A stretch of DNA of 64,000 bases, taken from positions 747,534,001-747,598,000 of the forward strand of contig NW_027362764.1 in NCBI RefSeq assembly GCF_046119375.1, written 5' to 3'. Numbering within the stretch: position 1 is the stretch's first letter; each line of letters opens with the position of its first letter. The position numbers and the translations under genes were made by a program. Positions 1 to 64,000 of the stretch are shown here, piece by piece. The notes below the pieces were generated by a model. That model made no database searches, was not told the DNA's origin, and saw nothing but the letters and a program-made list of their open reading frames with translations. The stretch comes from Phyllobates terribilis. Lineage: Eukaryota.

Positions 1-312
1 GGTCCCCGTGCCACCGGGACTGTGATAAAATTCAATATGCAGCACGGATGGGGCTTTATTAGAGACCATCAGACCCCCGGCGACGTCTTTGTAACTCGCA
101 GAGACGTAGAAAGCCATCTGCCGGAGGGACACAGAGGTCGTGACCTGTATGTAGGGGACGAGGTCACCTTCACCCGGCACAAGTGTGCCAAAGGACCCTA
201 CGCCCTCCATGTGCATCGCCTGATGGAGGAGGAGCTGCGGTGTGAGGAGGAGCAAGAGGACCCGGACTGGTCTGAAGAATCTAAAGAAGGAGCAGGAGGA
301 CGCCGTCGTTGA
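1..312 (+). CDS. 3' end of the cold-shock-domain ORF of an LTR element (5' part lies outside the window)
   Basis: Frame is open from base 1: GPRATGTVIKFNMQHGWGFIRDHQTPGDVFVTRRDVESHLPEGHRGRDLYVGDEVTF...GPYALHVHRL. This matches the CSD pattern (GTV..FN, RNP1 GWGFI, RNP2 DVFV) and is followed by an acidic tail. Paralogous to 48769-49089. Confidence 0.85.
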   Translation, partial: GPRATGTVIKFNMQHGWGFIRDHQTPGDVFVTRRDVESHLPEGHRGRDLYVGDEVTFTRHKCAKGPYALHVHRLMEEELRCEEEQEDPDWSEESKEGAGGRRR

Positions 313-2017
313 AGTACGGTAGAGAGAGACTGTACATAGTTACCCGTCAGGGTATAAGAACTGTTCTAGTTAAAATATAGTCCCCGTTGGGACCAGCCAA
401 TTGAACTGAATCCCGTGTGTCCCTATTCCCACTGACCGAGGACTGAGAGCGGTCAATCCTCCCTAATACCTGGCCGAGGACTGAGAGCGGCCATATTTCC
501 CTTGTATATAGTTGCGCTTCCTAAAGCGCCCCCTACCGGTTTTATAGGAAACTGTTTTCTTCCAAGAGAGACTGTCGCACCTTACCCGGTCACAAGTTGC
601 ACCGTGGCCGGAGGAACAAGAATGTTATTTATGAAAAGTTTTATATGAAAAGTTTGATAGCTGATAAAATATATGAATATGTTGATGTTTATGAAAAAAA
701 AAAAAAAATTGTATGTTTTGATGTTTTTATATCTTACAGCCCGAGGACGTGCTGTGGTTTACCAGGGGGAAATGTAGCACCCTGAGGATTCGGCTGTTAC
801 AGGGGTATTGCACCTCAACCCAGAGGTGTGATATTCCACTCCCGGGTAAGGATGGAGTGTGGAACTGAGCTCAGTTAGCTGCATGCACTACACACATCCC
901 ATTTCCGAGGGACAGACCGATGGTACTCCCACCAGTTTATGTGCAGGTACGACAGTGTCTGTTCCTGGCTGGAGTGGGAGGGGGGTGGAACATCCCAGTA
1001 GTGTAGGGGCAGATAGGGGGAGCAGTCTGGGTAATGCTAGGAGCTCATTGGGTGCTGGTCACCTGAGCTCACACATAGAGGGAGTATATAAGGTGGGAAC
1101 CATCTTAGGACAGGGTCTTTTGTAGAGTGAGTCAGTCTGTCAGAGTGTAACCTGAGGAGCAGAGCAGAGAAGCTCAGCCAGGAGGGCTGACAGGGAGTTG
1201 TGGTTCCGGCTGGGCCCAGCTCCAAGGCCAAGAGAGAGAGAGGAGTCGGAAGGACCCAGAGAAAACAAGCAGGAACCCCAAGACCCCAGAATACAAACAA
1301 CAGGGTGAAGGGTTGGCACCTAGGGTACCGGATCCCAAGCTGGCAGAGAGAAAAGCACACCTTAGCCAGAGACCGGAGGTCGTGGGCAGGATCTGCCACG
1401 ACCCTCACCAAATCCACCAGGAAGGCAGACCAAGTATAGGGTCAGGGAACCCAGAGGAGGTGTACCCACCAAGAGACCCGAGGGAGCCGGACATAGGTGG
1501 ATCCCTGGTGGGAACGGCCAGAAGAGAGGGAAAGTCAGACAGGAGCTCAGGACCACGCTCCAGAACTGCCTGGGGGTTAGCCGAGTCCAGGACCTGGTGG
1601 ACGCAGCACGGCTCGGGTGGTCGCTTCAGGCCAGAGTGACCATAAGAACACCCATAAGTAAAAACCCCTGAACTGCACAGCCCGACTCTGAGTCTTCTTG
1701 CTGATTCATCCTGCACCTTCACAACCACCATCCTCTACATCTGACCCCCTGAGGCTATACCCCTCCCGTTGGGGGTTATACTACCAAAGCTGCACACATA
1801 CCAACAGCCTCAGCGGACCCTGCTGCAGCGGCGGCCTTTTGACCGCAAATCAACGGGTGGCGTAGTCGACACAAAGAACTCTAATAACATCTGTAGGACT
1901 GCCACACACTGAGTTTGACACCCTGGGCACGGACCGGGTCACAGCCACTCGGAGACTACAACCCCCATCTGATCCGGCTCCGGGTATCCCTAACAACATG
2001 GCCCAGGGGGCGCGTCA
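1..2017 (+). mobile_element. CSD-encoding LTR element, copy 1 (3' part; 3' LTR 773-2017)
   Basis: 3' UTR nearly identical to 49090-49558. PPT AGGGGGAA precedes an LTR running TGTAGCA...GCGCGTCA (1245 bp). TATATAA at 1085. Confidence 0.9.
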
Positions 2018-2330
2018 CAGGATGTCACACACCCCCTCCCTTATAATGCCCCATGCAGGCTGTCACCCCCCCCCCTTCCCTTATAATGCCCCATGCAGGA
2101 TGTCACCCACCCCCTCCCTTATAATGCTCCATGCAGGATGTCACACCCCCCTTCCCTTATAATGCCCCATGCAGGATGTCACCCACCCCCTCCCTTATAA
2201 TGCCCCATGCAGGATGTCACACCCCCCTCCCTTATAATGCCTCATGCAGGATGTCACACACCCCCCTTGCTTATAATGCCCCATGCAGGATGTCACACAC
2301 ACCCACCCCACGATATAATGCCCCATGCCT
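2018..2330. repeat. Tandem repeat, ~37-40 bp unit (CAGGATGTCACACCCCCTCCCTTATAATGCCCCATG), ~8 copies
   Basis: Direct reading of the sequence; the LTR ends exactly at a unit junction (TCA|CAGGATG). Confidence 0.9.
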
Positions 2331-3260
2331 CCATACAATAAAAAAAAAGAAATACTCACCTCACTTCTCACCTGCTGCCGCTGCTCCGGACTCCTCAGTG
2401 TCGCCGGCGTCTTCCCGCTCTGCACTGTGATGGCTCAGCAGAGAGCGCGGTGTAAAGACGTCACCGTGCCCTCTGACCTGAGACGTCACTGTGCAGCAGC
2501 CGCGGAAGTGACAGGAGCTGCTGCGAAGGCAAGGGAAGAGGTAAGTATTGCGCCGGGGCCCTGAGCAACCGGGGGAGAGCGGGTGCTGGCACCTCTCTCC
2601 TCCGCTCACGGGTCCCATAGCGCGGCGGGGTGCCCGACGGCGAGTGGGCCCCCCCACCTGCTCAGGGCCGCCGCACTTGCCCGGGTGCACCAGGTGCTGA
2701 CGCCAGCCCTGCTCAGACCCCTCACATTGTGCCCCTGATATCAATGCTGCACTTCTCACTGGGCTTCCTTGCTCCACAATGCTGTACACAGTTTTATATT
2801 TAATATCTTTATAAAGCATTTTCTACTGTCTGTGCTCTGGATTCCTTCTTTTTCTCCTTAGCCCAAGTCTCCTTTCTGGGCACAGAGTATAAACCTTTCT
2901 CCAGTTTTTCTTTCCTGATCACCAGCTCTCGGCTGCAATCATCCAGACACTCACACTTCATCAGTTTTACCTTAGGATCAGTCTCTTTCTTAATTTCTTC
3001 TTTAAGCTTGCTGATTTGCAATTCCAGCTTAAATATACTTTGCCTTGTAACTTTACCACTTAATCCTCCAACATAACAAGCAGGTTTAGAAGACTCACCA
3101 GCCACCATCTCCAGCTTCCCATTACCATCAGATGCATGCTGCAGGCCCGACTCCAGACCAGGGGCTTTCCCTGAATCATCAGCCCAGATTCCCTCCCCTC
3201 CATCTGGGTCAGAAGCCATGCCTCCGCCCTGCTGGGAGCTCACAAACACACGTCTATCCT

Positions 3261-4165
3261 CTCCTATGGACAAGAATAGAACTATATAATACTGCTCCTG
3301 TGTACTAGAATATAACTACTATAATACTGCCCCTATGTACAAGAATATAACTACTATAATACTGCTCCTATGGACAAGAATAGAACTACTATAATACTGC
3401 TCCTGTGTACTAGAATATAACTGCTATAATACTGCCCCTATGTACAAGAATATACCTACTATAATACTGCCCCTATGTACAAGAATATAACTACTATAAT
3501 ACTGCCCCTATGTACAAGAATATAACTACTATAATACTGCTCTTATGTACAAGAATATAACTACTATAATACTGCTCCTATGTACAAGAATATAACTACT
3601 ATAATACGGCCTCCTATGTACAAGAATATAACTACTATAATACTGCTACTATGTACTAGAATAGAACTACTATAATACTGCCTCTATATAAAAGAATGAC
3701 TACTATAATACTGCCCCTATGTACAAGAATATAAATACTAAAATACTGCCCCTATGTACAAGAATATAACTACTATAATACGGCTCCTATGTACAAGAAT
3801 ATAACTACTATAATACTGCTCCTATGGACAAGAATATAACTACTATAATACTGCCCCTATGTACAAGAATATAACTACTATAATACTGACTCCTATGGAC
3901 AAGAAAATCACTACCATAATACTGCCCCCTATGTACAAGAATGAAACTACTATAATACTGCCCCTATATACAAGAATATAACTACTATACTACTGCTACC
4001 TATGTACAAGAATACAAGTACTATAATACTGACATAGGTACAAGAATATAACTACTATAATACTGCTCCTATGTACAGGAATATAACTACTATAATACTG
4101 TCCCTATGTGCAAGAATATAACTACCATAATACTGCTCTCTATGTACAAGAATATAATTACTATA
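3261..4165. repeat. 35-bp minisatellite (TATGTACAAGAATATAACTACTATAATACTGCCCC)n, ~25 copies
   Basis: 35-bp period (e.g. TGTAC at 3301 and 3336). Confidence 0.95.
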
Positions 4166-4166
4166 T

Positions 4167-4565
4167 TGCCAACCAATGATGTCCCATATCTGCTTATTGG
4201 AAGAAAAGTCCAGAGACACTGTCGGCCATGGTAGCACAATTAGGTCATATAGGCTGCTCACAGATGCGCAAGCAACATGTGGCCTGGTGATGTCATATTG
4301 AAAACAGCTCATGAGATGCTTTTATATTCCCTCGTGAAGGCCTTTTCATGATGTGGAACATGTTGCATTGCCCACGAGAATATCTGGCACGTCATTGGTT
4401 GGCAATTACAGAGGAAGCTGCCAGAACTGGATCTTGATGATTTTTGTGCCCAAGTGAATTCAGCGGCCAAACCTTCTTCAGATAACCATCAAATCAATAA
4501 CCACATTGATTGCATTTGTGTATGTGCGGGGATTTCTGCACGTGGTGCTCATACTCCATACTCCA
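4167..4565. pseudogene. Degenerate Tc1-like transposase relic, rearranged into two opposite-strand pieces
   Basis: Minus strand 4167-4310 reads FQYDITRPHVA...LPWPTVSLDFSSNKQIWDIIGWQ. Plus strand ~4370-4565 reads ENIWHVIGWQLQRKLP...ISARGAHTPY. Both resemble the Tc1 catalytic/C-terminal region. Confidence 0.6.
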
Positions 4566-5407
4566 GATTTCAAACAAATGTTTTAAAATGTTGTTTCCAT
4601 TTTTTCATAATTTGCAGATCAGCAACATGTCTATCCATCCTGTGATTTCCATAATTCCATGTTGAGCAGTGTATTTAAGGGTTTACATCTTGACATACAT
4701 TAAAGGCAAAGGTTTTACCTTTCAAAGGTTACAAGGCATAGTCAGAGTGACTGTAAATTGATAGATCTGTGATAAACTGCTGTAGCAGCACCTTAAAACA
4801 CAGCCTTTTTTATTCTTCACACACTGCAAACAAGGAGGGCAGTATTAAGCCCCTCAGCGCTAATTTTGCTACTAAACCAAAATCCTGAAATCAAACCTTG
4901 TGTCACAGAAAGTGTGATTCCTGTTTTGTGACACTGGACAAAAGAAAATGTCCAGAAATTTAAACACAACGGACTACAGAACAAAGTGTGCTTGTTGTAA
5001 ATAAATATTTTTTGCAAGTTTTGATGTAGTAGTCCAATATTATACCCATAAACCCCAAATACTGTTGTTAGTTAAAATGGGTTACCATCCATTTTCCCCA
5101 TGTGGAAAGTTTGAGATCACTTAAATATTAATAAGGCTGTGTTTGCATTAAAAAGCTCAATACGAGTTCATTATAGTCCTAGGAGACCGCAGAGTGTTAT
5201 ACACGTATTTTTCGGCCAGAGGCTTTTCAGTGTAGCCATTCAAACTTTTTGGGAAAATTCGACAAAATTAGTGAATTCGATTTCAAAACAATCCCCAGAG
5301 TGAAATGTTTTAATTCCTCTTTCTGTGTTTGTATAGAGCAGGGGGCCTGTAAGTAACATCAGAAAGAATGATCATTGGCTAGTTACTGTCATCTCTATAG
5401 TGACCAC

Positions 5408-5785
5408 GGGGAGGATTCAGGAACCTTTCTTCATGTTATCACCCCTGCTACAATCCCAGGATGTTTCGGTCTTACCCTCTCCACAGCCTCCAGTGACTAC
5501 AAGAAGGATGCAGGAGCCTTTCTTCATGTAATCACCCCTGTTACAATCCCAGGATGTTTCTGTCTTACCCTCTCCACAGCCTCCAGTGAATACATGAACG
5601 ATTCAGGAGCCTTTCTTCATGCTATCACCCCTGTTACAATCCCAAGATGTTTCTGTCTTACCCTCTGCACAGGCTCAAGTGACTACAGGGAGGATTCAGG
5701 AGCCTTTCTTCATGTTATCACCCCTGTTACAATCCCAGGATGTTTCTGTCTTACCCTCTACACAGCCTCAAGTGACTACAGGGGG
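5408..5785. repeat. 93-bp tandem repeat, ~4 copies
   Basis: Unit GATTCAGGAGCCTTTCTTCATGTTATCACCCCTGTTACAATCCCAGGATG... recurs every 93 bp. Confidence 0.85.
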
Positions 5786-6857
5786 GGATACAGGAGGTTT
5801 TCTTAGGCAATGTGTTAGCCAGAGAAGTCTATATACTTTTATGTGATAAATTACATTTGGGTGATACTTTTGGATTAAAAAGGCAAAAGTATTATAGGAG
5901 TACTACCTCTTTGATGGAAAATTGCGTAAAGGTGACCATGATTGTAAAATGTTGGGAGGCATTATTACAGTCATACTTTCAGAAAATATATGGGTTTAGA
6001 GTAAATTTATTATTTTTTCACTAAGGACATAGGTCTTATCAGTGCTTGTAAAAAGCTAATTAAGGTTGGACACAATATATAAGACATTGAAGCCAAGTTT
6101 TGACTTTGTTGGCAACATGCATTGTGAGATACTTGGCAGGTTCACTTTACAGTACATAATGTACACACTATTTGTACATAGCTGCTGGAAATCATCTAAA
6201 TCATTAACAGGAAAGAACATTCCCTCCGATGCTGGGAATCGCCAGCTTGAAGAATATAAGTAACAATGGAGGTATACACAATGTAGACCCCCAATACATC
6301 AATAGATAACATAAAGCCTTACATGCCAAAGTGATGCCTCTGTTCTAAAACCCTGATCAAATTCTGCTTTTCATTGAGGATAATGAGGTACAGGACTTCT
6401 GGCTACATTTCTGCATAATAAGGACAGGCTGTGTAAGCTGGATTTTGGTCGAGACTCCAGCTGACACAATCACATGAGCGCTTATGAAGTCTAAACATGT
6501 AACAGTAAGAACATGACTCGAATAAAATCTGCTAAGTGGGATGAAGGATACTCAGCAATTACAATGCTAATTAATGCACAGAAATGTAATTATGTCACGT
6601 GCCTGTGCTCGCCTTTCTTTAATTCTTTTCATTTTAATGTTATGGAACATTCTTAAAGGGGAGGTTTTCTTAAGGCAAATCCCTTATTATTGTTTGGGAA
6701 ACTGTGATTGACCATGCATTACCCCTACAAAAGCATTTTTATGGCAATTTCACCTGGACTTACATGTGAATATATATTGACCATGTAATAAAAAGGCAGT
6801 TCATCAGAGAAAGATCTGTTCTTTATGATCTTAACATACCTTGAAGATACCTATATA

Positions 6858-8487
6858 CAGTACAGACCAAAAGTTTGGACACACCTTCTCATTTAAAGAT
6901 TTTTCGGTATTTTCATGACTATGAAAATTGTACATTCACACTGAAGGCATCAAAACTATGAATTAACACATGTGGAATTATATACTTAACAAAAAAGTGT
7001 GAAACAACAGAAAATATGTCTTATATTCTAGGTTCTTCAAAGTAGCCACCTTTTGCTTTGATGACTGCTTTGCACACTCTTGGCATTCTCTTGATGAGCT
7101 TCAAGAGGTAGTCACCGGAAATGGTCTTCCAACAATCTTGAAGGAGTTCCCAGAGATGCTTAGCACTTGTTGGCTCTTTTGCCTTCACTCTGCGGTCCAG
7201 CTCACCCCAAACCATCACGATTGGGATCAGGTCTGGTGACTGTGGAGGCCAGGTCATCTGGCGTAGCACCCCATCACTCTCCTTCTTGGTCAAATAGCCC
7301 TTACACAGCCTGGAGGTGTGTTTGGGGTCATTGTCCTGTTGAAAAATAAATGATGGTCCAACTAAACGCAAAAGGGATGGAATAGCATGCCGCTGCAAGA
7401 TGCTGTGGTAGTCATGCTGGTTCAGTATGCCTTCAATTTTGAATAAATCCCCAACAGTGTCACCAGCAAAGCACCCCCACACCATCACACCTCCTCCTCC
7501 ATGCTTCACAGTGGGAACCAGGCATGTAGAGTCCATCCGTTCACCTTTTCTGCGTCGCACAAAAACACGGTGGTTGGAACCAAAGATCTCAAATTTGGAC
7601 TCATCAGACCAAAGCACAGATTTCCACTGGTCTAATGTCCATTCCTTGTGTTCTTTAGCCCAAACAAGTCTCTTCTGCTTGTTGCCTGTCCTTAGCAGTG
7701 GTTTCCTAGCAGCTATTTTACCATGAAGGCCTGCTGCACAAAGTCTCCTCTTAACAGTTTTTGTAGAGATGTGTCTGCTGCTAGAACTCTGTGTGGCATT
7801 GACCTGGTCTCTAATCTGAGCTGCTGTTAACCTGCGATTTCTGAGGCTGGTGACTCGGATAAACTTATCCTCAGAAGCAGAGGTGACTCTTGGTCTTCCT
7901 TTCCTGGGGCGGTCCTCATGTGAGCCAGTTTCTTTGTAGCACTTAATGGTTTTTGCAACTGCACTTGGGGACACTTTCAAAGTTTTCCCAATTTTTCGGA
8001 CTGACTGACCTTCATTTCTTAAAGTAATGATGGACACTCGTTTTTCTTTACTTAGCTGCTTTTTTCTTGCCATAATACAAATTCTAACAGTCTATTCAGT
8101 AGGACTATCAGCTGTGTATCCACCAGACTTCTGCACAACACAACTGATGGTCCCAACCACATTTATAAGGCAAGAAATCCCACTTATTAAACCTGACAGG
8201 GCACACCTGTGAAGTGAAAACCATTTCCGGTGACTATCTCTTGAAGCTCATCAAGAGAATGCAAAGAGTGTGCAAAGCAGTCATCAAAGCAAAAGGTGGC
8301 TACTTTGAAGAACCTAGAATATAAGACATATTTTCAGTTGTTTCACATTTTTTTGTTAAGCATATAATTCCACATGTGTTAATTCATAGTTTTGATGCCT
8401 TCAGTGTTAATGTACAATTTTCATAGTCATGAAAATACCAAAAAATCTTTAAATGAGAAGGTGTGTCCAAACTTTTGGTCTGTACTG
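6858..8487 (-). mobile_element. Tc1-family DNA transposon, full length (1630 bp), 268-bp TIRs
   Basis: TA|CAGTACAGACC...GGTCTGTACTG|TA; TIRs at 6858-7125 and 8220-8487. Confidence 0.95.
7021..8073 (-). CDS. Tc1 transposase, open frame but third catalytic residue mutated (E to V)
   Basis: Paired-like HTH, GRPR, WSDESK and QQDNDPKH are present. It has SPDLIPIVMVW where the sister copy at 62157 has SPDLNPIEMVW. Confidence 0.9.
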   Translation of the reverse strand: MARKKQLSKEKRVSIITLRNEGQSVRKIGKTLKVSPSAVAKTIKCYKETGSHEDRPRKGRPRVTSASEDKFIRVTSLRNRRLTAAQIRDQVNATQSSSSRHISTKTVKRRLCAAGLHGKIAARKPLLRTGNKQKRLVWAKEHKEWTLDQWKSVLWSDESKFEIFGSNHRVFVRRRKGERMDSTCLVPTVKHGGGGVMVWGCFAGDTVGDLFKIEGILNQHDYHSILQRHAIPSLLRLVGPSFIFQQDNDPKHTSRLCKGYLTKKESDGVLRQMTWPPQSPDLIPIVMVWGELDRRVKAKEPTSAKHLWELLQDCWKTISGDYLLKLIKRMPRVCKAVIKAKGGYFEEPRI

Positions 8488-10308
8488 TATATGTATTTAT
8501 GAATAGCATAAAAATGTCTATAGCAGGTACAGTATATATGGTCTTAGAAAAGTATGATCCCCTCCACAGCATGATGGCTCCTACAGCTCCCTAAATGGTA
8601 TGATGGCCCTCACAGCCTACCTATCGGTATTATGCATGACACAACCCCCCCAAATGGTATAATGGCCCTACAATCCCCCATATGGTGTGATGGAACCCAC
8701 AGCCCAAAAACAGTAAGATGACTTCACACAGTAGGATGGTTCCATATTCCCCCACACAGTATGATGCCCCCACACACAGTATGCTGGCTCTATATTCCCC
8801 CACACAGTATGAGGTCCCCACATGTAACTGACAATAAAAAAAATATATACTAGTTACCTTGCTCTGTTTCCTCAATGCTCTGCTCTGATCTGTGCTATGT
8901 TTGTACCAAGTTTGGTACGATCCAGTGACGTCATCACACCTGCTGTACTGTGTCTCATAAGCACAATCTGAATGGTGGGAGAGAGAGATGACAGTTCCCT
9001 TTTCCACCATTGTATTCAACGTTACATCCTGAGGATGCAGATACCGTTAAAATTTTAACAACGGGTGGGGGTATCGCAGTGCCATTTTGCATTGGGCTTC
9101 CCCAACTTACAAGTGGTACATCACTGTTTCAAGCCCATTGGCTGCCCTGATCTGCTGGCCAGACAAGAACAGCCAACAGGCTGGCCTGGTGTATGGAAAT
9201 GGGGTTGTACATTCAAATGCCTCAAATTACACCCATGACCGCCCTGACCCAATATATAATAGAATGCCCATTTTTGGGCTTAATTTGCTTAAACACCACC
9301 CTTTTTGGTTTAGTTTGTGGGATTGCCACAGAAAAATCAAGTTTGTTGGCATGAAACAACCCCTTTAAGCTATGTAATATAACTTATTTGAGAAATATGC
9401 TTTTTATTTCTCCACTTATGATCCCCTCTTCCACATCCTAATCTTTTCATCCACTTTGAAAAGCAGCTCAGCTCAGTCCTACTAAAAAAAGGGTTTCCAT
9501 CACACTGAAGGATCAAATTACAGCTGCCTGTTGGAGTTTATGGAGAAGGAAAGGGGAGGAGGAATGAGCAGAGTGAGAAAGAGAACAGTAGAGTGATAGT
9601 GATACTGCTTTCAAGTAAGTGTTTTGTTTGACCCCAGAGCTGGATTCACAGCTACACTGCTGAGGACTGTTTGCCATTTTCTCTTTGCTGCTGCTTCTGA
9701 AGATATGCCATATGGAGACAGTAGAGCAGGAATCAATCATGTTTCATGTATGGGAGACATCATAGCAGCGTGTCTCTGACCACTAGCTCAGAGACAACAG
9801 AAAATTAGAGAAAGTACCTGCAGAGGGGAAAACTGGAGAACTGATGAAAAATGCAGGATACAAGTCATTTGATGGCCAGAAAAATTGTTATTCCCCATGT
9901 ACACACAACAAATTATTCAGAATCATGAGCTGAAATGAAATTAAAAAGTGAATTTGCCTTTATAATAAGGAAACTGGAGCCTAATAATTCCACCAATTCC
10001 CTAATATTAGGCTGTTTTTGGAATTACTCTTTAAGGGCGAAAGTAATCTGAGAAGTAAAATGTATTTGCCTATGGTTCAGCAGACGCGGGCAGCCATACA
10101 ACGGCCTACATCTTCTAAAATGCTGCAGATTAAGATAAGTGATAAATGTACAGAATAGGTGATAACTTACTGATCACTGGTGGTCCAACTGATGGGACCC
10201 CAATCAATCCCATGAACTGGCCCGGTGGCACAGGCTCTACTCATTGTCTATGGAATAGGTGAAGATAGCCAAGTACAGCGCTGGACTTTCACTGGCAATC
10301 CATTAGAT

Positions 10309-10641
10309 CAGGGGTGGTGAACCTCAGACCCGTGGGCAATTTACAGCCCTTGATGACCTTTTATCCGGCCCCGAGGCACATTCCCGGTGACCGCAGTGCT
10401 TGGGCCGGCAGCTGTATGTTGATGGCCGCCGGCCCATTAATTTCTACTTTATCTGTGAACACGAGCATGCAGTGTTCACTACTGAATGCTGAGGGTCATA
10501 CAATGAAATGTTGCGTCCTGTCACCAGTGCCAGCGTGAGGACTTGCCTTGTGGGTGGAGATAATGCACAATTTGTATGGCCCCCAAAGGATGGTATAAAT
10601 AGTCAAATGGCCCTTGGCATAAAATAGATTACCCACCCCTG
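10309..10641. mobile_element. hAT-type MITE
   Basis: Termini CAGGGGTGG.../...CCACCCCTG; degenerate 8-bp TSD cattagat/ctttagac. The interior is the reverse-complement homologue of 27345-27500. Confidence 0.65.
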
Positions 10642-10650
10642 CTTTAGACC

Positions 10651-12660
10651 ATGTTGTATTGGTGTGATACTGAAGCAGTTATCTACCACCTCACCTGTCC
10701 ATGCGGACTAATTTATATAGGGATGACCACCAGATCCCTGAAAGTACGCATACAAGAGCATATCAGGGACATTAATAACGCTTCCACCTGCCCTGATTTT
10801 CAAACCCTTAAAACTATACCTAAAAACTTTTTAGAAAATCATGGAGGCAATCCGTGAGGCCTTACAGTCCGCGGTATTGATCACATATATATGGGCATTA
10901 GAGGTGGTAACCTTAAAATAAAACTGCTTCAGAAAGAAACACGGTGGATCGTGTTATTGGATATGGCTTCCCCAAAAGGGTTGAATGATATGGTCAGTTT
11001 CAAGTCTTTTTTGTAAAGAAATTGTTGCGCTGTTTTATGACTGACACCTTTAGCCTCTATTTTAACCACTTTTAATTGTGTTCGTGTTTTTCGGTCACTA
11101 AATGCTTTTGTTTTATACCCTCCAGACAATCAATCTGATCTAGGTCTGCTGCACCTTCGTTGCGTAAAAGTTCAAGTGGGATCATCTGAAAGAATTTATG
11201 CATATATGAAATTGATAGAAGAAATATTCCATTGATGATCTCAGAGAGTACCAAAACAGTAGAAATATCCCCTGGATGATGATCTCAGGGACTACAATGA
11301 TAGAAGAAACATCTCCCTAATGACGTCTTTAAAGGTTATTATGACAGAAGAAACACCTCCCGGATGATGACTTTTAAGATCACTATGATATCTCCGGAAG
11401 GACCAATATGCAGAGTTGGCAGCATGGATTACAATTGGCCAGCAAGCAACCACAACTCATTAAGAGATATATTTGGACACTTATTCCTGTTTGCTATAGG
11501 TCTTTCCAAATGGCCCCTACTGCAATCCATAAATCTTGCTGATTTTGATATACCTTATTCAATCATTTAGCAATGATGGTACTAATTTATATTGCAATGT
11601 TTATATTCTTTGGTTCTCTGTTTGAATATCATATATGCTGTCATTACATATGGAATAGAGGGCGGCATATTTAATCTCTCCATGTATATTTTCATGCTGC
11701 CCCTGTAGTGTATGCGAATATGTGGACTGTTGCGGCACAGTGATATGGCCATTCTATGTGCCTTCACAGTACCACCTAAATCGCAGCAACCTATTACCTT
11801 CACTGATACTTTTCAGCGTAACCTCTTACTTACCTAGACACGCTCCCGTGCATGTGTGCTCTTACTCTGGTGGCGTCTTGGACTCACTGCATTGCCGCGG
11901 TGACGGAATGGATAACACGCCTCTCCTTCCCATCACATGCGGCGCGCGTGGGCCTGCATCATCACCGGGGCGGATCGCTATGACGTTGGAGGTTCTGATT
12001 GGCACACTCCCATATATAAGGAGTTCCCTTCCTCAAGACAGCCACGCCTCCTGACGAAGCCGATCCTGGTGAAACGCGCGTCGAGGCTGCCACACATCCC
12101 CAGAATTTCTTCCCACGCCGCCATATATTTTTCCAGCATGACTCAAGGTAATAGAGACTTAATAGCATTAGCGTTGAACGGTGTATATGTGTTCCCACTG
12201 CGCTAACAGCCTACAGTCTAACTGATCAACTTTCAGAGTGTACCTATTCAGACAATAGTCTATCACAGCATAATTATAGTCCTATTACCAGGCTATACAT
12301 CTCTCACATGGAGAAATGTTACATGGAATATTTTTCTATGGTCCATTGATTGAGAGCTCTTTGGTTGGGTCTGTGTCTGGATATCAGCACAACAGGTCAT
12401 GAGATATATATACACAAATACCTGTCCTTTTTTACTTTTTCTATATTATTTGGCTTGTAGACTATGCCAACACTCTTACTCATTGAGTGTCATATAGGGG
12501 ATGTAAGTCACTTTGCAGGGTTTATCAATCTTACCCTGCCCTTTCTTCTTTTAGCTGTTCCTCCCCCAAATCTCACCCCCATTATTTATATTTGAGTATC
12601 TTTTGTGAACAATAATTTTTTCAATAAAGTATATTTATATGGCTAAATCCCGTTTTGTAT
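10651..12660 (+). mobile_element. Penelope-like element remnant (GIY-YIG endonuclease fragment plus pseudo-LTR)
   Basis: 10651-11016 reads VIYHLTCPCGLIYIGMTTRSLKVRIQEH...(TGA)...LLQKETRWIVLLDMASPKGLN, the Penelope GIY-YIG pattern. Downstream are ATTGG, TATATAA (12013), a hammerhead core and AATAAA near 12622. Boundaries are approximate. Confidence 0.75.
12046..12087 (+). ncRNA. Minimal type I hammerhead ribozyme
   Basis: Stem I GCCTC/GAGGC; core CTGACGA(A); stem II GCCG/TGGT with two G-U pairs; GAAA; palindromic stem III ACGCGCGT; cleavage triplet GTC at 12080-12082. Confidence 0.8.
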
Positions 12661-13668
12661 TGTTTTGGAGCTAACTTACATGTGTATTAAGGAATTTACA
12701 ATCAAATATATAGAGGTTCTCTCTCCGATTTATAACTTTTCTCTCCAATACTTCTCTTTGGTTGTGTTGTCTTCATAGGGATTACGGACCATATATTGCA
12801 TGGTTGGTTTATAGGTTTTCATGTTGTATTGGATGCCTTACAGATGGGTAAAAACGCACCAAGTTGGGAATAACCCAATAATTGAGATGATCTAAATTCA
12901 GATTAGTAGACCATCGCTAGGTCCATGCATCGCTGTCAGCCCATGAGAGACATACTAAGATAAGTGGATCCATCAACAGCAGCTTGTTGGTGGCTTCTAG
13001 GAACATTTTTTTCAACATTGCAAACTGAAAAATATTTACAGAAAAAGTATTGTAGGTATGATAAATATACAGATAATATGCATCAAAAGTGGAGTTTCCC
13101 TTTAAAATAAAACAGCTTTATATTAAGATTACGGCATCAATGACGATTTAATTAAGAAATGCTGGGAAATCACAGATGAGATTCTTCATGACACCAACCA
13201 TTCCTTTTACTGGGGGATCTGGGGATTTATATAAGAAAACTATAGGTTGCATGTTGCCAGAGGCTGTGTCTTTACAGCGTGCACTCATCCAGCTTAGTCA
13301 CACAGCGTCAAACAGATGCACACATAAAATAATATATATACGACTCTCCTGGATAGTAAAGGAGAACAGCTTCTAACACTGATGGAAAACACACAGGAAA
13401 AAGGCAAGGGGTAAAATGTTATCATTGTGCTGATAATCATAGGAGAAGGCGCAATTAGCATACAATACCACTGACTCAGAACAGGAAAGATGTTCTACAA
13501 CGTCCAAATGTCAAAATCTGGAACGGATTTCACCAGTCATATGATGCTGATCATATATAGTGCTCATAGCAGCATTGCCTTCTCATGTATTGTCCCTTAC
13601 TAAGCCATGGCTGTGTTGAGCACCCTCTACCAAAATATGAAGTGGCTCAACATTACTGTATTAGGGTA

Positions 13669-15285
13669 CAGTGGCGTGTAAAAGTTTGGGCACCCCTGGT
13701 CAAAATTACTGTTATTGTGAACAGTTAAGCAAGTTGAAGATAGAATGATCTCTAAAAGGCCTAAAGTTAAAGATGACACATTTCCTTTGTATTTTAGGCA
13801 AAAAATATATATTTTTATATATACATATTTATAGATTTATATTTTAAAAATTACAAAAAGGAAAATGGGCCAATGCAAAAGTTTGGGCACCCTACATGGT
13901 TAGTATCTAGTAGAACCTCCTTTTGAAAGTATCACAGCTTGTAAACGCTTTTTGTAGCCAGATAAGAGTCTTTCAGTTCTTCTTTGAGGGATTTTCATCT
14001 ATTCTTACTTGGAAAATTCTTCCAGTTCTGTGAGATTCTTGGTCATCTTGCATTCTCTGCTATTTTGAGGTCTAGCCACAGATTGTCAATGATGTTCAGA
14101 TCAGTGGACTTTGAGGGCTATTTTAATGCCTTCAGCTTGCTCCTTTTGAGGTTGTCTATTGTGGATGTTGACATGTGTTTAGAATCATTATTCATTTGTA
14201 GAAGCCATCCTCTTTTCAACTTCAGCTTTTTTACAGATAATGTTATGTTTGCATCAAGAATTTTTTGAAATTTCATTGAATCCTTTCTTCCCTTTACCCG
14301 TGAAATGTTCCCCGAGCCACTGGCTACAACACAACCCCAAAGCATGATTGATCCTCCCCCATGCTTAATGGTTGGTGAGATGTTTTTTTCCTGAAATTCT
14401 GTGCCCTTTCTTCTCCACACATACCTTTGATCATAAGGGCAGCACAGTGGCCTTGCAGCGCTGGGGTCATGGGTTCAAATCCCACCAAGGACAACATCTG
14501 CAAGGAGTTTTATGTTCTCCCCGTGTTTACGTGGGTTTCCTCCAGGTTCTCCGGTTTCCTCCCACACTTCAAAGACATACTGATAGGGAATTTAGATTGT
14601 GAGCCCCAATGGGGACAGCAATGATTATGTATGTAAAACGCTGTGGAATATGTTAGCGCTATCTAAAAAATAAAGATTATTATTATTGTGGACAGAGTTC
14701 TATTTTAACCTCATCGATCCACAGGACTTGCTTCCAAAACGCATCAGGCTTGTTTCAACGTTCTTTTCCATAATTCTGACTCTGAATTTTATTGTGAGGA
14801 AGCAGGAAAGGTTTTCTTCTGATGACTCTTCTATGAAAGCCATATTTGTGCAGGTGTCTCTGAACTGCAGAACAATGTGCCACAACTCCAGAGTCTGCTA
14901 AATATTTCTGGAGGTCTTTGCAGTTAGCCGGGGGTTCTCCTGCTTTGTGGGCCTCCACCATTTTCATTATCAGCGTGCTAGGCAGCCGCTTAGAAGAACC
15001 TATGGCTGCTGTTTTTTGGTACAAGGTTAGAAGAGGCTAGGTTTTTATGAAGCTGGAAAATTTGCATCACCGGCCTTTCCTAACTAGGATAGTGAACAAA
15101 CCATAACCCTAACAGGCTAATTAAGATCTGAAACCTTGGTCAAAGTTATCTCAGCGCACAAATCTCCAAGGGTGCCCAAACGTTTCATCTGCCCATTTTA
15201 CTTTTTGTAATTTTTAAAATGTAAAAAATGACAATATATTTTTCTTTCTTGCCTAAAATACAATGGAAATGTGTCATTTTTTTAA
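13669..15285 (-). mobile_element. Degenerate Tc1-family element (internally deleted, right TIR truncated)
   Basis: TA|CAGTGGCGTGTAAAAGTTTGGGCACCC; transposase fragment TIKHGGGSIMLWGC...QMNNDSKH at 14118-14420; partial inverted copy of the left end at ~15165-15285. Confidence 0.8.
14437..14687 (+). mobile_element. tRNA-derived V-SINE-like element inserted in the Tc1 relic
   Basis: B-box GGGTTCAAATCCC, V-domain-like GGGTTTCCTCCAGGTTCTCCGGTTTCCTCCCACAC, LINE-like tail ending (ATT)n. Confidence 0.8.
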
Positions 15286-16591
15286 AAAAATATATATAAT
15301 GATCTTACTAAAAAATAGGAATATTGCGATTTTTTACACTGGCCACTGGGGCTTATTTAGACTCCTACTTTATGTCCTTTCATGAAGAGTTTCCAGCAGG
15401 CTCCTTATCATCAGAGGCAGGATTATGATGATAGGTAACCCACCTCTATACACACTTGATAACAAAAGATCCACCAATCACAATAGGCGATGTCACACCT
15501 GCCCCTACATCCCCTTCCTTCACAATGACCTTTTCACATGCTCATTAGACACTTCAATACAAAAGAATGGATTGGGATCTAACTATTGTGGCTAATTTAC
15601 ATGTGTTTTTTTCCTGAAACAACAGGAAGTTATTGTTTTGAAAAATCTACAGTGGCCAGTGTGACAATTGCAAGATTTCTAATTTTTGTTTTTAATACAG
15701 ATTGTGATATGTAAAAAGGAAAAAAAAAATATTTCCAAAAATACTTAAAAAATACATTTAACAAAAAAAACTTGATTTGAACAATTATTAATTTTGTGAT
15801 AGTATCTTCCCTATGATAAGTGATTTATTTCTGACTGCATTGAAGTACCAGTAAGGGGAGCTAATTGATACAGTATTGAAATCAATGGTGACTATATATC
15901 ATAAATATGTATACAGGGGCCCTCCCCATAGTGAAAGCCGCCGGAAGCAGTTCAATGTTGGTTCTTCTTCCACCTAATAACAGCCATGTCTTCTGTCCCT
16001 AGAGTTGTTCATTGTATCTTGGACCATGGTTCTTTTATATCCTTTGAAATAAGAGTCAGGGTCCCCAGTAAATGCCTTGAGTTCTCCACAAAGGATTGGT
16101 GTATTACTCTTTTGGGTGGGTGGCCTCTCCTACTGCAAAGATATGCAAGAAATCAGTCTCCCAGCCATAACTTTGTCTCTGAGCATTTGCATCCCTATTA
16201 ATGGGACACTTTAAAGCCCAACCCCTGATCCGCCTTCAATGTCCACACAACACCCCAGAAATACTTACTTTTAGGTAAATTGACATAAACCTGATTTAGC
16301 AGCCCTTTCCTGCAAATAACAAGATATTGGGGGGAAGTAATGTACCGTAGTTTTTTCACTTCCCTAGAAGACCCGATGGCCTGAATTCATAGACAGCCGC
16401 CACTTGTGCCCCCAGTTTGTATCGAGAATAATATGGACAAGTCTCAGCCTTACATTCTAGTGGCTCTAGTGTAGGAACAGGTTGGGGTACAAGCGGGGGA
16501 ATCCATTTTTCTCTGCCAGAGTTTTTACTTACATAGTATGTCAGCACAAAATGACTGTTCAAACCAAGCACAGTAACTCAATGAAACCCTA

Positions 16592-16715
16592 CATAGAATC
16601 ATAGAATGTTAGAGTTGGAAGGGACCTCCAGGGTTATCGTGTCCAAAGCAGTTCAATGCAGGAATCACTAAACCATCTCAGACAGAAGTCTGTCCAGCCT
16701 CTGTGTGAAGACCCT
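16592..16715 (-). mobile_element. CR1 LINE 3'-end fragment
   Basis: (CATAGAAT)2 tail followed by GTTGGAAGGGACCT, the reverse complement of a typical CR1 3' terminus. Confidence 0.7.
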
Positions 16716-19131
16716 TGACATAGCATAGCAGTGCACTCTACTTGATTTCCATCTATCTCTGCCCCTTCTTCCTTGATTGACAGCTAGGACTTTACCGGAG
16801 GCAGAGGAGGGAGAAGATAGATGGAAAACAAGTAGATGGGAAGGTGCGCTGGACTGCTCAGGCCACAACAAGGGTGCTTGGTTTAAACAGTGATTTTGTG
16901 CTGACAAACCCTTTAAATACACCCTATTGTGCATGTTTTACGTTAATATTTTAATGTAGGGAAATCATTAGCTCATTCTTTATTTAGTTTCTTAGTTATT
17001 AAGTATAAATATTAATTCCGTATTTCCAGAAGGCAAATGTTGTTTGTAACTTTTGGCAGATACTGCAGACAGTGACATAGTCGTAGAATCCTTTTACATT
17101 TCCCTTATGTCAGCAATGGACCATTGTGTCTAATGGTGAATGTATGAAACCAAAGAACACTTCATGAGCGGCTTGTTCTATATACTGGAACAATGCCAGG
17201 GGGGATCTAGCCGCCATCGAGGGTCCATTTTCTTTATTGACTTTGGGGTAGTGGCCATATGGAACATTAACAATGTAATACTTTTCGTCTACGTTTTCCA
17301 CAACCTGTGAGTAATTGTTCATTTTGTGTAATATTCCATTAATTCATCCGTTCTGGATGAATCTTGAGCTCATTGTTGGCCTGTGCAATGGTATGATGAA
17401 TGAACACAACTTAGAAACTGCATTGACGTAGAAAGACCTTTATTTAATTTATATATTTTTTTTGCATTAATAATTACCAAAGAGGTTTTTAGAAAAGTTG
17501 GGCAAGAATATGGAATGTCATATAATAAAGAAATAACTATTACTACTCATTGAAGCCTCCTTCTCGCCAGAGCTTCCGCTATGGGGGTCCACTCAGATCC
17601 TGCAATGGTGATTTCCCGTCCATAAGTCAGATGGCAGATGCAGTCATTTCTGTCCTTGGCCATCATGTCTAGTACTTGCATACATCACAACTAAGGCCAG
17701 TGATTGATTGAAATACTCATCTGAGGGATGGAATGGATGTCATCACTACAGGATGATGGGAACCACTGACGAGCGGCAGGTAAGTAATGGTTATAGTCAT
17801 CTTAGAACATTTCCTACTCTTGGCTAAGTTTTTCTAAATCATGTAAAACCTATTTCAAGTTAAACTCTGATCAAGTTTTCAGAATTAATAAAATGGAGTT
17901 AGTAGAGTCATCATGTAACTTCCCAGGTCTAGTAATGATTTTACCTTCATCTTTTAAATCCAATATTCACTATACACTATACAAAGATTGTGCCTTTTTT
18001 TACTTTTCAGTTCAAATTTTGCATGCTAATTTTGTAAAAAAGAAAATTGCAAAATTTGTAATTTTACACTGCCCTCGCTATATTTTACAAGTGGGCCATA
18101 AAGTGGATATGGTTAGCTATTAGAGATGAAAGTATCAATTCGCTTACCCTGCTCCAATAGACACATCAGTGGTCCATGGCCACCAAATGGGAGCCCTCTG
18201 AAACGCCTCCTACTCGCTGGAATCAATGGCATTACTCCTGTCTGTTGGCCAAGGACCATCGACATGACCGTTGGCCTAGGATCCTGCTAATCGATTTGCT
18301 CATCTCTATTAATTATGCAATTAGGTTTACGCCAGTTTCCTAATTTACAACTTTTTAAAAAGTTGCAAAAAAGTCACAGTTCTCACTTCAGTGCTAGACA
18401 GAAATGTTATAGGTAACGATGCTCCATTTTTATAAAATATTGTGTGACATTTTAATAAATTTGATGCAAATAAAGGCAAAAACCAGCCTCCAACAAAACC
18501 AACCTCACACAAAACTGACATCAGAAATGTCTCACATGATCCCCTCATCCTTAACACTTCAGCAGACATGAGCGGATCGATTCACAGAGGATCGAGCTTG
18601 AGTGAAATTTCCTGAAATTCAAGGTTCCACACAAATTCTAACACTCTAAAACTTGATGCACAATTTGCAAAAAAATAAAACTTGTCAGGTGCCATTTCCC
18701 ACACAATAGGCAATACAAAGTACCCTCAATATCATCAGTGTTATGGGAACAATGCATGCAGAGAGTGGGCAGAGCAGGAAGTGATGTCAGAGAATCGACT
18801 GATTGTTGGAACCTCGTTTGGCATTCACCAAATGCTCAAAGTAACAAATATAAGCAAGCATGGTCAGACAACAGCTAGGTTTAGAGTCAATGAAGAATAA
18901 GCAAATGTTATCAAAGGCATAGAATTCATGATGGTGAAGGTAACTTAAAAATAGTCAAGGGGCTAGAAGTAAAGGTAGGTCAAATAGTGTATCCAAAATA
19001 GGGATGAAAGCCGTGTCCATAGCAGTATCTAAAACACAAAAATGGAAAGAAAAAATAATAGAAGAAAAAACATAAAAGGGAAAAAAAAAAAAAAAATCTT
19101 ATAATTTAACTGGCTAATGATGTGAGTTTAC

Positions 19132-19520
19132 AGTAAGGGTAGTGCTGCGTAGCACTGCTGGAATCCAGTGGCCGAAGGAGAACAAGCAGGAACAGAAAAC
19201 TGTAGTAGCAGTTCTTGGAGTTAGCAAAGGAGTTGTAGGAAACAATCCATAGATACGTGAGGACAGTCTGGGTAAGACAGTCCAGGAACAGGAGACTGGA
19301 ACTAGACTAAACAGCTAGACACAATATTCAAGCAATGAGTGAGTGATCCATGCAGCTTTAAGTAGGCTCAAACAGGAAACCAGATGGATTCCACAGGTTC
19401 AGAATCCGCCATCTTAGTAAAGGGCAATTGTAGAAAACAGCAGCAGCCTCCAGTGGTAAGGAGGTGAACAATAGCAGCCACTAGTGGTCAAACTGTAGAA
19501 GGACAACAGGAATCCTGACA
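19132..19520 (-). mobile_element. Possible degenerate Gypsy solo LTR
   Basis: Minus strand starts TGTCAGGATTCC and has a TATA-like TACTTAAAG; no TSD found and the left boundary is uncertain. Confidence 0.4.
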
Positions 19521-20204
19521 GGTATCCTATCATAAAGACCTTTTTCAGGTTTTAGGAGTTTTACTATAGAGCCTAGTATGCAGTGTAGGCCGAGTTCACA
19601 TTACCAAATCCTACCAAACTCATGCAGCTACTATTCATGGCCTAATAGCACTAATCTGGCCCAGAGACTGGAGTTGTGCAAAGCGATCCGCTCATCTCTA
19701 ATGACAAGTGCAAACATCATGTATATACAAATAGTAACCTACAACAATATTAGCAAAGCTACAGCCTGTAAAATATCATGTGGAAGACACATATATAAAC
19801 CAAAGAATAGTCAAAAGTACAAGTTAGACAACTCTCTGTATTAAATTAGCATTAAAATTGAAAAACAAAGTATAATATAATACAGCCTATAAAAGTATGG
19901 TATAATGTAGTAGCAGTAGTAGCAATAATAATAATAATAATAGTAATAATTATAGGGAAAATATACCATAAAGATTTAGAGGTAGTAACAATGCATAGTA
20001 AGTAGAAAACATATTATCAGACAAATAAACAGTTGAAGTGTCCTGAGCTCAGTGATGATGCCAACCCCCACCCGCATTTTGGCAGAGCCTTATTTTACCC
20101 AAATAATTTTAACTAAAGAAATAGATTGTATTGCCCCAATTTATTGGTGATGGGATGGCACTCTGTTCTCCAGCCATTTGCATGCTATCTATCAGAGGTG
20201 TAAC

Positions 20205-21422
20205 TGACGCGCCCCCTGGGCCATATTCTTTAGGGGAATACCCGGAGCCGGATCAGATGGGGGTGGTAGTCTCCGAGTGGCTGTGACCCGGTCCGTGCCC
20301 AGGGTGTCAAGCTCAGTGTATGTGGCAGTCCTACAGATGTTACAAAGTTCGTTATGTCGACTACGCCACCCGTTGGATTGCGGTCACTACGGCCGCCGCT
20401 GCAGCAGGGTCCGCTGAGGCTGATGGTGTTGGTGCAGCTTTAGATAGTATAACCCCCAACGGGAGGGGTATGGCCTCAGGGGGTCAGGTGCAGAGGATGG
20501 GGGTTGTGGTGGTGCAGCGTAGATGATAATTAAAGACAGAGTCGGGTTGTGCAGTTCAGGGTGTTTACTTACTGCAGATATTCCGGTCACTCCGGCCTTG
20601 AGTGACCACCCGAGCCGTGCTGCGTCCACCAGGTCCTGGATTCAGCCAACCCCCAAGCAAGTCCGGAGCGTGTCCCTGAGCCCTCCTTCTTGTCCTTTCT
20701 TCTGGCCGTCCCCACCAGGGATCCACCTAGGTCCAGCTCCCTCGGGCCTTCTGTTGGGAGACCCTTGGCCTTGGGTTCCCTGACCCTACACGTGGTTTGC
20801 CTTCAGGGTGGATGTGGTGGGTGGCCGTGGCAGATTCTGCCCACGGCCTCCGGTCTCTGGCTGAGGTATGCTTTAGCCCCCACCAGTTTGGGATCCGGTA
20901 CCCTGTTGCCAACTCTTCACCCTAGGGTTGTACTTGGGTTCTCAGAGTTCCTTCTGTCTTCCCCTCTCTGGGTCTTTCTTGTTCTCCTCTCTCACTCTCT
21001 CTGGGCCTTGGGCTGCTCTGCTCCTCTGCTTTCTTCCTCTGACTTCTCTGCAAAGACTGGCTGACTGACTGACTGACTGACCCTGATCTTAGATGGTGCC
21101 CACCTTAAATACTCCCTCTATGTGTGAGCTCAGGTGACCAGCACCCAATGAGCTCCTAACTTTACCCAGGCTGCACCCCCTCTCTGCCCCTACACTACTG
21201 GGATGTACCACCCCCCTCCCACTCCAGCCAGGAACAGACTCGGTCGTACCTGCACATTTCTAAGTGGGAGTACCGTTGGTCTGTTCCTCGGAAATGGGAT
21301 GTGTGTAGTGCATGCAGCTTTCTGAGCTCAGATCCACACTCCATCCTTACCCGGGAGTGGAATACCACACCTCTGGTTGAGGTGCAATACCCCTGTAGCA
21401 GCCGAATCCTCAGGGTGCTACA
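20205..21422 (-). mobile_element. Solo LTR, CSD-element family (subfamily A)
   Basis: Reverse complement TGTAGCACCCTGAGG...GCGCGTCA; 4-bp TSD TAAC at 20201-20204 and 21423-21426. Confidence 0.95.
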
Positions 21423-21809
21423 TAACCTCCTGGGCTCCAATGCAAATCCATAAAATGTACCTCAACTACCATGTTAAATTTATGATACTGGTGTCTTCCT
21501 ATGAAGAAGAGGAGACTTTAGGCCTCCTATTGCATCAGAGGCTGAGTACCGCTACTTTTGCACCCTTTAGAGCAGGGGAAAGGAACCTTTTTGCTGCCAC
21601 AGGCCATTTGGGAGCCGTACAAAATTATCAACTTGAAGATTACCCTGCTACAGTTGGACAAACATGGCTGTGATGTTAGGTGGTATGGATGATGTTGCTA
21701 CTCGTAACTACTTTTCCAGATTTTCATCGGTCTGGAGCGCAGGCGACTCTTTGCAATGATAAGTTTTGCAAAGAACTCGTAGCAGTAAGTTATACTGAAC
21801 ACAGATGTA

Positions 21810-23394
21810 CAGTGCCTACAAGTAGTATTCAACCCCCTGCAGATTTAGGTGGTTGACACTTGCGGAATTAACTTGGCATTGTGACATTTGTACTGTAGAT
21901 CAGCCTGGAAGTGGGAAATGCACTGCAGCAACTTTTTTTTGTTTTTTTGTTTTTTTAAAACGTTAAAAGTTAATTCAGAGTGTCATTTATTATTCAACCC
22001 CTCAAACCACAAGAATTCTGTTTGGTCCCCCTAAAGTATTAAGAAGTAGTTCAGGCACCAAGAATAATGAGCTTCACATGTGTGGATTAAAGATCTCTTT
22101 TGCCAGCCTTTTCTGACTATTTAAGACCCTCCCCAAACTTGTGAACAGCACTCAGACATGGTCAACATGGGAAAGACAAAAGAGCATTCCAAGGCCATCA
22201 GAGACAAGATCGTGGAGGGTCACAAGGCTGGCAAGGGGTACAAAACCCTTTCCAAGGAGTTGGGCCTACCTGTCTCCACTGTTGGGAGCATCATCCGTAA
22301 GTGGAAGGCTTATGGAATTACTGTTAGCCTTCCACGGCCTGGACAGCCTTTGAAAGTGTCCTCCCGTGCCGAGGCCAGGTTTGTCCGAAGAGTCAAGGCT
22401 AACCCAAGGACAACAAGGAAGGAGCTCCGGGAAGATCTCATGGCAGTGGGGACACTGGTTTCAGTCAATACCATAAGTAACGTACTCCACCGCAATGGTC
22501 TCCGTTCCAGACGAGACCGTAAGGTACCTTTACTTTCAAAGCGTCATGTCAAGGCTCGTCTACAGTTTGCTCATGATCATTTGGAGGACTCTGAGACAGA
22601 CTGGTTCAAGGTTCTATGGTCTGATGAGACCAAGATCGAGATCTTTGGTGCCAACCACACACGTGACGTTTGGAGACTGGATGGCACTGCATACGACCCC
22701 AAGAATACCACCCCTACAGTCAAGCATGGTGGTGGCAGCATCATGCTGTGGAGCTGTTTCTCTGCCAAGGGGCCTGGCCATCTGGTCCGCATCCATGGGA
22801 AGATGGATAGCACGACCTACCTGGAGATTTTGGCCAAGAACCTCCGCTCCTCCATCAAGGATCTTAAGATGGATCGTAATTTCATCTTCCAACAAGACAA
22901 CGACCCAAAGCACACAGCCAAGAAAACCAAGGCCTGGTTCAAGAGGGAAAAAGTCAAGGTGTTGGAGTGGCCTAGTCAGTCTCCTGACTTTAACCCAATT
23001 GAAAACTTGTGGAAGGAGCTCAAGAATAAAGTCCACATGAGACACCCAAAGAACCTAGATAACTTGGAGAAGATCTGCATGGAGGAGTGGGCCAAGATAA
23101 CTCCACAGACCTGTGCCAGCCTGATCAGGTCTTATAAAAGACGATTATTAGCTGTAATTGCAAACAAGGGTTATTCCACAAAATATTAAACATAGGGGTT
23201 GAATAATAATTGACCCACACTTTTATGTTTAAAATTTAATAAAATTCAACTGAGCAACATAACTTTTAGGTTTGTAAGATTTATGCTTCTGTTCATAAAA
23301 CCTACTCTCGTTTGCAGTTTGAAGGCTCTAACTTATTTGCATCTTATCAAACCAGCTAAATCTGCAGGGGGTTGAATACTACTTGTAGGCACTG
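21810..23394 (+). mobile_element. Tc1-family transposon, full length (1585 bp)
   Basis: TA|CAGTGCCTACAAGTAGTATTCAACCCCCTGCAGATTT with an exact inverted end followed by TA. Confidence 0.95.
22167..23189 (+). CDS. Tc1 DD34E transposase, apparently intact (alternative ATG at 22158)
   Basis: MGKTKEHS..., WSDETK, QQDNDPKH, then 34 residues to SPDFNPIE; no stops. Confidence 0.92.
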   Translation: MGKTKEHSKAIRDKIVEGHKAGKGYKTLSKELGLPVSTVGSIIRKWKAYGITVSLPRPGQPLKVSSRAEARFVRRVKANPRTTRKELREDLMAVGTLVSVNTISNVLHRNGLRSRRDRKVPLLSKRHVKARLQFAHDHLEDSETDWFKVLWSDETKIEIFGANHTRDVWRLDGTAYDPKNTTPTVKHGGGSIMLWSCFSAKGPGHLVRIHGKMDSTTYLEILAKNLRSSIKDLKMDRNFIFQQDNDPKHTAKKTKAWFKREKVKVLEWPSQSPDFNPIENLWKELKNKVHMRHPKNLDNLEKICMEEWAKITPQTCASLIRSYKRRLLAVIANKGYSTKY

Positions 23395-23479
23395 TATATT
23401 ACACTGCAGATCTCCTTTCAGTGGGAAACTCATCACTGTTCAAATTACATTTATAGAACTCAAGCTATGTCAGATCTGC

Positions 23480-25630
23480 ATTATACATTACATAGGGGAG
23501 ACCGAGACTGCTGTATACATCACATAGGAGACACTGGTACTGTGACATAGACATCACAGGAGACATGGGGCTGCGGCATAGAAATCAAAGGAGACATGGG
23601 GCTGCGGAAAAGAAATCACAGGAGACATGGGGCTGCGGAAAAGACATCACAGGAGACATGGGGCTGTGTTATACACATAACAGGAGACATGGGGCTGTGG
23701 CATAGACATCACAGGAGACATGGGGCTGCGGCACAGACATCACAGGAGACATGGGGCTGTGGCATATACATCACAGGAGACATGGGGCTGTGGCATATAC
23801 ATCACAAGAGACATGGGGCTGCGGCATAGATGTGAGACGCTCGCAGCCCTACCCTGGGAAGATGGGGGGATACTTGGAGCCGGGTCAGATGTTTGGTGGG
23901 GTTGTAGCCGTAGCCGTCACATTAAAAAGGGTGGTACGGACTATCAGGGTTGAGTGGTTGCTATCGACTACGCCACCTGTGGTACCTGGTGAAGGCCACC
24001 AGCGCTGCTGCAGTCCTCTGAGGCGGGGTGTTGTGGCAGCCGACGTTGATACTACTCCCCACAGGCGGAGCAGGGCCTCAGGGCAGAGACGAGGACGGAG
24101 GGAGTCGTAGTGGAGGAGGTCTGGTGCTCTGCGATGCGGTGCAGAAATAAAGAGTCCAGAGGCCATAGGGGTTGACTTCCAGGGTTTTTACTCACGGCAG
24201 AGCATGCAGCTGCAAGGATTTTCCCTGATCCTCACAGAGTTCTGCGGTCACCAGGAATGGGGGTCCGACAACCTCCGAGTAATTCAAGTGCTTGATCAGG
24301 ACCCCGCACCAGAGTGTTCCTAGACTTCAGACTGAGTCCTCTCCTGTCTGTGTGTGTAGAAAGGCCGGGTCTCCCTCTGGACTACGCTCAGAACAAGGGT
24401 ACGGGTGGCGACTCCGCTCCTTCCGTTACCCGGTGGGATCCTCTGTGCCTGCCGGGCTTCCCTGACTAGGACGTAGAGTAGCAAAGTCAGGTGTCGGGGG
24501 CCGGTACCCCTCTTGCAGCCGGAATCCCTCTGACTAGGCCAGAATAGCGAGCACAGGTGGCGTATACCGCTCCATCTGCATCCCCCTGGGATCCTTTTGC
24601 GATGGACCTTGACCGGGATGAGACAGCCGTTAACTCAAACCCGCTCCTCGACTCAAGGCCAGAGTACGAGGACCGTGTCTCCATCAACTGCAGGTTCACA
24701 CAGAAAGCCACATTCAGTGATGAAGATCACAATCAAAAGACCATGAGCCCAAGATGGCTGTTTATTAAATCTGAATTATTAAGTGTAACCTAAATGTGCG
24801 TCCTCCACCCTCACCCTCTACATGGTTCCCCCTAACTTTTGGTTCCCCAGTCTCCCATTATCCCGGGAGGGGCAGCACACTGGTGCCTATTAGCCCCCCC
24901 TATCGGTGGAAGAAGTGTGGTGTTGGATGTAGAGGTGGGGTCCTGACCATTGCACCGTTCTTACCTCGAAGGAGGGATACCACACCCCATTGAAGAGGTG
25001 CAGCATCCCTGTGGCGGTCGAACCCTCAGGGGCGCCACATAGACATCACAGGAAACATAGGGCTGTAGCATAGACATTAGAGGAGACATGGGGCTCTGGC
25101 ATAGACATCGCAGGAGACATGGGGCTGCGGCATAGACATCACAGGAGACATGGGGCTGTGGCATATACATCACAAGAGACATGGAGCTGCGGCATAGACA
25201 TCACAGGAAACAGGGCTGTAGCATAGACATTAGAGGAGACATGGGGCTGTGGCATAGACATTAGAGGAGACATGGGGCTGTGGCATAGACATTAAAGGAG
25301 ACATGGCTATGGTATAGACATCACAGGAGACATGGAGCTGGGGCATAGACATTACAGGACACACCGGGGTGTGGCATAGACATCACAGGAGACATGCCGC
25401 TGCGGCATAGACATCACAGGAGACATAAAGCTGCAGTATAGACATCACAGGAGACATGGGGCTGCGGTATAGACATCACAGGAGATACTGAGGTGGCGGC
25501 ATATACATCACAGGAGACATGGGGCTGCTGCATAGACATCACAAGAGACATGAAGCTGCAGTATAGACATCACAGGAGACATGAAGCTGCAGTATGGACA
25601 TCAAAGGAAATACTGGGGCTGCGGCATATA
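23480..25630. repeat. 31-bp minisatellite (CATAGACATCACAGGAGACATGGGGCTGCGG)n, split by the solo LTR at 23831-25039
   Basis: Direct reading; the array resumes on both sides of the LTR and briefly after the Tc1 at 27281. Confidence 0.9.
23831..25039 (-). mobile_element. Solo LTR, related subfamily B
   Basis: Reverse complement TGTGGCGCCCCTGAGG...GCGTCTCACA; TSD TAGA at 23827-23830 and 25040-25043. Confidence 0.9.
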
Positions 25631-27280
25631 CAGTTATATGAAAAAGTTTGGGCACCCCTATTAATCTTAAGCTTAATGTTTTATAAAAATTGGTGTTTTT
25701 GCAACAGCTATTTCAGTTTGATATATGTAATAACTGTTGGACACAGTAATGTTTCTGCCTTGAAATGAGGTTTATTGTACTAACAGAAAATGTGCAATCT
25801 GCATTCAAACAAAATTTGACAGGTGCATAAGTATGGGCACCTCACCAGAAAAGTGACATTAATATTTAGTAGATCCTCCTTTTGCAAAAATAACAGCTTC
25901 TAGTCGCTTCCTGTAGCTTTTAATGATTTCCTGGATCCTGGATAAAGGTATTTTTGACCATTCCTCTTTACAAAACAATTCCAGTTCAGTTAAGTTTGAT
26001 GGTCGCCGAGCATAGACAGCCCTCTTCAAATGATCCCACAGATGTTCAATGATATTCAGGTCTGGGGACTGGGATGGCCATTCCAGAACATTGTAATTGT
26101 TCCCCTGCATGAATGCCTGAGTAGATTTGGAGCGGTGTTTTGGATCATTGTCTTGCTGAAAGATCCATCCCCTGCGTAACTTCAACTTTATCACTGATTC
26201 TTGAACATTATTGTCAAGAATCTGCTGATACTGAGTGGAATCCATGTGTCCCTCAACTTTAACAAGATTCCCAGTGCCGGCATTGGCCACACAGCCCCAA
26301 AGCATGATGGAACCTCCACCAAATTTTACTGTGGGTAGCAAGTGTTTTTCTTGAAATGCTGTGTTTTTTTGCCACCATGCATAACGCCTTTTTGTATGAC
26401 CAAACAACTCAATCTTGGTTTCATCAGTCCACAGGACATTCTTCCAAAAAGAAATTGGCTTCTCCAAATGTGCTTTTGCATACCTCAGCCGACTCTGTTT
26501 GAGGCGTGCTTGCAGAAACGGCTTCTTTCGCATCACTCTCCCATACAGCTTCTCCTTGTGCAAAGTGCGTTGTATAGTTGACCGATGCACAGTGACACCA
26601 TCTGCAGCAAGTTGATGCTGCAGCTCTCTGGAGGTGGTCTGAGGATTGTCCTTGACTGATCTCACCATTCTTCTTCTCTGCCTTTCTGATGTTTTTCTTG
26701 GCCTGCCACTTCTGGCCTTAACAAGAACTGTACCTGTGTTCTTCCATTTCCTTACTATGTTCCTCACAGTGGAAACTGACAGGTTAAATCTCTGAGACAG
26801 CTTTTTGTATCCTTCCCCTGAACAACTATGTTGAATAATCTTTGTTTTCAGATCATTTGACAGTTGTTTTGAGGAGCCCATGATGCCACTCTTCAGAGGA
26901 GATTCAAACAGGAGAACAACTTGCAAGTGGCCACTTTAAGTAGCTTTTCTCATGATTGCATACACCTGGCTATGAAGTTCAAAGCTCAATGAGGTTACAA
27001 AACCAAAAAAAGTGCTTTAGTAAGTCAGTAAAAAGTAGGTAGGAGTATTTAAAACAAGAAAATGATAAGGGTGCCCATACTTATGCACCTGTCAAATTTT
27101 GTTTGAATGCAGATTGCACATTTTCTGTTAGTACAATAAACCTCATTTCAAGGCAGAAACATTACTGTGTCCAACAGTTATTACATATATCAAACTGAAA
27201 TAGCTGTTGCAAAAACACCAATTTTTATAAAACATTAAGCTTAAGATTAATAGGGGTGCCCAAACTTTTTCATATAACTG
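25631..27280 (-). mobile_element. Tc1-family IR/DR-type transposon, full length (1650 bp), 211-bp TIRs
   Basis: TIRs 25631-25841 and 27070-27280 look identical by eye; inner repeat of the GGGCACC motif; flanks TA / CA. Confidence 0.95.
25859..26881 (-). CDS. Tc1 DD34E transposase, apparently intact (340 aa)
   Basis: MGSSKQLSNDLK..., GRPRK, WTDETK, QQDNDPKH, then 34 residues to SPDLNIIE. Confidence 0.92.
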   Translation of the reverse strand: MGSSKQLSNDLKTKIIQHSCSGEGYKKLSQRFNLSVSTVRNIVRKWKNTGTVLVKARSGRPRKTSERQRRRMVRSVKDNPQTTSRELQHQLAADGVTVHRSTIQRTLHKEKLYGRVMRKKPFLQARLKQSRLRYAKAHLEKPISFWKNVLWTDETKIELFGHTKRRYAWWQKNTAFQEKHLLPTVKFGGGSIMLWGCVANAGTGNLVKVEGHMDSTQYQQILDNNVQESVIKLKLRRGWIFQQDNDPKHRSKSTQAFMQGNNYNVLEWPSQSPDLNIIEHLWDHLKRAVYARRPSNLTELELFCKEEWSKIPLSRIQEIIKSYRKRLEAVIFAKGGSTKY

Positions 27281-27720
27281 CACATCACAGGAGACTCTGC
27301 TGTCTTCTACTGAGAGACAGGAGTGCATCATGAGCTAACTCCACCGACAAAGTACATACTGACGCTGGCCAGCGTGAGGACGTAATCTTTCATTGCACAC
27401 GCCGCAGCTTTCAGTAGTGAATGCTGAGTGCACATACTCACAGAGTAAGAAGAAATTAAGAGCCTGAGTTGCGTTTTTTTAAAAGGCCGGCAGCACTGCA
27501 GTCCCCGGGAATCTGCCAAGCGGCCAGAGAAAAAGTCATTACTTGCTCATGGAACTGAGGTTCCCCGTCTCTGCCTTAGAGCTATGCCCTGCTATATTTC
27601 ACTCTAAGTATGGAGAAGATATTGAGAGGATGGACTTGTCAGCTAATCCTATCTCTCCTCCTTTTGCTGAAGTCACATAAAGCTCAGATCTTTCCACTTG
27701 ACCAGCAAACCCATTGGAAG

Positions 27721-28989
27721 TGTGACGCTCACAGCCCTCACCCTGGGAAGTGGGGTTACTCGGAGCCGGGTCAGATGTTGGGGGCTGCAGTCGTGGCCCG
27801 GACCCGGTCCGTGCCCAGGGCGGTCACATAAAAGATTTGATGGGCTTTCAGGGTTGAGTGGTATTTTTACGACTACGCCACCTACGGTTCCCGGTGATGG
27901 ACACCGGCGCTGTTTCAGTCCACTGAGGCCGGTGTTACGGAAAGCTAAGATGGGACGGCTCCCCGCAGGCGGAGCAGGCCTCAGGGCAGTGTGAGGAGGG
28001 AATCGTGGGTGCAGTGCCGCGCAGGAAATAACAGGCTGAAGCGGATTGTGAAGTCATCCAGGGTTTTTACTCACATTCAGATGAACTTTAGCCGCAAAGC
28101 TTCCCTCTGCTCCTCGCGGCATGCTGCGGCCACCAGGAAGGGTGTCCAGCACTTTCCAGATAAATCAGGAGCACCTGTCGAGACCCCTCTGGTGTGTGTT
28201 CCTCTCCTAGGTGAGTTCTCCCACTAAGTCTTCACTTGACTGTTTGTGTGGTTAGAACTAGGTGTAAGGCCGGGTCCCACTGAATAAAACGCAGGTAGAG
28301 AGCTACAGGTGGCGTATGCCGCTCCGTCCGTATCCCTCCTGGGATCCACTAAGCCTCCGGGATTCTCTGACTGAGACGTGAAGTAGCAAAGTCAGATATC
28401 GGGGGCCGGTCACCCCTCTTGCAGCAGGAATCCCTCTGACTATGCCAGAGTAAGAAATACAGGTGGCGTATGCCGCTCCGTCCGTATTCACCAGGGATCC
28501 TTTTGCCTGTGGAGCTTGTCTCCTCTACTCCCCTCCATGCCTTCTTAGGTAGGGACCATGACCGGGTAGAGGCAGTGGTTAACTCTGACCCGCTCCTCGC
28601 CTCAAGGCCAGAGAACGAGGACCGTGTATCTTCAATAGGCTGCAGGTTCTAACAGAAGGCCACAATCAGTGATGAAGATCACAATCAAAGACCTTGAACC
28701 TAAGATGGCTGTAGATTAAATATGAATGGGTAAGTGTACCCTAAAAGTGTGATTTCCACCCTCACCAACTACATGGTTCCCCCTATCTTTTGGTTCCCCC
28801 CATCTCCTATATCCCGGGACGAGGCAGCACCCTGGTGCATTTAGGCCCCCTACAGGACAGGAGTGGTGTAGTGTTGAATGATGAAGTAGGGTCCTGAGAA
28901 GTGCTCCATCCTTACCTGGAAGAGGAGATACCACACCTCAAACTGAGGTGCAGTACCCCTGTGGCGACTGAACCCTCAGGGGCGCCACA
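27721..28989 (-). mobile_element. Solo LTR, related subfamily B
   Basis: Reverse complement TGTGGCGCCCCTGAGG...GCGTCACA; TSD GAAG at 27717-27720 and 28990-28993. Confidence 0.92.
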
Positions 28990-29639
28990 GAAGCAGAATG
29001 GTTTTCACTGTTGGCCTCATAGTCCACTAAAGGCTAAAGGGGTTAATTGCAAAAAAGGAAGACATTTTTTGGTGCAATATAGCTGATTCATGGAACATAA
29101 AGATTTCTATTGTTATGGTTGGGCATAGATGGTCCTCATCTAGGGTTGGAATAACCCACATGGAGACCCTCTGGTGGACTCTGACTATAAGACAATCATG
29201 AACCCCAAAGCCCAATTACCAATACTTGACATTAGGGTCTATTCAGTATCGGTTAAATGTCAAAAACCTATTAGACTATACTGATGATATTTCCTATGAC
29301 TGCAAACATCATTATACCATTACAGGTGGACTTGTATGTGTTCTGTATAGATGGATGGTGGCTCTCAATGTCATTCCCTGAGGTGGACTCAACAAACCTA
29401 CGTCCTAAGCTGTCCTCATCGTTCCATCTCTTTGTCTTCTTAGCAGGAGTTGCCAGTATAATGGATAGCTGAAATCATAATGTAAAACCCCAGAAAATGT
29501 ACAATTTCCTCTATCCATTAATCCTTCCAGTCGATTGCAAACAAATGAGGGTGATTATCGCTACAATAACATCTCTTCTTACTCTACACCGGCTGTCTTC
29601 ACATTAATATACTTTTTTACTGCTACTTTTTCAACTGGA

Positions 29640-31810
29640 ATTATCGTCAAAAAGTCACCTGACAGCTCTTTGGGTAATAAAAGTGAAATATTTCTATTAT
29701 CACTGGAACGAGATTTTTTTTTTAGATGATCACCAAGGGAGATTTTCTTAGAAAGAGGAAAATTATCTACCTAAGGTTTGCTACTAGCTGTGTAAAGTGG
29801 CACCAGGGGCAATGGAGGTCCTACTAAGTATGTGGAAGGCAAATTTAACATGTAAGAAAAATTATGTTTGTGTGAGTTCAAATGAAGTTCATATTTAATA
29901 TTCATTTTTGAAATTTTTTAGAATTCAAATTTACAAAAAAAAAATTAAACAAAGAATTGAAGAAAAAAACATAAAATGATCTTAGAAAACGGTAAATTAC
30001 TTCCCTGTATGTTGATTGTACTTTAATGTCATTCTACCCCAATCTAGAAATTAGTTAAAAATGATTGAAATAGTTTTCATTTTTCTCTTTACAATTATCA
30101 TCCAAAAGTCACCTGACAGCTCTTTGGGTATTTCAAGGAAAATATTTCTATCATGCACTTTTTATTTTAGATGATCATCTAGGGAGATTTTCTGAAAAAT
30201 AATCTACTCCAAGGTTTGTAACTGGCCATGTTAAATCCCACTGGAGTGAAATGAGTTCCTACTAAGTATGTGTAAGACAAGCTTAATATATAAGAAACAT
30301 TATGTTTATATGAGATCAAATAAAGTTCATATTTATTGTAAGATTTTGTCATTTTTTAGAATTCAAACATAAAAAATGTTTAAACTAAGAACTGAAGTAA
30401 AAAAATGAAATATTATAAATCGGTCAATTACTTCCCCATAGTTTGATTTAGCTTAATGTAACTCTTCCCCAATGTAGTAATTAGTTAGAAATAACTCAAA
30501 TTGTCTACATATCTTCCTATTTTTCCCATGCAATTACCATCCAAAAGTCAACCGACAGCTCCCTAGGTAACAAAAAGTTAAATATTTCTATTATGCCTGG
30601 AAAGAAATCTTTTTTTGAGATGATCACCAAGGGAGATTTTCTCATAAAGAGGGAAAATTAGCTACTCAAGGTTTGTTACTGACCGTGTAAAATGCCACCG
30701 AGGTCAATAGAAGTCCTACTAAGTATGCTCAAGGCAAAGCTTAGCATATAAGAAACATGATGTTTAAAAAAGTTCAAATACAAGTCGTATTTATTGTAAG
30801 TTTTTGAATTTTTTTAGAATTTTAAATTGAGAACTGAATAAAAGACATTAAATTATATTTTATAATGGTTAGTTACGGTACTTCCCTATAGTTTAAATTT
30901 ACTCTAATGTCATTCTATCCCAATTAGTAATTAGTTAGAAATTGTTAAGATTATCTTCGTATCTTCATATTTCCCCAGACAATGATCATCCAAAACTCAT
31001 CCGATAGCTCTTTAGGTAACAAAGATCTTTTTTTAAGACGATAACGAAAGGAGATTTTCTAAGAAAGAGAGAAATTAACTACCCAAAGTTTGTTGCTTAC
31101 CATGTCAAATGCCACCAATGGAGGTCCTACTAAGTATGTGGAAGGCAAGCTTAACATGTAAGGAAAAATGATGTTTGTATGAAGTCAAATAAAGTTAATT
31201 TTCATCGTAAATTTTGAAAATTTATTAGAATTCAAGTTAAAAAAAAAAATTCAAATTTAGAATTGAGGTAAAAAAAACATGAAATGGTATTAGAAAACAG
31301 TCAATTAATTCTCCATGGGTTGATTGTACTTTAATGTAGAAATTAGTTAGCACTGACTAAAATAGTCTTCATATTTCCCCATACAATTATCATCCAAAAA
31401 TATCCAACAGCTCTTTGGGTAACAAAAAGTAAAACATTTCTATTATACCTGGAAAGAGATCATTTTTTGAGAGGATCAACAAGGGAAGAAAGAGGAAAAT
31501 GAACTCCCCAATATTTGTTACTGACTGTGTAAAATGCTTTCAAGCTCAATGGAGGTCCTACTAGGTATGGGCAAGACAAGCTTAATATATAAGAAACATG
31601 ATGTTTATATAAATTAAAATGCAAGTCATATTTATTGTAACTTTAAATTAATTTTTTAGAATTTAAAAAAAAAATCAGACTAAGAACTGAAGGAAAAACA
31701 TGAAATGATATTATAAAACAGTCAATTACTTCCCCATAGTTTGATTTGATTTTAATGTCATTCTACCCCAATGTAGTAATTAGTTAGAAATGACAGAAAT
31801 TATGTTCATA
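29640..31810. repeat. Old AT-rich tandem array, ~5 units of ~400-455 bp
   Basis: CATCCAAAAGTCACCTGACAGCTCTTTGGGTA-like blocks at ~29645, 30100, 30538, 30987 and 31391, each followed by AGATGATCACCAAGGGAGA-like and GGAGGTCCTACTAAGTATG-like blocks. Confidence 0.85.
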
Positions 31811-32782
31811 TTTTCCTTTACTGACTTAATTATGTGACCTAAATGTAATGATAATTGGAATTTATTGTCCTGGGAGATTTGTCGCATGGACTGGCAGATT
31901 GTCCTCAGCCTAGTTATGATCTAACATCATAACTGTTTCTGAAATTACATGAAAATCTGCTGTTTAGAATAAGAAGGCAGCAAAATGGCCTGAAAATTGT
32001 CGTCAAGGCCATGCAAATTTGATTTCCAGGTTGCCTCACTTGGCCAAATGTTTAAGAGATACTACTTTTTTGTCCTGGTTGGAGCCATCGACAACAGATC
32101 ATTCCTGCTGGTCAGATTTCTCCAGTGGCTCTCGGGTCTCGGAAAAAGGAAGATACGTAGGATCGGCCTATGGTTGGTGGTCCATAAATAAGTTTCTTCT
32201 CAGTGGTACAGTAAAGTAGTGGGAGAGGAACAAGTCCATTATTTTTAAGGCTCACTCTGTTATAGTGGGTAGTGAGTAGTGTTGAGCCACCCCCGTAGTG
32301 TTCGAGTTCGGTTCGGTTCGTCGAACACCCGTGTGTTCGCCGAACTGTTCGTCGAACTGTTCGTCGAACACCTTCGAACACCGTTAAAACCAATGGCAGG
32401 CAAACAAAAACACATAGAAACACATAGAAAACACCTTCAAAGGTGTCCAAAAGCTGACAAACTGCTCAGAAGACACAACTAACACATGGAAAAGTGACAA
32501 GTACATATAGTCATGCGAAAAGAAAAGAGGTGGAGGAGTAAAAGGAGGGGGAGACACAGATATAGGCATGTCATGCCCTTCTAAAATCCAAAAAGTGAGA
32601 AGCCGACACGTTCAGTCCGCTCCTGCCCGTGCCACCTCCATGTCGCCAGGTTTGTGCCAGAGCCGCGGTGAACCCTGACGGCCAGCCCCCCTCTCCCAAT
32701 ACTGGTGCCTGTCCGCTGGTGGGTCGAGCGAGCCCCCCTGTGGTGGAGGCAGCTCTAAGCTTTTTAATTTAAATTGTCTCTC

Positions 32783-33057
32783 TAATTTGAATGAATACAC
32801 TTTAAATCCATTTACAAGGATCTATTGGAGGGCAAGTCTCATGCCAGCAGCCGCGTAATTCCAGCTCCAGTAGCGTCCACTAAAGCTGCTGCAGTTAAAA
32901 AGCTTTTATAAGGATCGAGCTCGGCTGTCCACCGCAAGGCATCCTACTGCTGCCAGTCCCAACCCCTATGCCTTGGGGTGCTTCCTGATGCTCTTCACTG
33001 AGTATCCCGTGGTCCCGAAGCATTTCCTTTGAAAAAATTAAGTGTCCAAACTACAGG
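32783..33057 (+). pseudogene. 18S rRNA-derived fragment (helix 18 / 530 loop through V4) inside the hAT element
   Basis: GGAGGGCAAGTCT..TGCCAGCAGCCGCG.TAATTCCAGCTCC.TAGCGT...TGCAGTTAAAAAGCT, and later CCCGAAGC..TT.CTTTGAAAAAATTA, collinear with vertebrate 18S as recalled. Not a functional rRNA gene. Confidence 0.85.
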
Positions 33058-33164
33058 TGGTGTAGCTTGCTTAACAGCCGGGATAATCCGCTGACTAGCA
33101 GACACTGCTACTAGGCACAAAGTATTTCCTGGGCTAGATGCAGTTAAAAATTTGTAATTAGATA

Positions 33165-34985
33165 CTCTCGTTGGATGCTGAGAAAGCATTCCATAGAGTC
33201 TCCTGGCACGCCATATATGATTCTCTTAAAAAGCTTGGGGTAGGGGTCTAGGGGACCCTTTTATAGCCAAAATCACGGCCCTGTATCACAATACGTCACC
33301 TAGGCTGAAGATAAATGGAACTGTAGCACCCTGAGGGCTCGGTTGCTACAGAGGTATTGCACCTCACCCAGAGGTGTGATATCTCACTCTCAGGTAAGGA
33401 TGGAGTATGGATCAGGACCCGACACCTGCATGCATTACACCACATTGCCATGGGGCAGGGCGACCAATATGCCTCTGAGATGGGCACGACAGTCCCTGTC
33501 CCTGGCTGGAGTGGGGGGAGGGAACACTGAGGAAGGGGAACCCTGTAGTGCAGGAGCAGGGAGGAAGCAGTTCCTGGGTGCATTGAGAAGGGAGTATAAA
33601 AGGTGGGCACCGTCTTAGTTCAGTGCAGAGAAGTCTGAGCAGAAGTGGCAGGGAGCAGGGGCTCTGCATGAGCTCTGCTCCGGAGGCGGGCCTAGTAACA
33701 GAGGCCCAGGCCTGGAAGAGGGAGAAGGAAGGAAGAGGAGCAGAGAAGGCTCCAGGAACGAGGAATGAAGGGATCCCAGGGGTGCGGACGGGCGAGTCAC
33801 CACCGCACGCCCGAATCCACCTGCGTGGAGGGGTCAGGCCAAAGGGGGAGACCGGTCCCTGAAACTAGTGGAGTCAGGAAACGACCCTCAGCTAGAAACC
33901 GGAGGCTGTGACATTTTATGTGGCGCAGCCCCTCGCTACACCCGCTAGGAAGGCACCACATAGGGTCAGGGAAACTAGCGCCAAGTTTACCAAGAGGAGG
34001 CCCGAGGCAGCCGGACAGAAGGGTTGGTAAGAAAGGCCAGACAAAGGACACACAAAGGGGGTCCTGTGAAGCGCTCCAAAGTTATCTGGGAGTTGTCTGA
34101 GCCCCTCACCTGGTGAGCACAGTACGACGTGGGCAGCCGTTACCTGCAGACGTGGTCTGGATAATAAGAACTGTGAGTAAAGGCCCTGGACTGCATCACT
34201 GACTCCGTGTCGTTACTGCTGCTGCCCTGCACCATCACCCCCATCCTCCGCATACACTGCCCTGAGGCTATACTCCTCCCGTGGGGAGTTATGCTACGCT
34301 CTGCTGCACCCACAACACCAGCCTCAGCGGTCTGCCCTGCAGCGGCGGTTCACTCTGACCGCAATCCACGGGTGGCGTAGTCGGACATTTAAACATCAAA
34401 ACCACATAAATAGTTCCGCCACTGGTTTGACCACCCTGAGCCACGGAACCGGGTCGCCGCCACGAAGACTACAACCACCAGCATCCACCAAAAAGGGTCC
34501 GGCTCCGGGTGTCCCAAGGCCCAGGGGGTGCATCAGAACATTTTCATCACCTTTCACAATCACCAATGGGACAAGGCAGGGATGTCCTCTGTCCCCTCTC
34601 TTATACATCCTAGTGACGGAGCACCTGCTCTCATCAATTCGCCATAACCCCAATATTAGGTGGATTGAGGTGGGAGGCACCGAGTACAAGTGCTCTCTAT
34701 TTGCTGATGATGTCCTAGTATATATCACTCAATCACATATATCCATCCATGCTGTTATGGCTGAAATAGATCACTTTGTTACATGGTCAAATTTTAAAAT
34801 CAATGCAGCGAAGTCTGAGGCCCTCGATGTCTCCCTCCCCAAATCCATATAGGATTCCAACCAGTCCAACTTTCCCTTTGCCTGGCCCTCACAGGGTATC
34901 AAATACTTAGGAATTCCTATTCATAGAGACCTCTCCCATCTATGTTATCTTAATTTTGGGCCCTTTATTGAACAACTCCATACAG
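33165..34985 (+). pseudogene. L1/Tx1-type reverse transcriptase fragment, interrupted by a solo LTR
   Basis: SLDAEKAFHRVSW...LKINGT|FSSPFTITNGTRQGCPLSPLLY...LFADDVL...KYLGI. Confidence 0.85.
33322..34535 (+). mobile_element. Solo LTR, CSD-element-related (A-like)
   Basis: TGTAGCACCCTGAGG...GGGGGTGCATCA; TSD GAAC at 33318-33321 and 34536-34539; removing it restores the L1 RT frame. Confidence 0.92.
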
Positions 34986-35057
34986 ACCACGGTTGGCAAG
35001 TTAGAACTGTAAGATTCACTACGTGAACCACTGGTGTTTTGTGGAAAAGCACATGTA

Positions 35058-36420
35058 CACTGTGTTCCAAATTATTATGCAAAAAGTGTTTAGGAGTGAT
35101 AAGGGAAGAATTTGTTTGTTTGTCAGTTAAACTTATTGATGGTCATGTGTGTCAGGGCTCTTTATATCACTGTAAGCAATTGCAGACACCTGTGCTAATT
35201 AGTTTGGCAGGTGTGTCCAATGAAAGGCAAGACTACTTAAGAAGGCTGTCTCACATTATTAAGCAGCCTACATTTTCTGCCAAAATGGGAAAGAAAAAGG
35301 ATGTGTCGGCTGCTGAGAAGCAACAAATTGTGGAGTGTTTAGGTCAAGGCATGACTACAATCAACATTGTGCGATGATCAGGATGAAGTGTCTTGGCAAT
35401 CAAGATGTATGTAACTGATTCACAGTACACACGTGTGCGTGCTGATAAGGGCAAATTGAGGACTCTTTCCTACAGGCAATTACGTCAGGTTAAAAGAGCA
35501 GCGGCAAAAAAGCCTTGTCATAGCAGCAGACAAGTTTTTGAAGCTGCTGGTGCCTCCAACGTCCCCCGAACAACAAGATGCAGGGTCCTTCAGAGGTTTG
35601 CAGCTGTGCATACGCCATCCTGTCGACCTCCTCTATCCACTTCACACAAGCAGAAACGGCTCCAGTGGGCTAAACATTACATGAAGACTGATTTCAAAAC
35701 TGTTTTGTTCACGGATGAGTGCCGTGCAGCGCTCGATGGTCCAGATGGATGGAGTGGAGGATGGCTGGTTGATGGACACCCCACGCAAACACGGCTACAG
35801 CGCCAACAAGGAGGAGGTGGAGTAATGTTTTGGGCTGGAATCATGGGGAGAGAGATTGTCGGCCCCTTTAGGATCCCTGAAGGCGCTAAAGATGAACTCC
35901 ATAATGTATGTGGATTTTCTCAAACAGCACTTCCTGCCATGGTTCAAGAAGAAGAACCGTGTATTTCACAGCAAGATCATTTTGTTGCATGATAATGCAC
36001 CATCTCATGCTGCACATAAAACATCTGCATCTCTGGCTGATATGGACATAAAAGGGGACAAACTTATGGTGTGACCTCCATGCTCCCCTGACCTCTACCC
36101 CATTCAGAACCTCTGGAGCATCATCAAAAGGAGTGTCTATGATGGCGGGAGGCAATTCACATCTAAGCAACAGCTCTGGGAGGGTATTCTGTCATCATGC
36201 AAAACAATTGAAGCAGAAACCATCCAAAACCTGACAAATTCAATGGACGAGAGAGTTCAGAAGCTCCTTTCGAACAAGGGGTCCTATGTGAAAATGTAAC
36301 ATCACCTAGAATAAAGTTTTGAGTTGAAAACTGTTTGATTTCAGTTTCTAATAACCTGCTAATGCTTATAATTTCAAAAATGACCATTTTTTTGGTCTTT
36401 ATTAAAATGAAAAGGTTGAT
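35058..36420 (+). mobile_element. DD37E (TRT-type) Tc1-superfamily element, degenerate, right end deleted
   Basis: TA|CACTGTGTTCCAAATTATTATGC; MGKKKDVSAAEK, FTDECRAALDGPDGW, HDNAPSH, then 37 residues to the (mutated) E position; frameshifts and stops. Confidence 0.8.
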
Positions 36421-36554
36421 CGAAAAGTTTGGGTGATCTAAGAGTGTGGCAACCCAGTAGTCATGATTACTTCGAATTCTGACAATATGAGGGTCATGTT
36501 GCAGGTATTGCAGCAAGAAGGCACTTATGTGTCTTGCGCATCTCGGAGCCCCAA

Positions 36555-36820
36555 AATTATTTTCCGGGCTAGATGCAGCTAAAAATTATTATTAATTTTA
36601 AATCTGGTGGAGCTTAGTATAGATGGCCTAATAGGATCAGTGCTGCACACTGCTACAAAGCCCAAATTATTTTCCAGCCAAGATACAGATAAACATGATT
36701 AGTAATTTTAAATCTGGTGGAGCTTATTATAGATGGCCTAATAGAATCAGTGCTGCACACTGCTACAAAGCCCAAATTATTTTCCAGCCAAGATACAGAT
36801 AAACATGATTAGTAATTTGA
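36555..36820. repeat. ~110-bp repeat, ~2.5 diverged copies (same family as 40680-42180)
   Basis: Shares GCTAGATGCAG, TATAGATGG.CTAATAG and CACACTGCTA..AG.CCAAAT blocks with the larger array. Confidence 0.8.
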
Positions 36821-36866
36821 AAGCTTAAAACGGTTGGTAGGGTGATTTTAACCAATCATCAAGCTT

Positions 36867-39800
36867 TTACTCTCCCCAGGATGACACAGGGGTAGAAAAG
36901 TCGTTTCGGATCCATGATTTGTTCATCTTTATGAACGTGAGTCTGTCTACATTATCAGTGGAGAGCCGCGTGCGCTTATCTGTCAGCACACCACCAGCAG
37001 CGCTGAACACACGTTCAGACAGAACGCTGGCTGCGGGGCATGACAAGATCTCCAAGGCGTAAGTGGCTAGCTCCGGCCATTTATCCAGATTGGAAGCCCA
37101 AAAAGAGCAAGGGTCCAGTGACACAGTCATGGCTTCAATGTTTACTTGGAGATACTCCTGTACCATCGTCTCTAGGCGTTGACTATGTGTCAGACTTCTT
37201 GTCTCCTGTGGCCCTTCAAAGGATGGGCTAAAAAAGTGGTGAAATGATTCCGCAAAATTGATGTTACCAGCAGATACTGTGGTTCTGTTACGGTTTGAGT
37301 GCTGAACACTTGACGGTCCCACGGTTGGCAAGTTGGAACTGTGAGATTCACTACGTGCACCACTGGTGTTTTGTGGAAAAGCACATGTAAGATTCTGCAA
37401 CAGTCTCTGCTGATACTCCTGCATGCGTGCATCCCTTTCTATGGCAGGAATAATTTCGGCAAATTTACTTTTGTACCGGGGATCTAACAGTGTGGCAACC
37501 CAGTAGTCAGGATTATTTCTAATTCTCACAATTCGAGGGTCATGTTGCAGGTAGTGCAGCAAGAAGGCACTCATGTGTGTTGCGCATCCAGGAGCACCAA
37601 GTCCCTGTTGTGTTGGTGGCGAGGTAACAATCATGCTTCCTTCCTCTGTCCTCTCCCCCCAACCTCGCACAACAGAAATGTGATCAAGGTCTCCCTCATC
37701 TGATGAGTCTTCCATCAGTTCGTCCTCCACTTCTTCCTGGGCTCCTGCACCTTCCTCACTAGTTTGGCTGCTACCATGCGCCCTGGTAAAACCATCTCCC
37801 TCACCCTCACATGCCTGCCGCCTTGGTGCTGCCGACCGTCTGGACCTTGCAGATGTTAGCCCTTCCGCATACAACTCCTCCTCCTCTACTTCCTCCACCT
37901 CCTCTTGTGCCACCACCTGACTCCGAATTCTGTTTAACATGTGCTCCAGCATGTAAATCACCGGAATAGTCATGCTGATAATGGCATCGTCAGCACTAAA
38001 CATCTTCGTCGCCATTTCAAAACTGTGCAGAAGGGTGCATAGGTCCCTGATCTGAGACCACTCCTCCAGCGTGATTTGCCCCACCTCTGGATCTCGTTGG
38101 CCCAGGCTATACGTCAGAACGTATTGCACCAGGGCTTGTCGGTGCTGCCACAGTCGCTGCAACATGTGCAGAGTTGAATTCCACCGGGTAGGCACATCGC
38201 ATTTTAGCCGGTGAAGTGGCAGGCCCAACGACTTCTGTAGAGATGTAAGTCGCTGAGCTGCGGGATGCGAACGGCGGAAGTGAGCACACAGCGACCGTGC
38301 CCTCTGCAGAAGGCCATCTAGTCTGGGATAGTGGGCTAAAAATTGCTGGACAACCAGGTTCAACACGTGAGCCATACAAGGCACGTGTGTGACATTGCCT
38401 CGGCGAAGGGCCGCACCCAGGTTTGCAGCATTGTCGCACACGGCCTTCCCTGGTTTCAGGTCCAGTGGAAACAGCCATTCATGAAATTGGTTCTCCAGAG
38501 CTGACCACAACTCCTCAGCTGTGTGACTCAGATTTCCCAGACATTTCAAAGTAAAAACCGCCTGATGACGTTGAGCCCTACTGCCAGCATAGTAAGGAGG
38601 TGTGCAGGATCCCTTCTGAGCAGTTAGAAAGCTTGTGGCATGACCAGACAGGCTTTGGGTGCAGGTGGAAGACCGAGAGGAGGTTGAGGAGGCGAAGCAG
38701 TGGAGGAACTTTGACATAAAGAGGATTGACGCACAACTCGTGGGGACGGCAAGACTTGGACAGCAGCCCCTTGTCCTGCTGTCACCATAGTTACCCAGTG
38801 CCCAGTCAGCGACATGTAACGCCCCTGTCCATGCCTACTCGTCCAAGTGTCTGTGGTGAAATGCACCCTGTCACACACAGAGTTTCTCAAAGAAGCGGTG
38901 ATGTTGTGTGCGACATGCTGGTGGAGCGCAGGCACACCTTTCTTTGAGAAGTAGTGCCGACTGGGCATCTGGTACTGGGGCACTGCGACGGACATAAGGT
39001 CTCGTAAATCCTCTGTGTCCACCAGGCGGAAAGGCAGCATTTCTGTAGCCAAGAGCTTGCAGATGGTGAAATTCAACCTCTTAGCTTTCTCACGGCTAGG
39101 AGGAAATGGTCTTTTACTTGTCCACATCTGAGGGACCGAGGGCTGGCTATTGTGCTTAGACGGGGTTGATAAGGGTGTCCCCGGCAAACTGCCGGTCTGT
39201 GAGGAAGATGCAGGCGGACATGTTAGGTTGCCTTGATCCAAAGGTGGTGCTATCGATGTCGGACAGCGCTCAACACCAGCTGGTGTTACCACCTCCAAAG
39301 AAAATGATGACCTGCCAATCACGCTGGCTGTTGCGGGTAAAGAGGTGGCAGGTCTGCGCCCCAAAACAGGTGTGACTGCTGTCCCCCCAGTCACAGAGGA
39401 TGAAGAGGCCGCGGATGCACAAGATATGGCAGACGGTGGTTGGCCCGGCCGGCTAGGCCGCATTGTAGCACACTGAGCTTCCCACTGCAACTTATGCTTC
39501 ATGTCCATGTGCCGGTTCATGCATGAAGTACTCAAACTATGTATTTTTTGGCCTCTACTTAGCTTTTGCTGACAAATGTTACAGATAACACGAGTTGGGT
39601 CATCTTTATCGATCTGAAAAAATGCCCAGGCTATGCAAGGCTTAGCACCCATGCGACCTGAAGAGCCACCACGACTTGTGGTGAGAGGCAGAGTTGTGTT
39701 TGAGGATGCAGTTGTTGACATGCTTCCAGTACTATGTCTCTGTCCAGGAAGGCGCAACCTGACCTCGTCGTCACTAGCATCTTCCTCCACCTCCTCTGCT

Positions 39801-40567
39801 GACCTCATCTCTTGGCTGACTGTGGGTTGACAGTAAGTGGGATCTCCAACCTCATCATCATCACCCTGTGCGTTATCACACCAGTCGTCCTCAGAGCCAA
39901 CCTGTTCCTGCCCTGACAAAAAACTAAAGTTGTCGCTCCAATCAGGTATTTGAGTCTTATCATCGTCTTCCTCATTGTCTCCACCAACAGGAGTTACAGT
40001 TTGGGAATGAGGGTCTACATTATGGTCAGAACCTTCTGCGTCTGGTCCTGGATCCGACTCATAAAGATTCTGGGCATCAGTGCAGATCATTTCCTCGTCT
40101 GGATTCACAGAAGCGCTGGAGTCGACCTCTGATTCCCAGGCTATAGTATGAGTAAATAGCTCTGCAGACTCAACCATCTGTTCTACCTCATACTCAGACG
40201 GGCAGCTGGAGATTTGGGAGCTGTGAGGAAGCAAGTGCGATTGGGGTGACACCTTTGAGGACTGGAGTATTTGTGATGTTGAAGTTGATGTGGAGGAGAG
40301 CCCACTTAAAGGAGCACTTGATATCCGTTGAAGCACCTGCTGTTTTTGTGCCTCATCTGGAATTTGTAGCGATTGGCGTGGCCGTAAGAAAGGGATCTTA
40401 TCACATTGTCCGCTAAAAGAAGTAGACATTTTAGTTTGGCTGGAAGATGGTCTTTCTTCTGCAGATGTTACTGTTGCTTTAACACCTACCCCACGGACAC
40501 AACCTTTTTTCCCCTTCCCAACACGCCTATTCCCCTTTCCACCAGCAGCAGGCCTTTTTCCACTCAT
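36867..40567 (-). pseudogene. hAT transposase (BED finger, DDE, dimerisation domain), one 1-bp frameshift near 38692
   Basis: ORF 38624-40567 has BED (AWAFF..CNIC..HMDMKH) and FTTDTWT. ORF 36867-38717 has CDNAAN, PCMAH, TRWNST and CPAASVLSERVFS. One added base joins the two frames. Confidence 0.9.
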
Positions 40568-40679
40568 TTTGGTGGTTAACTAATTCACAACTCTGGAGTT
40601 GTTTGCACAAAAAAACAATGGATGGGAACCGAGCAGAGCTGAGTGTCCAAACTGTGGTATTAGGCCAAAACTATTGGCT

Positions 40680-42180
40680 GGGTTAGATGCAGAAAAAAAT
40701 TATATTCGATTTGCAACCTGATGGAGGTCAGTATAGATGGACTAATAGAACAAGTCCCACACACAGCTAGAAGCCCAAATATTTTTTCAGAGCTAGATGC
40801 AGAAAAAAATTATATTCAGTTTGCAACCTGATGGAGGTCAGTATAGATGGACTAATAGAGAAAGTCCCACACACTGCTAGAAGGCCAAATATTTTTTCAG
40901 AGCTAGATGCAGACAAAAAATTATTTTGAATTTGCAACCTGATGGAGGTCAGTATAGGTGGACTAATAGAACAAGTCCCACACACTGCTAGAAGGCCAAA
41001 TATTTTTTCAGAGCTAGATGCAGAAAAAAATTATATTCAGTTTGCAACCTGATGGAGGTCAGTATAGATGGACTAATAGAACAAGTCCCACACACAGCTA
41101 GAAGCCCAAATATTTTTTCAGAGGTAGATGCAGATAAAAATTATTTTTAATTTGCAACCTGATGGAGGTCAGTATAGATGGACTAATAGAGAAAGTCCCA
41201 CACACTGCTAGAAGCCCAAATATTTTTTCAGAGGTAGATGCAGATAAAACTTATTTTTAATTTGCAACCTGATGGAGGTCAGTATAGATGGACTAATAGA
41301 GAAAGTCCCACACACTGCTAGAAGGCCAAATATTTTTTCAGAGCTAGATGCAGATAAAAATTATTTTTAATTTGCAACCTGATGGAGGTCAGTATAGATG
41401 GACTAATAGAGAAAGTCCCACACACTGCTAGAAGGCCAAATGTTTTTTCAGAGCTAGATGCAGAAAAAAATTATATTCAGTTTGCAACCTGATGGAGGTC
41501 TGTATAGATGGATTAATAGAACAAGTCCCACACACAGCTAGAAGCCCAATATTTTTTCAGAGGTAGATGCAGAAAAAAAATATATTCAGTTTGCAACCTG
41601 ATGGAGGTCTGTATAGATGGATTAATAGAACAAGTCCCACACACAGCTAGAAGCCCAATATTTTTTCAGAGGTAGATGCAGAAAAAAAATATATTCAGTT
41701 TGCAACCTGATGGAGGTCAGTATAGATGGACTAATAGAGAAAGTCCCACACACTGCTAGAAGGCCAAATATTTTTTCAGAGCTAGATGCAGATAAAAATT
41801 ATTTTTAATTTGCAACCTGATGGAGGTCAGTATAGATGGACTAATAGAGAAAGTCCCACACACTGCTAGAAGCCCAAATATTTTTTCAGAGCTAGATGCA
41901 GATAAAAATTATTTTTAATTTGCAACCTGATGGAGGTCAGTATAGATGGACTAATAGAGAAAGTCCCACACACTGCTAGAAGGCCAAATATTTTTTCAGA
42001 GCTAGATGCAGATAAAAATTATTTTCAGTTTGCAACCTGATGGAGGTCAGTATAGATGGACTAATAGAACAAGTCCCACACACTGCTAGAAGCCCAAATA
42101 TTTTTTCAGAGCTAGATGCAGAAAAAAATTATATTCAATTTGCAACCTGATGGAGGTCAGTATAGATGGACTAATAGAAT
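40680..42180. repeat. Homogeneous 110-bp tandem array, 14 copies, upstream of the hAT transposase
   Basis: TTTGCAACCTGATGG recurs at 40710, 40820, 40931 ... 42139 (period 109-111). Confidence 0.95.
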
Positions 42181-43816
42181 GATGCTATGCCCAAAAGATT
42201 TTACTTCACTAGGTGCAGTAAAAAAATTGGTTTTCTATACACAGGTGGTATATCTTGCAACACAGATAGGCTACTCCACTGACTAACACACTCTGCAATA
42301 GGCCAAAAAGGATTAGCTTTGCTAGATTCAGCCAAATGCTGTGAAAAAAACTTGCACAGCACTGGCACAGACCTGCCTGGCAAAAACTGATAGGAACTGA
42401 TGTAACCTAGTCCTGAAAAGGACTCCAATTACAATTAGTCTTTACTCCCACAACCTATCTATTTAAGAGCACAGACCTGCCTGATAAAAGTCGTAGGAAA
42501 TGCTGTAACCTAGTCCTTAAAAGGACTGCAATCACAACTATTCCCTACTCCCAAGCTATCTGTAGATTTGTGCGAAAATTGGCTTGAAATTAACAAGGTA
42601 TAGCGCACACAGCAACAGCGGTGCCGTCTAACACGCAGCTGCAGCAGTGAGAAAATGGTGGCGACGGGGAAAATGGCTTGGTCTTATAGGGCAAGGACAT
42701 GTGACATACACTGCCAATGACACATGCCCTTGCTTGTGTGAAAAAAAGCACTTCGCTCCGTGTGTGCGCTGCTGATAGGCTGACAGACTGCACCTCCCCA
42801 CTGTAAATGCGGGAAAGAGAAAAAAAAATGGAGATCTTCATTATTCCTGCAGAGATCCATCCCCTGCCCCTCCCCCCACCCCGCTGTACACCCAAACTGC
42901 GTATTAACATTAATTTTCATCATTACTGAGAAAAAATCCAGTTATGATTTTGGTGCACGAACAGTTATCGAACATAACCTCGAACAGCCGAATTTTTCTC
43001 AAATCGTTCGTGTTCGCCGAACGGCTCGAACACCGCCCAAAACAGCTCGAATTTGAGATTGGCGAACAGTTCGAGTAGAACAACGCTCATCTCTAGTAGT
43101 GAGGTTACTAATGTTATGGAAATAGCATGCCAAGTACTGTTAGAGACACTGACAATTTTTATGAGGGCTCTATTGTGGAAGGAATACTAATCAGTACTAA
43201 TCAGAAGTGACGGGGATGCCAGCAGTTAGGAGAAGGCTCGTAGTGCACTGGTCCCATGGACATTGACTATTGACTTGGCCACTGGGCCAGGGTCCTGTGG
43301 ATCTTGTTACTCAACTCTAGTTTTTACCAACATTTAAAGATAGCTTGTGGAATGTCAAGGGACTGCGACCACTTGGACCCCACCAATCCTGAGAAGAGGG
43401 CATTTAAATGCCCCGGCAGAATGGAGCTATGATTACTCATATGTGTCATCGCTCCATTCATTTTCTATGGGATTGCTGGAGATGGTTGAGTACAATATTA
43501 TACATGATTTTTCCAGTAGTCCTATAGACAATAAATGGAGCAATGATGCTCATGCAATGAAGCATTTCAGAGTCCCATTCTCGATATTGGTGGGGTTCTT
43601 AGTGGTTAGACCCCTACCGATCTGCATGTTATTACCTGTGCTGCAGACATGTGATAATGCTAAATGTTGGCAATAACTCTTTAAGGATATAATCATCAGG
43701 GTAGCAAGAATAGTACGTTTTGTGGAGCCCAACAGCTGAAGGGACCAACTTATATTATTAAAGCTGCTTTAAGGGTACTGTAAATAAAAGAAAAGAAGAA
43801 AGAAATTCATTGGAGG

Positions 43817-44128
43817 TAGTGATGATGAGTGGGCATGCTCGTTATTTGAGATTTATGCGCATGCTCGAGTGTTTTCCGAGTTTCTTCAGCGTGCTCGAAT
43901 GTTATGTTTGAGTCACTCTGTGTGCATGATTTGTGACTGTTTGACAGCTTTAATACATCTGAGGAATGCTTGTTTGTTAGGCATTCCTCACATGTATTAA
44001 AGCTGTCAAACAGTCGCAAATCATGCACACAGTGACTCAAACATAACATTCGAGCACGCTGCAAATACTCGGCGAGCACCCGAGCATGCTCGCCGAAAGG
44101 GTTAACAGAACATACTCGCTCATCACTA
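43817..44128. mobile_element. hAT MITE (312 bp)
   Basis: TAGTGATGA.../...GCTCATCACTA, perfect 8-bp TSD ATTGGAGG, internally palindromic; TIR similar to the large hAT. Confidence 0.9.
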
Positions 44129-45563
44129 ATTGGAGGGTTTATCTCATCATCATGAAAGCTTAAAATTGCAAAAACCAAGCAACTTTGTAATTTGCCTTTT
44201 ATTTCAAATTTTCTCCGTTCTTAAGAACAGAGTGATATTTTAATTCACTTGTTCGATACACAAGTTACTGGCTACCCAGAGCTGCCAGTCTCCTTTGCAA
44301 GAGCCCTATGTTTACAAACTCTTGTCTATACAGCATGTAAGCGCTGCTCTAAAGCTGTCCCGATCACTGGATCCGGTCAGCCCCATTCCCCCTGCACTAT
44401 TATGATGCTGCAAAGGCAAAACAACCTCAGCTGGCATCATGGGGGAGTGAACAGTTCTGGCTGGCGGTGTAGCCATGCCACTGGACCAAATTGTCAATCA
44501 TCTTGAAAATCCATATTGAAACAAACCCTTTAAAGGGGTATTTTTACAGTAAACGCTAAGGAATGCCAATCACCCAGCCTTGTTCAGTGATTGGTGGATG
44601 GACATAGTAACATAGTAACATAGTAACATAGTTTTTCAGGTTGAAGGAAGACTAAGTCCATCTAGTTCAACCCATAGCCTAACATGTTGATCCAGAGGAA
44701 GGCAAAAAAAACCCATGTGGCAAACACTAAGCTCCACATTGGGGAAAAAAATTCCTTCCCGACTCCATACGACAATCAGACTAGTTCCCTGGATCAACGC
44801 CCTATAAAGGAATCTAGTATATATAACCTGTAATATTATACTTTTCAAGAAAGGCATCCATGCCCTTCTTAAATGTTAGTAGTGAATCACTCATTACAAC
44901 ATCATGCGGCAGAGAGCTCCATAGTCTCACTGCTCTTACAGTAAAGAATCCCCGTCTGTGATTATGATTAAACCTTCTTTCCTCCAGACATAGAAGATGC
45001 CCCCTTGTCCCCGTCTCTGGCCTCAGAGTAAAAAAATCAGTAGAAAGGTCTTTGTACTGTCCCCTCATATACTTGTACATAGTAATAAGATCACCCCTAA
45101 GCCTTCTTTTTTCCACAGTAAATAACCCCAAGTGTAATAACCTGTCTTGGTATTGCAGACCCCCCAGTCCTCTAATAACCTTGGTCGCTCTTCTCTGCAC
45201 CCGCTCTAGTTCAGCTATGTCTTTCTTATACACCGGAGACCAGAACTGTACACAGTATTCTAAGTGTGGTCGCACTAGTGACTTGTATAGAGGTAAAATG
45301 ATGTTCTCCTCATGAGCATCTATGCCTCTTTTAATGCATCCCATTATTTTATTTGCCTTTGCAGCAGCTGCCTGACACTGGCCACTAAACGTGAGCTTGT
45401 CGTCCACAAATACACCCAGGTCTTTTTCAGTTACAGTTTTGCCCAGTGTTTTACAATTAAGCATATAATTATACATTTTATTTCCTCTGCCCAAGTGCAT
45501 TACCTTACATTTATCCCCATTAAAGCTCATTTGCCATTTATCAGCCCAAGCTTCTAGTTTACA

Positions 45564-45570
45564 TACAGTA
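45564..45570. other. Tc1/mariner excision footprint TACAGTA
   Basis: Deleting 5 bp restores ILQEDLCKLEAWADKWQMSFN in frame. TA-CAG-TA is the canonical footprint of CAG-terminated Tc1 elements. Confidence 0.75.
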
Positions 45571-47082
45571 GATCCTCCTGTAATATAAAATTGTCCTCCT
45601 CTGTATTGATTACCCTGCAGAGTTTAGTGCCATCTGCAAATAGTGAAATACTACTCTGTATGCCCCCTACAAGGTCATTAATAAATATGTTAAAAAGAAG
45701 GGGGCCCAATGCTGACCCCTGTGGTACCCCACTGTTAACTGAGACCCAGTCTGATTGTTTTCCATTAATAACCACCCTTTGTTTCCTATCACTGAGCCAA
45801 TTCTTAACCCACATACATATGTAGCACCCTGAGGATTCGGCTGCTACAGGGGTATTGCACCTCAACCCAGAGGTGTGATATTCCACTCCCGGGTAAGGAT
45901 GGAGTGTGGAACTGAGCTCAGTTAGCTGCATGCACTACACACATCCCATTTCCGAGGAACAGACCGATGGTACTCCCACTAGAGAAATGTGCAGGTACAA
46001 CAGTGTCTGTTCCTGGCTGGAGTGGGAGGGGGGTGGAACATCCCAGTAGTGTAGGGGCAGATAGGGGGAGCAGCCTGGGTAAAGCTAGGAGCTCATTGGG
46101 TGCTGGTCACCTGAGCTCACACATAGAGGGAGTATATAAGGTGGGCACCATCTTAGATCAGGGTCAGTCAGTGAGACATCAGTCTTTGCAGAGGAGTCTT
46201 TTGTAGAAGGCTGGTCAGTCTGTCAGTCTTTTGCAGAGCAGTGGAGGAAAGCAGAGGAGCAGAGCAGCCCCAAGGCCAAGAGTGAGAGAGGAGTTTGAAA
46301 GACCCAGAGGGGGAGAAAGAAGGAACTCCAAGAGCCCAAATTAGACCAGAGGGTGAAGAGTTGGCAACAGGGTACCGGATCCCAAGCTGGCAGAGGCTAC
46401 AGCACACCTTAGCCAGGAACCGGAGGTCGTGGGCAGGATTGATCTGCCACGATCACCCACTAAATCCACCCGGAAGGCAGACCACGAATAGGGTCAGGGA
46501 ACCCAGAGACAAGGGTTTACCACCAAGAGGCCCGAGGGAGCCGGACATAGGTGGATCCCTGGTGGGGAAGGCCAGAGAAGAGGACAGGACAGAAAGGGAG
46601 CTCAGAACCACGCTCCAGAACTACTTGGGGGTTGGCCGAGTCCAGGACCTGGTGGACGCAGCGCAGCTCGGGTGGTCACTCAAGGCCGGAGTGACCGGTA
46701 CAAGAACAGCAGTAAGTAAACAAACCCTGAACTGCACAGCCCGACTCTGACTCTCATTACCATCCTCACTGCACCTCCACAACCACCATCCTCTGCACCT
46801 GACCCCCTGAGGCTATACCCCTCCCGTTGGGGGTTATACTACCTGGGCTGCACAAACACCATCAGCCTCAGCGGACCCTGCTGCAGCGGCGGCCGTAGTG
46901 ACCGCAATTCAACGGGTGGCGTAGTCGACATAAAGAACTTTAGTAACATCAGTAAGGACTGCCACACACTGAGCTTGACACCCTGGGCATGGACCGGGTC
47001 ACAGCCACTCGGAGACTACAACCCCCATCTGATCCGGCTCCGGGTATCCCCAACAACACTGGCCCAGGGGGCGCGTCAACTT

Positions 47083-47100
47083 TGGCGTAGTCGGCAGGAT
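47083..47100 (+). promoter_or_regulatory. Primer-binding site for tRNA-Ser
   Basis: TGGCGTAGTCGGCAGGAT is the complement of the vertebrate tRNA-Ser(AGA/TGA) 3' end ATCCTGCCGACTACG-CCA; it lies 4 nt after the 5' LTR. Confidence 0.9.
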
Positions 47101-47259
47101 TACGTGCCCGCAACAACCGGGTACTGCGTGCCTGAAGAAAAGTTCATCGTTACCTTAAAAAGAAGTCTCCTGCCGGTTCCGGAGGGTCCCCGCCATCGGG
47201 CCCCATCACAGGTCGTTTCCCGCCGGTTGTCCGCCATTTGCAGCTTTTTCCCGCCATCC

Positions 47260-49089
47260 ATGGAGTTTCCCGCCACTGGGAGACGATTCCCGCCATTTCC
47301 GAAGATTTCCCGCCTTGGGGGAGCGGACGCCATTATGGGCGTGCCAGAGGGTGGCAAGAGGCCACCTCCCATCGTGGGCCAGGTCGAAGAATGGCGCCAA
47401 AAGCGGAAACCGCGCCCACCAACAGAGACTGTGATGCTGGAAGTGTCCATCAGCGTAAGAGAACTGCCCCTGGAACTGAAGTTGCCCCGGGACCACCCTC
47501 GATGTGGGCGGAGACAGAAGAAGAGAACAAAGATGGGTGTCGCCTGGAGCAGTCTGGAGAGAGCGCACCCGGAGACAAGACGTCTGGAAGAGTGTCCAGA
47601 GAGAGCCTACCCGGAGATGGAGGGAGAGCCAGGCAGCACCGACCCAGCGGTCAGGAGCCTGATGCGGGCCGCCACTCCAGGCAGCACCGACCCAGTGGTC
47701 AGGAGCCTGTTGCAGGTCGCCACTCCAGAAGGCCTGCTGGAGATCCTAGCACAGCTCCCCCGAGACCGGGAGTGTGCACAGACCGCGCTGGAGGGCCTCG
47801 CACAGAGGTTGGCCCGGGTGCAACGAGAGACGTTGGCGGAGTGGAGCCGAGAGATGGCCCAGCAGACCGAGACTCGTCAGCGGAGCACGCCGCCAGAGAC
47901 GAGGAGACAGACCGCCTCTGAGGATGGCGCAGGAGGACTGAAGGCCGGAGACGGCGCCGAGAAGGGAGCCGAACGAATGGAGGCAGGTAAAGGGGACGTC
48001 ACTACCCCGAGCCGGGAAACCGCGTGCCTGCCCCAGCTCCCCGTCGCAGAGCCCGAAGTACCCCCTGCCGTGCCCGTCGCTGCAACGTCACCGCCGCAGA
48101 CTAGGCCTCAAACGGAAGCCGCGACCCCTGTGACGTCACACGCCTCGACCCCGAGCGTGGCCAAGCAGGAAGTACCATCGGCCTGGTCGCAAGGCCTAGT
48201 ACCCCCGGGCGCCGCAATACCAACAGCGCCCCCTACCTCCGCGGAGCCCCCGGCCTGGTCGCAGGGCCAAGTAACACGGGGCGCCGCCGTTCTGACGGTG
48301 CCCTTTACTTTCAAGGTGCCCCAGGCCTGGTCGCAAGGCCTGGTTAACCCGGGCGCCGCTACCACCACGGCGCCCATAACACCTAAAGTACCGCACCTGG
48401 GTGAGGACCTGTTCGCCCAGCATACGTGCCCGGATGGGCAGCCCTTCGTATGGCCCCAGGAATACATCCAGCTGGAGCTGCAAAAAGCAAGGGCCATGTG
48501 CGAACCCCTGATCCCGGCTCCAAAGCCCATAAAGAGGATCTCGCCCCCGCTAGAAGAGACCCAGTTTGAGTGGGATCCCACCGGAGAAGACCTCATGGGG
48601 TTCACTCAGGAGACTCGGGCAGCCGCAGCGGAGCGTGCAGAGTGCTGCCGCCAGCAGCTCGAGGTCTTTGAGAGGGAGCGGAGAGAGAGGCGGGTCCGGG
48701 AACAACAAGCCCAAATAAGGAGCGCGGAGCAGAAGAGCCGGACCAGGAGAAACCCCCGTGCAGCGCATGGTCCCCGTACCATCGGGACTGTGATAAAGTT
48801 CAATCTGCAGCATGGGTGGGGTTTCATCAGGGATCACCGCACCCCAGGCGACGTCTTCGTGACCAGGAGAGACGTTGAGTCCCACCTACCGGAGGGACAC
48901 AGAGGTCGTGACCTGTATTTAGGGGACGAGGTCACCTTCACCCGGCACAAGTGTGCCAAAGGACCCTACGCCCTCCATGTGCATCGCCTGACGGAGGAGG
49001 AGCTGCGGTGTGAGGAGGAGCAAGAGGACCCGGACGGGTCTGAAACTGAAACTGTCCACAAAGAAAGAGCAGGAGGACGCCGTCGTTGA
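47260..49089 (+). CDS. LTR-element protein with C-terminal cold-shock domain (609 aa; 584 aa if ATG 47335 is used)
   Basis: Uninterrupted frame; helical/coiled segments, Pro/Ala/Thr-rich repeats, CSD at ~48784-48990, acidic tail. Confidence 0.85.
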   Translation: MEFPATGRRFPPFPKISRLGGADAIMGVPEGGKRPPPIVGQVEEWRQKRKPRPPTETVMLEVSISVRELPLELKLPRDHPRCGRRQKKRTKMGVAWSSLERAHPETRRLEECPERAYPEMEGEPGSTDPAVRSLMRAATPGSTDPVVRSLLQVATPEGLLEILAQLPRDRECAQTALEGLAQRLARVQRETLAEWSREMAQQTETRQRSTPPETRRQTASEDGAGGLKAGDGAEKGAERMEAGKGDVTTPSRETACLPQLPVAEPEVPPAVPVAATSPPQTRPQTEAATPVTSHASTPSVAKQEVPSAWSQGLVPPGAAIPTAPPTSAEPPAWSQGQVTRGAAVLTVPFTFKVPQAWSQGLVNPGAATTTAPITPKVPHLGEDLFAQHTCPDGQPFVWPQEYIQLELQKARAMCEPLIPAPKPIKRISPPLEETQFEWDPTGEDLMGFTQETRAAAAERAECCRQQLEVFERERRERRVREQQAQIRSAEQKSRTRRNPRAAHGPRTIGTVIKFNLQHGWGFIRDHRTPGDVFVTRRDVESHLPEGHRGRDLYLGDEVTFTRHKCAKGPYALHVHRLTEEELRCEEEQEDPDGSETETVHKERAGGRRR

Positions 49090-52000
49090 GTACGGTAGAG
49101 AAGAGACTGTACATAGTTACCCGTCAGGGTATAAGAACTGTTACTGCTGCTAGTTAAAATATAGTCCCCGTTGGGACCAGCAAATTGAACTGTTAATCCC
49201 GTGTGTCCCTATTCCCACTGACCGAGGACTGAGAGCGGTCAATCCTCCCTAATACCTGGCCGAGGACTGAGAGCGGCCATATCCCCTTGTATATAGTTGC
49301 GCTTCCTAAAGCGCCCCCTACCGGTTTTATAGGAAACTGTTTTATTCCAAGAGAGACTGTCGCACTTTACCCGGTCACAAGTTGCACCGTGACCGGAGGA
49401 ACCAGAAACAAGAATGTTTATATGAAAAGTTTATTGCTGCTGATGATGTTTTATAAGTTTTATATGTTTATGTTTATGAAAAAAAAAAATTGTATGTTTT
49501 GGATGTTATTGTTTATATCTTACAGCCCGAGGACGTGCTGTGATTTACCAGGGGGGAATGTAGCACCCTGAGGATTCGGCTGCTACAGGGGTATTGCACC
49601 TCAACCCAGAGGTGTGATATTCCACTCCCGGGTAAGGATGGAGTGTGGAACTGAGCTCAGTTAGCTGCATGCACTACACACATCCCATTTCCGAGGAACA
49701 GACCGATGGTACTCCCACTAGAGAAATGTGCAGGTACAACAGTGTCTGTTCCTGGCTGGAGTGGGAGGGGGGTGGAACATCCCAGTAGTGTAGGGGCAGA
49801 TAGGGGGAGCAGCCTGGGTAAAGCTAGGAGCTCATTGGGTGCTGGTCACCTGAGCTCACACATAGAGGGAGTATATAAGGTGGGCACCATCTTAGATCAG
49901 GGTCAGTCAGTGAGACATCAGTCTTTGCAGAGGAGTCTTTTGTAGAAGGCTGGTCAGTCTGTCAGTCTTTTACAGAGCAGTGGAGGAAAGCAGAGGAGCA
50001 GAGCAGCCCCAAGGCCAAGAGTGAGAGAGGAGTTTGAAAGACCCAGAGGGGGAGAAAGAAGGAACTCCAAGAGCCCAAATTAGACCAGAGGGTGAAGAGT
50101 TGGCAACAGGGTACCGGATCCCAAGCTGGCAGAGGCTACAGCACACCTTAGCCAGGAACCGGAGGTCGTGGGCAGGATTGATCTGCCACGATCACCCACT
50201 AAATCCACCCGGAAGGCAGACCACGAATAGGGTCAGGGAACCCAGAGACAAGGGTTTACCACCAAGAGGCCCGAGGGAGCCGGACATAGGTGGATCCCTG
50301 GTGGGGAAGGCCAGAGAAGAGGACAGGACAGAAAGGGAGCTCAGAACCACGCTCCAGAACTACTTGGGGGTTGGCCGAGTCCAGGACCTGGTGGACGCAG
50401 CGCGGCTCGGGTGGTCACTCAAGGCCGGAGTGACCGGTACAAGAACAGCAGTAAGTAAACAAACCCTGAACTGCACAGCCCGACTCTGACTCTCATTACC
50501 ATCCTCACTGCACCTCCACAACCACCATCCTCTGCACCTGACCCCCTGAGGCTATACCCCTCCCGTTGGGGGTTATACTACCTGGGCTGCACAAACACCA
50601 TCAGCCTCAGCGGACCCTGCTGCAGCGGCGGCCGTAGTGACCGCAATTCAACGGGTGGCGTAGTCGACATAAAGAACTTTAGTAACATCAGTAAGGACTG
50701 CCACACACTGAGCTTGACACCCTGGGCACGGACCGGGTCACAGCCACTCGGAGACTACAACCCCCATCTGATCCGGCTCCGGGTATCCCCAACAACACTG
50801 GCCCAGGGGGCGCGTCACATATATTTTCCCCTATCCCCATTGTTCTCATTTTATGTATCAACCTTTTGTGTGGAACCGTATCAAAAGCTTTTGAAAAGTC
50901 CATATACACAACATCCACTGCATTTCCTAGGCCCAGTCCCGAACTTGCCTCCTCATAAAAACTGATCAGATTAGTTTGACAGGAACGGTCCCTCGTAAAC
51001 CCATGTTGATATTGGGTCATGAGGTTATTCTTCTTCAGATACTCTAGTATAGCATCTCTTAGGAAACCCTCCAGGATTTTACCCACAGTAGAGGTTAAGC
51101 TTACCGGCCTATAATTTCCAAGTTCAGTTTTTGTCCCCTTTTTGAATATTGGCACCACATTTGCTATACGCCAGTCCTGTGGTACAGACCCTGTTATTAT
51201 GGAATCTTTAAAGATTAAAAATAATGGTCTATCTATAATGTTACTTAATTCCTGCAGTACTTGCAGGTGTACCCCATCTGGGCCTGGGGATTTGTCAACT
51301 TTAGTGATTTTTAGACGCCGCCGTACTTCCAGCTGGGTTAAGCAAGTGACATTTAATGGAGAATTTTTGTTATCACTAATCATGTTTTCTGTCATGCGAT
51401 TTTCTTGTGTAAATACGGTTGAAAAAAAATCATTTAGCATATTGGCTTTTTCCTCATCCTCATCCACCATTTCACCCAGACTATTTTTAAGGGGGCCAAC
51501 ACTATCATTTTTTAGTTTTTTACTAATTATGTAGTTAAAGAATATTTTGGGGTTATTTTTACTTTCTCTGGCAATGATTCTCTCTGCCTCAATCTTTGCT
51601 GCCTTGATTTGTTTTTTACATACTTTATTTAATTTTCTATATTTATTTAATGCCTCATCACTACCTATTTGCTTTAGTTCTATAAATGCTTTCTTTTTGT
51701 CACTTATTGCGCCCCTTACAGCTCTATTTATCCATAGTGGTTTCCTCCTATTTCTAGCATGTTTATTCCCAAAGGGTATATATTGTGCACAGGTCCTATT
51801 CAGGATGTTAATAAATGTCTCCCATTTGCTTTGTGTAGCTTTATGTCTCAGGATATTGTCCCAGTTTATTGCACTAAGATCATCTCTCAACCGTTGGAAA
51901 TTAGCCTTCCTGAAGTTTAGTGTCCTTGTAACCCCTCTACTACACATCTTAGTAAAGGTTACATGAAAACGTATTATTTTGTGATCACTATTACCCAAGT

Positions 52001-52965
52001 GACCATCAACTCGTATATTTGATATGCGGTCTGGCCAATTGGTTAATATTAGGTCTAGCAGTGCCCCCCTTCTTGTTGGGTCCTGAACCAGTTGTGAAAG
52101 GTAATTGTCTCTCATAGTTGTCAAAAACCTATTACCTTTGCTTGAACTACATGTTTCTGTCCCCCAATGTATTTCAGGGTAGTTGAAGTCTCCCATAATA
52201 ATGACTTCTCCTTGAGTCGCTGCTTCATCTATTTGCTTTACGAGGATATTCTCCGCTACTTCCATTATTTTTGGAGACTTGTAACAAACCCCTATCAGTA
52301 ATTTATATTTTTTTCCCCCTCCCCTTATCTCCGTCCACAGGGACTCTACATTTTCATTAAATTCACATATATCCTCCCGCAAGACAGGTTTTAAGGATGA
52401 TTTTTCATATAAACACACCCCCCTCCCTCGCTTGTTTGTACGGTCATTTCTGAACAGACTATAGCCCTGTAAATTAACTGCCCAGTCATGGCTCACGTCC
52501 AGCCATGTCTCAGATATCCCCACCATGTCATAATTATTTTACAACAAAATTAATTCGAATTCCTCCATTTTGTTGGTGAGGCTTCTGGCATTAGTGTACA
52601 TGCATTTTATGTATCTCTCTGTACCTCTATTCCTTCTTACTTTATTGACTGTTCTAACCCCACCCCCAATTTCTTTATTTGTGCCCAGGTCACTATCTGC
52701 ACTATCTTCCCCACCTATAAAATGAATACCCCCCCCCCAAATCCCTAGTTTAAACACTCCTCCAACCTTCTAGCCATTTTCTCCCCCAGCACAGCTGCAC
52801 CCTCCCCATTAAGGTGCAGCCGGTCCCTAGCGTAGAGTCTGTAGCCAACTGAGAAGTCGGCCCAGTTCTCCAGGAACCCAAAATCCCTCCTTCCTACACC
52901 AGCTCTTGAGCCACTTATTTATCTCCCTAATCTCCCGTTGCCTCTCTGGCGTGGCACGTGGTACC

Positions 52966-52998
<33 letters not shown>

Positions 52999-53581
52999 CT
53001 TGCTTTCAGCTTGCAGCCTAATTCCCTGAAATCATCTTTAAGGACCACCCACCTACCTTTAACTTTGTCATTTGTGCCAATGTGCACCATGACCGCTGGG
53101 TCCTCATCAGCCCCTCCCAGTAATCTGTCAACCCGATCAGCGATATGCCGGACTCGAGCTGTTAGAACCTTGCTCTTAGGTTTTTTCCTTTGCTGGTCAC
53201 ATGACCTTGTTGGCCTATTTAATCCTGCTCCGCCCTTCTGGCTTTGCTGGACTTCATTGTATAACTACTTTCTAGCTAGCCTGTGCTCTGTATCTAACTC
53301 TGTTAGTTTGCTTGGTCTACGGACCTCTATGTTCTATATATTTTGTTTGTTCGTCTGTCTGCTACTATTTCTGTTAGGAGGTGTCCCATTTTCCTCCCAG
53401 TCCTTAGTACTTGTAGGGATTCCTTCCCCACATCTATAGGTCTCCGTACAGACTAGCTTAGGACTTTAGCAGGTCTGATCGCAGGATCAGGTTCCCTGTT
53501 ACATCGTAGGGATTCAGCTGAGTTCTATCGTAGGGACAGATCTCCTCTCTTTCCTTAGCTCTGGTAGCAGAACATAACAGT

Positions 53582-53590
53582 AAGTCCAGC
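53582..53590 (+). promoter_or_regulatory. Putative self-priming PBS
   Basis: No TGG-type tRNA PBS. AAGTCCAGC is complementary to GCTGGACTT at 53246-53254, 30 nt after TATTTAA (53216). Confidence 0.65.
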
Positions 53591-53627
53591 CTGCAAATTC
53601 TCTAAGGAAAGATTTTTCTGTTCCATC

Positions 53628-54503
53628 ATGGTGTCGGTTCAGGATTTGGCTCATCGCCTGCAGGGACTCTCTCTGGAGGTGGCCGAGCTCCGTCAGCACG
53701 TGAGTAACTGTCCTGGAGCACATTTCTTGGAGCCTAAGGTATGTTTGCCGGATTTATTTTTTGGTGAACACCGAGAATTTTTTTCATTTAAAAATGCTTG
53801 CTTATTGTATTTTCGTTTGAGACCCAAGTCCTCTGGGGATGAATCCCAGCGCATAGGGTTCATAATGTCACTTTTGCGCAAAGAGCCTCAGGAGTGGGTC
53901 TTTTCTTTGCAACCTAGTGATACATGCTTCAGATCAGTGGATAGTTTTTTTTTCTGCTTTGGGACTATTATATGATGATCCTGACCGTGTCGCATCAGCT
54001 GAGACTGAGTTGAGACGTTTGAAACAGGGATCAGGTAATGTGGAAAAATATTGTACTCATTTCCGTCGATGGTCTACTCAAACAGGGTGGAACGATTCTG
54101 CTCTGAAAAGTCTATTTCTTGCTGGGCTCAATGAAAGGGTTAAAGACCTGCTAATTGCTTATCCTACACCTGAAGATTTGCAACAGGCTATGCAATTAGC
54201 TATACGGGTGGATAGGAGACTGCGTGCAAGGGTTAATGAGAGCAAATCCTCTGCTATGTCAGTTTCTGGTTATGAGAATGTGGTGAACCGATGGAGATTG
54301 GATCGGTGGCACCTCGCTCTCAAGAAAAAGACCGTCGATTTTCTGAAGGCTTGTGTTTCTATTGCGGAAAATCTGGTCATTTGATTAAAGGCTGTGAGCT
54401 TCGTATGAAGAAAGAAAAAAAAATGGTCAGTCATGCCCGTATTGCCTGTTTAAATTCCAAGGGTGTATTCTTAGCTGCTTCCACGATTGCTCAGGAAAAA
54501 TGA
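53628..54503 (+). pseudogene. Chromovirus gag with CCHC knuckle, frameshifted
   Basis: Retrotransposon gag core (LKQG..VEKY..F) and CFYCGKSGHLIKGC, spread over three frames. Confidence 0.85.
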
Positions 54504-57500
54504 ATGGAATTTCGGGTGTTTGTTGATTGTGGGTCTACTCTGAATGTAATTGATGGGGGATTCTTGGAAAGACTCAATTTAAAACCCGAACCTTTATCAT
54601 CCCCCATTGCTGTGGTTTCTGTGGATGGTTCCCCTTTGAAGAATATTACTCTCAAGGTCTGTGAATTTCCTCTCACTATTAATGGTGTTCACCATGAGAA
54701 ATTGGATTTGGTAGTTTTGAATAACTTGCCTTCTTCAGTAATATTGGGATTGCCCTGGTTAAAATTTCACAATCCTGTACTGGATTGGTCTACCAGTGAA
54801 ATTAAATCCTGGAGCCATAAATGTTATGACAAGTGTTGTAACGGGCGTATTGCAGCTGTGGATAGGGGAGAATTGCCTGTTCCTATTCAGGATTTTTGGA
54901 GAGTTTTTTCTGAGAAGGAATCGCAGGTTTTGCCTCCCCATAGAGACTATGATTGTTCTATTGAATTTGTCCCTGGAGCGACTCTTCCTAAAAGTCGTTT
55001 ATTTAACCTTACTATTCCTGAGAGGAAGGCTTTGGAGGAATACATACAGACAAGTTTGGCCGCCGGTCACATTAGGCCCTCTAAGTCTCCTGTGGCGGTT
55101 GGATTTTTTTTTGTAAAAAAAAAGGACGGCGGTTTACGTCCTTGTCTGGATTTTTGTGAGATTAACAAAATTACTGTACGCAATCCTTACCCACTGCCAT
55201 TGATTCCTGATCTGTTTAACCAGTTAATGGGGGCCAAGTGGTTCTCTAAAATTGACCTTAAGGGGGCATACAATCTGTTGCGCATGAAGGAGGGTGACGA
55301 ATGGAAGACTGCTTTTAACACTCCTGTGGGTCATTTTGAGAACCTGGTTATGCCTTTTGGTCTTACTAATGCTCCTGCATTTTTTCAGAATCTTATTAAT
55401 GACATCCTTAGACCTTTGATCGGCAAAAATGTGGTTGTGTATTTGGATGACATTTTGATTTATTCGCCGGATCTGGAGTCTCATTGGCGGAGCGTACGTG
55501 AGGTATTACAGTTATTAATGGACAATTCGCTTTTTGCTAAGCTGGAGAAATGTGAGTTCGCTGTACAGAGAATTAGTTTTTTGGGTTACATTAATTCCAG
55601 CGAAGGTTTTGAGATGGACCCGGTTAAAGTTCAAGCTGTACAGGAATGGCCTAGGCCTATTGGTTTGAAATCGATACAGAGGTTTTTGGGTTTCGCCAAT
55701 TATTACAGAAAATTCATAAAAAAAATTTCTAGTATTGTCAAACCTCTGACCGATCTCACCAGGAAAGGTGCTGATGCGGTTCAGTGGTCTTCTGAGGCCA
55801 TTGAAGCTTTTGTGTATCTCAAGGAGAGGTTCACCTCTGCTCCCATCCTTATGCAGCCTGATGTGACTAAGCCGTTTTTGGTTGAGGTTGATGCTTCCTC
55901 TGTGGGGGTTGGCGCAGTATTGTCTCAGGATAACGGGGATGGATTACATCCCTGTGCCTTTTTTTCAAAAAAATTTTCGGAGACTGAACTGAATTACGAT
56001 ATTGGTAATCGGGAATTATTGGCTATTAAACTCGCATTTGAACACTGGCGCCACTTCTTGGAAGGTGCGGAATTTCCCGTTCAGGTTCTTACGGATCATA
56101 AAAATCTGATATATCTTGATGCTGCCAAGCGCCTGAATGCCCGTCAGGCTAGGTGGGCACTGTTTTTCTCGCGGTTTAATTTCTCCGTTACTTACATCCC
56201 TGGTACTAAGAATGTTAAGGCGGATGCCTTGTCTCGCAGTTTTTCTCCCATAGTCGGTGCTGAGAAAGAGGAGAACATTTTACAAGAAGGTGTTGTGATA
56301 GCTGCTTTGGACTCCGTTTTGGAAGATGAGATTCTTAAAGCACAGGAGAATGCCCCATCTAACACTCCTCATGGGAGGTTGTTTGTGCCTGGGACCTTTA
56401 GGAGAGATTTGTTGTTGAGTGTCACGAATCTCGGTTGGCAGGTCATCCCGGAATCTCTGAGACCAAGAGACTGGTGGGTCGCAGTTTTTGGTGGCCTGGA
56501 TGGCAGAAGGAAGTCATTAAGTGGGTGCGTCAATGTACTATATGTGCTAGATCTAAGTCCTCACATACTCCTGCTGCGGGGTTGCTTTGTCCTTTGGAGG
56601 TTCCCAGTGCTCCTTGGACACATTTGGCTATGGACTTTATAACTGACCTTCCCCCCTCTGAGGGTTTTACTGTCATCTGGGTGGTCGTGGACCGTTTTAG
56701 CAAGATGTGTCACTTGGTTCCCTTCGTCAAACTGCCCTGCGCTAAAACTCTCGCTAAGGCCTTTGTCAAGGAAATTGTCAGACTTCATGGCGTTCCTACT
56801 GACATTGTTTCTGATAGGGGTCCTCAGTTCGTGGCTCGTTTTTGGCGTGCCTTTTGTGACAGGTTGGGAGTTCATTTGTCGTTCTCGTCCGGATATCATC
56901 ATGAATCTAATGGCCAGACAGAAAGGAAAAACCAGGATGTTGAGCAGTTCTTGCGTTGTTTTGTGGCAGACAATCAAGAGGGGTGGTCTGAGTTTCTGCC
57001 ACTTGCTGAATTTGCTCTGAACAATCATACATCTTCTTCTGCTGGTTGTTCGCCTTTTTTTTGTTGTTCTGGGAGACATCCGTCGTTTGGGTCGTTCTCC
57101 AAGTTGGGATCTGCCGTGCCTGAGGAGGAGAATTTTTCCGGTGATTTGGAGAGAGTTTGGACGGATGTGCGTGGTAATCTTCAGGAGGCCAACAGAAAAT
57201 CTAAAGACTACTTTGATAGGAAACGACAGGAGGTTTTGTTCGCTGTTGGTGACATGGTCTGGTTGTCCTCTAGGAATCTACGGTTGAGGATTCCTTCTAT
57301 GAAATTGGGTCCCAAGTTTGTAAGGCCCTTTAAGGTGCTTCAGGTTGTCAACCAATCCGCTGTTAGGTTGGAGGTTCCTACCTCCTGGAGAATTAATCCG
57401 GTATTTCATGTCTCTCTGTTAAAAAAGCTGTTGTGTTGGATGGTGACGCCTCTGCCTCTGTTCCTCCGGTGGTGGAGGACGGGGAATATGAAATTTCTCG

Positions 57501-57681
57501 CATCCTTAACTCTAGACGGTATAGAGGTAGTTTGCAGTATCTTGTGGCCTGGAAAGGTTTCGGACCCGAGGATAACTCTTGGGTGAGGTCAGATGATGTT
57601 TCCGCGTCCAGACTTATCAGAGCGTTTCACAGGAGATTTCCTGATAAGCCTGGTCCTAGGGGATCCGGAGGATCCTCTTAG
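54504..57681 (+). pseudogene. Chromovirus pol (PR-RT-RH-IN-chromodomain), two frameshifts
   Basis: FVDCGS, YLDDIL, VDASSVG, GHPG..C..C, MDFIT, SDRG, GQTER, and chromodomain EYEISRIL...YLVAWKGFGPEDNSW. Confidence 0.9.
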
Positions 57682-60600
57682 AAGGGGGGGTACTGTTAGA
57701 ACCTCGCTCTTAGGTTTTTTCCTTTGCTGGTCACATGACCTTGTTGGCCTATTTAATCCTGCTCCGCCCTTCTGGCTTTGCTGGACTTCATTGTATAACT
57801 ACTTTCTAGCTAGCCTGTGCTCTGTATCTAACTCTGTTAGTTTGCTTGGTCTACGGACCTCTATGTTCTATATATTTTGTTTGTTCGTCTGTCTGCTACT
57901 ATTTCTGTTAGGAGGTGTCCCATTTTCCTCCCAGTCCTTAGTACTTGTAGGGATTCCTTCCCCACATCTATAGGTCTCCGTACAGACTAGTTTAGGACTT
58001 TAGCAGGTCTGATCGCAGGATCAGGTTCCCTGTTACATCGTAGGGATTCAGCTGAGTTCTATCGTAGGGACAGATCTCCTCTCTTTCCTTAGCTCTGGTA
58101 GCAGAACATAACACGAGCACCAGGTAGACAGCACACTGTTCGATGATACCTGTCTTTGTGACAGATTGCCCTATCTGTTCCCCTAATAATTGAGTCCCCC
58201 ACTACCAGCACCTGCCTAGCCTGCCCTACTCTCCTATTTCCCTCTTTACTGGAGCTGACACTCCTCCGGCTTTCAGGGGACATGCCTTGCTGCAGCAGTG
58301 CTACCCCTGTACCGTCACTCCCCTCATCTGCCAACTTTGCAAACTTATTGGGGTGCGCCAGATCAGGACTAGCCTCCCTGGCACTCTTCCCTCTAACCCC
58401 CCTTCTAACTGTCACCCAACTAATGGCCTCACTGTCCTGCAGCTCCCGACTACCACCCTCCCCCACATCTACCCCAGTGAGCTGCTGCTCAGTGAGCAGC
58501 AGACTCCTTTCCATGTTGTCAATGGATCTCAGTGTTGAAATTAATGAAATACAGACAGCAATTCAGTCCAAAGTCCTCCCTTCCAAACTCCCTGAATCCA
58601 AGTCACTGAAAAACAAGTCACACACTTACTTTCGTTCGCACTTACACTCCGGTCACACTCAGCTCACTCACACTCGCAGATTAAGAGATTTAAAGAGTTT
58701 TGTTTTTTGTTTTTTTTTCCCTTTTCCAGCAATGCACCCTTCATCTCAATGCACTTCCAATGTCAAGACATTGCCAAGAAGTAGACTGAAATGACACCCA
58801 GCAGTATTGAAATGGGTGCAACAGGGACTTGGTGGAGTGAACAATAATTTTTTGACTCATTCTGAACTATTGATAAAAAATGTTTCCTTGCCTGCCAACC
58901 CCAAAGCACACATAGGGGAAAAGGAAAGTTCTAATAATCTATTCATTTCCAGAACCCACTTGTTGATGGTGATGATCAGGTCAGATTGGGGTCTGGCTAC
59001 CCACATGATCACCATAGGGCCCCACAACCAGTTGATATATACGTGGCAAATGTGTAACCAAAAATTGGTTCCTAGTTGGTCCTCTATATTTGGTAGTGTA
59101 GTGGTGCATTGTAAAGTTTTTTTCCATATGGCTTCATATTTCTGGTCCTGGGGTCCACGGCTGAATTCTCCTACAGTCCTTCTATACTCTGTGCTGCGCA
59201 TATATTTTTTGTCAGTATGACATATGGCACAGTAAATGTCTTCACAGTCAAAATAAAAATCCAGACGTGACATTACTTGCTGTGAGTCAAGTTGCTCATC
59301 CAGAGACTAAGTGGTCCTTCAAGACGTGTACAGTTCTGGACAATTGGCTTCCATCATTAACCACATGCAGAGTAACGCTCTGTGCAAAGATTACAATCCT
59401 CGAGAGGCCACGTGTCAAGATATCCATCTCCACAATGTTTTACTGTAAAAATAGTCTGTGTAGGATATAAATTCAGCACATAACTTGTTAGAAAGAGCTC
59501 GGGTATAGGGGCATGGGACCCTCTGCTACATGAGAGGCCACCGATATTGCAAATGGCACGTGGGGGTTGCTACAGATTTTGTATTGTGGCCCAGAAGCCT
59601 ATGGATCCCTCCCCAGTGACACAATCAGGACCGTAATGGCAGTACTACTGTTAGAGTGCTAAGAAAATAAGAGGCGAAATACACACATTAGGTTAAACCA
59701 AACTTGGACTGGCCGATCGGAGAACAGGAGAATTCTCCGGTGGGCCGCCTGCATCAGTGGCTCCTGACAGCGTGCATTGTTAGCGCTGTGAGTATTCACA
59801 ATTCTGCAGTCACATAGAGTGACTGAAGACTTGATAAGATCACCGACAGCTGCTTCACCCAGGAGAGAAAAAGGAGATCTGGCTGCACCCATGTGCTGTT
59901 CTATTCTGTTCTATAGGATTTACAATCAGTGCAGTAAGCATAGAGCTCGTAAATCAAGGTATGATGTCTCCCTTAAGAGCTATATGTCGCAATTTTTTAT
60001 TTTTTTTATTTAAATTTTGTCTACAATCCAACATAAAAATCCACTCTATATCTCCACGTGAAATCAGTGGCTCATCCACTTATATTACGCCATATTATTA
60101 CAGCTCCATACAAATTGAAGGTCAGAACCATAATACCGCCATATGCTTAAAAGCCCTAAGGAGATATGTAATGCTGATTGTATAAGTTACTATAATTACT
60201 TTAACAAAAACAACAACAAAAAAATCATCGCTCTCCCACACACAATAATATCTATGGTCACTGGAATAAAATACTATTTCCATAAAGCACATGTGCTGCC
60301 TGAAGACAAAAAATAAGAACTCAGCATGAAGAGACCCTCTGTATCCCGATAACAAGGTCTATTTGGACATTTTGTGTCTGTATTTATTACATGGAGGTTA
60401 AGAAAATAAGATCTTAGTCAGTCCTTGGAAATTTGGCCAACAAAGAGAGAATTTCCCCAAAGATCGCCTTTCTCAGAATTGGATGTTTTTCATCCCGTGG
60501 CTGTAAGTATCATTTTGTTTTTACCGTGGTTTCTAGGGCATGAAATAGTCTTAAATTTCCTCATTTTTTGTGCTTCGGTGATTTTATATATAAGGATTCC

Positions 60601-61993
60601 ACATCTAAATAACATGCCGCGGATTGTATTTATTTAACCCCTTCTGGCACTTGGACGTGCTGCCGGCAGTCTCCGTCAGACACAGGAGCTGTGCCTATGT
60701 GATCTCTGCTGGAGTAAGGCTGTGATTGACACCCTGGCTTCCAATTAATGGCTAAAATAAGAGCTAACTCCCATCCCGGCCGTTCAACCCCTCAGAAACT
60801 GCTGTCAATAGCTTTATCTAGTTTGTCAAGGAGGCGGTTAGTCTATTGCCACCTCCTTCTCCATTGGGGTAGCATAAATTTTTCCTCCTTAAAGGGATTT
60901 TCCTGGGGTGGGGGGGTAGTTTTTAAACTGACAGCAATAGTTAAAAAAATAATCTTTGTAATTTACTTGTATTAAAAATTCTCAATTATTTTATCAATTT
61001 CTGTCCTCTTAGCAGAGAACTAGAAAAGGAGGGCAAATCCTGAGTCATGAGTGTCATGTGACCATTCCTTACAAGTCTCCGCCCCTTAGCTGGCACCATT
61101 AGCTCTGTGGAGGCAGTCTTTCCCACATTATTCTTGTTCTGCCCCCTGTGTCATGTAATCATGTGATTCAGGTTTTTTTTGTAGTAGATTATTTCATATA
61201 TAAGTATAAAATTATTTGGCCACTTGATTATATTAAGGGAATTAATCAGTTAGATCAACTCTCCAATAGGCATACATGGGCATGCTGGTCTCTGAAATGT
61301 AAATCTATCAGCACGTTTATGTCTTCTCTCTGTTGCTGAATTCCCAAGTAATTAGCATTTTAATTCATTTGCAAAAGAGGGGTTAAGTGCTCTAGGCGTG
61401 GCAGAGCACTTAAGGAGTCAATGGCTCCGATGTTGTTTCCCCATTCAGCCCCAGCATCATTAGCTTGATTGATAGCTCACTTTCTGATTTACTTGCCTGG
61501 TGCCTGATGTCACATAGACAGCGAGCTGTCAATCAAACTAAAGAGGCTATTGCTGGGCGGAGAAACAACCTAGGGAGGCTGTGGATTGTTAAAGGGGCTG
61601 TCCAGGTATGGGATGAAAGTCTGCTCTCTATGTAACGGCAGTCTCGTGAATTCTCACAGCATGCTCAGTGCACTCTGTCAGGATTCTCCGGTGAAGGCGG
61701 TGAGAGCGGCCATTCACGTGACCACAAGTATGTGAGTTACATCCTTCTGGTCAACATTCCAACTAGACATATGTGGCCTTGCTCAATATAAGTGAATTGA
61801 GCGAGGATGCGCACAACTAGTTGGCACGTGACTGCATTTATGCAAATCGCATATGTGCAGTCACATAACTGCCGACTCTCGCCTACTGCACACATGCTGT
61901 GAAGATTTAGAAGTCTGCAGTTACATAAAGTGACTGCAGACTTTCATTCCAAACCTAAGTTGCATATGAATGAATTAACTAATTACTCATATA

Positions 61994-63620
61994 CAGTACA
62001 GACCAAAAGTTTGGACACACCTTCTCATTTAAAGATTTTTCTGTATTTTCATGACTATGAAAATCGTACATTCACACTGAAGGCATCAAAACTATGAATT
62101 AACACATGTGGAATTATATACTTAACAAAAAAGTGTGAAACAACTGAAAATATGTCTTATATTCTAGGTTCTTCAAAGTAGCCACCTTTTGCTTTGATGA
62201 CTGCTTTGCACACTCTTGGCATTCTTTTGATGAGCTTCAAGAGGTAGTCACCGGAAATGGTCTTCCAACAATCTTGAAGGAGTTCCCAGAGATGCTTAGC
62301 ACTTGTTGGCCCTTTTGCCTTCACTCTGCGGTCCAGCTCATCCCAAACCATCTCGATTGGGTTCAGGTCTGGTGACTGTGGAGGCCAGGTCATCTGGCGT
62401 AGCACCCCATCACTATCCATCTTGGTCAAATAGCCCTTACACAGCCTGGAGGTGTGTTTGGGGTCATTGTCCTGTTGAAAAATAAATGATGGTCCAACTA
62501 AACGCAAACCGGATGGAATAGCATGCCGCTGCAAGATGCTGTGGTAGCCATGCTGGTTCAGTATGCCTTCAATTTTGAATAAATCCCCAACAGTGTCACC
62601 AGCAAAGCGCCCCCACACCATCACACCTCCTCCTCCATGCTTCATGGTGGGAACCAGGCATGTAGAGTCCATCCGTTCACCTTTTCTGCGTCGCACAAAG
62701 ACATGGTGGTTGGAACCAAAGATCTCAAATTTGGACTCATCAGACCAAAGCACAGATTTCCACTGGTGTCCATTCCTTGTGTTATTTATCCCAAACAAGT
62801 CTCTTCTGCTTGTTGCCTGTCCTTAGCAGTGGTTTTCTAGCAGCTATTTTACCATGAAGGCCTGCTGCACAAAGTCTCCTCTTAAGAGTTGTTGAAGAGA
62901 TGTGTCTGCTGCTAGAACTCTGTGTGGCATTGACCTGGTCTCTAATCTGAGCTGCTGTTAACCTGCGATTTCTGAGGCTGGTGACTCGGATAAACTTATC
63001 CTCAGAAGCAGAGGTGACTCTTGGTCTTCCTTTCCTGGGGCAGTCCTCATGTGAGCCAGTTTCTTTGTAGTGCTTGATGGTTTTTGCAACTGCACTTGGG
63101 GACACTTTCAAAGTTTTCCCAATTTTTCGGACTGACTGACCTTCATTTCTTAAAGTAATGAAGGCCACTCGTTTTTATTTACTTAGCTGCTTTTTTCTTG
63201 CCATAATACAAATTCTAACAGTCTATTCAGTAGGACTATCAGCTGTGTATCCACCAGACTTCTGCACAACAAAACTCATGGTCCCAACCCCATTAATAAG
63301 GCAAGAAATCCCACTTATTAAACCTGACAGGGCACACCTGTGAAGTGAAAAAAACATTTCCGATGACTACCTCTTGAAGCTCATCAAGAGAATGCCAAGA
63401 GTGTGCAAAGCAGTCATCAAAGCAAAAGGTGGCTACTTTGAAGAACCTAGAATATAAGACATATTTTCAGTTGTTTCACACTTTTTTGTTAAGTATATAA
63501 TTCCACATGTGTTAATTCATAGTTTTGATGCCTTCAGTGTGAATGTACAATTTTCATAGTCATGAAAACACAGAAAAATCTTTAAATGAGAAGGTGTGTC
63601 TAAACTTTTGGTCTGTACTG
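61994..63620 (-). mobile_element. Tc1-family transposon, same family as 6858-8487
   Basis: TA|CAGTACAGACC...GTACTG|TA with long TIRs. Confidence 0.95.
62157..63204 (-). pseudogene. Tc1 transposase with an early nonsense codon and a frameshift near 62770
   Basis: KQLSK*KRV near the start; ORF pieces 62782-63168 and 62157-62798; the DD34E triad itself is intact. Confidence 0.88.
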
Positions 63621-64000
63621 TAGGTGTCAATAGATTTTAATTTCAAAGACCTGCATGCCCATATATGTGGTTTGTGTGGTTTATCTTACTGACAGATTCT
63701 CTTTAAAGCTACTTGCGGGGGTTGGAGAAAAAATAATGGATGAAACTCAATTGATGGAGTAGTATTTTATCTGTTGGTATCGTCTTATCTATGCCTCTAG
63801 CAATAGAACAGAACAGTCATTAAATAAGAAATGATAATTAAATGACTCTGCTTATTCTGTCCTAGTCTATACAGCAAATCCAACAAAAAAAAGATAACAG
63901 AAATTAAAAATCTGCTCAACCCCTTGAATTTTTGCACCCTTACAATGGTGGAATTTGTAGATATGATCGTCACATTCATATTTACGTCCAGAACATTCTA

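Follow-up and report, generated by a model that had tools for sequence, protein, structure and literature searches.

An LTR element lacking gag and pol with a cold-shock domain under strong purifying selection in Phyllobates terribilis

The 64,000-nucleotide stretch of Phyllobates terribilis DNA analysed here (the window) contains two young LTR elements, copies A and B, each 4.9-5.0 kb long and each with a single ORF that ends in a cold-shock domain (CSD). Neither copy contains gag or pol (PR, RT, RH, IN), and they are thus not autonomous Ty3/Gypsy elements. The CSD is nonetheless under strong purifying selection, and we consider it reasonably probable that the protein binds the transcript of its own element and helps that element to be copied by a related Ty3/Gypsy. 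The selection is noteworthy precisely because the element lacks gag and pol, a point that was not made in an earlier reading of this DNA (the original prediction).

Anatomy of the CSD elements and their family

Both copies have the features of LTR retroelements, namely paired LTRs, a primer site, a polypurine tract and a target duplication. Copy A extends from 2,892 nt upstream of the window (L001:7108) to position 2017. The 3' end of its ORF occupies positions 1-312 of the plus strand, encoding the CSD and an acidic/basic tail and ending in a TGA at 310-312, and is followed on the same strand by a polypurine tract recognised by its sequence (764-772) and by the 3' LTR (TGTAG...GTCA, 773-2017), which is 99.76% identical to the copy's own 5' LTR. 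The target duplication CAGG (2018-2021) is directly past the 3' LTR. Copy B is a complete element (45820-50817, plus strand), with a 5' LTR (45820-47078) and a 3' LTR (49559-50817) that are also 99.76% identical, a target duplication (CATA, 45816-45819 and 50818-50821), and a polypurine tract (49550-49558) assigned in the same way. Its primer-binding site (47083-47100) is complementary to the 3' end of tRNA-Ser and is common to the candidate helper Gypsy described below. Among loci carrying the primer-complementary motif, 2 of 14 were called as tRNA-Ser(TGA); none of the first four was a tRNA-Ser (one was called Ala, and Rfam gave none), and the two calls came from the next ten. A second primer-site-like motif (TGGCGTAGTC) is present in the 3' part of the LTR, at 46916-46928 and 50656-50668, and the LTR of the candidate helper retains it.

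The single ORF of copy B (47335-49089, plus strand) encodes an N-terminal segment that is likely helical, a Pro/Thr/Ala linker, a long helix, the CSD and the tail. Two candidate start ATGs are widely shared, at 47335 (57 of 59 elements) and at 47533 (58 of 59). The predicted charged helix of 45 residues (48616-48750) lies ahead of the CSD (48769-48999), and both are on the plus strand.

Two solo LTRs are also present in the window, one of the CSD-element family on the minus strand at 20205-21422 with a target duplication of GTTA, and a more diverged one (69-74% identity to copy B) on the plus strand at 33322-34535 with GAAC on either flank. Copy A lies in a minisatellite of about 38 bp (2018-2328, and upstream in L001), and two copies of the candidate helper (L204 and L205) likewise adjoin tandem repeats. 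Copy B is inserted in a minus-strand LINE ORF2 with endonuclease and RT (44814-45934 and 50688-52538), which we take to be CR1-like, and the same LINE is interrupted again at about 53159-58113 by an unrelated Ty3/Gypsy with LTRs of 421 bp that are 99.5% identical and a Tf2-like SH3 domain. Other frames in the window presumably belong to Tc1-like transposases (6853-8493, 22125-23189, 25631-27280, 35387-35992 and 61988-63622) and to a hAT-like transposase (36867-40579).

A degenerate CSD pattern has 15,119 matches in the genome compared with 3 in the control, giving a family of no fewer than 15,119 copies. With at least 15,000 elements of about 4.8 kb each, the family occupies at least 70 Mb of the 10.6-Gb genome, solo LTRs aside. 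Our sample comprises the first 90 pattern matches in position order on contig C1, and thereby extends over about the first 60 Mb of a single contig and is limited to copies with the exact GWGFIRDH motif. Three with a stop, frameshift or deletion were dropped to leave 87, to which the two window copies were added; in one tandem pair the second member was not counted separately. Sixty copies were taken at full length; in every one the LTRs are paired (97-100% identical) and the internal region is too short for pol. The elements are 4.6-5.0 kb long with an internal region of 2.2-2.6 kb in 59 of the 60, the remaining one being a tandem pair; a perfect 4-bp target duplication is present in at least 47 by a strict pattern, and the frame is open from an MG(A/V)(A/T)W motif through the tail in 46. 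Internally deleted copies without part or all of the CSD also occur (L180, L192, L201, L103 and L142).

The nearest named relatives are in poison frogs, an aromobatid and a toad. There is also an older LTR-bounded family with 57-66% identity in the CSD, and this has the same layout where the ends are readable, clearly so in 3 of 12 loci. No autonomous CSD carrier was found among these 12 loci; pol is nearby in two, on the opposite strand in one and outside the CSD element's own LTRs in the other. Many small contigs (C685 and C71, for example) hold equal-scoring copies of the older CSD element, which probably sit inside a large tandem unit.

Purifying selection and the role of the CSD protein

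The original prediction held that the CSD is under purifying selection, with dN/dS well below 1, and this is borne out by a value of about 0.10 across the 87 sampled and two window copies. Omega is 0.097 in the 5' half and 0.096 in the 3' half of the CSD, piN/piS is 0.127 over codons 1-77, and a single residue is shared at 62 of the 77 CSD positions. Variants shared by at least two copies comprise 96 silent and 29 replacement changes, whereas private variants comprise 21 and 58 (p 2e-12), and the contrast persists when the eight codons fixed by the search pattern are left out (84:29 for shared versus 21:58 for private variants). Private variants fit the neutral expectation (p 0.5-0.7). As private variants are neutral and shared ones constrained, selection acts on the copying lineages and not on the inserted copies; inserted copies therefore decay neutrally, and lineages that continue copying retain the protein. 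An omega of about 0.1, together with the difference between shared and private variants, likewise supports the earlier interpretation that the CSD is functional for the element.

The constraint varies along the ORF. Regional piN/piS was calculated from 59 full elements (3 of the 60 were skipped for unreadable ends, and copies A and B were included), and is lowest in the CSD (0.10, or up to 0.13 depending on the estimate), followed by the helix region (0.15 for 48568-48768), the N-terminal segment (0.35), the linker (0.63) and the leader (0.72). Non-coding controls (UTR and LTR) range from 0.5 to 1.2, and the linker and leader are near these. Silent diversity in the same 59 elements is 0.42-0.47 across the helix and CSD (48400-48999) compared with 0.1-0.25 in windows of the leader, linker and LTR, and alleles in the helix and CSD seem to be older than those elsewhere in the element.

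The host might impose such a constraint if it needed the protein from a few domesticated source loci that also seed the other copies. Gene annotations of several frogs include related proteins, and a few source loci could yield subfamilies, but at least six haplotype groups co-exist and recombine, young insertions with intact LTR pairs are dispersed, and the older LTR-bounded family has the same layout. These observations fit serial turnover of mobile lineages, and we regard a host-imposed constraint as improbable. Selection on the element's own behalf is the reading we pursue here.

The CSD (PF00313) is the only Pfam domain in the ORF, and scores 40.2 bits in copy A and 36.1 bits in copy B against a gathering cut-off of 27. 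AlphaFold2 predicts a five-stranded CSD barrel (pLDDT 92) with the 45-residue helix ahead of it, and Foldseek aligns the barrel to CspA with a TM of 0.80-0.81. The best PDB sequence matches are YB-1 and YBX2 (50.8 bits, with the top eight at 49-51, versus 42 for CspA and 27.5 for Lin28), whereas Foldseek, which compares structures, ranks bacterial proteins first; ESM Atlas yielded only generic CSD clusters, under 0.9. In common with YBX1 and YBX2, the element CSD has a long strand 3-4 loop, aligns with gaps of at most one residue, and retains the RNP1 aromatics and the RNP2 Phe of the binding face (W17, F19 and F30). It differs in having only about 32% identity, in its C-terminal position behind a long helix, and in two changes on the binding face, where Lys10 stands opposite the Trp of the YB-1 KWF motif and Thr32 opposite the His of VFVH (Thr or Asn among element CSDs). 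Since these are two canonical binding residues, nucleic-acid binding may be altered or lost. In a tree of 35 CSD rows the frog element CSDs do not join the Y-box proteins with support, and the deep forks are weak; we nevertheless infer, from sequence, that the CSD was captured from a host Y-box gene. Two ENA proteins (P0203 and P0146) have the helix and a more Y-box-like CSD in which the Trp and His are kept, and are possible relatives in other animals; the C-terminal stretch of P0203 is, we assume, macro-domain-like, for which Pfam gives no confirmation.

If the element protein is made, as we presume, it is predicted to bind its own transcript, and once bound it would stabilise or refold that transcript or promote its entry into helper particles, thereby serving as a putative RNA chaperone or packaging/stability factor. 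The benefit would fall mainly on the RNA encoding it, because if every element gained alike, replacements would not be removed within individual lineages. In an element whose enzymes are all borrowed, selection among lineages suggests a protein that acts to the advantage of the very RNA or locus from which it was produced. CSDs bind single-stranded DNA as well as RNA, and there is perhaps a minor chance that element-level selection favours a protein acting on DNA (the LTR promoter or single-stranded cDNA) or against host silencing, by protecting its transcript against small-RNA or masking pathways. Such action predicts the same selection pattern, DNA complexes are among the structural matches of the element CSD, and the altered RNP2 allows new specificity. 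However, if its targets were genomic LTRs or host pathways, the protein would be expected to serve all copies alike and hence to be under weak lineage selection, in contrast to the observed omega of about 0.1 in several co-existing subfamilies. We therefore prefer binding to the element's own RNA, for which a possible analogy, and only that, is the support that host YB-1 gives to HIV RNA metabolism and virion production, as described in PMC6040738. Protein cis-preference in an LTR parasite can be tested on this element, as can the role of a Y-box-like domain in a retroelement.

Mosaic structure of the copies

We compared copy A (1-276) with copy B (48769-49044) codon by codon without gaps. The counts given in the original prediction are reproduced exactly, with 19 synonymous and 4 non-synonymous codon differences in codons 1-40 and 0 and 3 respectively in codons 41-92, and the two silent changes that it singled out, R cgc/agg and S agc/tcc, are at codons 33 and 38. 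At the nucleotide level, 26 of 120 positions differ in the first segment (pS of 0.66) and 3 of 156 in the second, a switch in density with a Fisher p of 9e-8. The 19:4 ratio of silent to replacement differences departs from the silent share of 0.25-0.29 expected under neutrality (p about 1e-7 to 1e-8), and MaxChi on informative sites places the best break directly past nt 120 (p 2e-4). The description of codons 1-40 as silent-saturated holds for codons ~10-40, but differences are sparse to the left of codon ~10, as they are in the 70 codons upstream, for which bases before the window were added. With a left edge near codon 10 the saturated tract is a patch, at 28-120 in copy A and 48796-48888 in copy B on the plus strand, nt 120 being the last A-type site. 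It is followed on the same strand by the 3' half of the CSD and the start of the tail (121-276, equivalent to 48889-49044 in copy B), which are near-identical among K61-type subfamilies. M75 is private to copy A and is carried by none of the 87 sampled copies.

A GARD-like scan peaks at codons 40-48, with a gain of 355-366 lnL compared with 188 +/- 22 (maximum 243) in 60 random splits, in agreement with the predicted breakpoint near codon 40; the profile is broad, however, with a shoulder at codons 20-36, and so points to several breakpoints. Among the 861 pairs formed by 42 haplotype representatives, which are not independent of each other, 21 are significant, and 9 of these break at nt 120-134 with the others spread. 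The proposal that both copies are recombinant mosaics applies to their whole length, as blocks of 0-2% difference between A and B alternate with blocks of 5-24%, although the codon-40 break is only the commonest of several. The PHI test is weak (p 0.02-0.05), and incompatibility is higher inside the 5' half (1.01) than between the halves (0.89), such that the signal is evidently blurred by homoplasy or dense crossovers. Each half rejects the tree built from the other (AU p<1e-70), an incongruence that is overstated by the use of two short, separately fitted trees. The differences between groups in the 5' and 3' halves are 23.5/2.8 for A and B, 23.6/6.3 for A and the sister group, and 11.8/5.7 for B and the sister group, and given these distances a single event in the lineage of copy A (1-312) is the simplest account of the codon-40 junction by unrooted parsimony, making that lineage the putative recombinant.

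The codon-40 switch might instead reflect a nucleotide-level constraint on the 3' half, such as RNA structure or an overlapping signal. Mean silent diversity is indeed lower in codons 41-77 (0.36) than in codons 1-40 (0.48), and the PHI result is weak for recombination. When copies are grouped by residue 61 (K61 or Q61), however, silent divergence in the 5' and 3' halves is 0.562 and 0.560 for K-Q pairs and 0.386 and 0.416 for Q-Q pairs, and only K-K pairs differ (0.421 and 0.187). Because K-Q divergence is equal in both halves, the 3' half is not inherently constrained; the 45 shared silent variants in codons 41-77 also contradict the constraint, which is largely refuted and which we judge very unlikely.

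An assembly chimera at the junction, which the original prediction named as an outcome that would overturn it, is excluded. The two repeats are similar, lie 49 kb apart and are part of a very repetitive genome, and the assembled contigs of four sequencing runs on 1-330 are short, with none spanning nt 120 with 31 letters per side (the best 73-146). Nevertheless, each 5' type is found again, with the same 3' half, at scattered loci: the A-type 5' half is joined to the shared 3' half at each of the 29 further top-scoring loci retrieved, which lie on seven contigs, the B type is found at 30 of 30, and an A-like 5' half is present in 14 of the 87 position-sampled copies, leaving the chimera a negligible probability. 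Summed depth of read contigs rises past nt ~120 in all four sequencing runs, although this depth is not a measure of copy number.

Recombination is thus upheld, and in itself is ordinary retroelement biology, whereas template switching, to which it had been attributed, is an inferred cause. According to PMC13570524, such mosaics are normally produced when the template is switched between co-packaged RNAs, and those seen here likely arose in this way, from RNAs of different subfamilies. Gene conversion in a source copy, which gives an indistinguishable pattern, may also have produced them.

A candidate helper and the relation to known elements

The primer site has 69,769 matches in the genome and none in the control. 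The first 30 of these lead to a zinc-knuckle Gag in 15 instances (one weakly), to a CSD ORF in 14, and to neither in one, and the CSD element is therefore roughly as frequent as the candidate helper. Long gag and pol frames are present in 8 of the 9 Gag-type loci fetched at length, and most of these loci are about 7.9 kb long, have the order PR-RT-RH-IN, and are flanked by LTRs that are 98.6-99.9% identical. These Ty3/Gypsy elements (Metaviridae; L203-L211) resemble the CSD element in their tRNA-Ser primer site, LTR end (GCGTCA), polypurine tract, 4-bp duplication and young age, with 72-78% identity to copy B over the 3' part of the LTR and the leader. They differ in having a PNMA-like gag with a zinc knuckle as well as pol, and none of the Gag-type loci contains a CSD. 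No blastp match was found between the CSD ORF and the candidate helper Gag or Pol (best E 0.33), and a complex prediction for helper Gag with the helix and CSD, run without alignments, scored 0.03, which we do not weigh either way. The shared primer site and LTR end suggest that this complete Ty3/Gypsy is likely the helper of the CSD element.

A broader scenario, which we put forward tentatively and hold somewhat less probable than its opposite, is that these elements constitute a satellite-like class in hyloid frogs, which would have dropped gag and pol and captured a host Y-box CSD. The self-encoded, cis-preferring RNA-binding protein would then outcompete the helper Gypsy for packaging or reverse transcription, and CSD halves would be swept between subfamilies in the manner of an arms race.

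Non-autonomous LTR elements are commonly regarded either as passengers without coding capacity or as remnants with Gag alone; the internal region of a LARD is non-coding, and a TR-GAG encodes Gag only. The CSD element differs from a LARD in having an ORF under purifying selection and apparently also from a TR-GAG, as its ORF has no Pfam match to Gag and no blastp match to the helper Gag. It is a non-autonomous LTR element that keeps a domain of nucleic-acid-binding type at an omega of about 0.1. With TRIM, LARD and TR-GAG elements, as described in PMC13570524, it shares LTRs, a primer site, a polypurine tract and target duplications, as well as solo LTRs, tandem copies, probable template-switch mosaics and dependence on a helper. 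Its length of 4.6-5.0 kb is within the >4 kb given for LARDs in PMC13570524, whereas TRIMs, in the same usage, are non-coding, unlike the CSD element with its non-retroviral domain under purifying selection.

Gypsy elements are already known to capture domains, and PMC9289625 describes orchid Gypsy elements with a captured AlkB m6A demethylase, encoded by an extra ORF in large elements of 25 kb. The two systems are alike in that a host RNA-acting domain with its own ORF is fixed in an LTR element, but AlkB is an additional ORF in the orchid elements, whereas the CSD is in the sole ORF of an element lacking gag and pol. In the literature searched we found no LTR element with a CSD, and so none that lacks gag and pol and keeps the domain under selection; 'cold shock' has no occurrences in the main texts of PMC12208295 and bioRxiv 2023.11.06.565769, and 'cold' has none in the main text of PMC9289625. 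The family may already be deposited in Repbase or Dfam.

Several frog gene models contain this CSD fused to unrelated genes or are named Y-box-binding protein 2-A-like (P0002, P0173, P0177, P0181, P0122 and P0176). These are likely annotated pieces of the CSD element, which would explain why such models are called 'Y-box-binding protein-like' or are joined to unrelated genes.

Follow-up and report, generated by a model that had tools for sequence, protein, structure and literature searches.

A gag/pol-less, high-copy LTR element of a poison frog encodes a cold-shock-domain protein and is probably copied by a co-resident Gypsy

A 64,000-nucleotide stretch of the Phyllobates terribilis genome, referred to here as the window, contains a young LTR retrotransposon at 45820-50817 (Table 1). 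A sequence-only reading of the window had described near-identical 1259-bp LTRs, a PBS, a PPT and a 4-bp TSD at this position, and each of these was borne out. The two TG...CA LTRs differ by three substitutions and no gaps, CATA is duplicated at the two ends, and 18-19 nt of the PBS pair with the 3' terminus (with CCA) of the tRNA-Ser(AGA) and tRNA-Ser(TGA) genes of the same genome. The 5' LTR contains TATATAA at 46133 and a likely poly(A) signal, AGTAAA, at 46715; among 13 sampled copies of elements with a cold-shock domain (CSD), the TATA sequence is present in 11 and AGTAAA in all. Rfam gave no matches inside the element. The insertion sits within the minus-strand ORF2 of a CR1-type LINE, whose RT continues in frame on both sides. 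Contigs of four runs, of uncertain run type, cover all 30 bins and are uninformative on transcription, its strand or its level.

Table 1 Features of the CSD element at 45820-50817 and of related copies in the window
Feature	Position	Strand	Remarks
TSD CATA	left 45816..45819, right 50818-50821	+	4 bp both sides
5' LTR	45820..47078	+	1259 bp, TG...CA
Second PBS-like motif within U5	46914..46926	+	~160 nt ahead of LTR end
PBS, tRNA-Ser(AGA/TGA)	47083..47101	+	begins 4 nt past LTR
Single ORF	47260..49089	+	609 aa counted from first ATG
Conserved helical domain, aa 141-205	47680..47874	+	predicted short helix and one long amphipathic helix
Pro/Ala/Thr-rich linker (44%)	47875..48384	+	three AWSQG repeats, variable length; dN/dS 0.51
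FEWDPTGEDLMGF motif and predicted 48-residue charged helix running into CSD	48565..48768	+	helix 75-122 of model; dN/dS 0.10
Cold-shock domain, five-stranded barrel	48784..48984	+	Pfam, structure model, fold matches
PPT AGGGGGGAA	49550..49558	+	identical in partner Gypsy
3' LTR	49559..50817	+	1259 bp
Second full-length copy, 3' part (CSD, 3' UTR, 3' LTR 773-2017)	1..2017	+	L013
Solo LTR, same family, 85% identical	20205..21422	-	TSD GTTA
Solo LTR, distant relative	23831..25039	-	TSD TCTA
Solo LTR, distant relative	27721..28989	-	TSD CTTC
Older related solo LTR	33322..34535	+	TSD GAAC

The earlier description of a single ORF of ~600 aa holds for the frame but not for its start. It is the second Met, at 47335, that family members have in common; it lies in a better Kozak context and gives a protein of 584 aa, and the first ATG (47260) was therefore rejected as the family start. 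The ORF had also been said to have no gag knuckle, protease, RT or integrase motif, and this was upheld: CCHC, DTG/DSG and YxDD motifs are absent from it, no protease, RT, RNase H or integrase was detected in the element by Pfam, motif scan or tblastn, and Gag families are absent among the Pfam matches of the ORF and of 27 N-terminal members. In the N-terminal part, the helical domain at aa 141-205 was predicted by AlphaFold with pLDDT 86-93 across its helices, and its dN/dS is 0.24. The model of aa 26-217 (mean pLDDT 58) contains two to three helices only, and no capsid fold is seen in the modelled part. Foldseek found no match to this model at E ≤ 0.001, with a known fold still possible, and comparison of the N-terminal part with PDB sequences gave nothing below E 0.08. 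The complex prediction score for self-pairing of the helical domain is 0.01, and the first matches in the ESM Atlas (0.76 and 0.85) are leads only. The following linker is likely disordered.

That the ORF ends in a CSD was confirmed by a Pfam score above the cut-off and by a barrel fold like those of CspA, YBX and Lin28. The CSD (PF00313) is the only Pfam match of the ORF, at aa 509-575 (E 1.7e-7; 31.4 bits, cut-off 27), and the fold matches include CspA (Foldseek, E 4e-7), CARHSP1 (VIA, Z 10.6) and Lin28A (VIA, Z 10.0), with only generic CSD/S1 matches in the viral fold library. The barrel is thus held in common with the Y-box proteins (YBX1/YBX2), LIN28, CARHSP1 and CspA, and YBX1, the best profile match, has a corresponding long loop. 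However, identity to known CSDs is only ~30-35%, and about 31-32% to vertebrate YBX1/YBX2, so the domain is not a near-identical Y-box member. The profile scores for YBX1 and CspA are tied (33 versus 32 bits) and favour no one donor. Host CSDE1 was rejected as the origin, as the CSDE1-like sequences of the genome have no blastn match to the element and CSDE1/Unr is missing from the profile matches. In the GWGF and DVFV motifs, both core RNP Phe residues are retained in nearly all copies. In CspB and YBX1, a Trp and the RNP2 His stack on bases. Alignment with Y-box and Csp proteins shows that this binding face is altered in the element: the Trp ahead of the first-strand Phe is replaced by Lys and the RNP2 His by Thr or Asn. 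RNA binding by the CSD may be weak or altered owing to the loss of these two stacking residues. Basic residues stand where the aromatics are lost, and the element CSD has invariant residues of its own (GW, D, H, GD, H, GxYA).

Substitution patterns indicate that the protein is under strong purifying selection, greatest in the CSD and the helix ahead of it. For eight copies chosen irrespective of CSD identity, dN/dS is 0.08 in the CSD (95% bootstrap 0.04-0.15) and 0.10 in the FEWDP-helix, against 1.97 and 2.61 in wrong-frame controls, and the variable columns among 13 copies split 20/13/59 of 73 by codon position. Judged by the same method, the CSD is constrained on a par with the gag of the partner Gypsy described below (Gag 0.14, RT 0.04). 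Intact lineages persist across dS 0.8-1.2.

The element belongs to a large family. At least 10,173 CSD copies are present in the 10.6-Gb genome, and the true total is probably 20,000-40,000. This count, together with the CSD dN/dS, excludes both a one-off deletion and a decaying ORF. A second copy had been noticed at the start of the window, and proved to belong to a full element that runs across the window boundary, with the 5' portion directly upstream and the 3' portion inside; its LTRs differ by three mismatches, its TSD is CAGG and its frame is open. The four related solo LTRs reported earlier are likewise genuine, each with a 4-bp TSD, two of them being only distantly related. In 20 family copies, TSDs were perfect over 4 bp in 15 and imperfect in two, two copies were in tandem and one was unresolved. 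The family comprises distinct young subfamilies, 75-95% identical, all with one ~4.7-5.2 kb layout. Just 7 of 13 CSD copies in an unbiased sample have an unbroken frame. Named close relatives are confined to poison frogs, and a word-seeded search that started from P0006, the furthest relative, recovered P0006 alone.

The samples were drawn from a single contig, within its first 30 Mb. Among 36 LTR-end/PBS junctions, 18 led to a Gypsy, 13 to CSD elements, four to CSD-less members and one to a chimera. A gag-pol partner with the same LTR termini and PBS, for which the sequence-only reading had proposed a search, was found as a complete ~7.9-kb Gypsy encoding a PNMA-type Gag with CCHC followed by PR-RT-RH-IN. 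The partner and the CSD element have near-identical LTR termini and hold the PBS, PPT, 4-bp TSD and U5/leader in common; the last ~270 nt of the 5' LTR are 76-80% like the partner U5, and part of the CSD-element leader resembles the partner pre-gag region. The similarity does not extend to the proteins: the best tblastn match of the internal region to partner Gag/Pol has E 0.85, and hhalign to partner Gag gave a probability of 0.35%. No PDB sequence matches partner Gag itself. Elements of a second class carry a PBS for tRNA-Ser(CGA) and include both partners (6/15) and CSD elements (7/15) of their own. The second PBS-like motif in U5 differs from one tRNA-Ser class to the other in step with the PBS proper: 35 of 36 elements of class 1 have it, whether partner or satellite, and 9 of 15 elements of class 2 have the class-2 form or one close to it. 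In a U5+leader tree with the PBS excluded, built like the other such trees on recombining sequences, each CSD class joins the partners of its own class (support 100/100), and CSD copies fall within partner subclades (99/95 and 100/99). The chimera (L058) opens with a partner LTR and the beginning of gag (96%), continues with ~300 nt from the 3' end of the CSD family (81%) and closes with a partner 3' UTR and LTR (97%). Taken together, the nesting and the partner/CSD chimeras point to the two elements occupying shared particles.

CSD-less members make up 4 of the 17 family members in the junction sample. Two deletion junctions recur, at 272 and 79 sites. They fall in short direct repeats, which rules out splicing as their origin. 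One junction, traced in 13 copies, is scattered across the family tree and forces seven changes. This excludes a single deletion clade and is what recurrent origin from intact parents would produce. Six of 13 tested deletion copies are 95-97% identical to each other and 89-95% to any intact copy sampled, and may be a spreading cheater lineage. The CSD-less copies are young (LTRs at least 99.3% identical in 11 of 12) and common, so a CSD in cis is not an absolute requirement.

On balance, we lean towards a gag/pol-less high-copy LTR element that is likely copied by the co-resident Gypsy, and whose CSD protein is predicted to bind mainly its own RNA and aid its packaging. All cis signals for reverse transcription and integration are present in the CSD element and are common with the gag-pol Gypsy. 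The junction, tree and chimera evidence strongly suggests that CSD-element RNA enters partner particles, where the same tRNA-Ser would prime synthesis and partner Pol would copy and integrate it, with template switching in the particles continually renewing U5, PBS and leader from the partner. The protein, conserved most in the CSD and the preceding helix, would coat the new transcript with a cis preference as a private Y-box-type chaperone, stabilising or masking it in the germ line and passing it to partner Gag. A cis preference is suggested because a gene on a passenger RNA is selected only if its carrier benefits. Host YB-1 is reported to stabilise HIV and MLV genomic RNA and to increase particle output (PMC6040738). 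Of the three functions proposed by the sequence-only reading, nucleocapsid substitute is the weakest, since partner Gag already carries a zinc knuckle and the modelled N-terminal stretch yielded no capsid fold; RNA protection and packaging competition stay candidates.

Other accounts of the protein were weighed against this packaging role. Satellite viruses likewise interfere with their helpers, and U5, the leader and the second PBS-like motif are common to both RNAs, so one RNA-binding protein could see both. The protein might then bind partner RNA through the shared U5/leader, or partner Gag, and tilt translation or packaging towards the satellite. The balance of copies in the junction sample, where the CSD family roughly equals or exceeds the partner (17 versus 18 of 36), and the scope for CSD-less copies to ride along fit such interference. 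However, the partner is present in abundant, young copies (98.3-99.9% identity within LTR pairs), so that any suppression is mild, and a purely trans effect fits the dN/dS of 0.08 worse than a cis effect; we consider interference unlikely. A trans-acting protein that protects element transcripts against piRNAs or other decay in the germ line, aiding satellite and partner, is rather improbable, as cheaters should erode such a shared good, yet intact lineages have lasted over the dS range given above, and no silencing-pathway partner motif turned up. It would accord with the growth of both families together to tens of thousands of copies, with the continuing insertion of CSD-less copies, and with the high Gypsy expression reported in poison-frog ova (PMC6278860).

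The CSD could also be a docking barrel devoid of RNA binding, like the non-canonical CSDs of Unr/CSDE1, in which case the protein would be an adaptor to partner Gag or Pol. The lost Trp and His, the new invariant residues, suggestive of a different surface, and the two long conserved helices predicted in the protein speak for this, but almost every copy still has both core Phe, basic residues occupy the positions of the lost aromatics and the top fold matches are canonical RNA-binding CSDs, making it very unlikely. Finally, the short element might derive by deletion from an autonomous Gypsy with the CSD as an extra ORF, with selection inherited from that parent. The leader is partly like the partner pre-gag region, and 6 of 18 class-1 partner loci are covered short of the 3' end. 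Against this, none of 10 full-length partners traced to the 3' LTR has the CSD gene (their pol stops ~350 nt before the LTR), gag-pol lies between the LTRs in none of the CSD loci examined, and the separate young subfamilies all share one layout. We give a deletion origin hardly any weight.

The CSD element has LTRs with a TSD, a PBS and PPT, no pol and a partner, and is thus a non-autonomous LTR retrotransposon, for which we infer mobilisation by that partner. In the literature searched, with Repbase and Dfam outside the comparison, we found no earlier description of such a family. Xenopus laevis 1A11 and Xretpos / lambda-olt 2-1 are LTR elements of a frog that likewise lack pol and contain one ORF; they have tens to hundreds of copies, are transcribed in early embryos and were considered immobile, with the 1A11 protein described as Gag-like and Xretpos suggested to use tRNA-Arg (PMC4585706). 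The CSD element differs in its lack of Gag similarity, its CSD, its tRNA-Ser, its fresh insertions and its identified partner. Plant TR-GAG elements are LTR elements that are not autonomous but seem to be active, and they too have only one ORF (PMC4350172). That ORF is Gag and the elements are <4 kb and found in plants, whereas the CSD-element ORF has no Gag similarity. Bhikhari and MaLR have a single ORF and no pol. They are related to endogenous retroviruses and Gag-derived, in contrast to the CSD element with its partner Gypsy and its protein that is not Gag. Zebrafish Bhikhari-1/-2 (crestin) and mammalian MaLR are vertebrate LTR families with Gag-like products, and Bik Gags act in development (PMC13269885). 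TRIM/LARD elements need a helper, retain their LTR, PBS and PPT, and recombine, giving rise to tandem and chimeric copies too (bioRxiv 10.64898/2026.03.01.708851). They are defined as non-coding or as having gag/pol remnants, whereas the CSD element retains an unrelated 584-609 aa ORF under strong selection. LINE-1 ORF1p, which combines long helices with a single RNA-binding domain and acts in cis on its own RNA, offers an analogy without any claim of homology, its domain being an RRM rather than a CSD and LINE-1 being non-LTR and autonomous. The described non-autonomous LTR elements that we found are non-coding or keep Gag, and the CSD element keeps a non-Gag, host-type RNA-binding domain.

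We consider it reasonably probable that the CSD family is a protein-coding satellite that arose by an old capture of a cold-shock domain and either lost gag-pol or was without it from the start. By taking over the priming signals of one Gypsy helper after another it would have followed them through the poison frogs, with its Y-box-like protein winning particle access. Selection on the CSD as strong as that on the helper capsid implies that a passenger RNA gains from the protein it encodes. With intact, CSD-less and chimeric copies and two helper classes in one genome, the family is a natural high-copy system for cis preference and cheating. Copies of the element also leak into gene models, which calls for caution in annotation. 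Poison-frog genomes are reported to have a large unclassified repeat fraction (PMC11152451, PMC12208295), and the CSD family puts a name on some of it. If this reading is true, the satellite would make up 1-2% of the 10.6-Gb genome and would be to retrotransposons what satellite viruses with a single protein for exploiting their helper are to viruses.

The LTR element described by the sequence-only reading stands in nearly all its parts. Its two LTRs (1259 bp each) start with TG, end with CA and differ at three positions, and CATA flanks the element on both sides. The PBS pairs with the 3' end of tRNA-Ser(AGA/TGA) genes from the same genome, and the PPT lies directly before the 3' LTR. The sole long ORF has one Pfam match, the cold-shock domain (CSD; E 1.7e-7, above the cut-off), so the single CSD-ending frame was read correctly; its start was not, the family-wide conserved methionine being the second one. 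The further copy and the four solo LTRs proposed within the same 64 kb were all confirmed.

Features of the window
Feature	Position	Strand	Remarks
CSD element	45820-50817		
ORF	47260-49089		
Family-conserved Met	47335		
Second PBS-like motif, U5	46914-46926		
CR1-type LINE ORF2 (endonuclease, RT)	44814-45819 + 50818-52538	minus	Split by the CSD element; RT frame runs on across the insertion point
Tf2-like Gypsy	53159-58113		
Tc1-type transposase frames (three of them ~355 aa), BED-finger hAT element, several minisatellite arrays	7021-8091, 22125-23189, 25859-26935, 35387-35992, 36867-40579, 61984-63627		Minisatellite units 31, 35, 93, 110 nt

We fetched 36 LTR-end/PBS junctions of the tRNA-Ser(AGA/TGA) class (class 1; the first 20 with a 4-nt spacer and the first 16 with a 5-nt spacer). 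Downstream lay a ~7.9-kb Gypsy element in 18, CSD elements in 13, CSD-less family members in 4 and a chimera in 1. This Gypsy is the gag-pol partner with matching LTR termini and PBS that had been predicted. Its Gag is of the PNMA type and carries a CCHC knuckle, its pol comprises PR-RT-RH-IN, and its ~1-kb LTRs are 98.3-99.9% identical within pairs. The LTR termini of partner and window element are near-identical, PBS and PPT agree, and both have 4-bp TSDs. Sequence similarity between the two is confined to U5 and the leader (73-76%), with U3 and the ORF unrelated. It is highly probable that the CSD element depends on this Gypsy as its helper. A separate young Tf2-like Gypsy in the window (421-bp LTRs with 99.5% identity; PR-RT-RH-IN-SH3 pol) was ruled out as partner, its termini being unrelated. 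Head-to-tail tandems sharing one LTR (LTR-internal-LTR-internal-LTR) are frequent in CSD elements and partner (L014, L024, L108, L133, L062).

The CSD family is no one-off in this 10.57-Gb genome. With a 96-aa CSD query, all 150 scored matches, drawn from 37,500 candidates, were 100% identical. Searching for the exact codon pattern of a single CSD peptide gave 10,173 occurrences (reversed control, 0), a lower bound because the pattern fits just 3 of 13 sampled CSD copies. The class-1 junction occurs 50,686 times, and the junction sample, weighted by spacer type (79 and 21 among the first 100 junctions), gives ~22,000 CSD-bearing copies. The likely number is 20,000-40,000, or 1-2% of the genome, extrapolated from the initial 15 Mb of a single contig. 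We compared 20 copies, namely the second copy in the window (L013) and 19 chosen out of the 150 matches. All are built alike over ~5 kb, with 86-97% identity to the window copy; LTR pairs have 1-8 mismatches in 19, the 4-bp TSD is perfect in 15, and the frame reaches at least 573 aa in 18, in a set picked mostly for long frames. Frames were unbroken in 7 of the 13 copies of a sample not chosen by CSD. It follows that many distinct lineages inserted recently.

The expected CSD fold was recovered by structure prediction. AlphaFold (16-sequence alignment) modeled a helix of 48 residues leading into a five-stranded barrel (pLDDT 85-93), whose best Foldseek match is CspA (E 4e-7); VIA-align matched CARHSP1 (Z 10.6, rmsd 3.3, 82 aligned) and Lin28A (Z 10.0, rmsd 2.2, 74 aligned). 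The family profile scores 33 bits for YBX1, with a loop of Y-box length, making a Y-box donor plausible beside the near-tied CspA score (32 bits). The N-terminal part is predicted to be largely disordered, with one confident helical unit. Pairwise dN/dS among 8 copies not chosen for CSD identity (pairs not independent; intervals by column resampling) was 0.08 for the CSD, 0.10 for the conserved FEWDP motif and charged helix directly before it, 0.24 for the helical unit, 0.51 for the linker and 0.68 for the N-terminus. Wrong frames of the CSD gave 1.97 and 2.61, and the partner controls 0.14 (Gag) and 0.04 (RT; 12 copies each).

The deletions that produce CSD-less copies fall at short direct repeats, and two such junctions occur at 272 and 79 genomic sites. 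Twelve copies with the commoner junction are young (LTRs at least 99.3% identical in 11), and this junction is found on numerous different backgrounds (7 changes forced among 13 copies), which fits repeated CSD loss from intact parents. Since six CSD-less copies group more with one another than with the sampled intact copies, some independent spread is possible.

A distant-relative query retrieved older CSD elements (~45-65% CSD identity) with a PBS matching tRNA-Ser(CGA). This class-2 junction occurs 2,594 times, and 15 fetched examples comprised 6 gag-pol elements, 7 CSD elements, 1 chimera and 1 with neither. The entire ORF plan, from N-terminal motif through CSD, is common to both classes, with identity down to ~30%. 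In a U5 and leader tree (31 rows, PBS excluded), CSD elements join partners of their own class (support 100/100) and, within class 1, are nested in separate partner subclades: L051 and L066 group with L040/L050 (99/95), and L053 and L068 with the main partner group (100/99). The protein nearest to that of L053 is from L039 (88%), whereas its leader shows 93% similarity to a partner's and 74% to that of L039. With 99.4% identical LTRs, L058 is a chimera of three parts. The simplest reading of this traffic would be template switching between co-packaged RNAs, with DNA-level recombination as the alternative. Chimeras of a partner gag start and a CSD-family 3' end (L058, L140) occur in both classes. 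A second PBS-like motif in U5, ~150-170 nt ahead of the LTR end, is common to partner and CSD elements (L033-L068, L133-L147) and changes in step with the true PBS between classes (35 of 36 and 9 of 15), which points to a further tRNA contact, in priming or in RNA pairing. Primer sites with tRNA complementarity match the tRNA-end pattern and thus inflate tRNA counts: 10 of the 12 loci first returned lacked a genuine tRNA-Ser gene, found at L123 only, and ARAGORN miscalled a primer site with extended complementarity (L119) as a tRNA-Ala gene.

Among the best 150 of 941 matches from a profile search over 1.84 billion representatives (10 looked up), the strongest single-domain matches are uncharacterized proteins of Phyllobates, Ranitomeya and Anomaloglossus, and most others have several matched stretches. 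Word-seeded searches added three poison-frog gene models. Absence outside poison frogs is weak evidence because annotated proteomes usually mask repeats. Public poison-frog gene models in which the family CSD is joined with R3HCC1, a Harbinger-type transposase or a MIF4G protein (P0155, P0156, P0157) may be either annotation artefacts or true exon capture. Intronless, partly duplicated CSDE1/Unr-like copies (L069-L074; G000 C1, ~734.44 Mb), one with a frame continuing into LINE-like sequence, are apparently retrocopies of a spliced gene with exons on C2 (L075-L076, ~702.8 Mb). As the sequence-only reading supposed, we found no described LTR element with a CSD in full-text literature searches, although subscription journals, Repbase and Dfam may hold an unnamed consensus; 'cold shock' has 0 occurrences in main-text passages of poison-frog or anuran genome papers (PMC6278860, PMC11152451, PMC12208295, PMC12822217). 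The nearest described kinds are pol-less elements with a single ORF and a Gag-like product, 1A11 and Xretpos (PMC4585706), TR-GAG (PMC4350172) and Bhikhari (PMC13269885), and the non-coding TRIM/LARD (bioRxiv 10.64898/2026.03.01.708851).

The young, recurrent CSD-less copies suggest that the CSD protein is an advantage, not essential for one single round. It might interfere with the helper, which we consider unlikely, or act in trans as an anti-silencing factor, which is about as unlikely. The CSD retains both core phenylalanines and lacks two residues of the canonical binding face, Trp and His; a role as a protein-docking domain is improbable. None of 10 full-length partners read through to the 3' LTR contains a CSD, and descent of the short element from an autonomous CSD-carrying parent seems very improbable. 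We favor, with moderate confidence, a predicted RNA-binding factor that would bind chiefly the element's own RNA and, once bound, stabilize it and promote its packaging. Host YB-1 reportedly does likewise for HIV and MLV RNA (PMC6040738), so the element would gain from a private copy.
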